Shown here: positions 1 to 64,000 of the stretch, piece after piece
Numbering within the stretch: the first letter of the stretch is position 1
Layout of the letters: each line of letters begins with the position of its first letter
Source: Paramuribaculum sp.
GTDB taxonomy: Bacteria > Bacteroidota > Bacteroidia > Bacteroidales > Muribaculaceae
NCBI GenBank assembly: GCA_045602165.1
Contig: JAZSAZ010000008.1
Span: forward strand, 61,152 to 125,151
Direction of reading: 5' to 3'
Length of the DNA: 64,000 nt
Program-made: the position numbers and the translations under genes
Notes under the pieces: generated by a model
The model's input: the letters and a program-made list of their open reading frames with translations, nothing else
What the model was told of the DNA's origin: nothing
Database searches by the model: none

Positions 1-380
1 GATATTGCTTTTACAATCTCAATAAACTTGTCGGGATCATTCTCGGCAACCTCAACATCAAAACAATCAATACCGGCAAATATCTTAAACAGCAACGCTT
101 TACCCTCCATTACCGGCTTCCCGGCTTCAGGTCCTATATTTCCAAGACCTAACACAGCCGTGCCATTTGAAATAACGGCAACAAGATTTCCCTTGTTGGT
201 GTATTTATAAGCATCTTGCGGATTTGATTCTATCTCTTTACACGGATATGCCACACCGGGTGAATACGCTAACGCTAAATCATGTTGTGTTGCATATGGT
301 TTTGTTGGAACTATTTCAATCTTTCCGGGCTTCCCCTCATTATGATACTCTAAAGCTGCTTGCTTTGTTATTGTTGACAT
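1..380 (-). CDS. maeB: NADP-dependent malic enzyme, N-terminal part (runs off the left edge; missing from the ORF track)
   Basis: Manual translation from ATG at 380: [47 protein letters not shown]...[41 protein letters not shown], which contains the classic malic-enzyme motifs. Confidence 0.95.
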
Positions 381-413
381 AAGTACTACTTTTTTTACAT
401 TAAAACTTACTCG

Positions 414-421
414 CAAATTTA
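414..421 (-). promoter_or_regulatory. Bacteroidota -7 promoter box (TAAATTTG) for maeB
   Basis: Matches TAnnTTTG about 34 nt upstream of the ATG. Confidence 0.7.
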
Positions 422-444
422 CATAAAATCCGCGATATTTTGTG

Positions 445-452
445 TAATTTTG
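445..452 (+). promoter_or_regulatory. -7 promoter box (TAATTTTG) for the helicase operon
   Basis: Matches TAnnTTTG and contains the TTG that the ORF caller used as a start. Confidence 0.65.
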
Positions 453-500
453 TGCTTTTGTAAACAGACATTATTTTTTTTACACTCTCATATCCGACTG

Positions 501-1832
501 ATGAGGTTTGACGAATTTGATTTAAACTACGATGTTCTTGACGCTCTCGATGCAATGCAATTTTGCGATTGCACCCCGATTCAAGAGCAATCTATTCCAA
601 TAACACTTGAAGGACGCGATTTGATTGCTGTGGCCCAAACCGGCACCGGCAAAACTGCGGCCTACCTGCTTCCGGTACTTAATCGACTCGCTGATGGCGA
701 ATTCCCCGAAGATACTGTCAACTGCATTGTTATGGCTCCTACTCGAGAACTTGCCATGCAGATTGACCGTCAGCTTGAGGGATTCGGGTACTTCTTGAAT
801 ATCAGCTCTCTCGCCATTTATGGCGGCACCGATGGCGCAACTTTTGCTCAACAACAAAAAAGCCTCCTATTAGGTGCCGATGTTGTAATTGCTACACCGG
901 GGCGTTTGTTAGCCCACCTACAAATGGGCAAGATTGACCTCTCGCGTGTTAGCTTTTTCATCCTTGACGAAGCAGACCGAATGCTCGACATGGGATTCTA
1001 CGACGACATTATGCAAATAGTCAAGCACCTGCCAAAAGAGCGACAGACTCTGATGTTTTCTGCCACAATGCCCCCTAAGATACAGCAATTAGCCAAATCT
1101 ATTCTTCGAAATCCTGCCGAGATAAAAATTGCAGTATCGCGCCCGGCCGATAAAATACACCAACGAGTGGCAATGTGTTACGAACCTCAGAAAACTGAAA
1201 TCCTAAAAAAACTGTTTGCTGAAGCTCATGCTAAACGCGTCATCGTTTTTGCATCTTCTAAGCTAAAAGTCAAGAATTTAGCGCGAGAACTGCGCCGCTC
1301 AGGGCTCAACATTGAAGAAATGCACTCCGACCTCGACCAAGCAAAACGCGATGAAGTAATGCACAAATTTAAATTCGGGCACTGCGACATTCTTGTTGCT
1401 ACAGATATTGTGGCTCGAGGAATTGACATTGATGATATCACAATGGTCATTAACTATGATGTGCCTCACGATGCCGAAGACTATGTGCACCGAATTGGAC
1501 GAACTGCAAGAGCTGACGCCGATGGAGAGGCTCTCACTTTGGTAAGCGACCTTGATCGCCGACGCTGGAACAGCATTGAACGATTCTTGGGAAATCAAAT
1601 TGAACGCATTGTCATTGAGGGCTACAAGGAATCGGAAGGATCAACAAGCATTCCGGCGAATAACAAGAAACGTAGCAGCGGCCATAGGCACTATCGCAAA
1701 TCGTCAAAGCAAAATCAGCAACGCGACAAAGAAGCTACCGGTTCAGAATCCGCGCCAAGCACTAAGCGACCACGAAAACCAAGACATAAAAAGAATCCAA
1801 AACGCAATAATGAACAACCCAACAAAGAATAA
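501..1832 (+). CDS. DEAD-box RNA helicase (RhlE-like) with a basic C-terminal tail
   Basis: Motifs AQTGTGKT, PTRELA, TPGR, DEAD, SAT and HRIGRTAR. Start placed at ATG 501 (MRFDEF). Confidence 0.95.
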   Translation: MRFDEFDLNYDVLDALDAMQFCDCTPIQEQSIPITLEGRDLIAVAQTGTGKTAAYLLPVLNRLADGEFPEDTVNCIVMAPTRELAMQIDRQLEGFGYFLNISSLAIYGGTDGATFAQQQKSLLLGADVVIATPGRLLAHLQMGKIDLSRVSFFILDEADRMLDMGFYDDIMQIVKHLPKERQTLMFSATMPPKIQQLAKSILRNPAEIKIAVSRPADKIHQRVAMCYEPQKTEILKKLFAEAHAKRVIVFASSKLKVKNLARELRRSGLNIEEMHSDLDQAKRDEVMHKFKFGHCDILVATDIVARGIDIDDITMVINYDVPHDAEDYVHRIGRTARADADGEALTLVSDLDRRRWNSIERFLGNQIERIVIEGYKESEGSTSIPANNKKRSSGHRHYRKSSKQNQQRDKEATGSESAPSTKRPRKPRHKKNPKRNNEQPNKE

Positions 1833-3129
1833 TTTTTTTAAGTTTTTAGGATTTGACTCTAAAATCCATTCTGCTCGCACAGAGCTGATTGCAGGCCTGA
1901 CCACCTTCTTAACAATGGCCTATATCCTTGCCGTAAATCCCGCTATATTCTCGGCCATTGCCTATCAAGGCATGGACATCCCCGCAGTGTTCACAGCAAC
2001 GGCACTCGCGGCAATTATTGGCACTCTGGTAATGGCAATATATGCCCAAAAACCATTTGCTCTCGCTCCTGGCATGGGATTAAATGCATTCTTTGTGTAC
2101 ACAGTCTGCATTCAAATGGGCTATTCATGGCAATTTGCATTAACTGCCATCTTTCTTGAAGGCATTTTATTCGTTTTATTTACTATCACTAACATTAGAA
2201 GCCTAATAGTTACCGCAATTCCCGCATCATTAAAACATGCTATCGGTGTGGGCATAGGACTATACATTGCTTTTATCGGCCTTAAAAACGGAGGTGTCAT
2301 TGTAAGTAACGACACAACATCTGTTGCTTTAGGCGATATAACTCACGGCGCAGGGCTGCTCAGTATCATCGGAATGATTATCACAGCATTCCTGGTGATT
2401 AAAGATATTCGCGGAGGAATGCTTTTAGGCATTTTGCTAACCACCATCATAGGCATTCCCATGGGAATTACTCACTTCGATGGCTTTGTCAGCGCACCCC
2501 CATCAATCGAATCAATTGCTTTCAAATTTGAGTGGAATCATGTGTTGAGTGCTGATATGCTTATTGTTGTTGCAACATTCCTATTCATTGACATGTTTGA
2601 CACAATAGGCACTATTATCGGAGTCTCAACAAAAGCCGGAATGGTGCGTCCCGACGGCACTATCCCCGGGCTAAATAAAGCATTCATGGCCGATGCTATT
2701 GCCACAATCTGCGGCGCTTGCTTTGGAACAAACACCACCACCACCTACATTGAAAGTGCTACCGGCATATCTCAAGGTGGACGAACCGGATTAACAGCAT
2801 TTACTGTTGCTATCTGCTTCATAATCGCTCTATTCTTCTCCCCTATATTTCTTGCAATTCCGGCAGCAGCAACTGCCCCGATACTTTTCATTGTCGGATT
2901 GTTTATGATTTCCCCAATTAAACAAATTCCGCTCGACAATTATTCTGAATCAATACCGGCTTTCGTAACCATAATCATGATGCCTCTAAGCTATAGCATT
3001 TCCGACGGCATTCTCCTTGGATTCATAACCTATGTTGTATTAAACCTTTTTGATCGCAAAGAGTATAATATAACCTGGCCCATGATTATACTTGCAGCCC
3101 TTTTTGCCGCAAAATTTATCTTCATTTAA
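1810..3129 (+). CDS. NCS2/AzgA-PbuG family nucleobase permease
   Basis: Motifs TELIAGLTTFLTMAYILAVNP, APGMGLNAFF, DMFDTIGT and YIESATGISQGGRTGLTA; multiple TM segments. Likely start ATG 1810, overlapping the helicase end by 23 nt. Confidence 0.92.
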   Translation: MNNPTKNNFFKFLGFDSKIHSARTELIAGLTTFLTMAYILAVNPAIFSAIAYQGMDIPAVFTATALAAIIGTLVMAIYAQKPFALAPGMGLNAFFVYTVCIQMGYSWQFALTAIFLEGILFVLFTITNIRSLIVTAIPASLKHAIGVGIGLYIAFIGLKNGGVIVSNDTTSVALGDITHGAGLLSIIGMIITAFLVIKDIRGGMLLGILLTTIIGIPMGITHFDGFVSAPPSIESIAFKFEWNHVLSADMLIVVATFLFIDMFDTIGTIIGVSTKAGMVRPDGTIPGLNKAFMADAIATICGACFGTNTTTTYIESATGISQGGRTGLTAFTVAICFIIALFFSPIFLAIPAAATAPILFIVGLFMISPIKQIPLDNYSESIPAFVTIIMMPLSYSISDGILLGFITYVVLNLFDRKEYNITWPMIILAALFAAKFIFI

Positions 3130-3164
3130 TATTAATTCGGAAACCAAATCCCACATCCAAAAAA

Positions 3165-3995
3165 ATGAAACAATACGTACCAATATTGACAATTGCAGGC
3201 TCTGATTCTTCAGGCGGAGCAGGCATACAAGCCGACATAAAAACTATTTCAGCAATTGGGTGCTATGCGATGAGCGCTATAACTGCCATCACAGCACAAA
3301 ACACCACCGGTGTGCGCTCAATCCAAGGAATCAACCCTCAAATTTTGGTCGACCAGATTGACATGGCTTGCTCCGATATCCCCCCTCTGGCGGCAAAAAC
3401 CGGAATGCTTTTTGACAAAGCAAACATTGAAGCCACAGCAGCTGCAATTCAGCGAAATAACATAAAAAACCTCGTTGTTGATCCGGTAATGGTTTCAACT
3501 TCCGGCTCTTTGCTTATTGAGCGCGATGCCATTGAATCTATGGTCAAGCAAATATTTCCATTGGCTACACTCATCACACCCAATAAAAGCGAAGCCTTTG
3601 AACTCACCGGCACAAATGAGCCGATGGAACAGGCGTTGAAATTGCGCGAAATGGGGTGCCGAAATATTTTGCTCAAGGGTGGCGATTCCAATCGCACCGA
3701 CATGAAAATTGACTATTTGTATCTCGACGGCGAAACTGACCTCATCACTCTGACTGCCGACGCCGTTAACACTCAAAACTCTCATGGCACCGGATGCACC
3801 CTATCGGCAGCTATTGCATCCTACCTCGCGCTTGGATTCGACATTACCGACGCGTGTATGCGTGGCAAGCTATTTGTCACTCGAGCCCTACGCACCGGAG
3901 CAAAAGTATCTTGTGGTAACGGACATGGCCCTGTCAATCATCTATTCGGACCTCGCCACATGAAATTCCAAAGACACTACAAATTCAATCTCTAA
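3165..3995 (+). CDS. thiD: Hydroxymethylpyrimidine/phosphomethylpyrimidine kinase
   Basis: Motifs LTIAGSDSSGGAGIQAD, VVDPVMVSTSG, TPNKSEA and HGTGCTLSAAIA. Confidence 0.95.
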   Translation: MKQYVPILTIAGSDSSGGAGIQADIKTISAIGCYAMSAITAITAQNTTGVRSIQGINPQILVDQIDMACSDIPPLAAKTGMLFDKANIEATAAAIQRNNIKNLVVDPVMVSTSGSLLIERDAIESMVKQIFPLATLITPNKSEAFELTGTNEPMEQALKLREMGCRNILLKGGDSNRTDMKIDYLYLDGETDLITLTADAVNTQNSHGTGCTLSAAIASYLALGFDITDACMRGKLFVTRALRTGAKVSCGNGHGPVNHLFGPRHMKFQRHYKFNL

Positions 3996-4015
3996 CCTTA
4001 ACCACATAACACACT

Positions 4016-4591
4016 ATGCTACAATTCATTGCCCAAGAATCAGATAAATACTCTATTGCCGAAGAGGTGCAAATGGCGCTCGAAGGCGGATGTCGATGGA
4101 TACAACTGCGCATGCCCGATGCTCCAGATGAATTAGTTCGTGAAACTGCGCTTGAAATAATCCCAATGTGCAAAGAGACTGAAGCTTTTCTGATTATTGA
4201 AAGCCGAGTTGATATTGTTGCCGATTTAAAGGTTTCCGGCGTTCATCTCAACAAAGGCGATATGGACCCGCTGCAAGCCCGCGAAATCCTTGGTGCCCAC
4301 GCCGTAATCGGTTTTTCTGCCGATAATGCCGACGAAATCCTCAAATATAAAACAAAGGATATTGATTATGCAAGTGTCAATTTTAACAATGATCCAGCCA
4401 ATATTTTAGCACAAGTGAGGAACTCTGAAATGGAGATGCCGATTGTTGCCGGTGGAAAAATCACGGTTAATGACATTGACCAAATTCTTTCATCAGGATT
4501 TAATGGCATCGCCATGTCGGAAGCAATAATATCTGCACCCGACCCAATGCTCTACACCGCCGACGTGATAAACCGCATTACAAAAATTTAA
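4016..4591 (+). CDS. Thiamine-phosphate-synthase (ThiE/TenI)-like protein with degenerate active site
   Basis: The ThiE scaffold is recognisable (ALEGGCRWIQLR, GVHL, PIVAGG, GIAMS), but NDR is replaced by ESR and the GPxFxTxTK loop is absent. It follows thiD. Confidence 0.75.
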   Translation: MLQFIAQESDKYSIAEEVQMALEGGCRWIQLRMPDAPDELVRETALEIIPMCKETEAFLIIESRVDIVADLKVSGVHLNKGDMDPLQAREILGAHAVIGFSADNADEILKYKTKDIDYASVNFNNDPANILAQVRNSEMEMPIVAGGKITVNDIDQILSSGFNGIAMSEAIISAPDPMLYTADVINRITKI

Positions 4592-4632
4592 CAACAATTG
4601 CTGTTTTAAAGTTTTTTTCTTGAGAATTTGAT

Positions 4633-4640
4633 TACCTTTG
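4633..4640 (+). promoter_or_regulatory. -7 promoter box (TACCTTTG) for ilvA
   Basis: Consensus match 21 nt before ATG 4662. Confidence 0.7.
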
Positions 4641-4661
4641 CAATTAGAAAAACTAAACTCC

Positions 4662-5864
4662 ATGGCAGAACTAAACATAGCAGAAGTCTATCGAGCCGCT
4701 GAAGTGCTTCAGAATGTTGCTCGACATCCAAAACTTGTTGGTGTTACTAAAGTTAACCCCGAAGCAAAAATCTATCTCAAGCCTGAGAATTTGCAGCTCA
4801 CAGGTTCATTCAAGCTTCGCGGAGCCTACTATAAAATCTCCCAGTTAAGCGCTGAAGAAAAAGCACGTGGAGTAATTGCATGCTCTGCAGGGAATCATGC
4901 TCAAGGAGTTGCCCTCGGAGCAACTCAAAATGGCATAAAATCCATTATCTGTCTGCCTGCCGGAGCTCCTATTTCAAAAGTAGAGGCCACAAAAGCTCTC
5001 GGAGCCGAAGTTTGCCTTGTGCCGGGAGTTTATGACGATGCCTATCGCAAAGCCATCCAATTGCAAGAAGAACATGGCTACACACTTGTACACCCATTCG
5101 ATGACCCACTTGTTATTGCCGGACAAGGGACAATCGGGTTGGAAATCATTGAAGAAATGCCCGATGTGGAAGCTGTGATTGTTCCGGTTGGAGGCGGAGG
5201 TTTGATTTCCGGTGTAGCTTTTGCCATTAAGACATTAAAGCCACAAGTAAAAGTGTACGGTGTGCAAACTGAAGGTGCACCATCCATGGTTGAATCATTA
5301 CAGAAAAACAGCCGTGTCCGCCTTGATTCTGTAAGCACCATTGCCGACGGCATTGCCGTAAAAGAGCCGGGAATCAACACTTTTGAAATGTGTCAAAAAT
5401 ATGTTGATGAAATAGTAACAGTTAGCGATGACGAGGTTGCATCCGCCATCCTCACCCTTATCGAGCAGCAGAAACTCGTTGCCGAAGGTGCAGGAGCTGT
5501 ATCTGTCGCTGCCGCTATGTACAATAAAGTTCCCGTTAAAGGGAAAAAAGTAGTGTGCATTGTTTCAGGTGGCAACATCGATGTAACATCACTAAACCGC
5601 GTCATCACACGTGGTCTTGTGAAAAATGGTCGCGACTGCACTGTCACCATCATTCTTTCCGATAAACCGGGACAACTCTCAAAAGTGTGTAGCGTGATTG
5701 GCGACCTTGGTGCAAACATTCTCTCTGTAGAGCATAAACGCAATTCATCAAACACTGAAATCAATGGTTGCAAACTCCATATTGACATGGAAACTCGCAA
5801 TCACGAACATATCAAACAAGTTAAGGACGGTCTTCGAGAAGCAGGATTTCAAGTAGAAGATTAA
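4662..5864 (+). CDS. ilvA: Threonine ammonia-lyase with one C-terminal ACT domain
   Basis: PLP lysine motif GSFKLRGA, plus SAGNHAQG, PVGGGGL and SGGNID; ACT motif LSDKPGQL. Confidence 0.93.
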   Translation: MAELNIAEVYRAAEVLQNVARHPKLVGVTKVNPEAKIYLKPENLQLTGSFKLRGAYYKISQLSAEEKARGVIACSAGNHAQGVALGATQNGIKSIICLPAGAPISKVEATKALGAEVCLVPGVYDDAYRKAIQLQEEHGYTLVHPFDDPLVIAGQGTIGLEIIEEMPDVEAVIVPVGGGGLISGVAFAIKTLKPQVKVYGVQTEGAPSMVESLQKNSRVRLDSVSTIADGIAVKEPGINTFEMCQKYVDEIVTVSDDEVASAILTLIEQQKLVAEGAGAVSVAAAMYNKVPVKGKKVVCIVSGGNIDVTSLNRVITRGLVKNGRDCTVTIILSDKPGQLSKVCSVIGDLGANILSVEHKRNSSNTEINGCKLHIDMETRNHEHIKQVKDGLREAGFQVED

Positions 5865-5906
5865 ATAAATCACCCCCTATTCTTGCTCTCATTCGGTTAA
5901 TATTCG

Positions 5907-5914
5907 TATCTTTG
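5907..5914 (+). promoter_or_regulatory. -7 promoter box (TATCTTTG) for the Fur-family gene and purA
   Basis: Consensus match just upstream of ATG 5922. Confidence 0.7.
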
Positions 5915-5921
5915 TGAAATC

Positions 5922-6401
5922 ATGAGCGAAGAAAAGACAAAAATCGCGGCAATAGCCTCATTTAACGATTACTTGACGCAACACAAATTGCGTCGCACTC
6001 CCGAGCGCTTTGCAATTCTGGAGAAAGTATTTGATATGTCGAGCCACTTCTCTATTGATGTCCTACACCAGCAACTTGACGAAAACGGATATCACGTAAG
6101 CCGAGCCACTGTTTACAACACTATTGAGCTTTTGATTAAAGCCGGGCTTGTTCGTCGCCACACATTTGAATCTCAATCTCCTCAATATGAAAAAATTGTC
6201 GGACTGACTAAACACTATCACCTTGTGTGCTCTCATTGCGGCAAAGTCAAAGAAATAAAAGATTCCGAAATAGATTACCTGCTAAACACTCGTCGATTTG
6301 GAAAATTCCAACCCAAATATATCGATTTGAATGTTTATGGACTTTGTGCAACATGCGTGCGCAAAACAAATCGAAAATCAAAATTGCAAAAAATTAAGTA
6401 A
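5922..6401 (+). CDS. Fur-family transcriptional regulator
   Basis: Motifs TPERFAIL, HFS and SRATVYNT, HYHLVCSHCG and a C-terminal CATC (two CxxC Zn motifs). Confidence 0.92.
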   Translation: MSEEKTKIAAIASFNDYLTQHKLRRTPERFAILEKVFDMSSHFSIDVLHQQLDENGYHVSRATVYNTIELLIKAGLVRRHTFESQSPQYEKIVGLTKHYHLVCSHCGKVKEIKDSEIDYLLNTRRFGKFQPKYIDLNVYGLCATCVRKTNRKSKLQKIK

Positions 6402-6424
6402 AACACTCTATACCACACACGAAA

Positions 6425-7687
6425 ATGAAAATAGACGTATTACTCGGCCTCCAATGGGGCGATGAAGGTAAAGGAAAAGTTGTTGATGTGTTGACTCCTC
6501 GCTACGATGTGGTTGCACGCTTTCAGGGTGGCCCAAATGCCGGACACACTTTGGAATTTAATGGCGAAAAATATGTACTGCGCTCTATTCCATCAGGAAT
6601 TTTCCAGCATGGCCAAACTAACATAATTGGCAATGGTGTGGTTCTTGATCCCGTTCTTTTTCAAGAAGAAGCCGAAGCCCTTGAACGCTCAGGCCACGAC
6701 ATCCGCAAGGTGCTCAAAATATCAAAAAAAGTGCATCTTATCATGCCCACACACCGCTTGCTTGATGCTGCTTACGAACGAGCTAAAGGTGGCGCCAAAA
6801 TAGGCACAACAGGCAAAGGTATTGGTCCTACATACACTGATAAAATTTCACGAAACGGATTGCGCTTAGGTGATGCAATCCACAATTTCAACACCAAATA
6901 TGAAGCAGCTCGCAATCGCCACATTGCAATGCTTCAGTCTATGGGTGAAAAAACCGACCTCTCCGAACTCGAACCCCGCTGGCTCAATGCTATCGAATAT
7001 CTCAAAACATTTGACATCATTGACAGCGAACACTATATCAACAACTGTTTAAAAGATGGCAAATCAGTCCTTTGCGAAGGGGCTCAGGGCACTTTGCTTG
7101 ATGTTGACTTTGGTTCATATCCCTTCGTTACATCTTCAAACACTATTGCCGCCGGAGCTTGCACCGGCCTTGGTGTAGCACCCAACAAAATCGGCGAAGT
7201 TTTTGGTATTTTCAAAGCTTATTGTACTCGTGTTGGTAGCGGCCCGTTCCCCACTGAATTATTCGACGAAACCGGCAAAAAAATTCGCGATATCGGCCAT
7301 GAATATGGTGCAGTGACCGGACGTGAACGCCGTTGCGGTTGGATTGACCTTGTGGCATTGCGCTACGCAATTATGATTAATGGCGTTACTCAGTTAATCA
7401 TGATGAAGAGCGATGTTCTCGACACATTCCCCACAATTAAAGCTTGCACAGCCTATAAAATCAATGGTGAAATCACTCGTGACTTCCCCTACTCAATTGA
7501 AGATGGCTCAATCGAACCAATATTCGAAGAACTACCCGGATGGCAAACCGACATGACCGCCATGAAATCTGAATCGGAATTCCCACAGCAATTTGCCGAC
7601 TACATCAAATTCCTTGAAAAAGAATTGGAAACACCGATTACTATAGTTTCAATCGGCCCAGACCGCGAACAAACCATCCTTCGATAA
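6425..7687 (+). CDS. purA: Adenylosuccinate synthetase
   Basis: Motifs QWGDEGKGK, GGPNAGHT, EGAQGTLLDVDFGSYPFVTSS and VTGRERRCGW. Confidence 0.98.
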   Translation: MKIDVLLGLQWGDEGKGKVVDVLTPRYDVVARFQGGPNAGHTLEFNGEKYVLRSIPSGIFQHGQTNIIGNGVVLDPVLFQEEAEALERSGHDIRKVLKISKKVHLIMPTHRLLDAAYERAKGGAKIGTTGKGIGPTYTDKISRNGLRLGDAIHNFNTKYEAARNRHIAMLQSMGEKTDLSELEPRWLNAIEYLKTFDIIDSEHYINNCLKDGKSVLCEGAQGTLLDVDFGSYPFVTSSNTIAAGACTGLGVAPNKIGEVFGIFKAYCTRVGSGPFPTELFDETGKKIRDIGHEYGAVTGRERRCGWIDLVALRYAIMINGVTQLIMMKSDVLDTFPTIKACTAYKINGEITRDFPYSIEDGSIEPIFEELPGWQTDMTAMKSESEFPQQFADYIKFLEKELETPITIVSIGPDREQTILR

Positions 7688-7722
7688 ACCGAACAATCCA
7701 TTAAACACCTAAATTTAATACC

Positions 7723-8973
7723 ATGGCTAAAATAAAACCGTTCAAAGGAATTCGCCCCCCTCGTGAATTAGTCACAGATGTGGCATCACGCCCCTATGAT
7801 GTTTTAAACTCTGATGAAGCACGCCGTGAAGCAGAAGGCAATGCCAAATCGCTTTATCACATCATTAAACCGGAAATCGACTTTGAGCCGACGGTTGACG
7901 AACACGACCCTTGCGTTTACGACAAGGCCGTAGAAAACTTCAACGCTTTTCAAGCAAATGGATGGCTTGTGCAAGATGAGAAAGAGCATTACTACATTTA
8001 TGCTCAAACAATGGATGGTCGCACTCAATATGGCATCGTAATTGCTGCCAATGTGGATGACTACATGGAACAGCGCATAAAAAAACATGAGCTGACTCGT
8101 CGCGACAAAGAAGAGGACCGCATGAAACACGTTCGCATCAATAATGCGAATATTGAGCCTGTGTTTTTTGCATTCCCCGACAACGAATGCCTTGAAAACA
8201 TCATCAAAGATGTAACTGCCGGCGAACCGGAATACGACTTCATTGCTCCCGACGGCTTTGGCCATCATTTTTGGGTCATTAACGATGAAAATTTAATTGC
8301 TCAAATAACCGAGGAATTTGCAAAAATACCCTACTTGTACATTGCTGATGGGCATCATCGCACAGCTGCTGCTGCACTTGTGGGTAATGAAAAAGCAAAA
8401 GCCAATCCTAACCACACCGGCAATGAAGAGTACAACTATTTCCTTGCTGTTGCATTCCCCGCTTCTCACTTAAAAATCATTGACTACAACCGCGTGGTGC
8501 GCGATCTAAACGGATTGACACCGGAAGAATTCCTAACAGCAATTGAAAAAGATTTCATCGTTGAAGCGAAAGGCTCGGCCGAGCCATATCGTCCGTCAGA
8601 ACTCCATAATTTCTCACTCTATCTCTATGGAGAATGGTATTCACTCACAGCCCGTGACGGACGCTACAATGATGCCGATCCGATTGGTGTTCTTGACGTT
8701 ACCATCTCCAGCGATTTAATCCTTCGCGATATACTCGGAATCACTGACCTTCGCTCCGATAAGCGCATAGACTTTGTTGGTGGCATTAGAGGTCTTAAAG
8801 AACTGAAGCGCCGCGTTGATAGCGGAGAAATGGCAATGGCATTAGCCCTCTATCCGGTTTCGATGAAACAGCTCATGGATATTGCCGACACCGGCAATAT
8901 TATGCCCCCGAAAACTACATGGTTTGAGCCTAAGCTACGCTCAGGCCTTGTGATTCACAAATTGAATGACTAA
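7723..8973 (+). CDS. DUF1015 family protein (ParB/Srx-like DGHHR motif)
   Basis: Motifs PYDV, KKHELTR, YIADGHHRTAAA and MPPKTTWFEPKLRSGL, typical of DUF1015. Confidence 0.88.
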   Translation: MAKIKPFKGIRPPRELVTDVASRPYDVLNSDEARREAEGNAKSLYHIIKPEIDFEPTVDEHDPCVYDKAVENFNAFQANGWLVQDEKEHYYIYAQTMDGRTQYGIVIAANVDDYMEQRIKKHELTRRDKEEDRMKHVRINNANIEPVFFAFPDNECLENIIKDVTAGEPEYDFIAPDGFGHHFWVINDENLIAQITEEFAKIPYLYIADGHHRTAAAALVGNEKAKANPNHTGNEEYNYFLAVAFPASHLKIIDYNRVVRDLNGLTPEEFLTAIEKDFIVEAKGSAEPYRPSELHNFSLYLYGEWYSLTARDGRYNDADPIGVLDVTISSDLILRDILGITDLRSDKRIDFVGGIRGLKELKRRVDSGEMAMALALYPVSMKQLMDIADTGNIMPPKTTWFEPKLRSGLVIHKLND

Positions 8974-9457
8974 GCCGATTATCACAGATACTTTTAAATT
9001 GTCCCCGACCGTTTATTTCAAAATAGCGGCCGGGGCAATACTTCCAAAGCTCATGCTGATTAGTTCTTCAACCCTACTAATCACGCTAATCATCAGCCTA
9101 TTGGTCGACATTAGATTTGTTTTAGTGACTCTTATCATATTGTTTCTTTTAATCCCAATGATTGTCAGCCACATCTACTTTTCAAAGCTTTTAACTCGCG
9201 AAGCTCAATATGCGCTGACCACCAAACACGTAATTATCAATCTTGAAAAAGAAATCATAGAGACATTTGAAAGTGCCAATGATGAAAACACACCACTATC
9301 TCCTCGGCATTGGCAATGGAAGAATATAAAATCACGAAAAATATCAGGGAAAAACCTAGTCATAAGATTTCATGATAAAGACTACACCCTGATAATCCCT
9401 TTAAATGCAATAAATCGCGATATTGACATCAATCGGATTGCAGAACCAATAGAATAA
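8966..9457 (+). CDS. Hypothetical membrane protein (two TM helices plus a possible YcxB-like C-terminal domain)
   Basis: Hydrophobic N-terminal hairpin followed by a W..I...LIIP pattern; overlaps the DUF1015 stop by 8 nt. Confidence 0.65.
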   Translation: MTKPIITDTFKLSPTVYFKIAAGAILPKLMLISSSTLLITLIISLLVDIRFVLVTLIILFLLIPMIVSHIYFSKLLTREAQYALTTKHVIINLEKEIIETFESANDENTPLSPRHWQWKNIKSRKISGKNLVIRFHDKDYTLIIPLNAINRDIDINRIAEPIE

Positions 9458-9494
9458 ACCATTCATAATCTTTGTGCATCCGATAAAAAAATTG

Positions 9495-9502
9495 TAAATT
9501 TG
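9495..9502 (+). promoter_or_regulatory. -7 promoter box (TAAATTTG) for purL-purF
   Basis: Consensus match 41 nt before the ATG. Confidence 0.7.
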
Positions 9503-9543
9503 CGATATAAAAATATCTAAATCACCTCAATCCCCCATATCTT

Positions 9544-12500
9544 ATGGTCGTATTCTTTAAGAAAGGTGCTGCTAAAGTAATTGCTGTAGAGACTACTCAC
9601 AAATTTTCTGAAGAGGAAAAAGAGAAGCTCTCATGGCTCTTTGGCGGTGCGACTCCCCTTGTTTCAACATCAGTAAAAGGTCGCTTCATCGGACCGCGTA
9701 AAGAAATGATTACTCCTTGGAGCACAAATGCCGTAGAAATCACCCAAAACATGGGTCTCGAATGCATCACTCGCATTGAAGAATTTGAGCTCACTCGTGA
9801 TGCAGAGCCCCAATTCGACAAAATGCTTCAACGCCTTTACGATGGCCTCAACAGCAAAGTATTCACCACTTCACGCACTCCGGAACCAATCGTATATATC
9901 AATGACATTTCAGAATATAATAAGCTTGAAGGCCTTGCCCTCAGCCCGGAAGAAGAACAATACTTGCGCGATCTTTCGCAGAAACTTGGTCGTCCATTGA
10001 CCGATAGCGAAGTGTTTGGCTTCTCACAAGTTAACTCTGAACACTGTCGTCACAAAATCTTCAACGGCACATTCATAATCGACGGTGAAGAAAAACCGAT
10101 GTCGCTATTCAAACTCATCAAAAAAACATCTCAGGAAAATCCGAATGCATTGGTTTCGGCCTACAAAGACAATGTGGCATTCATCAAAGGCCCGCGTGTA
10201 GAGCAATTCTATCCTGAGAACCCCGATAAGCCCGACATGTTCAATGTCAAAGAGATTGACACCGTTATATCTCTCAAGGCTGAAACCCACAATTTCCCCA
10301 CCACAGTTGAGCCCTTCAATGGCGCAGCAACAGGCACCGGCGGTGAAATCCGCGACCGTCTTGGTGGAGGTAAAGCATCACTCCCCATTGCCGGCACAGC
10401 GGTCTACATGACCTCATATCCCCGCATGTCATCAGAACACACTTGGGAAATGATGTTCAATCCGCGCGTTTGGCTATATCAAACACCATGTGACATCCTC
10501 ATCAAGGCTTCTAATGGTGCTTCTGACTTTGGCAATAAATTCGGACAACCACTCATCTGCGGTTCTGTTCTGACTTTTGAACATGACGAAAATGGCATGA
10601 TGTATGCCTACGACAAGGTTATCATGCTTGCCGGCGGTGTTGGTTTCGCCGCTAAAAAAGATGCAATCAAGGGCAAACCCGTTCCCGGTGAAAAAGTTGT
10701 GGTTATGGGTGGCGACAACTATCGCATCGGCATGGGAGGTGGCGCTGTGTCATCAGTAGCAACAGGTCAATATGACAATGCAATTGAATTAAATGCTGTA
10801 CAGCGTGCTAACCCCGAAATGCAAAAACGCGTTTCTAACGTGATTCGTGCATTGGCTGAAAGCGACAACAACCCCATCGTATCAATCCACGACCACGGCG
10901 CTGGCGGTCACCTCAATGCCCTCTCTGAACTCGTTGAAGAGACCGGCGGCCTAATTGAGCTCGACAAGCTTCCTATTGGCGATGCCACACTTTCAGCCAA
11001 AGAAATTGTGGGCAATGAAAGCCAGGAACGCATGGGCATGGTTCTTAACAAGAAAGATATTGAATACGTTGAACGCATTGCCCTCCGCGAACGCGCTCCA
11101 ATGTATGTAGTAGGCGAAACCACAGGCGACGACCGCTTTGTATTCGCACAAAAAGATGGAGTTAAACCCATCGACCTCGGCATGTCGGATATGTTTGGCA
11201 ACTCACCAAAAACTGTAATGACCGACGAAACCGTTACAAGAACCTATAAGGATCCGGAATACAACGAAAACAATCTTGAAACCTACTTGCGCAATGTATT
11301 GTCGCTTGAGGCTGTTGGCTGTAAAGACTGGCTCACAAACAAAGTTGACCGCTCGGTAACCGGCAAAATCGCTCGTCAGCAATGCCAGGGTGAAATCCAA
11401 TTACCTTTGAGCGACTGCGGTGTTGTTGCTCTTGACTACCGTGGCAAAAAAGGCATTGCCACTTCAATTGGTCATGCTCCCCAGGTTGCCCTCATTGACT
11501 CAGCAAAGGGATCTGTACTTGCAATTGCAGAAGCACTCACTAACATCGTAGGTGCCCCTATCAAAAATGACATCAAAGGCCTTTCTCTCAGTGCCAATTG
11601 GATGTGGCCCTGTAAAAATCCGGGAGAAGATGCAGCGCTTTATCGTGCAGTTGAAGCTTGTAGCAATTTTGCTTGCGCCCTTGGCATCAACATACCAACC
11701 GGCAAGGACTCATTGTCAATGACACAGAAATATGGCAATGACAAAGTTTATTCGCCCGGCACTGTAATCATCTCTGCGGCAGGTGAAGTTACTGATGTTC
11801 GCCGCACATTGACTCCTGTGTTGCAACCCGGTAAATCACGTTTGTACTATATTGACTTCTCCGGTGATGCTCTTCGCCTTGGTGGCTCTGCTTTTGCTCA
11901 GACCTTTGGTTGCATCGGTTCTGAAGCTCCCACCGTGAAAGATCCGGCTAAGTTTGTTGCCACATTCAATGCTGTTCAACGCTTGGTTAAGCGTGGTTCA
12001 ATCATGGCCGGCCACGATATTTCAGCCGGTGGTTTGATTACCACATTGCTCGAAATGGTATTTGCCAACACATCTGGCGGCATCCGCTTGAACACAGAAA
12101 CATTTGTCAATGACGGTGAAACCGATTTGATGAAGATTCTCTTCGCAGAAAATCCCGCTATGGTTATTCAAGTTGCCGAAGGCAAATGCGAATCCACAGA
12201 AAAACTACTATCAGAAGCCGGTGTGAAATTCAGAATGATCGGTACTCCCGATAGCGAACGCGCCATCATGATTGAACATCAAGACACTGACCGCATGGTT
12301 GGTATTGACTTCATGCGCGATGTGTGGTTTGCTCCATCATTCTTGCTCGACACCATTCAGAGCGGTGAAAAGTGTGCAACAATGCGCTTTGAAAACTACA
12401 AGAAACAACCTTTGCGTTTCCGCATACCCTCTGCTTTTGATGGCTCTCTTGCAGCTCGCAATCTTAATGGAGGCCGCCACGAAAAATCTGGTATTCGCGC

Positions 12501-13251
12501 TGCTATTATTCGCGAAAAAGGCGTAAACGGCGACCGCGAAATGGCCTACTCTCTATATTTGGCCGGTTTCGACGTTAAGGACGTACACATGACCGACTTG
12601 ATGAGCGGACGTGAGACACTTGACGATGTTAACATGATTGTGTTCTGCGGTGGTTTCTCTAACTCCGACGTATTAGGTTCAGCAAAAGGGTGGGCCGGCG
12701 GTTTCCGCTATAACGAAAATGCTCGTCAAGCACTTGAACGCTTCTATGCTCGCAAAGACACACTCTCACTCGGTGTCTGCAACGGATGTCAGCTCATGAT
12801 TGAGCTAAACCTCATCAATCCAGAACACCCACGCAAAGCCACCATGGAACATAACATCAGCCACAAATTTGAATCTCAGTTCGTTGGCGTGACAATTCCT
12901 GAAAATAATTCAGTGATGTTTGCTCCAATGGCAGGATTGAAACTCGGCATTTGGGTGGCTCATGGCGAAGGTAAGTTCAATTTGCCAATGGCAATGACCG
13001 ACTATAATGTTGCTCTTCGCTACAATTATGCATCATACCCGGGCAACCCCAATGGTTCTCGCGGTGCTGTTGCCGGTATCTGCTCGGCCGATGGTCGCCA
13101 CCTCGCAATGATGCCCCACTTGGAACGCTCTATATTCCCCTGGCAGTGTGCTCACTACCCACGTTCACGAAGACGTGATGACATAACTCCATGGATTGAT
13201 GGATTTGTCAATGCTCGCAAGTGGATAGAAGAAAATATTTCAAAAAAATAA
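9544..13251 (+). CDS. purL: Phosphoribosylformylglycinamidine synthase, large single-chain form
   Basis: Motifs NSEHCRHKIFN, KAETHNFPT and HDHGAGG; glutaminase motifs GVCNGCQL and MPHLER. Confidence 0.98.
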   Translation: MVVFFKKGAAKVIAVETTHKFSEEEKEKLSWLFGGATPLVSTSVKGRFIGPRKEMITPWSTNAVEITQNMGLECITRIEEFELTRDAEPQFDKMLQRLYDGLNSKVFTTSRTPEPIVYINDISEYNKLEGLALSPEEEQYLRDLSQKLGRPLTDSEVFGFSQVNSEHCRHKIFNGTFIIDGEEKPMSLFKLIKKTSQENPNALVSAYKDNVAFIKGPRVEQFYPENPDKPDMFNVKEIDTVISLKAETHNFPTTVEPFNGAATGTGGEIRDRLGGGKASLPIAGTAVYMTSYPRMSSEHTWEMMFNPRVWLYQTPCDILIKASNGASDFGNKFGQPLICGSVLTFEHDENGMMYAYDKVIMLAGGVGFAAKKDAIKGKPVPGEKVVVMGGDNYRIGMGGGAVSSVATGQYDNAIELNAVQRANPEMQKRVSNVIRALAESDNNPIVSIHDHGAGGHLNALSELVEETGGLIELDKLPIGDATLSAKEIVGNESQERMGMVLNKKDIEYVERIALRERAPMYVVGETTGDDRFVFAQKDGVKPIDLGMSDMFGNSPKTVMTDETVTRTYKDPEYNENNLETYLRNVLSLEAVGCKDWLTNKVDRSVTGKIARQQCQGEIQLPLSDCGVVALDYRGKKGIATSIGHAPQVALIDSAKGSVLAIAEALTNIVGAPIKNDIKGLSLSANWMWPCKNPGEDAALYRAVEACSNFACALGINIPTGKDSLSMTQKYGNDKVYSPGTVIISAAGEVTDVRRTLTPVLQPGKSRLYYIDFSGDALRLGGSAFAQTFGCIGSEAPTVKDPAKFVATFNAVQRLVKRGSIMAGHDISAGGLITTLLEMVFANTSGGIRLNTETFVNDGETDLMKILFAENPAMVIQVAEGKCESTEKLLSEAGVKFRMIGTPDSERAIMIEHQDTDRMVGIDFMRDVWFAPSFLLDTIQSGEKCATMRFENYKKQPLRFRIPSAFDGSLAARNLNGGRHEKSGIRAAIIREKGVNGDREMAYSLYLAGFDVKDVHMTDLMSGRETLDDVNMIVFCGGFSNSDVLGSAKGWAGGFRYNENARQALERFYARKDTLSLGVCNGCQLMIELNLINPEHPRKATMEHNISHKFESQFVGVTIPENNSVMFAPMAGLKLGIWVAHGEGKFNLPMAMTDYNVALRYNYASYPGNPNGSRGAVAGICSADGRHLAMMPHLERSIFPWQCAHYPRSRRRDDITPWIDGFVNARKWIEENISKK

Positions 13252-13263
13252 TATCGCAATTTA

Positions 13264-13329
13264 TGGCGGAAGAGACTCGCACGTACGGATAACACACCTA
13301 CACAAATCTCTTCCGCCAATATTTTTTTA
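13264..13329 (+). terminator. Terminator-like 12-bp hairpin with a 31-nt loop between purL and purF
   Basis: TGGCGGAAGAGA (13264-13275) pairs with TCTCTTCCGCCA (13307-13318), followed by a T-run. Confidence 0.5.
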
Positions 13330-13360
13330 AACAAAAGCAAAATAACATTTAAAGACCACT

Positions 13361-14788
13361 ATGGGAGGTTTTTTCGGCTTAACAGCTAAATCACGATGCG
13401 TTGACCAGTTATTCTACGGAGTAGACTATAATAGCCATATGGGCACTAAACGTGCCGGCATGGCAACTGTGGACAATGGCATATTCACACGTTCAATCCA
13501 CAACATTGAAAACTCCTACTTTCGCACAAAATTTGAAGACGACCTCAAAGACTTTTCCGGCAACAGCGGCATTGGCGTAATCTCCGACACTGATGCTCAG
13601 CCCATTATTGTCAATTGCCACCTTGGCAAATTTGCGATTGTGACGGTCGCACGCATTAATAACATATCCGAGCTCGAAAAAGAGATGCTTGACAAAGGGC
13701 ATCATTTTTGCGAACACAGCTACGACATTATCAACCCCACAGAAATGATTGCCGCACTTATCAGTGAAGGCAAAGATATTGTTAGTGGCATTGAAAATGT
13801 GTATCGCAGCATAAAAGGCTCATGCTCAATGCTCATTCTCGTAGAAGACCGCATAATTGCTGCACGCGATTTCTTGGGCCGAACACCAATTATTATCGGC
13901 AAAAAAGAGGATGCATTTGCAGCCGCATCCGAATCGTGTGCATTTGCTAATCTCGGATTCGAAGATTATTACAATGTAGGCCCTGGTGAGATTGTTGAAA
14001 TCACAGCCGATGGCATGCGCCAACTTCGTGCTCCGGAAGAAAACATGCAAGTATGTTCTTTCCTTTGGGTTTATTACGGATATCCTGTGTGTCAATACGA
14101 AGGTCGGAATGTTGACCGCATGCGCTATGTCCTTGGCCGAGAAATGGGAAAAGAAGACTCCGATGAGGCCGATTTTGTTAGTGCTATACCGGATTCCGGA
14201 ATCGGAATGGCCCTCGGTTATTCACAAGGCAAAGGTGTACCATACCTTAGAGGCATTGTAAAATACACTCCTACATGGCCGCGAAGTTTCACACCAACCA
14301 CTCAGGAACGTCGCGAGCTCGTTGCAAAGATGAAACTAATTCCCAACAAAGCCTTCCTACGCAATCGCAAAGTAATTTTCTGTGATGATTCAATAGTGCG
14401 TGGCACTCAACTTCGCGACAATGTAAAAGAGTTTTTTGATGCAGGAATAGAGGCTGTGCACATGCGCATCAGCTGCCCTCCTCTGATTTACCCATGCGAG
14501 TATCTTAATTTCACTTCCTCTAAAAGTGAACTTGACTTGATTACACGCCGTGTGATTAAAGATTTGGAAGGTGACCACAATGCTAATCTAAAAGCATATG
14601 CCACAACTAATTCTCCGGAATACAATCGCATGGTGGAAGAAATTCGTAAGCGACTTGGATTAACATCGCTAAAATTCAGCTCGCTTGAAAACATTATTGC
14701 TGCCATCGGCCTGCCAAAATGCAAAGTGTGTACCCACTGTTTTGACGGCACAAGCTACTTCAAAACAAGCCCGGATAACGCAATTTAA
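13361..14788 (+). CDS. purF: Amidophosphoribosyltransferase with Gly in place of the N-terminal catalytic Cys
   Basis: ARDFLGRTP and the PRPP-binding motif DDSIVRGT; Fe-S-type cysteines (CSFLWVY, YPCEY, CTHC); N-terminus MGGFFG. Confidence 0.93.
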   Translation: MGGFFGLTAKSRCVDQLFYGVDYNSHMGTKRAGMATVDNGIFTRSIHNIENSYFRTKFEDDLKDFSGNSGIGVISDTDAQPIIVNCHLGKFAIVTVARINNISELEKEMLDKGHHFCEHSYDIINPTEMIAALISEGKDIVSGIENVYRSIKGSCSMLILVEDRIIAARDFLGRTPIIIGKKEDAFAAASESCAFANLGFEDYYNVGPGEIVEITADGMRQLRAPEENMQVCSFLWVYYGYPVCQYEGRNVDRMRYVLGREMGKEDSDEADFVSAIPDSGIGMALGYSQGKGVPYLRGIVKYTPTWPRSFTPTTQERRELVAKMKLIPNKAFLRNRKVIFCDDSIVRGTQLRDNVKEFFDAGIEAVHMRISCPPLIYPCEYLNFTSSKSELDLITRRVIKDLEGDHNANLKAYATTNSPEYNRMVEEIRKRLGLTSLKFSSLENIIAAIGLPKCKVCTHCFDGTSYFKTSPDNAI

Positions 14789-14821
14789 CTTATATGAAAC
14801 ATTGACTTTAAATGTTTTTAG

Positions 14822-14829
14822 TATATTTG
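14822..14829 (+). promoter_or_regulatory. -7 promoter box (TATATTTG) for the etfB-etfA-acd operon
   Basis: Consensus match. Confidence 0.7.
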
Positions 14830-14880
14830 CATGATTGAATTAACAATAATAATTGATTAATAATTAAAACCTATAAAAGT

Positions 14881-15753
14881 ATGAGTCTAAACATCATTGT
14901 GCTCGCTAAGCAAGTGCCCGACACTCGCAATGTGGGCAAAGATGCAATGAAAGAGGACGGCACAATTAACCGTGCAGCCCTCCCGGCCATCTTTAACCCC
15001 GAGGACCTTAATGCACTCGAGCAGGCTCTTTGCCTTAAAGATGCAAATCCCGGATCTACAGTAACTATCCTCACCATGGGCCTCCCCAGAGCTGCCGAAG
15101 TTATCCGTGAAGCTATGTTCCGCGGAGCTGATGGTGGCATTGTGCTTACAGACCGCACCCTCGGTGGAGCCGACACATTAGCAACATCTTATTCTCTTGC
15201 ACAAGCTGTTAAAAAGATTGGCAACTACGATATTATCCTTGGTGGACGTCAGGCTATTGATGGTGACACTGCCCAAGTTGGTCCTCAGATTGCAGAAAAA
15301 CTTGGCATCCCCCAAGTTACATATGCAGAAGAGATTATTGATTTGAAAGAGGGATTCGTAACTGTTAAGCGCCGTCTTGAAAATGGCATTGAAACCGTTA
15401 AAGCTCCCCTTCCTTGCGTGGTGACTGTTAATGGCTCAGCTGCTGAATGTCGTCCTCGCAACGCTATGCGCTTGCAGAAATTCAAATATGCAGCATCTAC
15501 ATCGGAAAAAGCAAATCTCTCAGAAGAGATGCAAGCTCTCATTGAGAAGCGCCCCTACTTGAATATTGCTGAATGGAGCGCAGCTTATGTTGAAGCTGAT
15601 CCCGAACAAATTGGTTTGGTTGGCTCACCCACAAAAGTGAAAGCCATTGAAAATGTTGTGTTTACAGCTAAAGAATCACGTAGCATTGACAACAACGATG
15701 AGCAGATTGAAGAACTCATCAAAGAACTCATTGCCAACCACACTATCGGTTAA
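14881..15753 (+). CDS. etfB: Electron transfer flavoprotein beta subunit
   Basis: Motifs KQVPDT, NPEDLNALE, GADTLATS and GRQAIDGDTAQVGPQ. Confidence 0.96.
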   Translation: MSLNIIVLAKQVPDTRNVGKDAMKEDGTINRAALPAIFNPEDLNALEQALCLKDANPGSTVTILTMGLPRAAEVIREAMFRGADGGIVLTDRTLGGADTLATSYSLAQAVKKIGNYDIILGGRQAIDGDTAQVGPQIAEKLGIPQVTYAEEIIDLKEGFVTVKRRLENGIETVKAPLPCVVTVNGSAAECRPRNAMRLQKFKYAASTSEKANLSEEMQALIEKRPYLNIAEWSAAYVEADPEQIGLVGSPTKVKAIENVVFTAKESRSIDNNDEQIEELIKELIANHTIG

Positions 15754-15786
15754 CAAAACATCAATCTCCACTCATTATAAGAAATT

Positions 15787-16815
15787 ATGACAGACCAGAA
15801 TAACTTAATAGTATATTGCGAGTTTGAGGATGGCAAAATTGCTGATGTCAGCCTTGAACTGCTAACCAAAGGGCGCGAACTTGCTTCAAAGCTCGGCGTT
15901 AAACTGGAAGCCGTGGTGATTGGCGACAATCTTGACGGCATTGAATCTCAGTTGTTCCCATTTGGAACCGACGTTGTTTATAAAGTAGCCGACAAACGTC
16001 TCTACCCCTACACTTCTAATCCACACTCAGCCGTATTGATCAATCTCTTCCGCGAAATCAAACCTCAAGTATGTTTGATGGGTGCTACTTGTATCGGACG
16101 TGACTTAGGTCCTCGCGTTTCATCATGCCTCCATAGCGGGTTGACTGCTGATTGTACTTCACTAGAAATTGGTCCACACAAAGATCCAAAGACAGGCAAA
16201 GAATACGAAAATCTTCTATATCAAATCCGTCCTGCATTCGGTGGCAACATCGTTGCTACAATTATCAACCCCGACTGCCGCCCACAGATGGCAACAGTGC
16301 GTGAAGGTGTAATGAAAAAAGAGGTATTTGATGAAAACTACAAAGGCGAAGTCATCAATCTTGATGCCAGCAAATATGTTAGCGACGAAGATTTTGTGGT
16401 AGAAATCTTGGAACGCCACATTGAAAAATCCAAAGTTAACATCAAGAATTCATCAATCATCGTTGCCGGTGGTTATGGCATGGGGTCTAAGGAAAACTTT
16501 GATCTTCTTTACAAACTTGCCGAAACCCTTGGCGGTGAAGTTGGAGCTTCTCGCGCTGCTGTTGATGCCGGATTCTGCGAACATGAACGCCAAATTGGAC
16601 AGACAGGTGTTACCGTGCGCCCCAAGCTCTACATTGCATGCGGTATCTCAGGTCAGATTCAGCACATTGCAGGTATGCAAGAAAGCTCTATTATCATATC
16701 TATCAATAACGATCCAGAAGCTCCGATTAACACAATTGCCGACTTCGTGATCAACGGCAACGCTGAAGATGTGATTCCTAAACTTATTAAATACTATAAA
16801 AAGAACTCCAAGTAA
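15787..16815 (+). CDS. etfA: Electron transfer flavoprotein alpha subunit
   Basis: Motifs GLTADCT, RPAFGGN, GASRAAVD and QIGQTGVTVRPKLYIACGISGQIQH. Confidence 0.96.
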   Translation: MTDQNNLIVYCEFEDGKIADVSLELLTKGRELASKLGVKLEAVVIGDNLDGIESQLFPFGTDVVYKVADKRLYPYTSNPHSAVLINLFREIKPQVCLMGATCIGRDLGPRVSSCLHSGLTADCTSLEIGPHKDPKTGKEYENLLYQIRPAFGGNIVATIINPDCRPQMATVREGVMKKEVFDENYKGEVINLDASKYVSDEDFVVEILERHIEKSKVNIKNSSIIVAGGYGMGSKENFDLLYKLAETLGGEVGASRAAVDAGFCEHERQIGQTGVTVRPKLYIACGISGQIQHIAGMQESSIIISINNDPEAPINTIADFVINGNAEDVIPKLIKYYKKNSK

Positions 16816-16823
16816 ATACAGCC

Positions 16824-18524
16824 ATGGCTAATTTTTATAATGACAATCCCGATTTGAAGCATCACTTGACTCACCCCTTGATGCAAAAAATCGTTGAACT
16901 AAAAGAACGCAACTTTGCCGATGCCGATAAGTTTGACTATGCTCCTCTTAACTTTGAGGATGCCATGGACTCCTACGATAAGGTTCTTGAAATTGTTGGC
17001 GACATCTGCGGTGGTAAGATTGCGGAAAACGCAGAAAGTGTTGACCATCAGGGACCAAGAGTCGAAAACAATCGCGTAATCTACGCCGACGGCACTAAAG
17101 AGAACCTTGAACTTTGTCGCAAAGCCGGCCTTATGGGCATGTCAATGCCTCGCCGTTTGGGCGGCCTCAACTTCCCCATCGTTCCTTATATGATGGCAGC
17201 TGATATGGTTAGCCGTGCTGACACCGGTTTTGAAAACCTTTGGGGACTTCAAGACTGTGCTGAAACAATCTATGAATTTGCCAGTGAAGACCAAAAACAG
17301 CGTTTCATTCCTCGCGTTTGTCAGGGCGAAACTATGTCAATGGACCTCACAGAACCCGATGCCGGTTCTGACCTTCAGAGCGTTATGCTCAAAGCTACTG
17401 AACAGCCTGATGGCACTTGGCTATTGAATGGTGTGAAACGCTTTATCACCAATGGCGATAGCGATATTCACTTGGTACTTGCCCGTTCAGAAGATGGCAC
17501 TAAAGATGGTCGCGGCTTGTCAATGTTCATCTACGACAAGCGTGACGGTGGTGTAAATGTTCGCCGTATCGAAAACAAAATGGGTATCAAAGGATCGCCC
17601 ACTTGCGAACTCACCTATAAAAATGCTAAAGCAGAACTTTGTGGCTCACGTCGCTTAGGTCTCATCAAATATGTGATGGCTCTTATGAACGGTGCCCGTC
17701 TCGGTATTGCCGCACAGAGTGTTGGTGTTAGCGAACGTGCTTATCGCGAAGCTCTTGACTATGCAAAAGAACGTAAGCAATTCGGCAAAGCAATCATTGA
17801 ATTCCCGGCAGTTTATGAAATGCTCGCTGTGATGAAAGCTAAACTTGATGCCAGCCGCTCATTGCTCTATGAAACATCTCGCTTTGTTGACGTTTACAAA
17901 ATCTACGAAGATATTGCCAAAGAACGCAATTTGACTCCGGAAGAACGTAAAGAGATGAAGGAGTACACCAAATTGGCCGACGCCTGCACTCCCCTTGCAA
18001 AAGGTCTTGGAAGTGAATACTGTAACCAAAATGCTTATGACTGCATCCAGGTTCACGGTGGTTCAGGCTTCATGAAAGATTATGCTTGTGAACGTGTGTA
18101 CCGCGATGCTCGCATCACTTCTATCTATGAAGGTACTACTCAGCTGCAAGTTGTGGCTGCAATTCGCCATGTCACCACCGGCACATATCTCAATATGATT
18201 CGCAACTATGAAGCTATGGAGATTAAAGAATCTCTCCGTCCGTTGCGCGATGTTTTGATTGGCCTTACTGCTCGCTACGAATCTGCAGTTTCAACCGTGT
18301 TGGAAGTTAAAGACTCTACTTACACTGATTTCATGGCTCGCCGCATGGTGGAAATGGCCGGCAACATCATCATGGGCTATCTTCTCATTCTTGATGCTAA
18401 CCGCAACGAGTCATTCACCAAATCAGCTGAAGTTTACAATAAATTAGCACAAGCTGAAGTTAATAAGCATGCCGATTTCATTGCTAATTTCACTCCGTCG
18501 CAACTTGATGCCTACAAAGCTTAA
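16824..18524 (+). CDS. Acyl-CoA dehydrogenase family protein (long Bacteroidales type)
   Basis: Motifs MDLTEPDAGSD, NGVKRFIT, KMGIKGSPT, QVHGGSGF and the catalytic IYEGTTQLQ. Confidence 0.95.
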   Translation: MANFYNDNPDLKHHLTHPLMQKIVELKERNFADADKFDYAPLNFEDAMDSYDKVLEIVGDICGGKIAENAESVDHQGPRVENNRVIYADGTKENLELCRKAGLMGMSMPRRLGGLNFPIVPYMMAADMVSRADTGFENLWGLQDCAETIYEFASEDQKQRFIPRVCQGETMSMDLTEPDAGSDLQSVMLKATEQPDGTWLLNGVKRFITNGDSDIHLVLARSEDGTKDGRGLSMFIYDKRDGGVNVRRIENKMGIKGSPTCELTYKNAKAELCGSRRLGLIKYVMALMNGARLGIAAQSVGVSERAYREALDYAKERKQFGKAIIEFPAVYEMLAVMKAKLDASRSLLYETSRFVDVYKIYEDIAKERNLTPEERKEMKEYTKLADACTPLAKGLGSEYCNQNAYDCIQVHGGSGFMKDYACERVYRDARITSIYEGTTQLQVVAAIRHVTTGTYLNMIRNYEAMEIKESLRPLRDVLIGLTARYESAVSTVLEVKDSTYTDFMARRMVEMAGNIIMGYLLILDANRNESFTKSAEVYNKLAQAEVNKHADFIANFTPSQLDAYKA

Positions 18525-18545
18525 TCCAAACACTAACCTAAATAG

Positions 18546-18579
18546 AAAATGCTGTTCCACACCGGAGCAGCATTTTTTG
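18546..18579 (+). terminator. Intrinsic terminator of etfBA-acd
   Basis: AAAATGCTGTTCC pairs with GGAGCAGCATTTT, followed by a T-run. Confidence 0.8.
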
Positions 18580-18607
18580 TTCCTAACAGACAGTTATTGT
18601 TAAGCAC

Positions 18608-18639
18608 AAAAAAGGCGCCATGCCTAAACATAGCGCCTT
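18608..18639 (-). terminator. Intrinsic terminator of tig
   Basis: AAGGCGC..ATG pairs with CAT..GCGCCTT; the plus-strand A-run gives the U-tract on the minus strand. Confidence 0.65.
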
Positions 18640-18662
18640 CTGCTCTTATTTATAAAAATCTA

Positions 18663-20024
18663 TTAGAGTTTTGAAGCGATTTCTTTGAACTGATCAAGTG
18701 ACACAGATTCTTTCTTCAATGAAATTGCAGCGGCCAAACCATCGAAGAGTTTAACATCGCCAACTTGCTCAATGAGATTGCTGCGATAGTTCTTATCTTC
18801 CATAATGCTCTTAGCATAACGTTCAATTGTCTCTTCATCAACATTGTGCATGCCATACTGAGCAAATTGATTTGCAGCAAGACCTTTAGCAAAGTTCAAG
18901 ATGTCAGCTTCTTCAATCTTGATTTCAAGTTTCTTAGCCACTTGCTCTTTAACCAACTGCCACTTAAGGTCTGTAGAGATATTGCCATAGCGCTCGTCGA
19001 TATTTTCTGCAGTGAGGTCTTCATTGCGAGAAACCAACCAACGTTTCAACAATTCATCGGGCAACTGCATGTTGCCATATTTTTCCATGAAATATTTGCG
19101 AGCTGCGAAACGGAAAATCATCTGAGAATTTCCTGACAATTCTTTTGCAATGAGTTCTTTGATTGCATTGCGATATTCAGTTTCATCGTTCACCTTGTCT
19201 TTGCCGAACACATTAGCATAGAATTCTTCGCCGAGTTCAGCGGGACGAACAACAATGATTTCTGAAATAGTAAATTCAAAATCACCCTGCACTGTAGCAG
19301 CAAGCTCTTTATCAATATTGAGCATTGAGGAGAGTTCAGTTGTATTGCCACCGGCAGCTTTGCTTGGATTGAACACAACTTTATCACCAACTTTGGCTCC
19401 ATTGAATTTTTCGGCTTCTTTTTTGCCAACAAAGTACATAGGAGCAACAATGCCGCCTTCAACTTTGATTGCTTCTTCACCTTCTTTCACAGAACCATCT
19501 TCGTTGAGTTCTACGATTGAACCCTTAACCAAAGCATCGGCTTCAAACTCTTCGCCTGAAACCTGAGCACCAAAGCGTTTGCGGAATGCCTGATCCTGTT
19601 CATCAATCATGCTATCAGAAACTTCAATTTCATAGTAGGGAATCTCAACTGAGTTGTCAACAGTTACATCAAGTTCAGGAGCGATAGCAAGATCATATTC
19701 AAATGTGAACTCTTTGTTGTTCTTCAAATCAAGCTCTTTAACTTCAACAGGAAGCGGAGCACCGAGCACATTGAGTTTATTATCTTCGATATATTTCAAA
19801 ACTGCATCAAACACCACTTGGTTGATTACATCGCTAGTCACCTGACGACCAAAGCGACGCTGAAGATCAGCAATGCTGATATGTCCTTTACGGAAACCGG
19901 GGATTTGATGTGTGCGACCGATGCGTTTGAGCTCTTCGTTCACTTTTGCTTTGTAGTCATTTTCTTCTACATTCACTGCCAAACGCATGCTGACAGCGTC
20001 ATTGTTGTTTGCTGTTATATTCAT
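18663..20024 (-). CDS. tig: Trigger factor
   Basis: Ribosome-binding motif IPGFRKG; 453 aa; Bacteroidales-type sequence. Confidence 0.93.
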   Translation of the reverse strand: MNITANNNDAVSMRLAVNVEENDYKAKVNEELKRIGRTHQIPGFRKGHISIADLQRRFGRQVTSDVINQVVFDAVLKYIEDNKLNVLGAPLPVEVKELDLKNNKEFTFEYDLAIAPELDVTVDNSVEIPYYEIEVSDSMIDEQDQAFRKRFGAQVSGEEFEADALVKGSIVELNEDGSVKEGEEAIKVEGGIVAPMYFVGKKEAEKFNGAKVGDKVVFNPSKAAGGNTTELSSMLNIDKELAATVQGDFEFTISEIIVVRPAELGEEFYANVFGKDKVNDETEYRNAIKELIAKELSGNSQMIFRFAARKYFMEKYGNMQLPDELLKRWLVSRNEDLTAENIDERYGNISTDLKWQLVKEQVAKKLEIKIEEADILNFAKGLAANQFAQYGMHNVDEETIERYAKSIMEDKNYRSNLIEQVGDVKLFDGLAAAISLKKESVSLDQFKEIASKL

Positions 20025-20064
20025 GATTTTAATTTGAATTAGCTTGTATACACTAAATTGAGTG

Positions 20065-20072
20065 CAAAATTA
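20065..20072 (-). promoter_or_regulatory. -7 promoter box (TAATTTTG) for tig
   Basis: Consensus match. Confidence 0.65.
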
Positions 20073-20104
20073 GCATTTTTGAGTGTATTTTGCAAACAAT
20101 TCAC

Positions 20105-20112
20105 TACATTTG
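20105..20112 (+). promoter_or_regulatory. -7 promoter box (TACATTTG) for the mutarotase gene
   Basis: Consensus match 31 nt before ATG 20144. Confidence 0.7.
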
Positions 20113-20143
20113 CAACATACCCACAATTTCAACTTTATATCCT

Positions 20144-20542
20144 ATGAATGAAAATCCCGCAAATGGCTATGTAATAACCGATAAAGAATACAATGGCCCG
20201 ATTAAACGCTATTGCCAAACTCTTGATTTACGCAACAATCCTGAACTTATCGCTGAATATCGCCGGCGACATGCTAAGGGGAATGCTTGGCCCGAAATCT
20301 TAGACGGAATCCGTCAGGTGGGCATTCTTGAAATGGAAATATACATTCTGGGCACCCGCCTATTCATGATTGTAGAAACCCCGGAAGACTTCAATTGGGA
20401 TGAAGCCATGGCTAAACTTGCCACACTACCCCGACAAGCTGAATGGGAAGACTATATGGCTATGTTCCAGCAAGCCGAAGCCGGTGCAAAGTCAAATGAA
20501 AAATGGCAATTAATGGAGCGAATGTTCCACTTATACAAATAG
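20144..20542 (+). CDS. L-rhamnose/L-fucose mutarotase family protein (DUF718)
   Basis: Pattern EYRRRHA..AWPEI..GIR..GI..MEIYI.G..LFMIVE. Confidence 0.85.
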   Translation: MNENPANGYVITDKEYNGPIKRYCQTLDLRNNPELIAEYRRRHAKGNAWPEILDGIRQVGILEMEIYILGTRLFMIVETPEDFNWDEAMAKLATLPRQAEWEDYMAMFQQAEAGAKSNEKWQLMERMFHLYK

Positions 20543-20555
20543 TGCTATACCCCGC

Positions 20556-21755
20556 TTAAAATCGACATCCGACAATCAACGATACCGATTCGGTTGAGTT
20601 AAAGAATGTGTATTTACTGTTGAAAAACAAATCGCCGTCGAAACGCCCGTTCAACGATGCAAAGAGCGCTTTGTGATTATAAACAAACGAAAATTTCATT
20701 CTAAGATTCACCGCCAGCATATCTTTGCGTCCCTCGGAGGACTCGGAATAGGAATGTCGATAACCCACTGATGGCAACAGGGTTAGATTCGCCAGCCACC
20801 GGCGTGGTGATAATGCCCAGTTGTGTCCATACCCGGCTATGACCGAATAATCGGCAAATCTAAATCGATAACTTGGTTTTAATTCCGGCAAATATTCCAC
20901 CATATCTTTTGGTAAATCGGAGAAATCAAGATTCACCCGCTGATTATTAAAAGCAAAACCGAATATGGCAGAACCTGCTGATTTCAGTTGGTATTTTGAA
21001 TAACAATAGGCCGCAGCTTGGGAGTATTTTTTATAATTGAGAAAATAATATAATTCACCCGACAGCGCTTTATGCTCAATATTATCAAATTTGTAGTTAA
21101 ATCCATCAACATCATAATCTCCAAAATGCGTTATTCGAGCTCCGCCCGATGTGGACAATGCACTGATATTGGCCGAAAAGCGCGAACAAGTGAAGTTAAA
21201 ATTAAGGTTTGTTCGATTTGAATCATCGCCAAACCAATTATTGACCTTTGCCGTGTAACCAATACTCACAGCCATAAACGAAAGGTTCAACCCTAGGTCG
21301 CTATAAATATCCGAAATAATCCCTAAACGATTTTTAAAGCGATCGGAATGAAACGACAACATGTAGGACTCCATCCAATTATAGCTATTCAGAGTCAGCT
21401 TCCAATTTTTCCCTGTACCAACCACATACTCTTCGTCGTAGCTATTGAATGTTTGGTCGCCCCAATCATAAATCTTTAGGACAAACCGCGGAAATGCTGG
21501 ATAATTAATTCGCGGATCATGAATCCGAAATCCATTTGCAAAAAGCTGCTTATACCAAGGCTTATTGGCAAACGCTATTGAATCGGCAATTGCGGCTGAA
21601 TCGGCAATTGCCACTTCATAGCGAGGAATATTGTTTAGTTCAACATCACTACGCAAAGAATCGACACCAATCACAGGCAGCCCATATGACACACCTGAAA
21701 CCAATGCCGATAAAATCACAAATAAAGTTCTAACTATGCGTATCGAAATCTTCAT
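20556..21755 (-). CDS. Outer-membrane beta-barrel protein, DUF4421-like
   Basis: Signal peptide, amphipathic beta-strands and a C-terminal Phe (SLIVGCRF); motif YSQAAAYCYSKYQLKSAGS. Start moved to ATG 21755. Confidence 0.7.
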   Translation of the reverse strand: MKISIRIVRTLFVILSALVSGVSYGLPVIGVDSLRSDVELNNIPRYEVAIADSAAIADSIAFANKPWYKQLFANGFRIHDPRINYPAFPRFVLKIYDWGDQTFNSYDEEYVVGTGKNWKLTLNSYNWMESYMLSFHSDRFKNRLGIISDIYSDLGLNLSFMAVSIGYTAKVNNWFGDDSNRTNLNFNFTCSRFSANISALSTSGGARITHFGDYDVDGFNYKFDNIEHKALSGELYYFLNYKKYSQAAAYCYSKYQLKSAGSAIFGFAFNNQRVNLDFSDLPKDMVEYLPELKPSYRFRFADYSVIAGYGHNWALSPRRWLANLTLLPSVGYRHSYSESSEGRKDMLAVNLRMKFSFVYNHKALFASLNGRFDGDLFFNSKYTFFNSTESVSLIVGCRF

Positions 21756-21770
21756 AACTAAATTCGACCA

Positions 21771-21778
21771 CAAAGATA
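21771..21778 (-). promoter_or_regulatory. -7 promoter box (TATCTTTG) for the DUF4421-like gene
   Basis: Consensus match containing the TTG used by the ORF caller. Confidence 0.65.
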
Positions 21779-21788
21779 CGAATTTAGA

Positions 21789-22826
21789 CTAATACATAGG
21801 CTTAAAAGGTGAAGTTTTAACCAATTTAGCAGTAATATCTCCAACTATATTAGCCGTAGCGGATGTGACAAGTTTTAACACCGGTGCTCCCTCTCTCAAA
21901 TCACACTTTTTCAAATCAATAAAATAAACACCCGGATTTGTAACCACATCAAAATAGTAGCGAAGGTCACGAGTGTTAGCTAATGAGCGCCATTGAGTTG
22001 AAGAAACATTTGGTTCAGAATCAACAGTGTAGTGATATGGCACTGAAACATTCATCAATATGCTTCTGCAAATAGCCATTGCAGTGTCGGCATCAGCGGT
22101 TGGAGCAACATGGTGGGCAAAAAAATCAGCACGCACAAATCTATCGGCGCTTTTAACCGTTCCCGGAAGCATATTTTCACCCCCTATCTTTTTCCAATAT
22201 TCATTGATGGCACTCATCTGAGGATAAGCAGGGTCATTAGTTAAGACAGGCATATTTTCACCCTCATACACCATCACTTGCCCCTGATTAAACTCAAGAA
22301 CAGCAGTGCGCCCGGCAGCATCCGTAATTCCCCAGTGCAATGCCGAGACTGTTCCACCGTCAAATGTAGCGCCGGAAATAGTAAAATCTTGTTCTCGCAA
22401 TTTTTTCACAAGTTCAGGCGTAGTAGCATTCAGATCCAACATCCACGCGACAAACATGGATAGCGACATTGATGGTCTATCGAAAGTCTGACTATTAACG
22501 TAAACAGTTCCTTTACAGAACAATCCATTAACAACCAATCCTTTTTCATTCATCCCCTCGGTGACTCCGCCATCATAGCCCACAGCATATACTGCTCCAT
22601 ACTTGGACTTCCATTCAATCGAGCCGGGCTGAACATTACCCCTTTTGTACATTCCTCGAGGATAGACATACAAATTTGTCGGAATCGGCGACTTCCAGTC
22701 AAGTGACCGGCCAACGATTCTAAGATTACCAACACCTTGATAGACCACACGCGAACATGCCTCCGGCTCTGATGGAAATAGCACAGCAGCAATAGCAAAG
22801 GCAAAACCAATGATAAATCGTTTCAT
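21789..22826 (-). CDS. Secreted choloylglycine hydrolase / linear amide C-N hydrolase (bile salt hydrolase/penicillin V acylase family)
   Basis: Signal peptide ending PEA followed by the Ntn nucleophile Cys (CSRVVY); motifs GRSLDW, GMNEKGL, LTNDP and SADRFVR. Confidence 0.92.
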   Translation of the reverse strand: MKRFIIGFAFAIAAVLFPSEPEACSRVVYQGVGNLRIVGRSLDWKSPIPTNLYVYPRGMYKRGNVQPGSIEWKSKYGAVYAVGYDGGVTEGMNEKGLVVNGLFCKGTVYVNSQTFDRPSMSLSMFVAWMLDLNATTPELVKKLREQDFTISGATFDGGTVSALHWGITDAAGRTAVLEFNQGQVMVYEGENMPVLTNDPAYPQMSAINEYWKKIGGENMLPGTVKSADRFVRADFFAHHVAPTADADTAMAICRSILMNVSVPYHYTVDSEPNVSSTQWRSLANTRDLRYYFDVVTNPGVYFIDLKKCDLREGAPVLKLVTSATANIVGDITAKLVKTSPFKPMY

Positions 22827-22976
22827 AAACAAATCTTTTTAAATCTGTAATTCAAAAACATAGGCGAGAAAGGTAATGTTCAGAAAAAATTGTCCGAATA
22901 GTCCTTTTTTTGAGCAACAAATAGCCACCTCGAGAAACTTTCTGCTCATTTAGCTGACATTTGGCAATAAATTCAC

Positions 22977-22984
22977 TATTTTTG
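22977..22984 (+). promoter_or_regulatory. -7 promoter box (TATTTTTG) for mlaE-mlaF
   Basis: Consensus match. Confidence 0.65.
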
Positions 22985-23003
22985 CAGAGAAAATCAAGAA
23001 AAA

Positions 23004-23753
23004 ATGCTTTTAACAAAATCAATATCTAATGTTGGTAAATATGCGCTATTCATGACGCGCGTATTCACGCGTGCACCACACTTCAAAGTGATGCGCAACC
23101 GCACAATATTTGAAATTAGCAAACTCGGTGTTGATTCAATTCCTCTTGTTATCATAATCTCCCTATTTATCGGAGCCGTATGTACAATTCAGATGGAAAT
23201 CAACACATCATCCCCCCTACTACCGGCCTATTCAGTTGGCCTTGCAACTCGTGACATCGTATTATTAGAGTTCTCCAACTCAATTTTGTGCCTAATCCTT
23301 GCCGGGAAAGTAGGCTCGAATATTGCTTCTGAAATTGGCACCATGAGAATAACCGAGCAGATTGATGCCCTTGACATTATGGGTGTTAACTCCGCAAGCT
23401 ATCTTGTATTGCCCAAGGTTATCGGATTCGTGCTTTTCATGCCGGTCCTTGTAGCATTCTGTATTGCAACATCACTCCTTGGAGGCTACATTGTGGCCGC
23501 TGTTACCGGCATAATCTCGGTGTCGAAATATGTCTACGGCATTCAAGCCATGTTTGTGGAGTGGTATGTGTGGTATGGCTTTATTAAATGTCTTTTCTTT
23601 GCATTTATCATTGCTAGTGTTTCTTCATTCTTCGGCTACTACGTTAAAGGTGGAGCATTGGAAGTGGGTAAAGCCAGTACAAACGCTGTGGTTACAAGCA
23701 GCATTCTGATTCTTTTGCTCGATGTTATCCTAACCAAACTCATGCTGCAATGA
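23004..23753 (+). CDS. mlaE: MlaE-family ABC permease
   Basis: Motifs GKVGSNIASEIGTMRITEQIDALDIMG and VGKASTNAVV. Confidence 0.93.
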   Translation: MLLTKSISNVGKYALFMTRVFTRAPHFKVMRNRTIFEISKLGVDSIPLVIIISLFIGAVCTIQMEINTSSPLLPAYSVGLATRDIVLLEFSNSILCLILAGKVGSNIASEIGTMRITEQIDALDIMGVNSASYLVLPKVIGFVLFMPVLVAFCIATSLLGGYIVAAVTGIISVSKYVYGIQAMFVEWYVWYGFIKCLFFAFIIASVSSFFGYYVKGGALEVGKASTNAVVTSSILILLLDVILTKLMLQ

Positions 23754-24517
23754 TCGAAGTAAAAAACATAGTAAAAGCGTTTGACGGAAAAACGATTCTA
23801 CATAACGTTGATGCCACATTTGAAACCGGCAAAACCAACTTGATTATAGGGCAAAGCGGTTCTGGGAAAACAGTTTTGATGAAATCAATTGTGGGATTGG
23901 TTCGTCCCGATGAGGGAGAAATTTTGTATGATGGTCGCGACCTCCTAAAACTCGATTCTTCACAGATAAAAAAATTGCGTCAAGAGATTGGAATGCTATT
24001 TCAAGGCTCTGCGCTATTTGACTCCGAAACAGTGCTCGGCAATGTGATGTTTCCATTGGTCATGTTTTCCGACATGAGCCATGAAGAGATGCTCGAACGA
24101 GCCCATTTCTGCATTGAGCGCGTAAACCTAAAAGGAGCCGATAATAAGTTTCCCTCCGAAATATCCGGTGGTATGCAAAAGCGAGTGGCCATTGCTCGAG
24201 CCATTGCTCTCAATCCGCGATACCTATTTTGCGATGAACCAAACTCAGGGCTCGACCCGAAAACATCAATCCTAATTGATGAATTGCTTAGCGACATCAC
24301 TCACGAGTATGGCATCACTACGATTATCAACACCCACGACATGAACTCAGTGCTCGGCATCGGGGAAAACATCATCTTCCTCAATAAAGGTCACCGAGCA
24401 TGGGTTGGCGACAAAGAGCAAATATATCATTCCGACAATGAAGCATTGAATGAATTTGTGTTTGCAACTGATTTGTTCCGTCATGTAAAAAATTATGTTG
24501 TGAGCGGCGGCAAATAA
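23750..24517 (+). CDS. mlaF: MlaF-family ABC ATPase
   Basis: Walker A GQSGSGKT, signature ISGGMQKRVAIARA, and DEPNSGLDP; ATGA overlap with mlaE. Confidence 0.92.
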   Translation: MIEVKNIVKAFDGKTILHNVDATFETGKTNLIIGQSGSGKTVLMKSIVGLVRPDEGEILYDGRDLLKLDSSQIKKLRQEIGMLFQGSALFDSETVLGNVMFPLVMFSDMSHEEMLERAHFCIERVNLKGADNKFPSEISGGMQKRVAIARAIALNPRYLFCDEPNSGLDPKTSILIDELLSDITHEYGITTIINTHDMNSVLGIGENIIFLNKGHRAWVGDKEQIYHSDNEALNEFVFATDLFRHVKNYVVSGGK

Positions 24518-24600
24518 TTACTAAATCTGCATCAACCAATATTGCATTTCACCAGGTTTTTAACTAACTTCGCAGTATAAATAACACTGCAAGCGATTTT

Positions 24601-25710
24601 ATGGCTGAAACATCCCTACTACAACGACTTGAAGGCATAGACGCCCGATTTGAAGAGATATCAACACTTATCACCGACCCGGCAGTTATTGCCGATATGA
24701 AGCGCTATGTTCGCTTAACCAAAGAATATAAGGACTTAGAAAAACTTCTAACCCTGACTAAACGCTATCGCCAAGCACTTGCAGATATTGAAGGGGCACG
24801 CGAACTCTTAGAAACAGAAAGTGACGACGAACTCCGTGCAATGGCTCGCGAAGAGCTTGACTCTGCCTCCGAAGCTATTCCTGCTTTGGAAGAGGAAATT
24901 AAACTCCAGCTAATTCCTGCCGACCCCGAAGATGGGAAAAATGCTATCTTGGAAATCAGAGGTGGCACCGGCGGCGATGAAGCAGCCATCTTTGCCGGTG
25001 ACTTGGCAAAAATGTACATGAAATATTGCGAATCCAAAGGTTGGAGCGTTGCAATAACATCGGCCAACGAAGGAACTGCTGGAGGCTATAAGGAAATAGT
25101 GATGGCCGTTAGCGGTGACAGCGTATATGGCACTTTAAAATATGAAAGCGGTGTTCACCGAGTGCAACGCGTGCCCGCAACCGAGACACAAGGGCGCGTA
25201 CACACCTCAGCAGCCACAGTAGCCGTGTTACCCGAAGCCGAAGCCTTTGATGTTGAAATCAATGAAGGCGAAATCAAATGGGACACATTCCGAAGCGGAG
25301 GCGCCGGAGGTCAGAATGTGAACAAAGTAGAATCAGGTGTGCGCTTGCGCTACATGTGGCGCAACCCCAACACCGGCGAAACCGAAGAGATATTAATTGA
25401 ATGTACCGAAACTCGCGACCAGCCAAAAAATAAAGAACGAGCTCTGAGCCGCTTGCGCACATTCATCTACGACAAAGAGTACCAAAAATACATTGACGAC
25501 ATAGCATCACGACGCAAAACAATGGTTTCTACCGGTGACCGCTCAGCAAAAATCCGCACATATAACTATCCACAAGGCCGAATAACCGACCACAGAATCG
25601 GCTACACAATCTACAATCTGCAAGCATTCGTAGACGGCGACATACAGGACTGCATTGACAAACTGATTATTGCCGAAAACGCTGAAAAACTTAAAGCATC
25701 CGAACTATAA
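24601..25710 (+). CDS. prfA: Peptide chain release factor 1
   Basis: GGQ motif ([11 protein letters not shown]) and the RF1 anticodon tripeptide PAT. Confidence 0.97.
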
Positions 25711-25724
25711 ATAACATAGCAGCT

Positions 25725-26549
25725 ATGAACAGATCCGAACTCATTGAAAACATCAAAAGAAAAGGCTCATTCCTCTGTGTAGGTCTTGACACAGACCCTC
25801 AGAAAATACCTGCACATATCGCAAACGAGCCCGACTCTATTTTCGCGTTCAACAAAGCCATTATTGATGCCACAGCCCCCTATTGCGTGGCCTACAAACC
25901 GAACATGGCATTCTATGAGAGCTTCGGTTCGCAAGGCTGGGATGCTCTTGAACGCACCATCCGATACATAAAAGAAAACTACCCCGACCAATTTATCATT
26001 GCCGATGCAAAACGCGGTGACATTGGTAACACCTCTAAGCTATATGCGCGCAGTTTCTTTGAGCATCTTGATGTTGATGCAATCACAGTAGCCCCATATA
26101 TGGGAGAGGATAGCGTCACACCATTCCTCGGCTACAAAGATAAATGGGTGATTCTTTTGGCATTGACATCTAATAAAGGCTCTCAAGATTTTCAATTAAT
26201 TCAAAATGGCGAAGGCACTCCCCTTTTTGAATCAGTAATTGCAAAATCACAACAATGGGCCAACGAAAATGAAATGATGTATGTGGTTGGTGCCACACAA
26301 GGACGCATGTTTGAGGACATTCGCCGAGTTGCGCCAAAATCATTCTTGTTAGTACCCGGAGTTGGGGCACAAGGTGGCAGCCTCGAAGAAGTGTGTCGCT
26401 ATGGCATGATACCCGATGAGTGTGGTCTGCTCGTTAACTCTTCACGAGGCATCATCTACGCATCATCCGGCACTGATTTTGCGGAAGTTGCAGGAGAAGA
26501 AGCACGAAAACTTCGCGACCAAATGTCACAAATTCTAAACAATAAATAA
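25725..26549 (+). CDS. pyrF: Orotidine-5'-phosphate decarboxylase
   Basis: Motifs [22 protein letters not shown] and [10 protein letters not shown]. Confidence 0.96.
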
Positions 26550-26645
26550 TTGCATAAAACAGAGCTTTTTGCAATAAAACACCATTGTTGCAAATCCATG
26601 CTCCATTTTACGGAATTATTTCTTTAATTTATTTAGAAAAATCAT

Positions 26646-26653
26646 TACATTTG
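26646..26653 (+). promoter_or_regulatory. -7 promoter box (TACATTTG) for pgk
   Basis: Consensus match. Confidence 0.7.
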
Positions 26654-26693
26654 CATCAAAGTAACTAATAACACAACACTAAAAACAATAATC

Positions 26694-27941
26694 ATGACTA
26701 TTGACGAATTCAACTTTGCTGGCAAAAAAGCAATTGTGCGCGTTGACTTCAATGTGCCTTTAGATGAAAATGGTAACATCACTGACGACACCCGTATCCG
26801 TGGCGCCCTCCCTACTCTCAAAAAAATCCTCAATGATGGCGGCAGCCTCATTGTTATGAGCCACATGGGTAAACCCAAAGGTAAAGTTAACCCCAAATTT
26901 TCTCTTGCACAGATTCAAGAAGCAGTAGCTAAAGCACTTGGTGCTGAAGTTAAATTTGCTCCCGACTGCGCTGATGCTGCTGAAGCTGCAGCTGCTTTGC
27001 AGCCCGGCGAAGTTCTTTTGCTCGAAAACCTTCGCTTCTATCCCGAAGAAGAGGGCAAGCCTGTAGGCATCGACAAAGAAGACCCCAATTATGATGCTGC
27101 TAAGAAAGAAATGAAAGAGCGTCAGAAAGAATTTGCAAAAACTCTCGCAAGCTATGCTGATGTTTATGTAAATGATGCTTTCGGCACAGCTCACCGCAAA
27201 CACGCTTCTACTGCTGTTATCGCTGACTACTTTGACAAAGATGCCAAAATGCTTGGCTACCTCATGGAAAAAGAAGTTAAAGCTGTTGACAACATCCTCA
27301 GCGACATCAAACGTCCCTTCACTGCTATCATGGGTGGTTCAAAAGTGTCTACCAAAATCGGCATCATTGAAAACCTCATGGATAAGGTTGACAATTTGAT
27401 TCTCTGCGGTGGTATGACCTATACATTTGCAAAAGCTATGGGTGGCAATGTTGGTCTTTCACTCTGCGAGTTGGACAAACTTGATGTTGCTCTCGACATC
27501 ATGAAAAAAGCAGAAGAAAAAGGTGTTAAGCTCGTTCTCGGTGTTGACTGTGTAGCAGGTGACAAATTCTCTAACGACGCAAACACTCAGATCTGCAACG
27601 TCATGGACATCCCCGCTGAATTGGAAGGTATGGATGCTGGTCCCAAAACCCGTGAATTGTTTGCTGAAGCTATCCTTCCTGCAAAAACTATCCTCTGGAA
27701 TGGTCCTGCCGGTGTATTCGAATTTGACAACTTCACTGCAGGTTCACGCGCAATTGCTGATGCAATCGTTGAAGCAACCAAAAACGGTGCATTCTCACTC
27801 GTAGGTGGTGGTGACTCTGTTGCTTGTGTTAACAAGTTCGGTTTGGCCGATCAGGTTTCTTATGTATCAACAGGTGGTGGTGCTCTCCTCGAAGCTATCG
27901 AAGGTAAAGTTCTCCCAGGAGTTGCTGCAATCAAAGGCTAA
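26694..27941 (+). CDS. pgk: Phosphoglycerate kinase
   Basis: Motifs [31 protein letters not shown] and STGGGALLE. Confidence 0.98.
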
Positions 27942-27965
27942 GAATTAACCAACTAATAAATAATG

Positions 27966-28003
27966 TAACCGCCGCCCGGATTCGGGTGGCGGTTATCTTT
28001 TTC
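27966..28003 (+). terminator. Intrinsic terminator of pgk
   Basis: TAACCGCCGCCCG, GATT loop, CGGGTGGCGGTTA, then TCTTTTT. Confidence 0.85.
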
Positions 28004-28100
28004 CAAAAGGCAGCCTCGAGGAATCACAACTCGATAGCCAAAATTCAATCTTTGTTGAAAAATGAAGTTTGAAAGATTTGGACATCTAACATTCTGTACC

Positions 28101-28108
28101 TATATTTG
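28101..28108 (+). promoter_or_regulatory. -7 promoter box (TATATTTG) for DUF3127
   Basis: Consensus match. Confidence 0.7.
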
Positions 28109-28140
28109 TGGAATAATAGAAAATCATATAAAGCAACCAA

Positions 28141-28503
28141 ATGGAAATTAAAGGAAAAATCATTGCAGCTCTCCCCGAACAGTCAGGAGTTTCTAAGAGC
28201 GGTAACAATTGGAAAAAACGCGAATACGTGCTCGAAACCATGGAAACATATCCCAAAAAAGTTCATTTTGACCTTTTTGGAGACCGTGCTGACCAATATC
28301 CCTTAAATGTAGGCGAAGTAATCACCCTAAGTTTTGACATCAATAGCCGCGAATATAATGGCCGTTGGTTTACCAGCATCAGCGGATGGAAAGTGGATAA
28401 AGACGGAGCACAAGCTAATGAAAACACGGCTCCGGTGCCTCCTGTAGTTGACCCATTAGCTTCGCAGTTTAGTTCATCACCGGATGAAGACATTCCGTTC
28501 TAG
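28141..28503 (+). CDS. DUF3127 family protein (OB-fold/SSB-like) with an acidic DEDIPF tail
   Basis: MEIKGKIIA...WKKREYVLET.E.YPKK...SREYNGRWFT; C-terminus SPDEDIPF. Confidence 0.85.
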   Translation: MEIKGKIIAALPEQSGVSKSGNNWKKREYVLETMETYPKKVHFDLFGDRADQYPLNVGEVITLSFDINSREYNGRWFTSISGWKVDKDGAQANENTAPVPPVVDPLASQFSSSPDEDIPF

Positions 28504-28594
28504 TTAGAATATATCAATCGTATAAACCTTATCGCTCCACATAGTAATCCAATATATCTTAATTGCTATGTGGAGTTTTAATTTAATTTTCGCC

Positions 28595-29908
28595 ATGAAA
28601 CGATTAAGCATTTGCCTAATAGCACTAACATCTCTGATATTTTCAGCAAAAGCCGGCACCCCTTACCAGCCAACTGACGAGAATCTATCTGCACGAAAAG
28701 AATTTCGTGAAAGCGGCCTTGGAATCTTTATTCACTGGGGCATTTATAGCATGTTTGGACAAAATGAATGGTATCTGAATAGAAATGTCAGTGCTCAAGA
28801 GTATGCCAAAGCTGCCTCAGCATTCTATCCGGCAAATTTCAATGCTGCTGAATGGGTGAAAACATTTAAAGATGCCGGAGCCGAATATATTTGCTTCACA
28901 TCACGCCATCATGACGGATTCTCAATGTGGCACACCAAACAATCTGACTATAACATTGTTGACGCAACACCCTTCAAGCGCGATGTGCTTCGTGAAATTG
29001 TTGATGAATGTCAAAAACAAGACATGAAACTTCACTTATATTACTCACATATTGACTGGACTCGTCAAGACTATCCTCGCGGACGCACCGGCCTCAACAC
29101 CGGATGCGACATAAACAAGAGCGACTGGAAGAGTTATTATAAGTTTATGAACGCACAATTAACTGAATTGCTCACCGAATATGGCAAAATCGGAGCCATT
29201 TGGTTTGACGGTTGGTGGGACCACGACCAAGATTCAATCCCCTTTAACTGGGAATTGCCTGAACAGTATGCTCTAATACACAATCTTCAACCAAGTTGCT
29301 TGATTGGCAATAACCACCATCAAACACCCTTTGCAGGCGAAGACATCCAAATTTTTGAACGCGACCTTCCGGGCGAAAACACAGCCGGGCTCTCCGGTCA
29401 AGACATATCTCAACTTCCATTGGAAACATGCCTCACAATGAATCGCTCATGGGGATATAACGTAGAAGACCTTGAATATCTCCCCACCGAAGATTTGATT
29501 CGCACATTGGTGCGCACTGCCGGCAAAGGAGCGAATCTACTTTTAAATGTGGGACCGCAACCCAATGGTGAAATTCCGCAAGAAGCCATCAAACGCCTCA
29601 AAGAAATTGGCGAATGGCTAAAAATTTATGGCAGAACAATCAAAGGCACAGATAAGGCTGAGTTCCCGGAACAAGCATGGGGTGTTGCAACAAGCAAGGG
29701 TGACAAACTCTATATTCACGTTTTAGATTCAACAGCCACAGAAATCACAATTCCAATCAGCCACAAACGCATCAAATCAACCGCTGAATTTGTGTCGCGC
29801 AATGAATTAAAAGCTAAAAAGAGTGCTGACGGCAACGCCACAATTGACATCTCCACCATCCCCGTCATTGCACCCACTAGAGTCATTGAGCTAACATTAA
29901 AGAAATAA
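28595..29908 (+). CDS. Secreted alpha-L-fucosidase, GH29
   Basis: Signal peptide; motifs FIHWGIYS, TSRHHDGF, the nucleophile motif WFDG, and NLLLNVGP. Confidence 0.93.
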   Translation: MKRLSICLIALTSLIFSAKAGTPYQPTDENLSARKEFRESGLGIFIHWGIYSMFGQNEWYLNRNVSAQEYAKAASAFYPANFNAAEWVKTFKDAGAEYICFTSRHHDGFSMWHTKQSDYNIVDATPFKRDVLREIVDECQKQDMKLHLYYSHIDWTRQDYPRGRTGLNTGCDINKSDWKSYYKFMNAQLTELLTEYGKIGAIWFDGWWDHDQDSIPFNWELPEQYALIHNLQPSCLIGNNHHQTPFAGEDIQIFERDLPGENTAGLSGQDISQLPLETCLTMNRSWGYNVEDLEYLPTEDLIRTLVRTAGKGANLLLNVGPQPNGEIPQEAIKRLKEIGEWLKIYGRTIKGTDKAEFPEQAWGVATSKGDKLYIHVLDSTATEITIPISHKRIKSTAEFVSRNELKAKKSADGNATIDISTIPVIAPTRVIELTLKK

Positions 29909-29918
29909 TCCCCACTGT

Positions 29919-30671
29919 ATGCAACGACTACTTGAAATCTGTTGTTCCGACATTGAAAGTGTTGATGCAGCCATTGCCGGTGGCGCTGACCGCATAGAGC
30001 TATGCTCTGCCCTATCGGAAGGTGGAGTGACCCCCTCTGCCGGAATGATTTCGGAAGCAACCAAGCGAAAAATTCCGGTTAACGTTTTAATCCGTCCTCG
30101 CGGAGGTGACTTTGTGTACACAAAAACAGAAACCGAAATCATGCTTGCCGATATTGACATCGCCGCCTCATTAGGAGCCAATGGCGTGGTTATCGGCGCA
30201 TTAAGACCGGATGGATTAATTGACACTGAGATAAGTGCCTCTTTGATAAGCAAAGCCCAAAGCCTTGGACTTGAAACCACATATCACAGAGCCTTTGATA
30301 TATGTTCCGACCCGGATAGTTCACTTGAAACAATAATCAGCCTCGGCGCTAACCGCTTGTTAACATCCGGATTAGCGGCAACAGCCCTCAACGGAGCAGC
30401 GTTTATCAGCCGGCTACGCATAATTGCCGATAATCGCATTAAAATCATGGCCGGCTGCGGTGTAACACCTATGAATGTTGCAGAAATCATTCACAAAAGC
30501 GGTGTTGTAGAGATTCATGCGTCGGCAAAAACGCGCATTGAAAGTTCCATGTCATTTCGAAACATGAATGCAAAAATGGGCACTGCTGATGACTACTCCA
30601 GAACTATAACCTCAAAAGAGATTGTCAATAACTTATCTAAAATAATCCACGAATATGACACAAATGCTTAA
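29919..30671 (+). CDS. cutC: CutC-family TIM-barrel protein
   Basis: Motifs LEIC, GGADRIELCSALSEGGVTPS, IRPRGGDFVY, HRAFD and LLTSG. Confidence 0.95.
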   Translation: MQRLLEICCSDIESVDAAIAGGADRIELCSALSEGGVTPSAGMISEATKRKIPVNVLIRPRGGDFVYTKTETEIMLADIDIAASLGANGVVIGALRPDGLIDTEISASLISKAQSLGLETTYHRAFDICSDPDSSLETIISLGANRLLTSGLAATALNGAAFISRLRIIADNRIKIMAGCGVTPMNVAEIIHKSGVVEIHASAKTRIESSMSFRNMNAKMGTADDYSRTITSKEIVNNLSKIIHEYDTNA

Positions 30672-33210
30672 AATCACGCTCATGTCTATTTTAGTGTTGA
30701 CATCGGGGATACATCTTCATGCAACAACACCCGCAGACAAACAGGTTAATGATGAGCAAAAGTATCTAACTGAGCTTTATAAAATAATGAATTATGCCGA
30801 CAAGATAGACCGAAGCAAAGAATTCTATCTTGAAAATGCAATTCGTCCGGCATTGCAAGCCAGAGAGGAAATGCCTTGGGGCAAGACCATCCCTGAACGT
30901 GAATGGATTCATTTTGTTCTCCCACTTCGAGTTAACAATGAAGCCATTGATGCACATCGTCCGGTTTTCTATGCCGAATTGCGCGATCGCATTAAAAACA
31001 TGTCAATGACCGATGCTATTTTGGAGATAAACCATTGGTGTCACGAAAAAGCCACATATCAACCCTCCGATAGCCGCACACACTCCCCTTTGCAGACTAC
31101 AAGTTCAGCCATTGGTCGATGTGGCGAAGAATCAACATTTGGAGTAGCAGCTCTGAGAGCAATGGGCATTCCGGCTCGCCAGGTTTACACTCCACGCTGG
31201 GCACACACCGATGACAACCATGCATGGGTAGAAGCTTGGTGTGACGGTCGTTGGGTATTCTTAGGAGCTTGCGAACCGGAACCGGTGCTTAATCTTGGTT
31301 GGTTTAACGACCCTGCTGCTCGCGGAATGTTGATGCACGCACGCGTACCGGGCAGCCACTATGACGGTCCGGAAGAAGTCCTTAATCGAATGAATGGCAA
31401 CACCGACATCAATGTCACCTCAAACTATGCCCCGGTTGACACTCTTGTCGTCACTATTTTAAATCAAGACAACTCGCCCGTTCAGGGAGCAACTGTCACA
31501 TTTAGAGTTTATAACTACGCCGAATTCTATCCCATTGCGACAAAACAGTCCGATAGTAACGGCAATGTCTCAATTGTGGCTGGGCTTGGTGATTTAATAG
31601 TATGGGCAACAGCTCCCGATGGCTCTTCATTTGGGATTGCAAAAGCGTCAATTGGAAAAGACCGTAAAATTGATGTGACACTCAATTTCAATGACAAGAC
31701 CACTTGCCAAATGGACTTCGACATAGTGCCCCCAATTCAACGCGATGCTTCTGTTGCAGTTGACCCGGCCATGCGCGCAGAAAATGACCGCCGCAAAGCC
31801 TACGAAGACTCTATTCGCAATGCCTACACAGCAACATTCCCCTCGCAAAACGCAGTATCTGAATTAGCAGCAACGCTAAATGTCGATGCCGAAAAGCTTT
31901 GGGAGTTCATCAAGAAATCTCGTGGCAATCACGCCACTATTTCTACATTCCTCAAAAACACAGCACCCAAAGACAGAGCAAAAGCAATGCTACTCTTGGG
32001 CGCAATCAGCGACAAAGACCTAACCGACATTCCATTAGAGGTTCTCTGCGACCAATTAAAAGCCGAAGGTGAGGGTGTGTTCTTTGCACAATATGTGATG
32101 TCGCCCCGCATTGCTGCCGAAGAGTTAACCCCCTACCGCCAATTTTTCAATAGTGTCATCTCTAAAAAACAGATGAACACATACAAGAAGAATCCACAAA
32201 AATGGGTGGAATGGGTTGCAAAAAACATTGATTCATCACTTGATTGGTATCCAGCACAGGCCTCTATGAGTCCTCGCGCTGTGTGGGAATCCAGAAAAAC
32301 ATCAACTCTTTCACGCGATATTTTCTTTGTTGCCGCAGCACGAGCCATGAACATTCCCGCTCGCATTGACCCGGTAACAATGAAAACACAATGGGCCGAC
32401 GAGAACCAGACATGGCACGATGCCACCTTTACAAAGGTGTCAACTAACAATTCAACTCAGCAAGGGGCTCTCGTTCTCAATCCGGCAAAAGATAATGCAG
32501 TTGAAAACCCGAAATATTACAGCAACTTCACCATTTCAAAAATTGTCAATGGTGAGCCACAACTCCTCAACTATCCTGATTTTATTCCATTAAGCGAAAG
32601 CTTTGAAAAGGGTGAAATGCTTGATTACGGCCAATATATGATAACAACCGGTCAGCGATTGGCCGACGGAACCGTTCTGTCACGCATCAACATCATCAAT
32701 ATCAACTCTGCCTCACAAACTGATACCCTTGCAATCCGCAAGAACACAAGCGGCATTCAAGTAATTGGTAATTTTGATTCGGAAAGCCTTTTCAAACCTA
32801 TTGGTGAATCAGCTGCAAAATCTCTTCTTTCAGCTACCGGACGCGGGTATTATGTCCTTGGAATGATCCGCCCGAACCACGAGCCTTCAAACCACACCCT
32901 GCGCGACATTGCAGCCGAAACCACCGCACTGGAAGCTTGGGGACGTCCAATTGTCTTGCTATTTGAGGATGAAGAACGAGCCGCACGCTACGACTCTTCA
33001 ATAATGCCACAAATGCCCTCAACCATAATTACAGGGACAGATGTTGACGGCTCTATTCTCAATAAACTTAAAGCAATTCCGGGAGTCAGCGGCAACGATG
33101 CTCCAATCTTCATCATTGCCGACACATTCAATAGAGTAATCTTCGTTTCACAGGGCTACACTATTGGCATTGGAGACAGAATTACTGAAATTGCAAAACA
33201 ACTGAAATAG
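30655..33210 (+). CDS. Secreted transglutaminase-like-domain protein with Png1/NGLY1-like catalytic motifs
   Basis: Signal peptide; GRCGEE (Cys156), RAMGIPAR, NHAWVE (His189) and RWVFLGACE; a second Cys-less copy (RDIFFVAAARAMNIPAR). Overlaps cutC by 17 nt. Confidence 0.85.
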   Translation: MTQMLKITLMSILVLTSGIHLHATTPADKQVNDEQKYLTELYKIMNYADKIDRSKEFYLENAIRPALQAREEMPWGKTIPEREWIHFVLPLRVNNEAIDAHRPVFYAELRDRIKNMSMTDAILEINHWCHEKATYQPSDSRTHSPLQTTSSAIGRCGEESTFGVAALRAMGIPARQVYTPRWAHTDDNHAWVEAWCDGRWVFLGACEPEPVLNLGWFNDPAARGMLMHARVPGSHYDGPEEVLNRMNGNTDINVTSNYAPVDTLVVTILNQDNSPVQGATVTFRVYNYAEFYPIATKQSDSNGNVSIVAGLGDLIVWATAPDGSSFGIAKASIGKDRKIDVTLNFNDKTTCQMDFDIVPPIQRDASVAVDPAMRAENDRRKAYEDSIRNAYTATFPSQNAVSELAATLNVDAEKLWEFIKKSRGNHATISTFLKNTAPKDRAKAMLLLGAISDKDLTDIPLEVLCDQLKAEGEGVFFAQYVMSPRIAAEELTPYRQFFNSVISKKQMNTYKKNPQKWVEWVAKNIDSSLDWYPAQASMSPRAVWESRKTSTLSRDIFFVAAARAMNIPARIDPVTMKTQWADENQTWHDATFTKVSTNNSTQQGALVLNPAKDNAVENPKYYSNFTISKIVNGEPQLLNYPDFIPLSESFEKGEMLDYGQYMITTGQRLADGTVLSRINIININSASQTDTLAIRKNTSGIQVIGNFDSESLFKPIGESAAKSLLSATGRGYYVLGMIRPNHEPSNHTLRDIAAETTALEAWGRPIVLLFEDEERAARYDSSIMPQMPSTIITGTDVDGSILNKLKAIPGVSGNDAPIFIIADTFNRVIFVSQGYTIGIGDRITEIAKQLK

Positions 33211-33236
33211 AAGATAAAACAAATCTCCTTCATATC

Positions 33237-33263
33237 AAGGGCCGCGCTGTGTGCGCGGCCCTT
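33237..33263 (+). terminator. GC-rich hairpin closing the fucosidase-cutC-TGase unit
   Basis: AAGGGCCGCGC, TGTGT loop, GCGCGGCCCTT. Confidence 0.7.
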
Positions 33264-33293
33264 AATGCTATTTATAGAGATTTCAATAAGTCG

Positions 33294-33316
33294 TTATTTA
33301 AAATAGGTCTAAATAA
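33294..33316. promoter_or_regulatory. Near-perfect 23-bp palindrome upstream of feoAB (candidate iron-regulator operator)
   Basis: TTATTTAAA-ATAGG-TCTAAATAA, 12 nt upstream of the -33 TTTG (33329-33332). Confidence 0.5.
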
Positions 33317-33328
33317 TTGGCTGTTTTA

Positions 33329-33360
33329 TTTGGTAGTGTGAATCAAATTTCTCAACTTTG
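33329..33360 (+). promoter_or_regulatory. feoAB promoter (-33 TTTG and -7 variant CAACTTTG)
   Basis: The two elements are 20 nt apart, 22 nt before the ATG. Confidence 0.55.
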
Positions 33361-33382
33361 CAAATAAATAAATCCTACTCGA

Positions 33383-35758
33383 ATGCGACTTAGTCAACTC
33401 ACAACTGGACAGAAGGCAAAAGTGGTCAAAATTGTTGGCCATGGGGCTTTTCGTAAACGTTTGATGGAGATGGGATTTGTGAGAGGGCAAGAGATTGATG
33501 TTTTGTTACATGCCCCTCTTCGCGATCCTATCAAATATCGCATTTTGGGCTACGAAGTTTCTCTGCGCCGAAGCGAAGCTGAATTAATTGAGGTTACCAC
33601 GTCGGATTCTATCCGAGCATGTGAATCAATCAATCAAATTGCCAATTCTAATAGCACAATAGAAAATGACACCCCGATAGCAGAATCGCTTTCGGCTCAG
33701 CATAACACAATCAATATTGCATTGATTGGCAATCCAAATTGTGGCAAAACAACACTTTTCAACAATGCATCCGGCGCCCATGAACATGTTGGCAATTACA
33801 GCGGTGTCACCGTTGATGCCAAGCAAGGCTCTTTTGAATACAATGGTTACCGGTTCAACATAGTTGATCTCCCCGGCACATACTCTCTCAATTGCTATTC
33901 ACCTGAAGAACTTTATGTGCGTCGCTATTTAAAGAATGAGACTCCCGATGTGATTGTCAATGTTGTTGTTGCATCAAATCTTGAGCGCAATCTTTATTTG
34001 ACCACAGAGTTAATTGATATGGACCGAAAGATGGTCATTGCGCTAAATATGTTTGACGAACTTGAGCGTTCTGGCGACAAACTTGACACCAAGCTACTCG
34101 GCGAAATGATTGGTGTGCCTATTGTCCCCACGGTGTCACGCACAGGATTTGGCACTCATGAATTGTGGCAAGCAGTCATTGATGTGTTTGAAGACAACCA
34201 CTCCGCGGTTCGACACGTGCATGTCAACCTTGGACAAGATATAGAGCAAAGTGTCAATGTGATCAAAAACCGGCTTAAAGCAATTGACAATATTGACAAG
34301 CGTTTTTCTCCACGCTATCTCGCCATTAAGCTCCTCGAAAGCGATAAAGAAGTAGAGAAGTCAATTTCATCACTTCCGGAATATCTAACAGTTCTCAACG
34401 AGCGCGACCATGAAGTTAAGCAGATTGAGAATATCCGAAATGAGGATATCACATCAGCAATTGCCGGCGAAAAATATGGCTTTATTGCCGGTGCTCTCGC
34501 GGAAACGCGCACAAAAGGCAATAGCGACATCACAGCAAATACAAAGCTGATTGACTCCATAGTTACCAACAAACACCTAGGATTCCCGCTATTTTTCTTG
34601 ATAATGTTTGGCGTGTTTTGGGCCACATTTGAACTCGGCTCATACCCTATGGAGTGGATTGAAAATGGTGTAAGCTGGATTAGCAACACTCTGCAAAACA
34701 TCATGCCTGATGGAGCATTGAAAGATATGATAATCGATGGGATAATAGGCGGTGTTGGTGGTGTTATTGTATTCCTACCCAACATTTTAATCCTATATTT
34801 CTGCATCTCATGGATGGAAGATTCGGGCTACATGGCACGAGCGGCTTTCATCATGGATAAACTGATGCATCGAATAGGGCTACATGGCAAATCATTCATC
34901 CCATTAGTTATGGGCTTTGGGTGCAATGTGCCGGCAATAATGTCAAGCCGAAGCATTGAAAGCCGAAGCAGCCGCATAATCACCATTTTGATAAATCCCT
35001 TCATGTCATGCTCGGCGAGAGTGCCTATTTATGTGTTACTCGTTGGCACATTCTTCAAAGCCCACGCAGCATTAGCATTTATGGGACTCTATTTATTAGG
35101 GATTATAGTGGCAATGTTCACTGCAATGTTGCTTCGCAAATTCTATTTTAAAGCCGACGAAACACCATTTGTAATGGAGCTTCCCCCCTACAGAATTCCA
35201 ACACTCAAGTCATCGCTTCGTCACATGTGGGGTAAGGGTGAGCAGTACCTCAGAAAAATGGGGGGTATAATATTAGTAGCGAGCATTGTTGTGTGGGCTC
35301 TAAACTACTTCCCCTTGAGCAGTCACGACCAGAATGCGCCGGTTCAAACTGACTCCTATCTTGAAGCTATGGGTAAAGCTATCAGCCCGGTAATGGAACC
35401 CATAGGATTTCATTGGAGAGCATCGGTTGCCGCATTGGCCGGAGTGCCCGCCAAAGAGATTGTGGTCTCAACATTGGGTGTTTTATATAGCAACGAAGCA
35501 GAAATTAGTGATGCCGACTTATCAAAACGACTCACTGCACCAAATCCGTCAACACACCAACCCGATTTTAATGCCGCCTCAGCTCTGGCATTCATGGTGT
35601 TTACCCTACTTTATTGCCCATGCGTGGCTACTGTTGTTGCCGTCATTAAAGAGACCGGCAGTTGGCGCTATGGAGCATTCTCTGTGATTTACAACACCCT
35701 TATTGCCTGGCTATTATCCTTTGCTACATATAAGATAGCTCTTAGCATCTTATATTAG
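33383..35758 (+). CDS. feoB: Ferrous iron transporter, FeoA-FeoB fusion
   Basis: N-terminal FeoA (GHGAFRKRLMEMG..APLRDP), G-motifs GNPNCGKT, DLPG and NMFD, and the membrane-domain motif GFGCNVPA. Confidence 0.96.
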   Translation: MRLSQLTTGQKAKVVKIVGHGAFRKRLMEMGFVRGQEIDVLLHAPLRDPIKYRILGYEVSLRRSEAELIEVTTSDSIRACESINQIANSNSTIENDTPIAESLSAQHNTINIALIGNPNCGKTTLFNNASGAHEHVGNYSGVTVDAKQGSFEYNGYRFNIVDLPGTYSLNCYSPEELYVRRYLKNETPDVIVNVVVASNLERNLYLTTELIDMDRKMVIALNMFDELERSGDKLDTKLLGEMIGVPIVPTVSRTGFGTHELWQAVIDVFEDNHSAVRHVHVNLGQDIEQSVNVIKNRLKAIDNIDKRFSPRYLAIKLLESDKEVEKSISSLPEYLTVLNERDHEVKQIENIRNEDITSAIAGEKYGFIAGALAETRTKGNSDITANTKLIDSIVTNKHLGFPLFFLIMFGVFWATFELGSYPMEWIENGVSWISNTLQNIMPDGALKDMIIDGIIGGVGGVIVFLPNILILYFCISWMEDSGYMARAAFIMDKLMHRIGLHGKSFIPLVMGFGCNVPAIMSSRSIESRSSRIITILINPFMSCSARVPIYVLLVGTFFKAHAALAFMGLYLLGIIVAMFTAMLLRKFYFKADETPFVMELPPYRIPTLKSSLRHMWGKGEQYLRKMGGIILVASIVVWALNYFPLSSHDQNAPVQTDSYLEAMGKAISPVMEPIGFHWRASVAALAGVPAKEIVVSTLGVLYSNEAEISDADLSKRLTAPNPSTHQPDFNAASALAFMVFTLLYCPCVATVVAVIKETGSWRYGAFSVIYNTLIAWLLSFATYKIALSILY

Positions 35759-35759
35759 G

Positions 35760-38216
35760 CTAATCCAATTCAACAACCGTTATTCCGGCGCCTCCGAACT
35801 GTACATGTTCATCATGGAATGAACGCACTCCGGAAACCGAATCCAGATATTGACGAATAACTTGACGCAACGCGCCTGTGCCTGTGCCATGAAGGATTCT
35901 CACTGTGTCGGCATTAAATTGCAACGCATCATCAATATAGTAGGTAACAGCCTGTACTGCCTCATCAACCCTCATTCCTCTAACATCTAATTGACGGCTG
36001 AATTCAAGTTGACGAGCACGGCTGCTTGACGATGTTGACTCGCTGATTACAGCAGTGCTTCGATTTGCCCCACTGCTGATCTTAGCATCAGTGTGGCGCA
36101 ACCGGTCCAATTTCACAGTGGTTTTCAATTGACCGAATATGACAGTTGCTTGCTTCCCTTTGACATCAACAACCTTTCCGGGCAATCCTTCGCCATCAAG
36201 TTTCACTATATCATCAACCAAAATCGACCGTTTAGCCAATGGCTCGGTTACAGCCTTCTCATTTGCTTTATTTTTGCGAGTTTTCGGAACTCTCTTGAGT
36301 AATTTGTGTTCCTTTGCAGAGTCACTCATCAAACGTCCCTTCTCCTCTTTCATCTGCTTTCGAGCTTCGAGAGTGGCCTCTTTATCAGCTTGAGCACGAC
36401 GAATTTCAAGGATGGTACGTTCAATAGCTGCATTTGAACTATCTAAAATTGTTTTAGCCTGAGCCTTAGCATCGGAAATTATCTCATTTCGGCGCAAACG
36501 AAGTTCCTCTGCCTGTGCGCTATATCGCTCTAATGTTTCTTCAACCTTTTTCTCTTTTTGACGAATTGACAATCGTTTATTTTCCCAATATCTTCTATCG
36601 CGGGCAATATCAAGCAAATATTTGTCCATGTTGACATAGTCACTGCCAACTATCTCGCGCGCATCATCTATAATCTCAGCAGGCAAACCGGTTTTTCGCG
36701 CAATCTCAATAGCAAATGAACTACCGGGATGACCTATTGCCAACTGAAACATAGGAGTCATTCGTTGACGGTCATAAAGCATTGAACCATTAACGAGCCC
36801 CGGAGTATCTTCCGCGAAAAGCTTAAGATTCTGATAGTGTGTGGTCACCACACCCCACATCTTCAAGCTATTCATTTTCTTCAGAATAGCTTGAGCGATA
36901 GCTCCCCCGATTTGCGGTTCTGTGCCACCACCAAATTCATCAATCAAGACCAGCGATGTTTTGCGTCCGGAACGAACAATTCGAGTCATATTTTTCAAAT
37001 GAGAGCTATATGTACTCAAGTCATCTTCAATTGACTGATCATCACCTATGTCAATGAAAATCTCTTCAAACAAGCCGATGTGGGAATTTTCATAAACCGT
37101 TGGCAGCACTCCACACTGTGTCATATACTGAATAATGCCCACTGTTTTCAAACACACAGATTTTCCTCCGGCATTCGGGCCTGAAATCACAAGCAAACGC
37201 TGTTCGGAATTCAGCAAAATATCCAGTGGCACTATCTCTTTGCCATTCTTGTTTAGCGATTCCTGAAGACCGGGATGACGAGCATGATACATTTCAAGCT
37301 GAGGCTCCTTGTAAAGATGCGGCATCACCGCTTCCACACTTCGAGCATACACCGCTTTTGCATGAATGAAATCAACCACCCCAAGCACTTCAGAGCTGAG
37401 AGACATCGACGGAGCATAAGGACGCAACTCGGTTGCAAGCTCTAAGAGAATTCTTCGGATTTCTCTTCTCTCTTCAATTTGCAATTCTCTGACTCGGTTG
37501 TTAACCTCAACCACCTCGGCCGGCTCAATGAACACGGTTTTCCCCGATGATGACTCATCATGTACAATACCACTTATTTTGCGTTTATGCATAGGCAACA
37601 CAGGCAGAACCAATCGACCATCGCGCATGGCCGGAGATGTATCTAAATCGATAACACCCTCCTTCACAGCCTTTGCCATCACTCGCCGCATAACCGAATT
37701 TATTGTCCCCGACATTGATGAAAGCTGGCTTCGGATTTGCGCCAACTCAGCCGATGCCGAATCTCTGACTTCACCAAGAGGGTCAATAATTCGCTCTATT
37801 GAATCACGACACGCTCTGAATGTCTCTATTTCCGACACCACATCCGATAGGTTGGGATAACGCGACACTCCATCGTCAGTTTTACCGGCAAAATATGACC
37901 GCACCTCCTCCATTGCAGTGAGACATTTTCGTAAAGAGGATAACTCCTCGGCAGTCAGAAACATTCCGGGGATTTCAAGAGTGTGCAATAGAGAGTCAAT
38001 ATCCCTAACATTATGCAGCGGAATATCCTCGCCACTATTTAGAATTGCCACCATTTCGAATACCCGCTGCAATGCAGTCTGCACCACCTTAAAGTCAGTC
38101 ATGAACGACATTTCACTACAATGTCGACCACCGGCAGCTGAAACACAATAGCCACGAATACCATCACGAACAGCATCAAAACCTATCTTTTGTTCAAAAT
38201 TATCAGGATAAATCAT
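35760..38216 (-). CDS. mutS2: Endonuclease MutS2 with a C-terminal Smr domain
   Basis: Motifs ISGPNAGGKS, DIGDDQSIEDDLSTYSSHL and DEFGGGTEP; Smr motifs LDVRGMR and ILHGTGTGALR. Confidence 0.96.
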   Translation of the reverse strand: MIYPDNFEQKIGFDAVRDGIRGYCVSAAGGRHCSEMSFMTDFKVVQTALQRVFEMVAILNSGEDIPLHNVRDIDSLLHTLEIPGMFLTAEELSSLRKCLTAMEEVRSYFAGKTDDGVSRYPNLSDVVSEIETFRACRDSIERIIDPLGEVRDSASAELAQIRSQLSSMSGTINSVMRRVMAKAVKEGVIDLDTSPAMRDGRLVLPVLPMHKRKISGIVHDESSSGKTVFIEPAEVVEVNNRVRELQIEERREIRRILLELATELRPYAPSMSLSSEVLGVVDFIHAKAVYARSVEAVMPHLYKEPQLEMYHARHPGLQESLNKNGKEIVPLDILLNSEQRLLVISGPNAGGKSVCLKTVGIIQYMTQCGVLPTVYENSHIGLFEEIFIDIGDDQSIEDDLSTYSSHLKNMTRIVRSGRKTSLVLIDEFGGGTEPQIGGAIAQAILKKMNSLKMWGVVTTHYQNLKLFAEDTPGLVNGSMLYDRQRMTPMFQLAIGHPGSSFAIEIARKTGLPAEIIDDAREIVGSDYVNMDKYLLDIARDRRYWENKRLSIRQKEKKVEETLERYSAQAEELRLRRNEIISDAKAQAKTILDSSNAAIERTILEIRRAQADKEATLEARKQMKEEKGRLMSDSAKEHKLLKRVPKTRKNKANEKAVTEPLAKRSILVDDIVKLDGEGLPGKVVDVKGKQATVIFGQLKTTVKLDRLRHTDAKISSGANRSTAVISESTSSSSRARQLEFSRQLDVRGMRVDEAVQAVTYYIDDALQFNADTVRILHGTGTGALRQVIRQYLDSVSGVRSFHDEHVQFGGAGITVVELD

Positions 38217-38340
38217 TCTTCACCAAATAGCTATATAGGCTAAAACAGAGATTTGAGAACACAAAATTACAAATCTTTCAACAAATTTAAGAGCATCGGT
38301 GTTATTATGTTGATAAAACACACTACAAAACCATATTATT

Positions 38341-38889
38341 ATGAAAACATTGAATTTGAATTTTTGGGGAACTACACGCTATTGGTGGGCTGTTCTCATT
38401 ATCGGTGTCCTTCTTGTGCTCAGTGGATTTGCTTTTCTATTTTGGCCAATCGTCGGCTCCATTGTCGCCTCACAAATATTTGGGTGGCTCTGCGTTCTTG
38501 CCGGTGTAATCTCACTTTGCGTGTCTGCAGGGCGAAATCGCCCTCGCGGATGGGGTTGGTGGCTTGTTGGAGGTGTAATCAACATGTTTATCGGCTTTAT
38601 GTTGGTAGGCAATTTATTGCTTTCAATGACCGTATTCCCCATTTTTGTTGCCATTATGTTTCTGTATTGGGGCATTGGCGCTATTTTCAGTGCATTGTCA
38701 ATGACCGATAGGAAAGGCTGGTGGCTTTATTTGATTAATGGCATTCTTCTTGTTATCATCGGAGGGCTACTCATGGGATCAAATATGCTTTCTCAGCTTG
38801 AGATGGTTGACACACTGACATCTATCGCATTTATTTATTGGGGATTCTGCATTTTGGTTCTCAGTAATGACCTTCGTCCTGAAAAATAA
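38341..38889 (+). CDS. HdeD/DUF308-family membrane protein
   Basis: About six TM helices with repeated GW(G)WWL.GG/NG motifs. Confidence 0.8.
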   Translation: MKTLNLNFWGTTRYWWAVLIIGVLLVLSGFAFLFWPIVGSIVASQIFGWLCVLAGVISLCVSAGRNRPRGWGWWLVGGVINMFIGFMLVGNLLLSMTVFPIFVAIMFLYWGIGAIFSALSMTDRKGWWLYLINGILLVIIGGLLMGSNMLSQLEMVDTLTSIAFIYWGFCILVLSNDLRPEK

Positions 38890-38920
38890 TTACCCTCCCA
38901 CAAATAAGACTCAACAAAAT

Positions 38921-38951
38921 AAGAGACTGATGCCTCGCACATCGGTCTCTT
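38921..38951 (+). terminator. Hairpin after the HdeD-like gene
   Basis: AAGAGACTGATG pairs with CATCGGTCTCTT. Confidence 0.7.
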
Positions 38952-38960
38952 GTGGTGTTA

Positions 38961-39004
38961 AGATGTAATAAAAGATGTGATAAACCATGTGAATAAAAAG
39001 ATGA
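38961..39004 (+). repeat. Phased 12-bp direct repeats (AGATGT/CCATGT core) upstream of a promoter
   Basis: Cores at 38961, 38973 and 38985 (exact 12-nt period), and AGATGA at 38999. Confidence 0.5.
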
Positions 39005-39020
39005 TTTCGAATTAAAGTAG

Positions 39021-39028
39021 TATTTTTG
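39021..39028 (+). promoter_or_regulatory. -7 promoter box (TATTTTTG) for the IDR-protein/FadL-like pair
   Basis: Consensus match. Confidence 0.6.
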
Positions 39029-39139
39029 CATGGTTAGAAGTCAATGCAATTAAACCTATGGCACGATTTCTAATCAAATAGACAAGAAACATAATGCCAA
39101 TGTTTTGTAGTGACTCATAAACCAACAAAAAAATTGACA

Positions 39140-40210
39140 ATGAAAAAAGCACTCACCTCACTTATAGCTTTACTTCTGATTGGAGGCTTCCAGGGAGTAG
39201 TCACCGCACAGGATTACTATGACGATGACATCTACTACAATCCTTCAAACGCAAAGAAGTCAAACTCCAAAGAAAAAGCAGCAACTACAACCGGTTCAAA
39301 AGTTGTAGTAGTTGACTACCCATCGGCCGACACATACATCGTCAGCGGTTCCGGTGTCAATATTGATGTTGACGCATACAATCGTCGCGGAGTGTTTGCC
39401 GACGACAGTGTAGCAACTAATTCTACTTCCAACACCAATGCTAAAAGCAATTTTGAATGCACCCAGCAGATTGAACGTTTCTATAATCCACAAGTAATCA
39501 TTGAATCGCCCGACGAAACAGTAGCCCAAATCTATTATGCTACCCCGGCTACTGATATTGATATCTATGTCGGCTCCCCCTCTCCCTACTGGGGATATAG
39601 CTACTTCCCATACTCATATTATAGCTCACCATGGTATTGGGGAACACCTCGCTCATGGTGGTATTATAATTCATGGGCCTACAATCCTTGGTATTGGGAT
39701 TTCGGACCATCGTGGTATTGGGGACCCTCATGGTACTGGAGTTATGGAGGTTACTATCCCCCATATCATCCCCCATATCATCCCCCATACCGTCCCGGCA
39801 TGGCACACCATCCTTCCGGTCCTTCACGTCCCGGAGGCAACTATCGTCCCGGAGGACATCCTGGAGGAGCACCCGGCAATTATCGCCCCGGTAGTAATGG
39901 CTATCGCCCCGGAGGAGGCTCAAGCATGCACCGTCCCGGTTCATCCAATAGCAACTATCGCAATGAATCCTCCGGTTCAGACTATCGCTCCGGAAGAGGA
40001 ACAAATCGCAGCAAGTCAAGCAGCGGATATCGTCCGGGGAACAACTCCAACAATAGTGGCAATTCTTACCGCCCCTCAACAAACAGTTCAAGCCGTAGCG
40101 AAACCCCAAGCTATCGTAGCGGTAGCACCTCACGAAGCAGTGGCGGCGGATATCGCGGCGGTGGCGGTAGCACTCGTGGCGGTGGTGGCGGCGGAAGAGG
40201 TCGCCGATAA
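39140..40210 (+). CDS. Secreted hypothetical protein with a Trp/Tyr-rich segment and a Gly/Ser/Arg/Pro low-complexity tail
   Basis: Signal peptide MKKALTSL...VVTA followed by QDYYDDDIYY; W/Y/P-rich block; about 11 (Y/H)R(P/S/G/N) motifs; RGG-like end. Confidence 0.85.
   Translation: MKKALTSLIALLLIGGFQGVVTAQDYYDDDIYYNPSNAKKSNSKEKAATTTGSKVVVVDYPSADTYIVSGSGVNIDVDAYNRRGVFADDSVATNSTSNTNAKSNFECTQQIERFYNPQVIIESPDETVAQIYYATPATDIDIYVGSPSPYWGYSYFPYSYYSSPWYWGTPRSWWYYNSWAYNPWYWDFGPSWYWGPSWYWSYGGYYPPYHPPYHPPYRPGMAHHPSGPSRPGGNYRPGGHPGGAPGNYRPGSNGYRPGGGSSMHRPGSSNSNYRNESSGSDYRSGRGTNRSKSSSGYRPGNNSNNSGNSYRPSTNSSSRSETPSYRSGSTSRSSGGGYRGGGGSTRGGGGGGRGRR
39758..39789 (+). repeat. 12-nt tandem repeat CCCCCATATCAT (2.7 copies) encoding PPYH repeats
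   Basis: Read directly from the sequence. Confidence 0.85.
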
Positions 40211-40274
40211 TAGTCACTATGACACTCTCTTCGCAACAAACTAAACACAAAACACCTATCTATATTGATTATAT

Positions 40275-41945
40275 ATGAAAAAACAATTATCCATTGCACT
40301 CATTGCTGCTATTGCCATGCCTGCAGTCGCACAAACAGCAATAGATGCTTACCAGTTATCGCGTAGCGACTTACATGGCACAGCTCGCTACATGTCAATG
40401 GGCGGTGCATTTGGTGCGCTCGGAGGTGACTTATCAACACTCAACAATAATCCCGGCGGCATTGGTGTGTATCGCAAAAGCGAAATCGGGTTTACTCTCG
40501 ACCTTGATATGCAGAACGCCACAACCACAAGCACACTCGACAAAGTGAAAACCTCACAGACCAAGGTTGGCATAAATAATGTGGGCTACGTTGGCTCATA
40601 TTTCACACAAAATGATATTATGCCAATTTTCAACTGGGGCTTCTCCTATAGTCGCGTATCCTCATTTGACCGCAGATATAAAGGCTCATTGGATATGAAT
40701 GGTTCACTTTCCAATCTCATTGCCGGATACACCTCGGCCGAAGGATACACCGGTGATGATCTTGCCGGAACCGACGACAATTATGCATGGGGCAATGCTC
40801 CACTATTGAGCATGATTGGATATAACTCCTACATTATCAATCCAATTGGAGGCACTAATCAATATAGCGGTTTATGGGAAGATGGTGCCACATATGGTGT
40901 TTCCGACTTCAATGTTGAAGAGAAAGGCTATGTTGATGAATATGAAATCACACTTGGTGGGAACATTAACAATATTGTTTATTGGGGATTGGGTGTAGGC
41001 ATAACCGACATTCTATATTCTCGCGCAACAGACTATGCCGAATACACAGATTGGGCGCGACTCCCTGTTCTTCAAAATGGAGAGCCTGTATCGGGAGGTC
41101 CGGCTCAAATTGTGGACCAACATGGCAATGTTGAGGATTCCGGATTTGACTTGAACAGCTTTAAACGCATCACCGGATCAGGTGTAAATGTTAAGTTTGG
41201 TTTAATCGTCAAACCGATTAATGAACTTCGCATTGGCTTTGCAGTTCACACCCCCACGTGGTACAATCTCACTCAAATCGAAGATGCATCTGTGCGCTCA
41301 TACTACGGCTATAAATACGATAACCAATTAGGAGAATATCAAGGACCCACCATCGTTGATGCATACTCACCTTATGTTCCTGCCGATGGCTATGATTGGA
41401 AGCTAAAAACTCCTTGGAGAATGATTATCAGTGCAGCCGGTGTGATTGGTTCTAAAGCAATCATCAGCGCCGACTACGAATATCGCCCATATCAAGATAT
41501 GTCGGCAAAATACAATGATGGCGAAAGCAGCGACTACACTAACGAAGACATTAAGAGTTACTACAATGCTGCTAATATTCTTCGTCTTGGTGCAGAATAT
41601 AGAGTAACGCCTAATTTCAGTCTCCGCGCCGGTTATATCTATGAATCCACCCCAACAAAAACGGAAGTAAGCAACAATCAAACAGAAATCTACACATCGC
41701 CCTACGATACCGGTGTTCCCGGATTAACACCTTCTTACACCTTTGACAATTCTTCGCAGTACATCACCTGCGGAATTGGTTATCGCTACAAGAGTGTTTA
41801 TGTAGATGCAGCTTATGTCCACAAATCACAAAAGAGTGTGTTCTCTCCCTATACCGGAGCCACCCCCTACACCGAAAACCCCTATACAGCTGAAGTTAAA
41901 GATAGCAACAACAAAGTTGTGCTCAGCATTGGATTCAAATTTTAA
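40275..41945 (+). CDS. OmpP1/FadL-family outer membrane protein
   Basis: Signal peptide; GTARYMSMGGAFGALGGD.S....NPGG; C-terminal Phe (SIGFKF). Confidence 0.85.
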   Translation: MKKQLSIALIAAIAMPAVAQTAIDAYQLSRSDLHGTARYMSMGGAFGALGGDLSTLNNNPGGIGVYRKSEIGFTLDLDMQNATTTSTLDKVKTSQTKVGINNVGYVGSYFTQNDIMPIFNWGFSYSRVSSFDRRYKGSLDMNGSLSNLIAGYTSAEGYTGDDLAGTDDNYAWGNAPLLSMIGYNSYIINPIGGTNQYSGLWEDGATYGVSDFNVEEKGYVDEYEITLGGNINNIVYWGLGVGITDILYSRATDYAEYTDWARLPVLQNGEPVSGGPAQIVDQHGNVEDSGFDLNSFKRITGSGVNVKFGLIVKPINELRIGFAVHTPTWYNLTQIEDASVRSYYGYKYDNQLGEYQGPTIVDAYSPYVPADGYDWKLKTPWRMIISAAGVIGSKAIISADYEYRPYQDMSAKYNDGESSDYTNEDIKSYYNAANILRLGAEYRVTPNFSLRAGYIYESTPTKTEVSNNQTEIYTSPYDTGVPGLTPSYTFDNSSQYITCGIGYRYKSVYVDAAYVHKSQKSVFSPYTGATPYTENPYTAEVKDSNNKVVLSIGFKF

Positions 41946-41964
41946 AAAACCTATAGACACTATA

Positions 41965-41993
41965 AGGGCAGCGAAAATTCAAATCGCTGCCCT
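41965..41993. terminator. Bidirectional terminator between the FadL-like gene and Lrp
   Basis: AGGGCAGCGA pairs with TCGCTGCCCT, with A/T-rich flanks. Confidence 0.75.
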
Positions 41994-42026
41994 ATTTCTT
42001 TTAGGCTGTTTCGCCTCACTAAAAAG

Positions 42027-42491
42027 CTAAATCATCACTAGGGTTTGCTTTATGTCCTCCATCACAAAAACACTTTGCACAGAATCGAGCATTGAAAGAC
42101 GTCCAAGGCGTTCGGTCACAAAGTGTCGATAGGCCTTCATGTCGGGGACTTGAACTTTTAATATATAGTCAAATCCGCCCGAGACATTGTAACACTCCGA
42201 CACCTCGTTCATTTTCATCACCTCTCCGGCAAATTCAGTGTGAATCTCAGTGTTGATATGGCGCAACTTTACATTACAAAACACTGTGAATCCTCGCCCT
42301 ATTTTATTTTGGTCAATCACAGCCGTATAGGACTTAATCACACCCTCCGATTCTAATCGGCGAAGTCGTTCAAACACAGGGGTAGTTGAGCGATGCACCT
42401 TTGCCGCAAGCTCGCGCACCGACAAGCGACCATCAATTTGCAGCGCACGCAAAATGTCAATATCAGTTGAATCTAATTCCTTCATGCTCAT
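42027..42491 (-). CDS. Lrp/AsnC-family transcriptional regulator, divergent from the met operon
   Basis: LDSTDIDILRALQ.DGR, an HTH, RLRRLESEGVI and ECYNVSGGFDY. Confidence 0.94.
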   Translation of the reverse strand: MSMKELDSTDIDILRALQIDGRLSVRELAAKVHRSTTPVFERLRRLESEGVIKSYTAVIDQNKIGRGFTVFCNVKLRHINTEIHTEFAGEVMKMNEVSECYNVSGGFDYILKVQVPDMKAYRHFVTERLGRLSMLDSVQSVFVMEDIKQTLVMI

Positions 42492-42511
42492 AATTTGTTC
42501 TATTCACACTG

Positions 42512-42519
42512 CAAATATA
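42512..42519 (-). promoter_or_regulatory. -7 promoter box (TATATTTG) for Lrp
   Basis: Consensus match. Confidence 0.7.
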
Positions 42520-42613
42520 CAAATAATAAGAACAAAACACACAGCAAAACCTATATAAAAAGAACAAACAAACTAAAATTTAAAAGACAATAGGCAATCG
42601 CGTTTGTAAAGCG

Positions 42614-42621
42614 TAACTTTG
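42614..42621 (+). promoter_or_regulatory. -7 promoter box (TAACTTTG) for metY-metF-metH
   Basis: Consensus match. Confidence 0.7.
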
Positions 42622-42641
42622 CACCATAAAATAATAAGAAA

Positions 42642-43928
42642 ATGGTCAACAATAAACTTCACTTTGAAACCCTTCAGCTTCATGCCGGAAAAGAATTTAA
42701 TTCAAGTCCAAGCGGAGCATGTGCGGTGCCAATATACCAAACAGCAGCTTATCTTTTTGATAGTTCATCGGCCGCAGCCGATAGATTTTCACTAAAAGAA
42801 CCCGGCTGCATCTACACTCGATTAAATAATCCCACTCAAGAGGTGCTCGAACAGCGCATTTGCAGCCTTGAAGGCGGGCGCAGAGCATTGGCTGTTGCAT
42901 CAGGAGCCGCCGCAGTGACCTACGCACTTGAGAATGTGTTGCTGCCAGGCGACCACATTGTAGCAGGAGACAATCTCTATGGTGGTTCTTTTAATCTTAT
43001 CACTCACACTCTTGCCTCTCGCGGCATTGAGTTCACAATAGTTAATCTAAATAATAGCGAAACTCTCAAGCAAGCCATCAAACCAAACACAAAAGTGGTT
43101 TACGGCGAAACTTTCGGCAATCCGAACAGTGATGTGACCGACTTGGACACAATCGCAGCTATCGCCCACCAAGCAAATGCCTTGTTTATCATCGACAACA
43201 CATTTGCAACCCCCTATCTAATGCGACCAATAGAGCATGGCGCCGACGTTGTGGTTCACTCGGCAACAAAATTTATTGGAGGCCACGGCACAAGCCTTGG
43301 AGGACTGATTATTGATGCGGGAAGTTTTGATTTTAAGGCCAACGCTGATAAATTCCCCACAATAGCTCAACCCGACCCCAGCTATCACGGTGCAATTTTT
43401 GCAGACGCCGCTCCGGAGGCTCCATTTGTGTCACGCATTCGCTCAGTGGTGCTCCGCGATGAAGGAGCTTGCATCTCTCCATTCAATGCATTTTTGCTCC
43501 TTCAGGGGATTGAGACACTGTCACTGCGAGTGGATCGCCACGTTGAAAATGCTCTAAAGATTGTTGAGTTCTTATCAAAACATCCACGGGTGAAATCTGT
43601 CAGCCACCCATCACTCCCCTCTCATCCCGACCATGAACTTTACAAAAAAATGTATCCCAACGGAGCCGGGAGCATATTCACATTTGAGATTAATGGGGAC
43701 CAAAACGATGCTTGGCATTTTACCGATGCGCTGAAGATTTTTTCACTTCTGGCCAATGTTGCCGACTCAAAAAGTCTTGTAATACATCCGGCATCAACCA
43801 CTCATTCTCAAATGACACCGGATGAATTAAAAACAGCCCACATTTCACCATCAACAATACGTTTAAGTATCGGCACAGAACATGTTGACGATCTTATTGC
43901 CGACCTTAAACAAGCTCTCAACTTCTAA
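42642..43928 (+). CDS. metY: O-acetylhomoserine aminocarboxypropyltransferase (sulfhydrylase)
   Basis: Motifs PIYQTAAY, YTRLNNPT, the PLP lysine motif HSATKFIGGHG, and LANVADSKSLVIHPASTTH. Confidence 0.9.
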   Translation: MVNNKLHFETLQLHAGKEFNSSPSGACAVPIYQTAAYLFDSSSAAADRFSLKEPGCIYTRLNNPTQEVLEQRICSLEGGRRALAVASGAAAVTYALENVLLPGDHIVAGDNLYGGSFNLITHTLASRGIEFTIVNLNNSETLKQAIKPNTKVVYGETFGNPNSDVTDLDTIAAIAHQANALFIIDNTFATPYLMRPIEHGADVVVHSATKFIGGHGTSLGGLIIDAGSFDFKANADKFPTIAQPDPSYHGAIFADAAPEAPFVSRIRSVVLRDEGACISPFNAFLLLQGIETLSLRVDRHVENALKIVEFLSKHPRVKSVSHPSLPSHPDHELYKKMYPNGAGSIFTFEINGDQNDAWHFTDALKIFSLLANVADSKSLVIHPASTTHSQMTPDELKTAHISPSTIRLSIGTEHVDDLIADLKQALNF

Positions 43929-43942
43929 TCACGCTAACCCCT

Positions 43943-44905
43943 ATGAACAATAATAGTGTAGCCGAATTCTTGGCATCCGAACACCCCACAGCACTATCTT
44001 TTGAGATACTTCCACCTGTACGCGGCGGAAATATTGAAAAAACGATTGAAAGCATTCGTCCTTTGATAGAATTTTCACCGGCATATATAAATATCACTAC
44101 ACATCGCAACGAGGTGACCTACACCCACGTGGGAGGCGGCTCTTACCGAGCTTGCACTGCACAAAAACGCCCCGGCACAGTAGCAATTGCAGCGATGATT
44201 CGTGAGCGATTCGGAGTGCGCCCTGTGCCACATATCATCTGCGGTGATTATAGCCGCCGGGAGATTGAGGACCAACTGATAGACCTCTCATATCTTGGCA
44301 TTACAGATGTGTTGGCTCTTCGTGGCGACCGCGAACGCAATGCAGCCACATTCACCACCAGCCCAGATGGCCACACCCATGCATCATCCCTTGCCCGTCA
44401 AATTGTGGATTTCAATAATGGCACACTCGCCGATGGCAGCACTATGACTCCCCCCACAACCAAATTTTCATTTGGCGTTGCAGGCTATCCTGAAAAACAC
44501 GAGGAAGCAATGAACCTGCAAACAGATTTGTCCCATCTAAAAGAAAAAATTGACTGCGGAGCCTCATATATTGTCACCCAAATGTTTTTTGACAACTCAC
44601 GCTTCTTTGAATTCAGAGAACGCTGCCGTGAAAATGGGATCACAGTGCCTATCGTACCGGGCATTAAACCATTGACATCCCTCCGTCAAATGTCACTTCT
44701 GCCAAGAATATTCCACATTGACTTCCCAACTGAATTGTCAGAATTGTTAATCAAATGCAAAACCGATGATGACGTTAGAGCCCTCGGTATTGAATGGGCA
44801 ACAAAACAAGCCCGCGAACTTAAAAACGCCGGAGTGCCAAGCATACATTTCTACGCTATGCATGCAGCTCAAAGTGTTGCAGAAATAGCTCGAAACGTCT
44901 ATTGA
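43943..44905 (+). CDS. metF: Methylenetetrahydrofolate reductase
   Basis: Motifs SFEILPP, PHIIC, LALRGD, VAGYPEKH and IVTQMFFD. Confidence 0.95.
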   Translation: MNNNSVAEFLASEHPTALSFEILPPVRGGNIEKTIESIRPLIEFSPAYINITTHRNEVTYTHVGGGSYRACTAQKRPGTVAIAAMIRERFGVRPVPHIICGDYSRREIEDQLIDLSYLGITDVLALRGDRERNAATFTTSPDGHTHASSLARQIVDFNNGTLADGSTMTPPTTKFSFGVAGYPEKHEEAMNLQTDLSHLKEKIDCGASYIVTQMFFDNSRFFEFRERCRENGITVPIVPGIKPLTSLRQMSLLPRIFHIDFPTELSELLIKCKTDDDVRALGIEWATKQARELKNAGVPSIHFYAMHAAQSVAEIARNVY

Positions 44906-44915
44906 TTAAAAAAAA

Positions 44916-47900
44916 ATGAATACCCCCAAAGAAAATATAGCCGGCCGACTGAGCAAGCATGTTCTCCTTCTTGATGGTTCAATGGGAGTGATGATTCAAA
45001 CCAAGAACCTTGAGGAATCAGAGTTCAGAGGTTCAATTCTAAAGAATCACCCCCAAACATTAAAAGGGAACAACGACATTCTCTGCCTAACAGCGCCTGA
45101 GGTAATTGCCTCTATCCATCGCAGCTACCTCGAGGCCGGAGCCGACATTATCGAAACCAACACATTCAATGCCACTGTTCTGTCACAGAAAGAATACGGC
45201 ACTGAACACTTAGTGGCGGAAATCAATCTTGCAGGAGCAAAAATAGCGAAAGCCGAGGCAGAGAAATATTCTACATCAGAACATCCACGCTATGTGGCCG
45301 GGGCAATGGGCCCAACAGGGATTGCCGCTTCAATGTCGGCCGATATTAACAATCCGGCGTCCCGCTCAATCTCTTTTGGTGAGATGTCCAATGCTTTCCG
45401 CCAACAAGCAAAAGCTCTGATTGAAGGGGGCGTTGACATCCTATTGATAGAAACGATCTTTGATTCTCTCAATGCCAAAGCCGCTATTGATGGAGCTCAA
45501 AAAGCTATGTCTGAGCTAAATGTGCAGATTCCGATAATACTATCCATTACCATATCTGATCAATCAGGCCGAATCCTATCCGGACACACCCCCGAAGCAT
45601 TCATTTCAATTATAAGCCATGCATCACCCCTGGCTGTGGGATTCAACTGTTCCGGAGGGCCGGCTAATTTAGCGCCATTTGCACGGCAATTATCGGCAAT
45701 TTCGCCATTCCCCACAATCCTATACCCCAACTTGGGATTACCCGATTCACTGGGACGATACACCGAAACGACCGACACTTTCATTGCAGCCATAAAGCCA
45801 TTGCTTAAAGACCGAGTGCTGAATATCATTGGTGGCTGCTGCGGCACCTCTGCCGAGCAGATTGCTGCACTGCGTAAAGTTATCGACGAAGAAACTGAGC
45901 CTCGCAAGGCCGCGTCAACAGCCACACCCTGGCTTGCCGGATTAGATGCTTTTTATGACGATCGCGGATTCATAAACATAGGCGAGCGCTGCAATGTGGC
46001 CGGTAGCCGCAAATTCCTACGATTAATCAGTGAGAAATCATATGATGAGGCTGTTGCAATTGCACGAAAACAAGTGGCCGACGGAGCAATGATTCTTGAC
46101 ATCAACATTGACGATGGACTGCTTGATTCAAAAGCCGAGATGATTAATTTTCTCCGCTTGCTAAGCTCCGATCCGGGAGTTGCATCAGTGCCATGGATGA
46201 TTGATTCTTCAGATTTTGATGTTATTCTATCGGCATTAGAAAACACCCCCGGCAGAGCTATCGTCAACTCAATTTCATTGAAACATGGCGAAAATGAATT
46301 TTTGCATCAAGCCAAAGCAATTAAGGAGCATGGTGCAGCCGTGGTGGTCATGGCCTTTGATGAAAATGGGCAGGCCACAACATATGAGCAAAAAATAGCC
46401 ATCTGTTCTCGTGCCTATAAACTATTGACAGAAAAAGCCGGCTTTGATGCTCGCGACATTATATTTGACCCCAATGTACTCACTATTGCCACCGGCATGC
46501 CTGAGCATGACCGCTACGCGCTTGACTTCATAAGAGCCATTGAATGGATACACACCAACCTTCCGGGAGCTAAAACAAGTGGCGGATTGAGCAATCTATC
46601 ATTTGCATTCCGAGGTAATAATTATTTGCGCCAAGCAATGCATGCAGTGTTCCTATATCACGCAATTCGCGCCGGAATGTCAATGGCAATCATGGACCCT
46701 GCAACCAAGGTGACCTATGATGCTATTCCTGGAGACCTACTCACACTGCTCGAAGATGCAATTCTTTGTCGCAGAGCAGACGCGGCCGAACGACTTATCG
46801 AACAAGCATCAAGCTATGCTGCTGAAAAGAAAACAGAATCGGCTACAGAGAACACCGATCAAAGCACACTTTCAGTTGACAAGCGATTAGAGAATGCCCT
46901 TGTTAGAGGGGATGAAACGACACTTGAATCCGACATTGCAGAAGCCGTTGCGGAATTTGGATCGGCCAATGCTGTGGTTGAAGGGCCCTTGATGGCCGGA
47001 ATGGAACGAGTGGGACAACTCTTTGAATGTGGCAAAATGTTCCTACCACAAGTTGTCAAAAGCGCACGAACAATGCACCATGCCGTTGAAATTCTCCGAC
47101 CTCAGCTTGAAGCAGGTAAGCGCGCAGGAGTCAACAAAGGCACCTTCCTTGTTGCAACAGTAAAAGGCGATGTTCACGATATTGGGAAGAATATAGCATC
47201 CGTAGTGTTGCGCTGCAACAATTTCAATGTTATAGACCTTGGAGTGCAAGTTGAGGCCCACACCATTGTGGAAGCAGCCTTAAAACATAAGCCGCAATTT
47301 ATAGGGCTTAGCGGGTTAATCTCCCCCTCACTTGGCGAAATGGTTAATGTGGCCACCGCTTTGCGAAATGCCGGAATTGACACTCCGCTATTTGTTGGCG
47401 GGGCAGCCACATCGGAAATTCACACAGCAATCAAAATTGCACCGGCCTATGGCTCGGGGACTGTGGTTCGCGTGGCCGATGCCTCACAAAATCCCGTTAT
47501 AGCCACTCGGCTACTAAATGACTACGACGAAGAATCCCAACAAATAAAAGCTCGACAACAGAAGCTCAGAGAGAGCGATTCGCGACCAAAGGCAATTGCC
47601 TCCAACAACTACAGTCCGAAATTGCCAACAGCCGAAGAGGTTGCCATTGCACCATCATTCTTGGGGGTAAAAACACTTGAAGAACCTCAAGTCAAAGATG
47701 TTGTGCCATTCATTAATTGGACCTACTTCTATCACTGTTGGAAAACAGTGCCTAATAGTGCAGCAGCAGAAGAATTGCGCCGTGATGCCGAGTCTCTATT
47801 AAACGAAATAATTGCACTCGGAGCCACAATGCGTTGTCGAATAGGATTTTTTGAAGCACACTCCAAAGCCGATAATATTATAGTAAAAACACCCAATGGA

Positions 47901-48404
47901 GATATCACAATAGCAACACCACGCCAAGAGCCAAAAGAGAATCGAAAAGCGCTTCATGCACTTGCCGATTTTATTGCTCCCAAAGGGCTGAATGACCACA
48001 TTGGTTGCTTCACTATAACAATCGGAGAGGCCCTACGCACAATGCTCGCAGAATGTGACTTTGAAAACGACAGCTATCGCCATCTGCTGATTCAATCCGT
48101 TTGCGACCGACTGGCTGAAGCTACTTCAGAATGGCTACACTATCATGTTCGCACCAAACTTTGGGGCTACTCACCGGAAGAAGAACTTGATTTCACAGCA
48201 ATCCGTCAAGGGAAATATCAAGGCATACGTCCGGCTATTGGCTATCCCTCCTTACCCGACCAGATGTTGATGCACACGCTCAACCTACTAATCGATTTTG
48301 AGGCAATTGGAATCACTCCCACAGAGAATGGGGCCCTCACCCCCTCCTCAACCGTGGCCGGGCTCTACATCAGTTCACCACGCTCATGCTATTTCAGCAT
48401 CTAA
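44916..48404 (+). CDS. metH: Cobalamin-dependent methionine synthase
   Basis: LLDGSMG, GFNCS and GGCC (Zn site), IGERCNVAGSRKF, the B12 motif GDVHDIGKN, and GIRPAIGYPSLPD. Confidence 0.97.
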   Translation: MNTPKENIAGRLSKHVLLLDGSMGVMIQTKNLEESEFRGSILKNHPQTLKGNNDILCLTAPEVIASIHRSYLEAGADIIETNTFNATVLSQKEYGTEHLVAEINLAGAKIAKAEAEKYSTSEHPRYVAGAMGPTGIAASMSADINNPASRSISFGEMSNAFRQQAKALIEGGVDILLIETIFDSLNAKAAIDGAQKAMSELNVQIPIILSITISDQSGRILSGHTPEAFISIISHASPLAVGFNCSGGPANLAPFARQLSAISPFPTILYPNLGLPDSLGRYTETTDTFIAAIKPLLKDRVLNIIGGCCGTSAEQIAALRKVIDEETEPRKAASTATPWLAGLDAFYDDRGFINIGERCNVAGSRKFLRLISEKSYDEAVAIARKQVADGAMILDINIDDGLLDSKAEMINFLRLLSSDPGVASVPWMIDSSDFDVILSALENTPGRAIVNSISLKHGENEFLHQAKAIKEHGAAVVVMAFDENGQATTYEQKIAICSRAYKLLTEKAGFDARDIIFDPNVLTIATGMPEHDRYALDFIRAIEWIHTNLPGAKTSGGLSNLSFAFRGNNYLRQAMHAVFLYHAIRAGMSMAIMDPATKVTYDAIPGDLLTLLEDAILCRRADAAERLIEQASSYAAEKKTESATENTDQSTLSVDKRLENALVRGDETTLESDIAEAVAEFGSANAVVEGPLMAGMERVGQLFECGKMFLPQVVKSARTMHHAVEILRPQLEAGKRAGVNKGTFLVATVKGDVHDIGKNIASVVLRCNNFNVIDLGVQVEAHTIVEAALKHKPQFIGLSGLISPSLGEMVNVATALRNAGIDTPLFVGGAATSEIHTAIKIAPAYGSGTVVRVADASQNPVIATRLLNDYDEESQQIKARQQKLRESDSRPKAIASNNYSPKLPTAEEVAIAPSFLGVKTLEEPQVKDVVPFINWTYFYHCWKTVPNSAAAEELRRDAESLLNEIIALGATMRCRIGFFEAHSKADNIIVKTPNGDITIATPRQEPKENRKALHALADFIAPKGLNDHIGCFTITIGEALRTMLAECDFENDSYRHLLIQSVCDRLAEATSEWLHYHVRTKLWGYSPEEELDFTAIRQGKYQGIRPAIGYPSLPDQMLMHTLNLLIDFEAIGITPTENGALTPSSTVAGLYISSPRSCYFSI

Positions 48405-48416
48405 AGTGAATCAAAT

Positions 48417-48459
48417 AATAAGCGAAGCTGTGCCTCTCTCGGGCACAGCTTCGCTTATT
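48417..48459. terminator. Bidirectional terminator between metH and the nitroreductase gene
   Basis: 18-bp stem: AATAAGCGAAGCTGTGCC pairs with GGCACAGCTTCGCTTATT. Confidence 0.85.
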
Positions 48460-48476
48460 TTATGCACACTAATTTA

Positions 48477-49223
48477 TCAAAATCCTGCCGACTCTATAAA
48501 TTCTTTATATAAGCGTGAGAAATATTCGTTATCAGCAGCTTTATAGCGAATATCGGTGAAAACCTGAGCAAGAGTTTCTTTCCCATTTTCAGCAACAAAC
48601 TTGCTATTTTCAGGAAGCGATTCTTTGTAGGAATATACTTTGCGAATATCATCATCCGAGTAATCAGAATATTTTTCCGAGTGAACAATAGATTCAATAG
48701 GCAATCTATCGGTCAATTTCCCATTCTGGTCTTTAGGATAACCGAGAGCTACAGTAACCACCGGCACAACACGCGACGGCAATTCAAGAACGGCGGCTAT
48801 TTGAGCTGCATTGTAGGTAGTGGTGCCAAGATAGCATGTGCCCAACGAATTCATTTCAGCTATAGTACAAAATTGCTGTGCAAATATTGTGGCATCGATA
48901 ACACCCCACACAAAGGCTTGGAAATTATTATAACCCGGAGTGGCATTGCTGATTCTACACCAGTGTTCAAAACGATTAAAATCCACACAGAATGTAACCA
49001 TAGCAGCACATCCGGTTGAAGCCGGCTGATTGAAATGGGCCGGAGCCAAAGCCTTTATACCCTCTGCCGACCGAGTTACGACGGCCGAGTATAATTGCAT
49101 ATTACCGGTGTTGGGAGCATGCGATGCCGCATCAAGCATCTCAGCAATTAATTTCGATGAGACTTCTTTGGCAGAGAAATTGCGCACTGTGTAGCGATTG
49201 AGAAAATATTGTTTTTCCAACAT
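48477..49223 (-). CDS. Nitroreductase family protein (NfsA/Frp-like flavin reductase)
   Basis: Motifs RYTVRNFS, APNTGNMQ, CYLGTT and LGYP...DRLP. Start moved to ATG 49223, downstream of the -7 box. Confidence 0.9.
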   Translation of the reverse strand: MLEKQYFLNRYTVRNFSAKEVSSKLIAEMLDAASHAPNTGNMQLYSAVVTRSAEGIKALAPAHFNQPASTGCAAMVTFCVDFNRFEHWCRISNATPGYNNFQAFVWGVIDATIFAQQFCTIAEMNSLGTCYLGTTTYNAAQIAAVLELPSRVVPVVTVALGYPKDQNGKLTDRLPIESIVHSEKYSDYSDDDIRKVYSYKESLPENSKFVAENGKETLAQVFTDIRYKAADNEYFSRLYKEFIESAGF

Positions 49224-49246
49224 AATCAAGTATTTTTTTATTTCCC

Positions 49247-49254
49247 CAAAATTA
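49247..49254 (-). promoter_or_regulatory. -7 promoter box (TAATTTTG) for the nitroreductase gene
   Basis: Consensus match. Confidence 0.65.
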
Positions 49255-49458
49255 CAAATCATTTTTCACTTTAGCAATCACAAAAAAACATTATTGAAAA
49301 CTTTAAGCACCATCTCAAAAAGTCAAACAATTAAATATCAACTACATAACATTTTATTTTGGATAACTTTTCAACAATTTGCATTAATCATTTTGTTTTT
49401 TGAAAAATAATCGCAAAATTTGCAATCTCAAAAAAACAACAAACATACCTATCAATCC

Positions 49459-51996
49459 GTGGAAAGAAAAATTTACACTTATGACGAAGCTTATAACGCT
49501 TCATTAGCCTATTTTGAAGGCGATGAGCTAGCCGCTAGAGTATGGGTTAGCAAGTATGCTTTGAAGGACTCCTTCGGCAACATTTTTGAGCAATCGCCAG
49601 CCGACATGCACCACCGCATTGCCGCTGAAATTGCTCGCATTGAGGGCACATACCCCAATGGAATGAGCCACGATGAAGTATTCTCATTGCTTGACCATTT
49701 CCGCTACATTGTGCCCCAAGGCAGCCCGATGACAGGCATCGGCAACAACTACCAAGTGGCCTCTCTAAGCAACTGCTTCGTTATTGGCATTGATGGCAAG
49801 CCCGACTCCTATGGCGGTGTGATTCGTATTGACGAAGAACAGGTGCAGCTCATGAAACGCCGTGGCGGTGTTGGCCATGACCTTTCACACATTCGCCCCA
49901 AAGGCACTCCGGTAAAAAATTCGGCATTGACATCAACCGGCCTTGTGCCGTTCATGGAACGCTATTCAAACTCAACACGCGAGGTTGCACAGGATGGCCG
50001 CCGCGGTGCATTGATGCTCTCAGTCAGCATTCAGCACCCCGACTCTGAAGCATTCATTGATGCAAAGATGACCGAAGGAAAAGTTACAGGCGCCAATGTG
50101 TCAGTAAGAATCACCGATGAGTTTATGCAAGCGGCTATCGACGAAAAGCCCTTCACTCAGCAATTCCCCACCAACCACCCCAATCCATGGATTACTCAGG
50201 AAATTGATGCCACAAGACTTTGGAAAAAGATAGTGCACAATGCATGGAAATCGGCAGAACCGGGTGTATTATTTTGGGACACCATCACCCGCGAATCACT
50301 CCCCGACTGCTACGCCGATCTCGGATTCCAAACCATATCAACCAACCCTTGCGGTGAAATTCCACTATGCCCCTACGATAGCTGCCGTTTGTTGGCCATC
50401 AATCTATATTCCTACGTAAAGAATCCCTTCACACCCGAAGCAGAATTTGATTTTGACCTTTTCCGCACTCATGTGGCAAAAGCACAGCGTATCATGGACG
50501 ACATCATTGATCTCGAAAGAGAAAAAATCGACATGATTATTGAAAAGATCAAATCAGACCCCGAAAGTGATGAAGTGAAACAAACCGAGCTCCACCTTTG
50601 GAACAAGATTCGCACAAAAACGCTTCAAGGCCGACGCACCGGTGTTGGCTCTACCGGCGAAGGCGACATGCTTGCAGCCCTCGGCTTGCGCTATGGCACA
50701 ACCGAAGCCACTGATTTTTCAACAAATGTACACCGACAGCTTGCACTTGCAGCCTATCGTTCAAGCATTGAATTAGCAAAAGAACGTGGTGCATTTGAAG
50801 TGTTTGACTTTGAGCGCGAAAAGAACAATTCTTATCTCAATCGCCTTGGCGAAGCCGATCCGGAATTGCTTGAGCTTATGAAGCAACATGGCCGTCGCAA
50901 CATTGCATGTCTCACAATTGCGCCCACCGGTACTGTGAGCCTTATGACACAAACATCAAGTGGCATTGAACCGGTGTTTATGCCCGTTTACAAACGTCGT
51001 CGCAAAGTGAATCCCAATGACACAGATGTACGTGTGGACTTCGTTGACGAATCAGGCGATGCCTTTGAAGAGTATGTGGTTTATCATCCAAAATTCATCA
51101 CATGGATGAAGATTAACGGCATTGAGGTTAAATCAGACTATTCACAAGAAGAACTTGACAAATTAGTTGCCGCATCACCCTACTACAAAGCGACAGCCAA
51201 CGATGTTGACTGGATGGAAAAAGTGAGAATGCAAGGCAGTGTACAAAAATGGGTTGACCACTCAATTTCGGTTACAATCAACTTGCCGGCAGATGTTTCT
51301 GAGGAATTGGTAGGCAAACTATATGTTGAAGCATGGCGCTCAGGATGTAAAGGCTGTACAGTGTATCGCGATGGTTGCCGTTCAGGTGTGCTTATCTCTG
51401 TTGATAAAAAGAAAAAAGAGACAAAACCTACTGTAGAAATACCTCCGGTGGTTCATGTACGCCCCATTGAGCTTGAAGCAGATGTGGTTCGATTTCAAAA
51501 CAACAAAGAAAAGTGGATTGCATTCGTTGGCTTGCTCAATAACCGCCCCTATGAAATCTTCACCGGTTTGGCCGATGACGACGATGGCATCTTCTGCCCG
51601 AAATCAGTAACCCGAGGCAAAATCATCAAAGCTATTGATGAAAATGGCAACAAACGCTACGACTTCCAATTCATCAACAAGCGTGGCTATAAGACCACAA
51701 TTGAAGGCCTTTCCGATAAATTCAATCCCGAATATTGGAACTATGCAAAACTCATTTCCGGTGTGTTGCGCTATGGCATGCCCATCGATCAAGTACTTAA
51801 ACTAATTGGCAGCCTTGAACTCGATTCACAAAGCATCAACACATGGAAAATGGGTGTTGAACGTGCGCTCAAGAAATACTTGCCCAATGGGACCAAAGCC
51901 AATGGCCAAGTGTGTCCAAACTGCGGAAACGAATCACTCGTGTACCAGGAAGGCTGCTTGATTTGCACATCTTGTGGCACATCTCGTTGCGGATAA
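49459..51996 (+). CDS. nrdJ: Adenosylcobalamin-dependent (class II) ribonucleotide reductase
   Basis: Motifs LSNCFV, RRGGVG, TNPCGEIPL, TIAPTGT and GCKGCTVYRDG; C-terminal Zn ribbon; no intein or ATP cone seen. Likely GTG start at 49459. Confidence 0.93.
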   Translation: MERKIYTYDEAYNASLAYFEGDELAARVWVSKYALKDSFGNIFEQSPADMHHRIAAEIARIEGTYPNGMSHDEVFSLLDHFRYIVPQGSPMTGIGNNYQVASLSNCFVIGIDGKPDSYGGVIRIDEEQVQLMKRRGGVGHDLSHIRPKGTPVKNSALTSTGLVPFMERYSNSTREVAQDGRRGALMLSVSIQHPDSEAFIDAKMTEGKVTGANVSVRITDEFMQAAIDEKPFTQQFPTNHPNPWITQEIDATRLWKKIVHNAWKSAEPGVLFWDTITRESLPDCYADLGFQTISTNPCGEIPLCPYDSCRLLAINLYSYVKNPFTPEAEFDFDLFRTHVAKAQRIMDDIIDLEREKIDMIIEKIKSDPESDEVKQTELHLWNKIRTKTLQGRRTGVGSTGEGDMLAALGLRYGTTEATDFSTNVHRQLALAAYRSSIELAKERGAFEVFDFEREKNNSYLNRLGEADPELLELMKQHGRRNIACLTIAPTGTVSLMTQTSSGIEPVFMPVYKRRRKVNPNDTDVRVDFVDESGDAFEEYVVYHPKFITWMKINGIEVKSDYSQEELDKLVAASPYYKATANDVDWMEKVRMQGSVQKWVDHSISVTINLPADVSEELVGKLYVEAWRSGCKGCTVYRDGCRSGVLISVDKKKKETKPTVEIPPVVHVRPIELEADVVRFQNNKEKWIAFVGLLNNRPYEIFTGLADDDDGIFCPKSVTRGKIIKAIDENGNKRYDFQFINKRGYKTTIEGLSDKFNPEYWNYAKLISGVLRYGMPIDQVLKLIGSLELDSQSINTWKMGVERALKKYLPNGTKANGQVCPNCGNESLVYQEGCLICTSCGTSRCG

Positions 51997-52022
51997 TCCC
52001 CATATAAAACATATTATCACCC

Positions 52023-52054
52023 AAAAGGCGCTCGCTATAATGCTTGCGCCTTTT
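52023..52054 (+). terminator. Terminator of nrdJ
   Basis: AAAAGGCGC pairs with GCGCCTTTT. Confidence 0.7.
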
Positions 52055-52085
52055 AATTTGACTTGCAGTTTTAACAAATTATACC

Positions 52086-52093
52086 TACATTTG
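52086..52093 (+). promoter_or_regulatory. -7 promoter box (TACATTTG) for malQ
   Basis: Consensus match. Confidence 0.7.
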
Positions 52094-52141
52094 AACTCTT
52101 ACTAACCATAGAAAAACTCTCAGATTCACACTTTTTTTTGT

Positions 52142-54826
52142 ATGAGACTGATATTCAACATAGATTACCACACCAACGATGGTGAATGCATCTGCATCAG
52201 CGGCAATATCCCCGAATTAGGCAGCAACGATAGTTCTAAAGCCGTCATGCTACGCCCTATGGGGAACGGAAAAAATGCACTCGAATTAATAATTTCCCCG
52301 GCCACATCATCAATAAGCTATCGCTATCTCATCATGAGAAGAGATGGAACCCGCCGAGAAGAATGGGGTTCAAGCCGAACCATTCGTCTTGATTCACGAC
52401 TTCCGGAAGCCACTATATATGATATTTGGCAGGATCAACCAATCGACAAACAATTCCACACAAAAGCATTCACTGAATGTATTTATGGGCGCCGATTCCA
52501 AGAAGCGCCGACAACAATAAAACCAAACACCACCAACATTCGTGTTAATGCTCCTAAAATAGCCCCCGGAGAGGTGTTGGCAATAAGCGGTTCATGTGAG
52601 TTCCTCGGTAATTGGCAACCTGAAAATGCATTGGTGATGAGCGATGCCGAATTCCCGCTATGGAGCGTTGAACTACCTTCTGACATCACCGATGGTCAAC
52701 ACATCGAGTACAAATTTCTCACACTTAGAAAATCCGATCTATCCCTGATTAACTGGGAAGATGGAGGGAACAGAATCTTACATCAGCTGAAATCAAAATC
52801 ATTTGGCGCCACTATTATCTCAGAGCATAACTTCAAAGACTCTGACACACACCAATGGCGCGGAGCCGGTGTTGCTATACCTGTGTTTTCACTCCGAAGC
52901 AACGATGACTTTGGGGTTGGCGAATTTGCTGACATCAAACTATTGGCTGATTGGGCTGCATCAACCGGCCAACAAATCATCCAGCTACTCCCAATCAATG
53001 ATACTACCATGAGTTACTCATGGACTGACTCATACCCCTACAATGCCAACTCATGCTTTGCGCTGCATCCAATGTATCTACGCTTGCAAGATATGGGACA
53101 TCTCAACGACTTTGAACAGCAATCTCGCTATGATGCCTTGGCTCGCGAATTAAATGAATTGCCCTCCGTGGACTATGAACGAGTAAATCGTTTTAAAAAC
53201 GAATTTACCCGCTTGCTTTTCAAGCAGCAAGGCGAAGCAGAAATGACATCTACAGAGTTTAAAAAATTCGTTGATGCAAATATCTCTTGGCTGAAACCTT
53301 ATGCCGCTTTCTGCACATTACGCGATTTACACAAAACTGCCGACACCAGCGCATGGGAGGAATATGCCACTTATAATCCTGAAAACATTGAACGATTTAT
53401 CTCTTGCCACGAACAAGAAATAAATTATGTTTACTACATACAATATCACCTCGACCGCCAATTGCGCGATGCGTGTCAGTATGCTCATTCTCTCGGCATT
53501 GCCATAAAAGGCGACATTCCAATCGGCATTTCACGAAACAGCGTTGACGCTTGGACCAATCCCGAACTGTTCAACCTTGAAAGCTCAGCCGGTGCTCCCC
53601 CGGATGACTTTTCTATCATGGGACAGAATTGGGATTTCCCGACATATAATTGGGATGTGATGATGCGCGACGGTTTTTCTTGGTGGAAAGCACGATTCAA
53701 AAAAATGGCTGAATATTTTGACGCCTACCGCATTGACCATGTGCTTGGCTTCTTCCGCATTTGGCAAATCCCACGCAATGCAATTCATGGTCTTCTCGGA
53801 GTGTTCAATTCAGCCCTGCCAATGACACCCGAAGAGATGCGCCACTGCTTTGATTTCTATTTCCGACGTGAAGAATTTACGTCGCCCTACATTGTTGACA
53901 AGCAGATTAATGAAATTTTTGGTGATTTAGCCGATGAAATTCGCGCAAACTACCTGATTCCAATAGACAACCAGCGCTATCAACTCCGAATTGAGTATTC
54001 TACACAGCGACAAGTGAATAATCGCTTTGCCAACAACTTGCAAGACCAAAGAATCAGCCGAATACACAATGGTTTAATGCGCCTCATTGATGATGTTCTT
54101 TTTATTGAAGATCCATATCAAAAGGGCAAATATCATCCACGAATCTCAGCCCACACAACATATATTTATAAATCACTCAACGATTATGAGCAGCTGACAT
54201 TCAATCGCTTATATGACCACTTCTACTATCATCGCCACAATGAATTTTGGCAAGAAAAAGCGATGACAAAGCTACCCTCTCTCATTGAGTCTACCCAAAT
54301 GCTATGCTGCGCTGAAGACCTTGGAATGATTCCGGCATGTGTGCCCGACGTAATGAACCAACTTGGCATTCTTTCTCTTGAAATACAGAGAATGCCAAAA
54401 GACTCAAGCACCATATTTGCGGAAACCAACAAGTATCCCTACCTCTCTGTGTGCACAACTTCTACTCACGATATGCCAGGTATTCGTCAATGGTGGGAAT
54501 CCGACTCGAAGACCACATTGAATTTCTACAATCAAGTTATAGGCAACAAAGGCGATGCACCTTATTTTGCAGAGCCATGGATATGCCGTAGGATTGTGGA
54601 AATGCACTTGGAATCGCCATCTATGCTTTGCATTTTGCCCCTACAAGATTGGCTGGCGACCGACGGAACACTCCGCCGACAGGATCCACGCGAAGAGCAG
54701 ATTAATGTACCAGCCAACCCGCATCACTATTGGCGCTATCGCATGCACATGACATTAGAGAAACTTCGCTCGGAAACTCAATTCAACCGATCAATTTCGG
54801 ACATGATTGCAAGCTCCGGACGATAG
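52142..54826 (+). CDS. malQ: 4-alpha-glucanotransferase, GH77 (DPE2-like, two N-terminal CBM20-like domains)
   Basis: Motifs QLLPINDT, KGDIPIG, GAPPDDFS, YRIDHVLGFFRIW, AEDLG and TSTHD. Confidence 0.95.
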   Translation: MRLIFNIDYHTNDGECICISGNIPELGSNDSSKAVMLRPMGNGKNALELIISPATSSISYRYLIMRRDGTRREEWGSSRTIRLDSRLPEATIYDIWQDQPIDKQFHTKAFTECIYGRRFQEAPTTIKPNTTNIRVNAPKIAPGEVLAISGSCEFLGNWQPENALVMSDAEFPLWSVELPSDITDGQHIEYKFLTLRKSDLSLINWEDGGNRILHQLKSKSFGATIISEHNFKDSDTHQWRGAGVAIPVFSLRSNDDFGVGEFADIKLLADWAASTGQQIIQLLPINDTTMSYSWTDSYPYNANSCFALHPMYLRLQDMGHLNDFEQQSRYDALARELNELPSVDYERVNRFKNEFTRLLFKQQGEAEMTSTEFKKFVDANISWLKPYAAFCTLRDLHKTADTSAWEEYATYNPENIERFISCHEQEINYVYYIQYHLDRQLRDACQYAHSLGIAIKGDIPIGISRNSVDAWTNPELFNLESSAGAPPDDFSIMGQNWDFPTYNWDVMMRDGFSWWKARFKKMAEYFDAYRIDHVLGFFRIWQIPRNAIHGLLGVFNSALPMTPEEMRHCFDFYFRREEFTSPYIVDKQINEIFGDLADEIRANYLIPIDNQRYQLRIEYSTQRQVNNRFANNLQDQRISRIHNGLMRLIDDVLFIEDPYQKGKYHPRISAHTTYIYKSLNDYEQLTFNRLYDHFYYHRHNEFWQEKAMTKLPSLIESTQMLCCAEDLGMIPACVPDVMNQLGILSLEIQRMPKDSSTIFAETNKYPYLSVCTTSTHDMPGIRQWWESDSKTTLNFYNQVIGNKGDAPYFAEPWICRRIVEMHLESPSMLCILPLQDWLATDGTLRRQDPREEQINVPANPHHYWRYRMHMTLEKLRSETQFNRSISDMIASSGR

Positions 54827-54829
54827 GCA

Positions 54830-56854
54830 CTACCAATGAGGGGTGATTGATATAAAAGCTTCGAAATTAATCCCCGGCATCGGGTGAGAAAGCACTGAGA
54901 TATACTCCTCATCAAACAGATTATTAATGGTAATTTTAGCCGATAGGTCGAGCGCATTCCAACGGAATATGCGTTCGACACTTATATTATTCATATAATA
55001 AGCCGGGAGCGAGCCTGTTAGCGACTCGGAATTATCCGACATTGTGAATCGGCGGCTATAATGAAGCCATTTGTAGTGCAGAGTCCAATCACGCCACGAC
55101 AAGCGTGCATTGGCCCCGGCAGAATATTGCGGCACATAGGGCAATTGCTTCCCAACAGAATTATCGGCCGATGAATATTGCTCACCATTATTTATGGATG
55201 GGGTCCATGAAAAACCGGCATCAACCCCTGCTTGCCACCCTCTGCCCAGCGACAAGGCTAAATCGGCCTTAACCTCAATCCCATAGGAATGAACGCTCTT
55301 AATATTGCGCGGCGAAAAGAACCCTTTAGTTGTTGGCAACCACAAAATCCAATCTTCAATCTTTGAATCAAACCATGTTATTGACCCCTTCAATGCATAG
55401 CGCTGTGACGAACCAATAGCAAATTGTGCACCCACATCATAGCTCCACCCCATTTCAGGACGCAGATGCGGATTCCCTCCGGGGATAAAATAAAGGTCGT
55501 TGAGCGATGGATAGCGATAGTTTCGCGAAGCCGATGCCTTTACCACAAGATTCCATTCGGGCACAAGAGTGAAATCGACAAAAAGAGCCGGTATAGGCTG
55601 TGATAGTTCATCGCCAATCAAATCGCCTCTCAACACCGCCGAAAGGCCTAAAAGATTCGTTGGCCGCCATTTTGCAGTCAAAGCCCCTGTGAGTTCAAAC
55701 CGTCCTTTGTCATATCCGAAGATATAATTTCTCGGCGACACTTCAAATGGGTTGTTATCTGTGCTACGCACAAAATATTGATGGGCCTTTGCCGAAGCTG
55801 TAAACACCCACTTTTGATTCGGATAGAAATCAACCAGAGCAGCACCATAGGCAGTGTGTGACGTCGAGCGCGAACGAGTCATCACAGCTAACGAGCCATT
55901 GCCGGTGTCGCGCTGATAGTCATAAGCCATTCGAGTGTAGGCATAGCCGGCATCGCCTTGCACTCTCCAAAGTCCAAACTGACGATGCCACGAAACAACG
56001 CCGCGAAATGTTTGTTCTCGTTGACGATTCTCAAATTCGCTTTCATCGCCATAGTCTGTGGTCAACATTGGCAACTCCCTATTGGAATTGACATACCAGA
56101 GTTTGAGCGCAGCATGGTCGCCCTGCTCTGAATCATAATACACCTCTTGCAATAGATGGAAATCACAAAATGCGCCACTCCGATTCCGCTCTTCAGGATA
56201 ATATTGGCCTATGATATTATGATTGCTATCATAGATATTTTCTTTTTTATCGCGGTTGGTGTATTTATAGTCATTGGCCGATGTTGACAGAACGGCACGC
56301 GTTGAAGTTCGCCACTTCTTGCCACCATAATTAACCCGCAAAAACTCATCGAATGTTGAAAACGAACCAACCCCTTGCACATATTGCGCCGACCATCCCA
56401 AAGACTCAACACCCTTTGTGGCAAGCTGCACAGCTCCGCCGAGCCCACCTCCGGTTGCAGCCACAGAAGAGCTTCCGTGTAACAACGATGCATCATCAAT
56501 AAAATAAGCCGGGATCAGCGAGAAATCGGTCATTCCCATCATAGGTGCATTGATGTTCATTCCATTCCATGTCACAGCGGTGTGGGCCGGAGAGGTTCCG
56601 CGAAAAGAGACTGTGGAAAGAGTGGCACGCCCATAATTCTTCACAAATAGAGATGAATTATAAGCCAAAACATCGGCCATGGACAGCGACACATTCTCTT
56701 TAAGGGCCACCGAGTCGATTAATGTCAATTGTCGGCCAATATCAGCCATGGGGCGCACAGCATTGGCAGTGACCTCCGGCAGTGAGATTGTTCGCTGAGC
56801 CATCACCAAAAGCGATGACACAGCAACAATAAATATTATGGTTCCTAATCTCAT
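54830..56854 (-). CDS. btuB: TonB-dependent cobalamin transporter (BtuB-like)
   Basis: TonB-box-like LPEVTA; plug motif FVKNYGRATLSTVSFRGTSPAHT.VTWNG; downstream of btuG and a cobalamin riboswitch. Confidence 0.88.
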   Translation of the reverse strand: MRLGTIIFIVAVSSLLVMAQRTISLPEVTANAVRPMADIGRQLTLIDSVALKENVSLSMADVLAYNSSLFVKNYGRATLSTVSFRGTSPAHTAVTWNGMNINAPMMGMTDFSLIPAYFIDDASLLHGSSSVAATGGGLGGAVQLATKGVESLGWSAQYVQGVGSFSTFDEFLRVNYGGKKWRTSTRAVLSTSANDYKYTNRDKKENIYDSNHNIIGQYYPEERNRSGAFCDFHLLQEVYYDSEQGDHAALKLWYVNSNRELPMLTTDYGDESEFENRQREQTFRGVVSWHRQFGLWRVQGDAGYAYTRMAYDYQRDTGNGSLAVMTRSRSTSHTAYGAALVDFYPNQKWVFTASAKAHQYFVRSTDNNPFEVSPRNYIFGYDKGRFELTGALTAKWRPTNLLGLSAVLRGDLIGDELSQPIPALFVDFTLVPEWNLVVKASASRNYRYPSLNDLYFIPGGNPHLRPEMGWSYDVGAQFAIGSSQRYALKGSITWFDSKIEDWILWLPTTKGFFSPRNIKSVHSYGIEVKADLALSLGRGWQAGVDAGFSWTPSINNGEQYSSADNSVGKQLPYVPQYSAGANARLSWRDWTLHYKWLHYSRRFTMSDNSESLTGSLPAYYMNNISVERIFRWNALDLSAKITINNLFDEEYISVLSHPMPGINFEAFISITPHW

Positions 56855-56862
56855 CTCTACAC

Positions 56863-57927
56863 TTAGTTCTTCCAACAAAAAGCTCCGGGAGTAACCCCGA
56901 CAGTGAAATCGCCCAACAATTTACCCTCAGCAGAGTAGTGATATATAATACCCGGCTGCTGATAATCAATTGCATCAGCCACATAAACATCATTAGTCAC
57001 AGGGTCAACAGTGAGCCCATAATAGATGGTTTGACGCGAACGAATCAAAGGGCGCAATGGCAAACGCGTTGCCCCAACATCCATACGCCACACATCATCG
57101 TTTATCCAATATATAGCATCTGCATCTTTATTTATAGCAAGCTCAGAAGGAGTGTCGTCCGGATAAAAATCAAATTTGGCATCAACCTCAAACGTGGCAA
57201 GGTTAATGCAATATAAAGCAGGAGTTTCAGCCCCCATAGGCGAACCCTTAAAGCCCCCATCACAAATGGTCCACAATCTATTATATTTATCTGCCACGAT
57301 TGAATTTGGCTGCGGCCCTACGGTCAATTCATCAACAACCATATCTGTGTGGGTGTCGATTTTCAAAATGCGATTTTGATAACTCCAACAGTTGACATAG
57401 ACATATCTACCCACTTGAACCATCTGCTCGGTTGACCCGGTGGCCGAATTCATTGACGGCACATCGATATAACCAGCGATTTCATAACGCTTAGGATTGA
57501 TAATGGCTATTCTATTATCCCACAACTGAGTCACATAGGCTTTTTCAGGAGAAACGAAATGAATGTAACGCGGCGATGTAAAGCCGGTTATGCGCCCTTG
57601 TTCGCGAAATGTCAGCGGATCAATAGCAAACACCACATGGGAATGGTTAACAACTATCCAACACAAACCGCCGGCCATGGTCATTGACTGACCGACATCA
57701 CCCAGACGCATCCCATTTGCTCGATAAAACACCTCATTGGTACATGTATCAGCCTCTACGTCATAATAGCTCAGAGTGGCATTCCCATATTGAAAATTGC
57801 CCTCACAAACTATAAAAAGGCCATGCCCCGAGGCCTTAAAATCCTCGGGGCTGCCATATTCCCACTCCATGCACGACGACATTAGCACACATAGAAGCAG
57901 GGCGCTTATTTGACAGAAAAGTTTCAA
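56863..57927 (-). CDS. btuG: Surface lipoprotein beta-propeller B12 scavenger (BtuG-like)
   Basis: Lipobox MSSC; EGNFQYGNATLSYYD, FTSPRYIHF, STEQMV, NCWSYQNRILKID and DAIDYQQ closely recall Bacteroides BtuG. Confidence 0.9.
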   Translation of the reverse strand: MKLFCQISALLLCVLMSSCMEWEYGSPEDFKASGHGLFIVCEGNFQYGNATLSYYDVEADTCTNEVFYRANGMRLGDVGQSMTMAGGLCWIVVNHSHVVFAIDPLTFREQGRITGFTSPRYIHFVSPEKAYVTQLWDNRIAIINPKRYEIAGYIDVPSMNSATGSTEQMVQVGRYVYVNCWSYQNRILKIDTHTDMVVDELTVGPQPNSIVADKYNRLWTICDGGFKGSPMGAETPALYCINLATFEVDAKFDFYPDDTPSELAINKDADAIYWINDDVWRMDVGATRLPLRPLIRSRQTIYYGLTVDPVTNDVYVADAIDYQQPGIIYHYSAEGKLLGDFTVGVTPGAFCWKN

Positions 57928-58781
57928 TTCAATCTGATTGTGATATTATCTATTGCCAGATACGATGGTGTGTTAAGACCATAATCGCCCAAATCAGAGC
58001 CATCAAAATCAAAAACAACCTTATTTACAGGGCCTAATCCCACGAGCGACCACGACTGCCAAGCAGCAGCGATGTCAACTACATTTGAACCGACACGATA
58101 ATCGCAAAGATATTTCTCAACAGTTGCAGTTTCATTGCCCAATGCATCATAGCCTATGGCCCTAACCTTAAACCAACCATTAACATCTCTAAAATGGCGT
58201 CCGGGATGGATACCAAAAGGATTCCCCTCAGTGATTACACCATAAACATAGGCTGTGGGGCAAATCTCCATATTTTCAATCACACACTCAGCACCTGCAG
58301 AAAATTTAAAAGATGCTGCACTATCATCATCGCCATAAACAATTGCGAATGTATCAGAGCCTTGAGCTCCGGCACCTTGATTTGCACCATCGGAAGAGAT
58401 GGTGTTATAAACCGAAAGTTGATTTAGATATGATTTCCACCAATCGCCGGTATCTCCAACTCTATTTGAACGATGATTCCACTGCGAAAGGGCAATTCCG
58501 CCTCCTGAAAACTCATAAACTCCGGTCCAAGCTGAAAGATTTACTCCAAATTCAAATGAAACATCACCGATTTCCGACATTGGAATAACACCTTTGGTGA
58601 ATTTCTCTCCACCATAGTTTGCATACAAATTTTCACCATAAGGTGACGGACCTCCAAGCAAAATGCCGGTGTTCTCAAAATCAATCACACATCTTTCTGG
58701 AGCATTAGGTTCGTCATCGGAACAAGCCCCAAACATCATTGATGCACAGCAAAGAGCAAAAATTACTTTAAGATTTTTCAT
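57924..58781 (-). CDS. DUF4465-family lipoprotein (BtuJ-like B12-binding protein)
   Basis: Lipobox FGAC followed by acidic SDDEP; C-terminal G.YGLNTPSYLAIDNI; first gene after the riboswitch. Confidence 0.75.
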   Translation of the reverse strand: MKNLKVIFALCCASMMFGACSDDEPNAPERCVIDFENTGILLGGPSPYGENLYANYGGEKFTKGVIPMSEIGDVSFEFGVNLSAWTGVYEFSGGGIALSQWNHRSNRVGDTGDWWKSYLNQLSVYNTISSDGANQGAGAQGSDTFAIVYGDDDSAASFKFSAGAECVIENMEICPTAYVYGVITEGNPFGIHPGRHFRDVNGWFKVRAIGYDALGNETATVEKYLCDYRVGSNVVDIAAAWQSWSLVGLGPVNKVVFDFDGSDLGDYGLNTPSYLAIDNITIRLN

Positions 58782-58956
58782 CTGTTTCTCCTTTAATGAG
58801 TTAATAAATTATATATTAGCGGGAAACAGCAGAAAAGCAACAAGAAATTCAATCTCGCTATCTGAAATCAATTTTAAAGATTTTCGCCTCAGACAACCTA
58901 TTCTTGCCCCCATAGCCCATTTTCCCGCAGGCGCCTTCGTTGGGTTTTGCTTTGAT

Positions 58957-59107
58957 AGGTTTTCTGACTTATTCCTGATTCAACAGCCTTCTCAGATTGC
59001 GATATCCAATGGCTCTACATTGCTGAATCATCCTACATCTCATGCAGGGGGAAAACACAGCAGCGGGTACTGTCCCGGATTCTAACCGGATTCCCTTGTC
59101 AAAGCAC
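58957..59107 (-). promoter_or_regulatory. Cobalamin riboswitch aptamer
   Basis: The minus strand reads AAGGGAA-TCCGGTTAGAATCCGG-GACAGTACCCGCTGCTGT...GCCATTGG...GAGAAGGC...AAGTCAGAAAACCT (B12 box), upstream of btu genes. Confidence 0.92.
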
Positions 59108-59109
59108 TG

Positions 59110-59140
59110 CAAAGGTATATATTCAAATTTAATTACGCAA
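59110..59140 (-). promoter_or_regulatory. Internal promoter for the riboswitch-btuJ-btuG-btuB unit
   Basis: -7 TACCTTTG (59110-59117) and -33 TTG (59138-59140) with a 20-nt spacer, just past the btuH-like stop. Confidence 0.75.
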
Positions 59141-59145
59141 CTACT

Positions 59146-60855
59146 TTATAATTTTTTTATGCCAAGCACTTCAGTTGACAATTCTCCAAGATTATCACAT
59201 TTCGTCATAATGCCGGTTTGGATTTTCACAAAATCAATAGACTCAAGATTAACTGTTGAGCCGTTTGGCAACACTGCATTAGAAATCTTGAACCCAATCC
59301 ACACACCGGCGCCACCATGAGTGTCGCCATCTAGCAAATCCGATCCCAAGTTATCGGCATAGCCCCAATCAAACGGATTGTTTGACCACATACCGGTCAC
59401 CGGATGTTTTTCATTTCGCGGTGGAAGTTGAGAGCCAAAAAGGGTGTAAGATTCCGCTTCAACCCACACCGGATAATAAGATGGCTGATCATGCACTCCC
59501 GCCAAATAATCTATTGTTCCAACCATTCCATAAATATCACTCCACTGCACCGCCATCGCATCACCGGCAGGCTTATAATAGGTGACAGAATACACACTTG
59601 AAGAGCCATTGTCGGTGAAATCACTTCCGCGAAGTTCATACCACGCATCATCAGGCTCTCCATTGCCATTAACATCTTGCATCACCCACACAATCCCAGG
59701 CTCACTCGACCCGGTGATGGCATTGCCCATTATAGCAAAGTCATAATCTCCTCCACTGTTTGAAACACTGTTATTGAACTTTGCAATCAAATAACCGCCC
59801 CATGCACCAAGCGAAACAAACTTACCGGAATCCATTCTATCATTGGCCCAATTTATAGCCGCCTCATGAGTTGAAATCTCAGTGGGCATCCCACCAATAC
59901 TGCTATTTTCACCGATAAACTGCCCCGGCGCAGGCAAATATTCAATAATCGAAGCTACAGAAGAAACACCATCACTAATAGTGGCTTTTTCCGCAACATT
60001 TATAATCATAGATGCCACTACCCCTTGAGCTTCAACACAAATAGTATATCGCCCCGCCTTTTCAGCTGAAAAAACGAACAATGCTCCTCTACAGTCTGCA
60101 CTCTCACCATTAACACTCCATTTAAGTTCTTCAGCCTTAACATTCTCCCCTACTACAGACAGAGCCACCGGACGGCCAACAATAGTGGTTCGCACATTTT
60201 CCGAATATAACGCAGACAATGGCATAAAATTCAATTTTACAGGAAGTTCCTCTACAACTTTTACACGAAACTCCTTTTCTGCCACACCGGCACTATTCGC
60301 TGCTCGAATCACAATAGAATATTCGCCACATACATCGCGGCAAAACTCAAATGATTCTCCTTCAGCCATTTTTTCGCCATCAACAAGCCAATCAACAGTC
60401 AAGGTCTCCCCCACAGTCACATTACCAAAAAGAGGCTTAAAAGTGTAACTCGAACTCTTCAATATTGTTAGCCCGTCAATCGGTAAAGCTAAAGAGATTG
60501 CCGGAGGCATCGGGGCCGTTACATCAATTCGCACCTCCTCACGGTCCACTCCGGCCGGATTTGACACCGTGAGCAACACATAGTGTTGCCCTGCAAGATT
60601 CCAAGTATGAGTCCACACCGGCCCCCTACACACCACAGTTCCATCATCGAGAGTCCACACATATTCAGCCCCGATTCCATTTTCCACCTCAGGCGCAAGA
60701 GTCAACACATCTCCAAGATTCACCTCATAGATGCCATCTTCGTGACTAAAAGTTATAATAGGCTTGTCGCCCACGGTAAACACATCATCCTTGTTGCATG
60801 CAGTAAGGCCCACAAAAAAAGTCACTATAACTGCCCAAAATAGAATTCGCTTCAT
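59146..60855 (-). CDS. PKD/Ig-repeat surface lipoprotein with a C-terminal BtuH-like B12-binding domain
   Basis: Lipobox LTAC followed by NKDD; PKD-like repeats; EYLPAPGQFI, VSLGAWGGY, SEPGIVWVMQDVNGNGEPDD and WGYADN. Confidence 0.78.
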   Translation of the reverse strand: MKRILFWAVIVTFFVGLTACNKDDVFTVGDKPIITFSHEDGIYEVNLGDVLTLAPEVENGIGAEYVWTLDDGTVVCRGPVWTHTWNLAGQHYVLLTVSNPAGVDREEVRIDVTAPMPPAISLALPIDGLTILKSSSYTFKPLFGNVTVGETLTVDWLVDGEKMAEGESFEFCRDVCGEYSIVIRAANSAGVAEKEFRVKVVEELPVKLNFMPLSALYSENVRTTIVGRPVALSVVGENVKAEELKWSVNGESADCRGALFVFSAEKAGRYTICVEAQGVVASMIINVAEKATISDGVSSVASIIEYLPAPGQFIGENSSIGGMPTEISTHEAAINWANDRMDSGKFVSLGAWGGYLIAKFNNSVSNSGGDYDFAIMGNAITGSSEPGIVWVMQDVNGNGEPDDAWYELRGSDFTDNGSSSVYSVTYYKPAGDAMAVQWSDIYGMVGTIDYLAGVHDQPSYYPVWVEAESYTLFGSQLPPRNEKHPVTGMWSNNPFDWGYADNLGSDLLDGDTHGGAGVWIGFKISNAVLPNGSTVNLESIDFVKIQTGIMTKCDNLGELSTEVLGIKKL

Positions 60856-60876
60856 ACTTAAAACCATAAAACGTCG

Positions 60877-60884
60877 CAAAAATA
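60877..60884 (-). promoter_or_regulatory. -7 promoter box (TATTTTTG) for the btuH-like gene
   Basis: Consensus match about 22 nt from ATG 60855. Confidence 0.6.
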
Positions 60885-60924
60885 TACATTTACCAACAAA
60901 AAACCACAGAAAAGAGTCATAATA

Positions 60925-60956
60925 TTTGGTTGTTACACAAAAAATTTGTTACTTTG
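60925..60956 (+). promoter_or_regulatory. rpmB operon promoter (-33 TTTG and -7 variant TTACTTTG)
   Basis: 20-nt spacer between the elements. Confidence 0.65.
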
Positions 60957-60962
60957 CACTCT

Positions 60963-61041
60963 GTTTCGTGGCTCATCCTGTAAAGCTGTTAAAAATGATG
61001 CGCTTAGCAGTGATATGAGACTGAGATGGCGGCCATGAAAC
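60963..61041 (+). ncRNA. Structured 5' leader upstream of rpmB (unassigned)
   Basis: Closing stem GTTTCGTGGC/GCCATGAAAC encloses CTGTAAAGC/GCTTAGCAG and CTCAT/ATGAG helices. Confidence 0.45.
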
Positions 61042-61093
61042 GCAATAGGTTAACAAAACATTAACATTAACAGAGCTAAGTAAACAAACAGCC

Positions 61094-61351
61094 ATGTCAA
61101 AGATTTGTCAAATTACAGGCAAGAAAGCGATGGTAGGCAACAACGTTAGCCACTCAAAACGTCGCACAAAACGCAAATTTAATGTAAACCTTTTCACCAA
61201 GAAATTTTTCTGGGTAGAACAGCAGATGTGGATCTCATTGACCATTTCAGCTAATGGATTGCGTATTATCAACAAAAACGGCCTCGATGCTGCCATCAAA
61301 GAAGCAGCTAAAAAGGGTTATTTAACTGAAATCAAATATTTAGAATTCTAA
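61094..61351 (+). CDS. rpmB: 50S ribosomal protein L28
   Basis: [31 protein letters not shown]. Confidence 0.98.
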
Positions 61352-61355
61352 GAAG

Positions 61356-61544
61356 ATGGCAAAGAAAGCTAAAGGTAATCGTGTGCAGGTGATTCTCGAA
61401 TGCACAGAGCATAAAGCAAGTGGTATGCCCGGCACTTCTCGTTATATTACAACAAAGAACCGCAAAAACACCACTGAGCGTCTTGAGCTCAAGAAATACA
61501 ACCCTATCCTCAAAAAAGTAACTGTTCACAAAGAAATTAAATAA
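61356..61544 (+). CDS. rpmG: 50S ribosomal protein L33
   Basis: [10 protein letters not shown]...[22 protein letters not shown]. Confidence 0.97.
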
Positions 61545-61556
61545 TAATCACCCGAT

Positions 61557-61706
61557 ATGGCAAAGAAAACCGTTGCATCATTGCAAAAAGGCGAAGGCCG
61601 CACCTACAGCAAGGTCATCAAAGTGGTGAAATCGCCCAAAACAGGCGCCTACACATTCCAGGAACAAATGGTTCACAACGACCTCGTTCAGGAAACATTG
61701 AAATAA
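61557..61706 (+). CDS. DUF4295-family small protein (49 aa, below the ORF-track cutoff)
   Basis: Manual translation: MAKKTVASLQKGEGRTYSKVIKVVKSPKTGAYTFQEQMVHNDLVQETLK; directly after rpmG. Confidence 0.88.
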   Translation: MAKKTVASLQKGEGRTYSKVIKVVKSPKTGAYTFQEQMVHNDLVQETLK

Positions 61707-61748
61707 TAGGCTAGCCGAATTTTCGCAGAAATTCTTTAAATCTCTAGA

Positions 61749-61790
61749 TTGGGAGTGGTTGTCAAAAAAACAGCCACTCCCAAATATTTT
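61749..61790 (+). terminator. Terminator of the rpmB-rpmG-DUF4295 operon
   Basis: TTGGGAGTGGTTG pairs with CAGCCACTCCCAA, followed by ATATTTTT. Confidence 0.8.
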
Positions 61791-61867
61791 TATAGGCTTG
61801 CACAAATTTGAATAATTAGAGTTTTAAACTTGCTTGAAAATAATTTGGCAGTAAAAACTCTTTTTCT

Positions 61868-61875
61868 TACATTTG
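61868..61875 (+). promoter_or_regulatory. -7 promoter box (TACATTTG)
   Basis: Consensus match containing the TTG used by the ORF caller. Confidence 0.7.
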
Positions 61876-61890
61876 CTAAAAATCAATATT

Positions 61891-63312
61891 ATGAGAAGAA
61901 TACTTTTTATCCTATTGGCATCCATGCTTTCAGTGGGCGCAATGGATGCCGACGCTCAAAGTTTCTTGAAAAAAATCAAGAAAGCGGTGAAAACCGAAGT
62001 TGAAAACCAGTCAAAGAAAACGAAAAAGCAGTTCAAGAAAAGCAACAATATCTCTGCCACACAATCCAACAGTTCGCAAGCCACTTCGCAATCAAAAGGC
62101 AAAATATCAACCAAAACAGCAAGAGTCGATATTGGCCAAATTGCCCCCATTATTGAATATGGTCCGCTTTCGGGACAAGTGAATGGCCACAAATGGGTGG
62201 ATATGGGCCTCCCCTCCGGAACTCGATGGGCAACATGCAATGTTGGAGCCACTGCTCCCGAACAACCCGGCAAACACTATTCATGGGGTGAAACAACCAC
62301 AAAAGCAACCTACACTCAAGCCAATACTAAGACCTATGGTAAAGATGTTGCTGATTTTTCAAGCAACAAGACTCAAGATGTGGCCACACTTAAGTGGGGT
62401 AAAGGGTGGCGTATGCCCACACAAGAAGAATTTAGCGAGTTGGTACATTATTGCCATTGGAAATATGTGAAAAAAGGTGGTCGCTGGGGAGCTGAAATAA
62501 CAAGCCCTGTAACCAAAAATTCAATTTTCCTACCCGCAACCGGAGCAAAAGATGGCTCAAAAGTGATTGAAGCAAGTGGATGCGGAATGTATTGGACATC
62601 AACGCCACACAAAGACTCCTACAACAATGGCGCACACGACTATCATTTTGGTGGCGCACTTGGAGAAATGGGGATTGCCGAACGATATTATGGACAGGCC
62701 GTTCGCCCGGTTACAGACTACAATGTTAACACAGAAATCCCATCAAATGGCGAAATCAACGGCCACAAATGGGTGGATTTAGGACTTCCATCAGGACTTA
62801 AATGGGCCACATGCAATGTTGGGACCGATGTTGTGGACCAGAGTGGCAATCACTATAAATGGGGTGAAACTTCCACATTCCAAGACAAGGGTTCAAAGAA
62901 AAACGAATTGTACGGAACAGAAGTAACTACTGAAATTTCAGGCAATCCGCAATATGATGCTGCTCGCGCCGAATGGGGAGGGACTTGGAGGATACCAACC
63001 CTGGCCGAATTTAACGAACTGATAGAAAACTGCACATGGGAGTGGACAAGTATCGGACGACGTAAAGGGGTAAAAGTCACTAGCAAGCACAATGGCAACT
63101 ACATTTTCTTGCCAGCCGCCGGCATTTGCAATAATTACACATATACCTACGGTCGCGCCGATGACATCAATGAGAGTGCTATGTATTGGACCTCAACACC
63201 GTCACAAGCACATCCATCACACTACACCTTCAGATTGTCAATTACAAACATCGCGTTCACAACATCAAGTTCGCGCACCGAAGGATTAAGCATTCGGCCG
63301 GTATCTGATTAA
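61891..63312 (+). CDS. Secreted protein with two tandem DUF1566/Fibrobacter-major-paralog-like domains
   Basis: Signal peptide; NGHKWVD(M/L)GLPSG..WATCNVG, WG..WR.PT..EF.EL, IFLPA.G, YWTSTP and RPV each occur twice. Confidence 0.82.
   Translation: MRRILFILLASMLSVGAMDADAQSFLKKIKKAVKTEVENQSKKTKKQFKKSNNISATQSNSSQATSQSKGKISTKTARVDIGQIAPIIEYGPLSGQVNGHKWVDMGLPSGTRWATCNVGATAPEQPGKHYSWGETTTKATYTQANTKTYGKDVADFSSNKTQDVATLKWGKGWRMPTQEEFSELVHYCHWKYVKKGGRWGAEITSPVTKNSIFLPATGAKDGSKVIEASGCGMYWTSTPHKDSYNNGAHDYHFGGALGEMGIAERYYGQAVRPVTDYNVNTEIPSNGEINGHKWVDLGLPSGLKWATCNVGTDVVDQSGNHYKWGETSTFQDKGSKKNELYGTEVTTEISGNPQYDAARAEWGGTWRIPTLAEFNELIENCTWEWTSIGRRKGVKVTSKHNGNYIFLPAAGICNNYTYTYGRADDINESAMYWTSTPSQAHPSHYTFRLSITNIAFTTSSSRTEGLSIRPVSD
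62179..63306 (+). repeat. Intragenic domain duplication (about 576-nt / 192-aa period)
   Basis: Repeat starts at 62179 and 62755. Confidence 0.85.
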
Positions 63313-63325
63313 ACAAAGTTTTCAC

Positions 63326-63368
63326 ATAATAATAAAGAGCAACCCTTTGGGTTGCTCTTTATTATTAT
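63326..63368. terminator. Perfect 20-bp bidirectional terminator
   Basis: ATAATAATAAAGAGCAACCC, TTT loop, GGGTTGCTCTTTATTATTAT. Confidence 0.88.
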
Positions 63369-63430
63369 AGCAAATGCCAATCATCATAGCGTTCTCTCTC
63401 CTTTTCGAGCTTATCGATTTGGGTTAACAC

Positions 63431-63676
63431 TCAATCGTATTCCTCAGGATCTTCATCGCAAAGATCGAGTTGCTCGTCAAGCTCGTCTATTTGCTCAGAC
63501 AGTTCATCATATCGCGACAATCTTTCCATATCTAAGTCATTGAAAAAACACGGTTTACCCAATGGTTCTTCCAAAGACTCCTCTTTAGGCGACGACTTCT
63601 CAGAAAGCAAATTGAAAATGGATTTAAACACAAAATATCCACCCCAGAAATTGACGAAACGATTAAACAAACCCAT
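63431..63676 (-). CDS. Small hypothetical protein (amphipathic N-terminus, acidic coiled-coil C-terminus)
   Basis: 81 aa with an ATG start; ends upstream of the bidirectional terminator. Confidence 0.65.
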   Translation of the reverse strand: MGLFNRFVNFWGGYFVFKSIFNLLSEKSSPKEESLEEPLGKPCFFNDLDMERLSRYDELSEQIDELDEQLDLCDEDPEEYD

Positions 63677-63721
63677 AGCTACAGATTTTTTTCAACAAAA
63701 AAACTATTATGCAACAAACAT

Positions 63722-63784
63722 TTAGGGATTTCTCACCAAATCAATAACCCAACCAATGAAGCCAACAGCAAGAAGAATAGACAT
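63722..63784 (-). CDS. Putative 20-aa hydrophobic micropeptide MSILLAVGFIGWVIDLVRNP
   Basis: Manual translation; ATG with an A/T-rich upstream region; first ORF after a TAACTTTG box. Confidence 0.4.
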   Translation of the reverse strand: MSILLAVGFIGWVIDLVRNP

Positions 63785-63822
63785 AACTTAACTTATTTAA
63801 TGGTTAATATTGTTTTACACCA

Positions 63823-63830
63823 CAAAGTTA
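63823..63830 (-). promoter_or_regulatory. -7 promoter box (TAACTTTG) overlapped by an ATGGTTAA-N20-TTAACCAT inverted repeat (63800-63835)
   Basis: Read directly from the sequence. Confidence 0.55.
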
Positions 63831-64000
63831 ACCATAGTGTGAGCAGTATTTTTGCCCATAAAACACATTTATAGTTAAAACAAAAAAATCATTGTACTTC
63901 TTCACAGATGCACAATGATTTCCTACAAGATAAATGCTATCTTCGTTTATCTAAATGTAAAAACTATAGAATAAAAAGCCATTCAATTTATATCCCAAAC

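Follow-up and report, generated by a model that had tools for sequence, protein, structure and literature searches.

The window studied here, a 64,000-nucleotide stretch of the genome of a Paramuribaculum sp., a gut member of the Bacteroidales (contig JAZSAZ010000008.1, positions 61,152 to 125,151), contains a three-gene unit that is widely conserved in relatives. It consists of genes for a GH29A exo-alpha-L-fucosidase, a CutC-family TIM-barrel protein and an 851-aa secreted multidomain transglutaminase-fold protein (TGL), which together probably constitute a single module that breaks down small, fucosylated remnants of glycoproteins. We propose, with a probability of about 0.4, that TGL is a periplasmic thiol amidase that uses Cys156 and His189 on fucosylated glyco-asparagine peptides after their defucosylation.

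All features of the unit lie on the forward strand. The GH29A gene (28595-29908; Pfam PF01120, 3.9e-106) has an alternative ATG upstream at 28568; the start at 28595 yields MKRLSICLIALTSLIFSAKA followed by G, by eye a typical signal peptide. After a gap of 10 nt (29909-29918) comes the CutC gene (29919-30671; PF03932, 3e-71), whose product shows no signal peptide on inspection by eye and is predicted to be cytoplasmic. Its end overlaps by 17 nt (30655-30671) the TGL gene (30655-33210; PF01841, 2.9e-24), and a GC-rich hairpin (33237-33263) with an 11-bp stem, 9 of these pairs GC, closes the unit 27 nt past the TGL stop; its T-tail is weak, and it is a terminator candidate. The arrangement of reading frames, gap, overlap and hairpin described in an earlier note on this DNA is thus all found in the sequence. 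Inspection of TGL suggests the signal peptide MTQMLKITLMSILVLTSGIHLHA (30655-30723), and residues 1-25 have low pLDDT in the AF2 model. In many homologues a lipobox Cys replaces this type of signal peptide, with the consensus Cys near position 19 in a distant alignment.

The TGL family comprises about 991 clusters at 50% identity (E < 1e-30, matching architecture) and was found only in Bacteroidia. Of 167 related loci, 84 have CutC beside TGL, either upstream and in the same direction or downstream and convergent, and about 40 have GH29A near TGL. A survey of 80 species-representative genomes shows CutC directly beside TGL in 57 and GH29A nearby in 38, the next-commonest gene family reaching at most 10; CutC also adjoins TGL in 25 of 80 distant metagenomic loci. 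The linkage of the three genes is far beyond chance. Fusions point the same way. GH29 and TGL form a single ORF of 1244 aa in a cluster of 8 members, one of them present on 24 contigs, and a convergent CutC overlaps the 3' end of the fusion ORF. CutC and TGL are likewise joined in single ORFs, which retain an internal hydrophobic segment and fall into three distinct clusters at 50% identity, one of these represented on 6 contigs. Since adjacency has been conserved through rearrangement and independent fusions, we consider the three genes a genuine functional unit, as had been suspected from the layout.

By its sequence, the fucosidase is an orthologue of the characterised enzymes BF3242 (B. 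fragilis) and TfFuc1 (T. forsythia), with full-length matches to PDB entries 9eu1, 9eu4 and 9eu2 (E 1e-171 to 1e-162), whose biochemistry has been described (PMC11796335). These exo-fucosidases favour small unbranched substrates (a1,2- and a1,6-linked for TfFuc1) and cut Fuc-a1,2 and Fuc-a1,6-GlcNAc; a1,2 linkages, as in 2'FL, are preferred, and Fuc-Gal in a mimic of the bacterium's own O-glycan is also cut. Around TGL members at 36-41% identity, the gene orders GH92-MFS-GH130-GH92-CBM9-TGL-CutC and GH97-GH92-MFS-GH130-TGL-CBM9-PMI-GHL10-CutC-GH92 occur; LacI-TGL-GH92 is also seen, and a ROK kinase is the gene immediately upstream in 6 loci and also precedes a CutC-TGL fusion. That TGL and CutC of distant relatives lie inside such GH92/GH130/MFS/mannose-isomerase clusters, sometimes with a ROK kinase ahead, supports a part for the module in breaking down glycans, probably remnants of N-glycans. 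The connection to N-glycan or glycopeptide breakdown that the earlier note had drawn is independently suggested by these clusters, by the CutC of the Xanthomonas nix cluster and by the Fuc-a1,6-GlcNAc activity of the GH29A orthologues.

The same observations could also be read as recycling of the cell's own periplasmic or outer-membrane O-glycoproteins, with GH29A trimming fucose and TGL degrading the glycopeptide. Bacteroidota O-glycans carry fucose and mannose, both being present in the B. fragilis O-glycan, and abundant periplasmic proteins are glycosylated. TfFuc1 cleaves Fuc-Gal made by the fucosyltransferase of the O-glycosylation pathway, and in 3 loci the gene beside TGL encodes NamZ, an enzyme of cell-wall recycling. 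The module is flanked in most genomes by housekeeping genes rather than lying in a PUL, and TGL extends across Bacteroidia to free-living species. We nevertheless regard recycling as improbable: the GH130, MFS and PMI neighbours indicate beta-mannosyl-GlcNAc, the N-glycan core, CutC of Xanthomonas stands in a setting of plant N-glycan breakdown, and O-glycosylation is phylum-wide whereas TGL is found only in Bacteroidia.

The AF2 model of TGL (pLDDT 83.5, with low confidence in the active-site loops) begins, behind the signal peptide, with a helical subdomain containing a conserved NHWCHEK (residues 26-133, 30730-31053; model and conservation). This is followed by a transglutaminase/papain-like catalytic core (134-232, 31054-31350; PF01841), an Ig-like beta-sandwich region (240-357, 31372-31725), whose second half matches the solved B. 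fragilis fragment 3e8v (5e-19 to 6e-30; Foldseek TM 0.95), and an all-helical middle domain seen in the model (371-524, 31765-32226), for which a Pfam search gave no family match. A second PF01841 stretch marks a degenerate transglutaminase-like core (531-600, 32245-32454); when SRDIFFVAAARAMNIPAR is manually aligned to the first core, Thr549 holds the nucleophile position, so this second core is presumably non-catalytic. A further beta-sandwich domain in the model (603-692, 32461-32730) leads to the C-terminal thioredoxin-fold domain (700-851, 32752-33207), which matches ResA, DsbE and Prx in Foldseek and 2m72 at 4e-4 in a profile search. This domain contains no cysteines, and an invariant E743-P744...H747 occupies the usual position of the redox motif.

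CutC itself matches human CUTC (PDB 3iwp, 3.5e-59) and scores under the NCBIfam cut-off for the E. coli-type equivalog (210.9 vs 311). In the Xanthomonas nix N-glycan cluster, CutC lies one locus tag from an asparaginase that the authors of that study tie to N-glycan catabolism. The role of CutC is not specific to this pathway, since the protein is found also in organisms without N-glycan catabolism. The family name and the Cu(I) binding reported for human CUTC would fit a metal or redox unit, in which CutC is a copper protein, TGL a periplasmic metal- or thiol-dependent factor and the fucosidase a mere neighbour. The thioredoxin fold of TGL and its invariant His/Cys cluster (H127, C129, H130, H184, H189, C156, C206), which lies in low-confidence loops of the model, could be taken in the same sense. 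Yet the E. coli cutC copper phenotype is ascribed to the MicL sRNA encoded within cutC, the thioredoxin-like domain is free of cysteines, C129 and C206 do not co-vary, and neither the GH29-TGL fusion nor the glycosidase, LacI and ROK contexts would be expected; we consider such a unit very improbable.

Conservation in TGL is highest in the catalytic core: among 138 diverse members, 41 of the 99 residues of the core reach 95% conservation or more, and C156, H189, G204, E207 and W216 are invariant. The nucleophile geometry of the core is canonical, the model placing Cys156 (31120-31122) at the N-terminus of a helix and His189 (31219-31221) where a strand begins, and Gly204 (31264-31266) occupies the position expected for the triad Asp. 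Cys156 is the nucleophile candidate, in agreement with the earlier note, and the motifs listed there are all located in TGL: AIGRCGEEST (152-161), RAMGIPARQV (168-177), DDNHAWVEAW (186-195), GRWVFLGACE (198-207) and LNLGW (212-216). Their order and the trailing ACE...GW had been taken to go beyond a generic transglutaminase match. Most of the motifs are generic, RAxGxxARxV, HxWxE and the RW motif being superfamily-wide, and only GRCGE, xCE and GW are PNGase-flavoured. The label Png1/NGLY1-like could not be upheld, as other transglutaminase-like proteins match better in both sequence and fold. Profile searches place 3isr of Cytophaga above PNGase, whose E-value worsens to 1.2 when the profile is built from diverse family members, and Foldseek ranks 3isr over TglA over PNGase (TM <= 0.33 for all). 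We reject a true Png1/NGLY1 relative: 3isr is closer, the triad Asp is replaced by the invariant Gly204, and a scan of the whole of TGL for CxxC, the zinc site essential in Png1, found none. PNGase is still among the top solved relatives of the core, and from the sequence a PNGase-like activity is possible. We found no biochemical characterisation of the family in the literature.

The main rival to the amidase is a glycopeptide-directed cysteine peptidase, which would cut peptide bonds beside glycosylated residues, spare the sugar-Asn amide and so let glycosidases and transporters complete degradation. Protease activity is the classical prediction for bacterial transglutaminase-like proteins, and it holds for some of them, for example the LapG-type enzymes. 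The closest solved relative, 3isr, is annotated as a transglutaminase-like putative cysteine protease, although it is itself uncharacterised, and the context and fusion evidence applies to a peptidase too. The absent Asp would be just as unusual in a protease, however, and the likeness to PNGase in GRCGE, xCE and GW, the parallel with known GH29, amidase and kinase pathways and the proximity of CutC to an asparaginase would go unexplained. We therefore judge a peptidase unlikely, if still worth serious consideration.

Under the amidase proposal, the fucosidase would remove core or terminal fucose in the periplasm from glyco-asparagine peptides, either remnants of endoglycosidase and protease action or intact small N-glycopeptides. 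Cys156 of TGL would next serve as the nucleophile that splits an amide of the sugar-bearing asparagine, most probably the one joining GlcNAc to the Asn side chain as in PNGase and glycosylasparaginase chemistry, giving Asp and a glycosylamine that would decay to sugar and ammonia. Catalysis might involve a Cys-His dyad, or Glu207 as a third residue, instead of the Cys-His-Asp triad and zinc of Png1, and the beta-sandwich domains, dead second core and thioredoxin-like domain could bind substrate. Freed sugars would be taken into the cell, where CutC and, in some lineages, the ROK kinase could act downstream. We favour this proposal because of the linkage and fusions of TGL with CutC and GH29A, the glycosidase, MFS, LacI and ROK contexts, the CutC beside an asparaginase in the nix cluster, the activities of the GH29A orthologues, the L. 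casei alf-2 precedent, and the conserved core with its canonical geometry and PNGase motifs. It is weakened by relatives closer than PNGase, the missing triad Asp and the missing zinc site, by the low-confidence active-site loops, by the mostly housekeeping setting and the rarity of the GH92 and GH130 context, seen in few lineages (GH92 at 9 and GH130 at 3 of the 167 loci), by the fucosidases' preference for a1,2 linkages and their action on the O-glycan mimic, and by the occurrence of TGL in free-living Bacteroidia, where some members lack these neighbours, and of CutC outside N-glycan catabolism.

Several known systems offer partial parallels. Png1/NGLY1 shares with TGL the transglutaminase-like core, a Cys at a helix N-terminus with the His on the next strand, the three motifs and the bond proposed to be cut. 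Png1 is cytosolic and has the triad Asp, whereas TGL is predicted to be secreted, has the invariant Gly, lacks the CxxC zinc domain and the Rad23, PUB and PAW parts, and adds five domains (Ig-like, helical, dead second core, beta-sandwich and thioredoxin-like). The Cytophaga hutchinsonii protein 3isr, the best match to the catalytic core in sequence and fold, is a 293-aa single-domain protein that retains the canonical Asp and has GVCRDF where the multidomain TGL has GRCGEE. The bacterial PNGase F, F-II and PNGase A-H+ families are likewise secreted and remove N-glycans at the GlcNAc-Asn bond, but their fold and catalytic residues are unrelated, and a Pfam search of TGL gave no match to them. 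The Xanthomonas nix cluster, from another phylum, has no TGL and an asparaginase-family amidase candidate, yet it places CutC amid N-glycan-degrading genes, one locus tag from that glyco-Asn amidase candidate. In L. casei alf-2, the GH29 enzyme AlfC, the glycosylasparaginase AsnA2 and the kinase SugK act in turn on Fuc-a1,6-GlcNAc-Asn. There the amidase is an Ntn-hydrolase, whereas TGL would be a thiol enzyme of another fold; the steps are cytoplasmic, while the fucosidase and TGL are predicted to be exported; and CutC has no counterpart. Common to both are a GH29A fucosidase, an amidase (a candidate here) and a ROK-type kinase (in some lineages here), as well as defucosylation before amide cleavage in the order proposed for our module, which is also the lysosomal order of FUCA1, then AGA.

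Three co-directional open reading frames (ORFs) in the window form a compact unit. The GH29 fucosidase gene (28568/28595-29908, +; Pfam PF01120, 3.9e-106) is followed, 10 nt past its stop codon, by a gene for a CutC protein (29919-30671, +; PF03932, 3e-71), which overlaps by 17 nt the ORF for an 851-aa transglutaminase-fold protein, here called TGL (30655-33210, +; PF01841 Transglut_core, 2.9e-24). A GC-rich hairpin with a weak T-tail lies after the last stop codon (33237-33263; 11 bp, nine of them GC pairs), and a strong hairpin (27965-27996) closes the upstream pgk gene. Judged by eye, the fucosidase (MKRLSICLIALTSLIFSAKA) and TGL (MTQMLKITLMSILVLTSGIHLHA) both start with signal-peptide-like segments, and CutC starts without one. 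The spacing, the hairpin and the two leaders are thus as the earlier note had described them, and all the motifs that it quoted for TGL were located (residues 152-216), with Cys156 confirmed as the candidate nucleophile. A DUF3127 gene (PF11325, 2.7e-33; 28141-28503, +) separates the pgk terminator from the GH29 gene. Of 80 related genomes, 13 keep it at this place upstream of GH29; it is an uncertain member of the unit. Among sequencing runs, matches to the window sequence came only from DNA metagenomes of sheep and other gut samples, and the window belongs to an uncultured Bacteroidales bacterium from sheep gut.

Conservation of this arrangement was surveyed in two sets of loci, both of them ‘best 80’ and not random samples: 80 loci from species-representative genomes, in which all ORFs were clustered and searched with the window proteins, and 80 metagenomic loci around distant members with approximately 40% identity to the query. 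Of the best 80 species-representative loci, 57 have CutC no more than 5 kb from TGL, and nearly always directly beside it; 38 have the GH29 orthologue, and any other gene family recurs in at most 10. The co-directional order GH29-CutC-TGL is found at 28 of these loci, nine further loci have co-directional CutC-TGL without GH29, and at 19 a convergent CutC gene comes after TGL (with GH29 in nine of the 19). CutC is again the top neighbor of TGL among the best 80 distant metagenomic loci (25/80). A general excess of glycosidases around TGL was not counted, because such genes abound in Bacteroidales genomes; the neighbor evidence was restricted to specific, tightly spaced, co-directional neighbors and to fusions. 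FtsH, LepA, LpxA/C, RNase Y, ion transporters, YidC and CTP synthase also occur near TGL; these are housekeeping genes, and their presence was judged to be lineage synteny.

The strongest evidence for the unit comes from gene fusions. A single ORF of 1244 aa joins a signal peptide and GH29 domain directly to TGL, the TGL part lacking a signal peptide of its own; this cluster has eight members, one of which was found on 24 contigs, and a convergent CutC gene overlaps the 3′ end of the fusion ORF. CutC-TGL single ORFs fall into three distinct clusters at 50% identity, and one of these was found on six contigs. In these fusions the hydrophobic TGL leader is kept as an internal segment (loci L169-L171, 4612-8136; proteins P0126, P0127 and P0148), from which a bitopic signal-anchor is predicted that would leave CutC on the cytoplasmic and TGL on the periplasmic side. 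Such a topology would be unusual for two catabolic enzymes. Adjacency that survives rearrangement, together with the fusions, indicates that the three genes work together and supports the proposal of a genuine unit.

The fucosidase is an orthologue of two characterised GH29A enzymes, BF3242 of B. fragilis and TfFuc1 of T. forsythia (~1e-171 to 9eu1/9eu4). Its residues 23-435 align with 9eu1 (E 3.5e-171), a full-length similarity to GH29 subfamily A. Both characterised enzymes are exo-fucosidases with their top activity on 2′-fucosyllactose that additionally cleave Fuc-α1,6-GlcNAc and Fuc-α1,4-GlcNAc (PMC11796335), and the substrates of TfFuc1 are small and unbranched, with α1,2 and α1,6 linkages (PMC8698959). 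TfFuc1 is also active toward a Fuc-Gal O-glycan mimic, which, like the housekeeping setting of the module, agrees with a rather improbable alternative in which the module turns over the bacterium's own fucose- and mannose-containing O-glycoproteins.

The second protein belongs to the CutC family, as its score for PF03932 exceeds the cut-off (239.5 bits vs 23.3). Its score for the E. coli-type NCBIfam equivalog model NF008603 falls below the cut-off (210.9 bits vs 311), so it is not an equivalog of the enterobacterial protein. It is related to human CUTC (3.5e-59) and is a TIM-barrel protein of predicted cytoplasmic location. The copper phenotype of E. coli cutC was reportedly ascribed later to MicL, an sRNA encoded within the gene.

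TGL represents an abundant, uncharacterised family that adjacency and gene fusions link to CutC. At least 8000 sequences scored in one search, approximately 991 clusters (50% identity) match TGL at E < 1e-30, and the family is confined to Bacteroidia among the sequences searched. In every source its homologues are named only ‘transglutaminase domain-containing protein’ or ‘hypothetical’, and literature searches yielded nothing about the family, about any transglutaminase-fold PNGase from bacteria or about an association of CutC with TGL. In the AF2 model (pLDDT 83.5), the signal peptide (residues 1-23) precedes a helical subdomain (26-133), the transglutaminase core (134-232), Ig-like sandwiches (240-357) that include the solved B. 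fragilis fragment 3e8v, a further helical domain (371-524), a second transglutaminase-like core (531-600), a β-sandwich (603-692) and a thioredoxin-fold domain (700-851). This architecture is unchanged down to ~35% identity. Pfam and NCBIfam searches of TGL returned only Transglut_core and a weak Big_1 match, with no match to PNGase F-type enzymes or the Ntn glycosylasparaginase.

Conservation peaks in the first core (PF01841, 85.8 bits vs a cut-off of 23), where 41 of the 99 positions reach 95% conservation or more across 138 diverse members and R141, R155, C156, G157, E158, H184, N188, H189, W191, E193, W200, G204, E207, P208 and W216 are invariant. In the AF2 model, DSSP places Cys156 at the start of helix 154-169 and His189 at the start of strand 190-196, as is canonical for the transglutaminase fold; active-site loops 134-154, 182-188 and 204-225 are of low confidence. 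The second core (window 32245-32454) has Thr549 in place of the nucleophilic Cys and is apparently an inactivated internal duplicate that is conserved family-wide. A conserved C129-C206 disulfide was considered and dropped, since either Cys can be lost without loss of its partner.

The C-terminal domain (residues 700-851, window 32752-33207) matches the fold of thioredoxin-like oxidoreductases such as ResA, TlpA and DsbE, but it has no cysteines and hence no CxxC redox motif. The usual position of that motif is occupied by E743-P-S-N-H747, of which E743-P744...H747 is invariant, and the domain is a non-redox thioredoxin-like module. The lack of cysteines here, together with the fusions and genomic contexts, runs contrary to a metal or redox role of the unit, which the CutC name, an invariant His/Cys cluster and the thioredoxin fold could otherwise suggest and which we consider very unlikely.

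The earlier note had likened TGL to the eukaryotic PNGases Png1/NGLY1, and the PNGase motifs that it listed are accurate. Using phmmer, TGL residues 126-216 align with mouse PNGase (E 0.009), with GRCGE, ARxV, HxWxE, RW, ACE and GW in register and Cys156 and His189 aligned with the nucleophilic Cys and general-base His of the PNGase core. However, RAxGxxARxV, HxWxE and RW are common to TGL and 3isr, a transglutaminase-like structure from Cytophaga hutchinsonii, and are also present in animal transglutaminases, so they are not PNGase-specific. The suggestion that the motifs go beyond a generic transglutaminase match therefore holds only for three elements that are PNGase-flavored: GRCGE, the CE that follows the Asp position, and the GW farther downstream.

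Relationship, active site and location all point away from PNGase. 3isr always outscores PNGase, both with profile A1 (5e-4 vs 0.04 for the PNGase structure 2f4m) and with the more diverse family profile A3 (0.033 vs 1.2), so that the PNGase score fades from 0.04 to 1.2 as the profile broadens. Foldseek with the full-length model gave matches solely to the Ig fragment 3e8v and to thioredoxin-fold proteins and was uninformative on the catalytic core; residues 26-262 were therefore modelled separately, and since the active-site loops are poorly predicted in this model as well, all of its fold matches are weak (TM <= 0.33). They rank 3isr (5.8e-4) ahead of S. pyogenes TglA (6e-3) and PNGase 2f4o (1.7e-2), with animal transglutaminases below PNGase, so the fold comparison proposed earlier did not favor the Png1/NGLY1 assignment. 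The triad Asp is absent: TGL reads RWVFLG204ACE where mouse PNGase reads RWLHCDACE, and Gly204 is invariant in 138 of 138 members. Png1 activity requires a zinc domain with two CxxC motifs (PMC9102325); none occurs anywhere in the 851 aa of TGL, whose N-terminal 260 aa contain only Cys129, Cys156, Cys196 and Cys206. PNGases of this type are cytosolic, whereas TGL carries an N-terminal signal peptide (by eye), and Pfam detected no PUB, PAW or Rad4 domains in it. We therefore reject Png1/NGLY1 membership and regard TGL as forming a family of its own within the superfamily, one whose active site is unusual. The earlier note was right about a real and interesting unit and reasonable in its functional direction, but its label overstates the relationship. 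A PNGase-like mode of action may still apply to TGL. TGL might instead be a cysteine peptidase directed at glycopeptides, although we consider this unlikely.

Loci of the BT1033 type combine GH92 α-mannosidases, a GH130 phosphorylase, an MFS permease and mannose-6-phosphate isomerase (PMI), a make-up typical of N-glycan-core and mannoside catabolism. Distant TGL members (36-41% identity) lie in a co-directional cluster of the order GH92-MFS-GH130-GH92-CBM9-TGL-CutC or in a second type, GH97-GH92-MFS-GH130-TGL-CBM9-PMI-GHL10-CutC-GH92. Pointing in the same direction, GH92 directly follows TGL in three additional loci, behind a LacI-type regulator, and a ROK-family kinase gene directly precedes GH29 in six loci and also precedes a CutC-TGL fusion. 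The GH92/GH130 context is limited to a few lineages, and most TGL loci are not PULs. In Xanthomonas, likewise, cutC (XAC3091) lies in the nix plant-N-glycan cluster, one locus tag from the asparaginase XAC3092, which the authors tied to N-glycan catabolism (PMC6718126, PMC5700972).

Several other genes accompany TGL or share its window. In the GH92/GH130 clusters, TGL has uncharacterised CBM9_1-like (PF06452) and GHL10 (PF02638) proteins on its flanks (L086 5877-6971; L087 9651-10751 and 11775-12857), and no GH18, GH85 or PNGase F genes were present within the fetched 7-kb flanks of these clusters. In one lineage (L101-L106, L135) a glutaminase-like gene follows CutC, both convergent to TGL (TGL +, CutC -, glutaminase -), which puts another amidase beside the pair. 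A NamZ-type exo-N-acetylmuramidase gene (PF07075/PF20732) is divergent next to TGL in L084, L099 and L139, with NUDIX downstream. The window also holds a bile-salt-hydrolase-like gene of the choloylglycine hydrolase family (PF02275, 1.6e-34; 21789-22826, -), with an N-terminal Cys following the leader, that adjoins a DUF4421 gene (20556-21755, -); a GH77 4-α-glucanotransferase gene with CBM20 starch-binding domains (PF02446, 6.9e-149; 52142-54826, +); and a cluster of TonB-dependent receptor, DUF5074, DUF4465 and PKD-domain genes (54830-60867, -). Distant relatives (L081, L098, L127) have a comparable TonB-DUF5074-Peripla_BP_2-FecCD-ABC set immediately downstream of TGL.

We propose, with a probability of roughly 40%, that the module acts on glycoprotein remnants. 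GH29A would strip fucose from small glyco-asparagine peptides in the periplasm, and TGL would then hydrolyse the amide at the glycosylated Asn via Cys156 and His189, with Glu207 or another residue possibly replacing the missing Asp. To our knowledge, the hydrolytic members known for the transglutaminase fold act on side-chain amides. The released sugar would be imported and metabolised, with CutC catalysing a cytoplasmic step. The data show the module and its contexts, the fold, the conserved Cys-His pair and the identity of the fucosidase; the substrate, the bond that is cut and any part played by CutC are inferred. It is possible, though doubtful, that TGL founds a group of bacterial transglutaminase-fold glyco-asparagine amidases with a zinc-free Cys-His(-Glu) site, analogous to PNGase and glycosylasparaginase, and that CutC is a dedicated cytoplasmic enzyme of the same pathway; if so, this would be the first biochemical role for a family conserved from bacteria to humans. 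Functions outside all of these readings retain a small share of the probability.

Degradation of glycoproteins from host and diet falls mainly to gut Bacteroidales, and we know of no description in them of the fate of the glyco-asparagine stub left by endoglycosidases. The chance that the module supplies a transglutaminase-fold hydrolase for such a remnant pathway is somewhat short of even. The module offers a concrete and testable handle on CutC, which is conserved up to humans. For bacteria, the reviews consulted name only PNGase F, F-II and A/H+ types and the Ntn enzyme AGA, and a transglutaminase-fold enzyme is absent from them. Should TGL prove to cut the sugar-Asn amide, bacteria would have a third structural solution to this reaction, and the enzyme could serve as a glycoproteomics tool whose core-fucose tolerance differs. 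In lysosomes, the fucosidase FUCA1 acts before AGA. The same order is found in Lactobacillus casei, where Fuc-α1,6-GlcNAc-Asn is processed by a GH29A fucosidase, then a glycosylasparaginase and then a sugar kinase (PMC6960285). Compared with the L. casei pathway, the Bacteroidia module has the fucosidase and sometimes the kinase, plus an exported thiol hydrolase.
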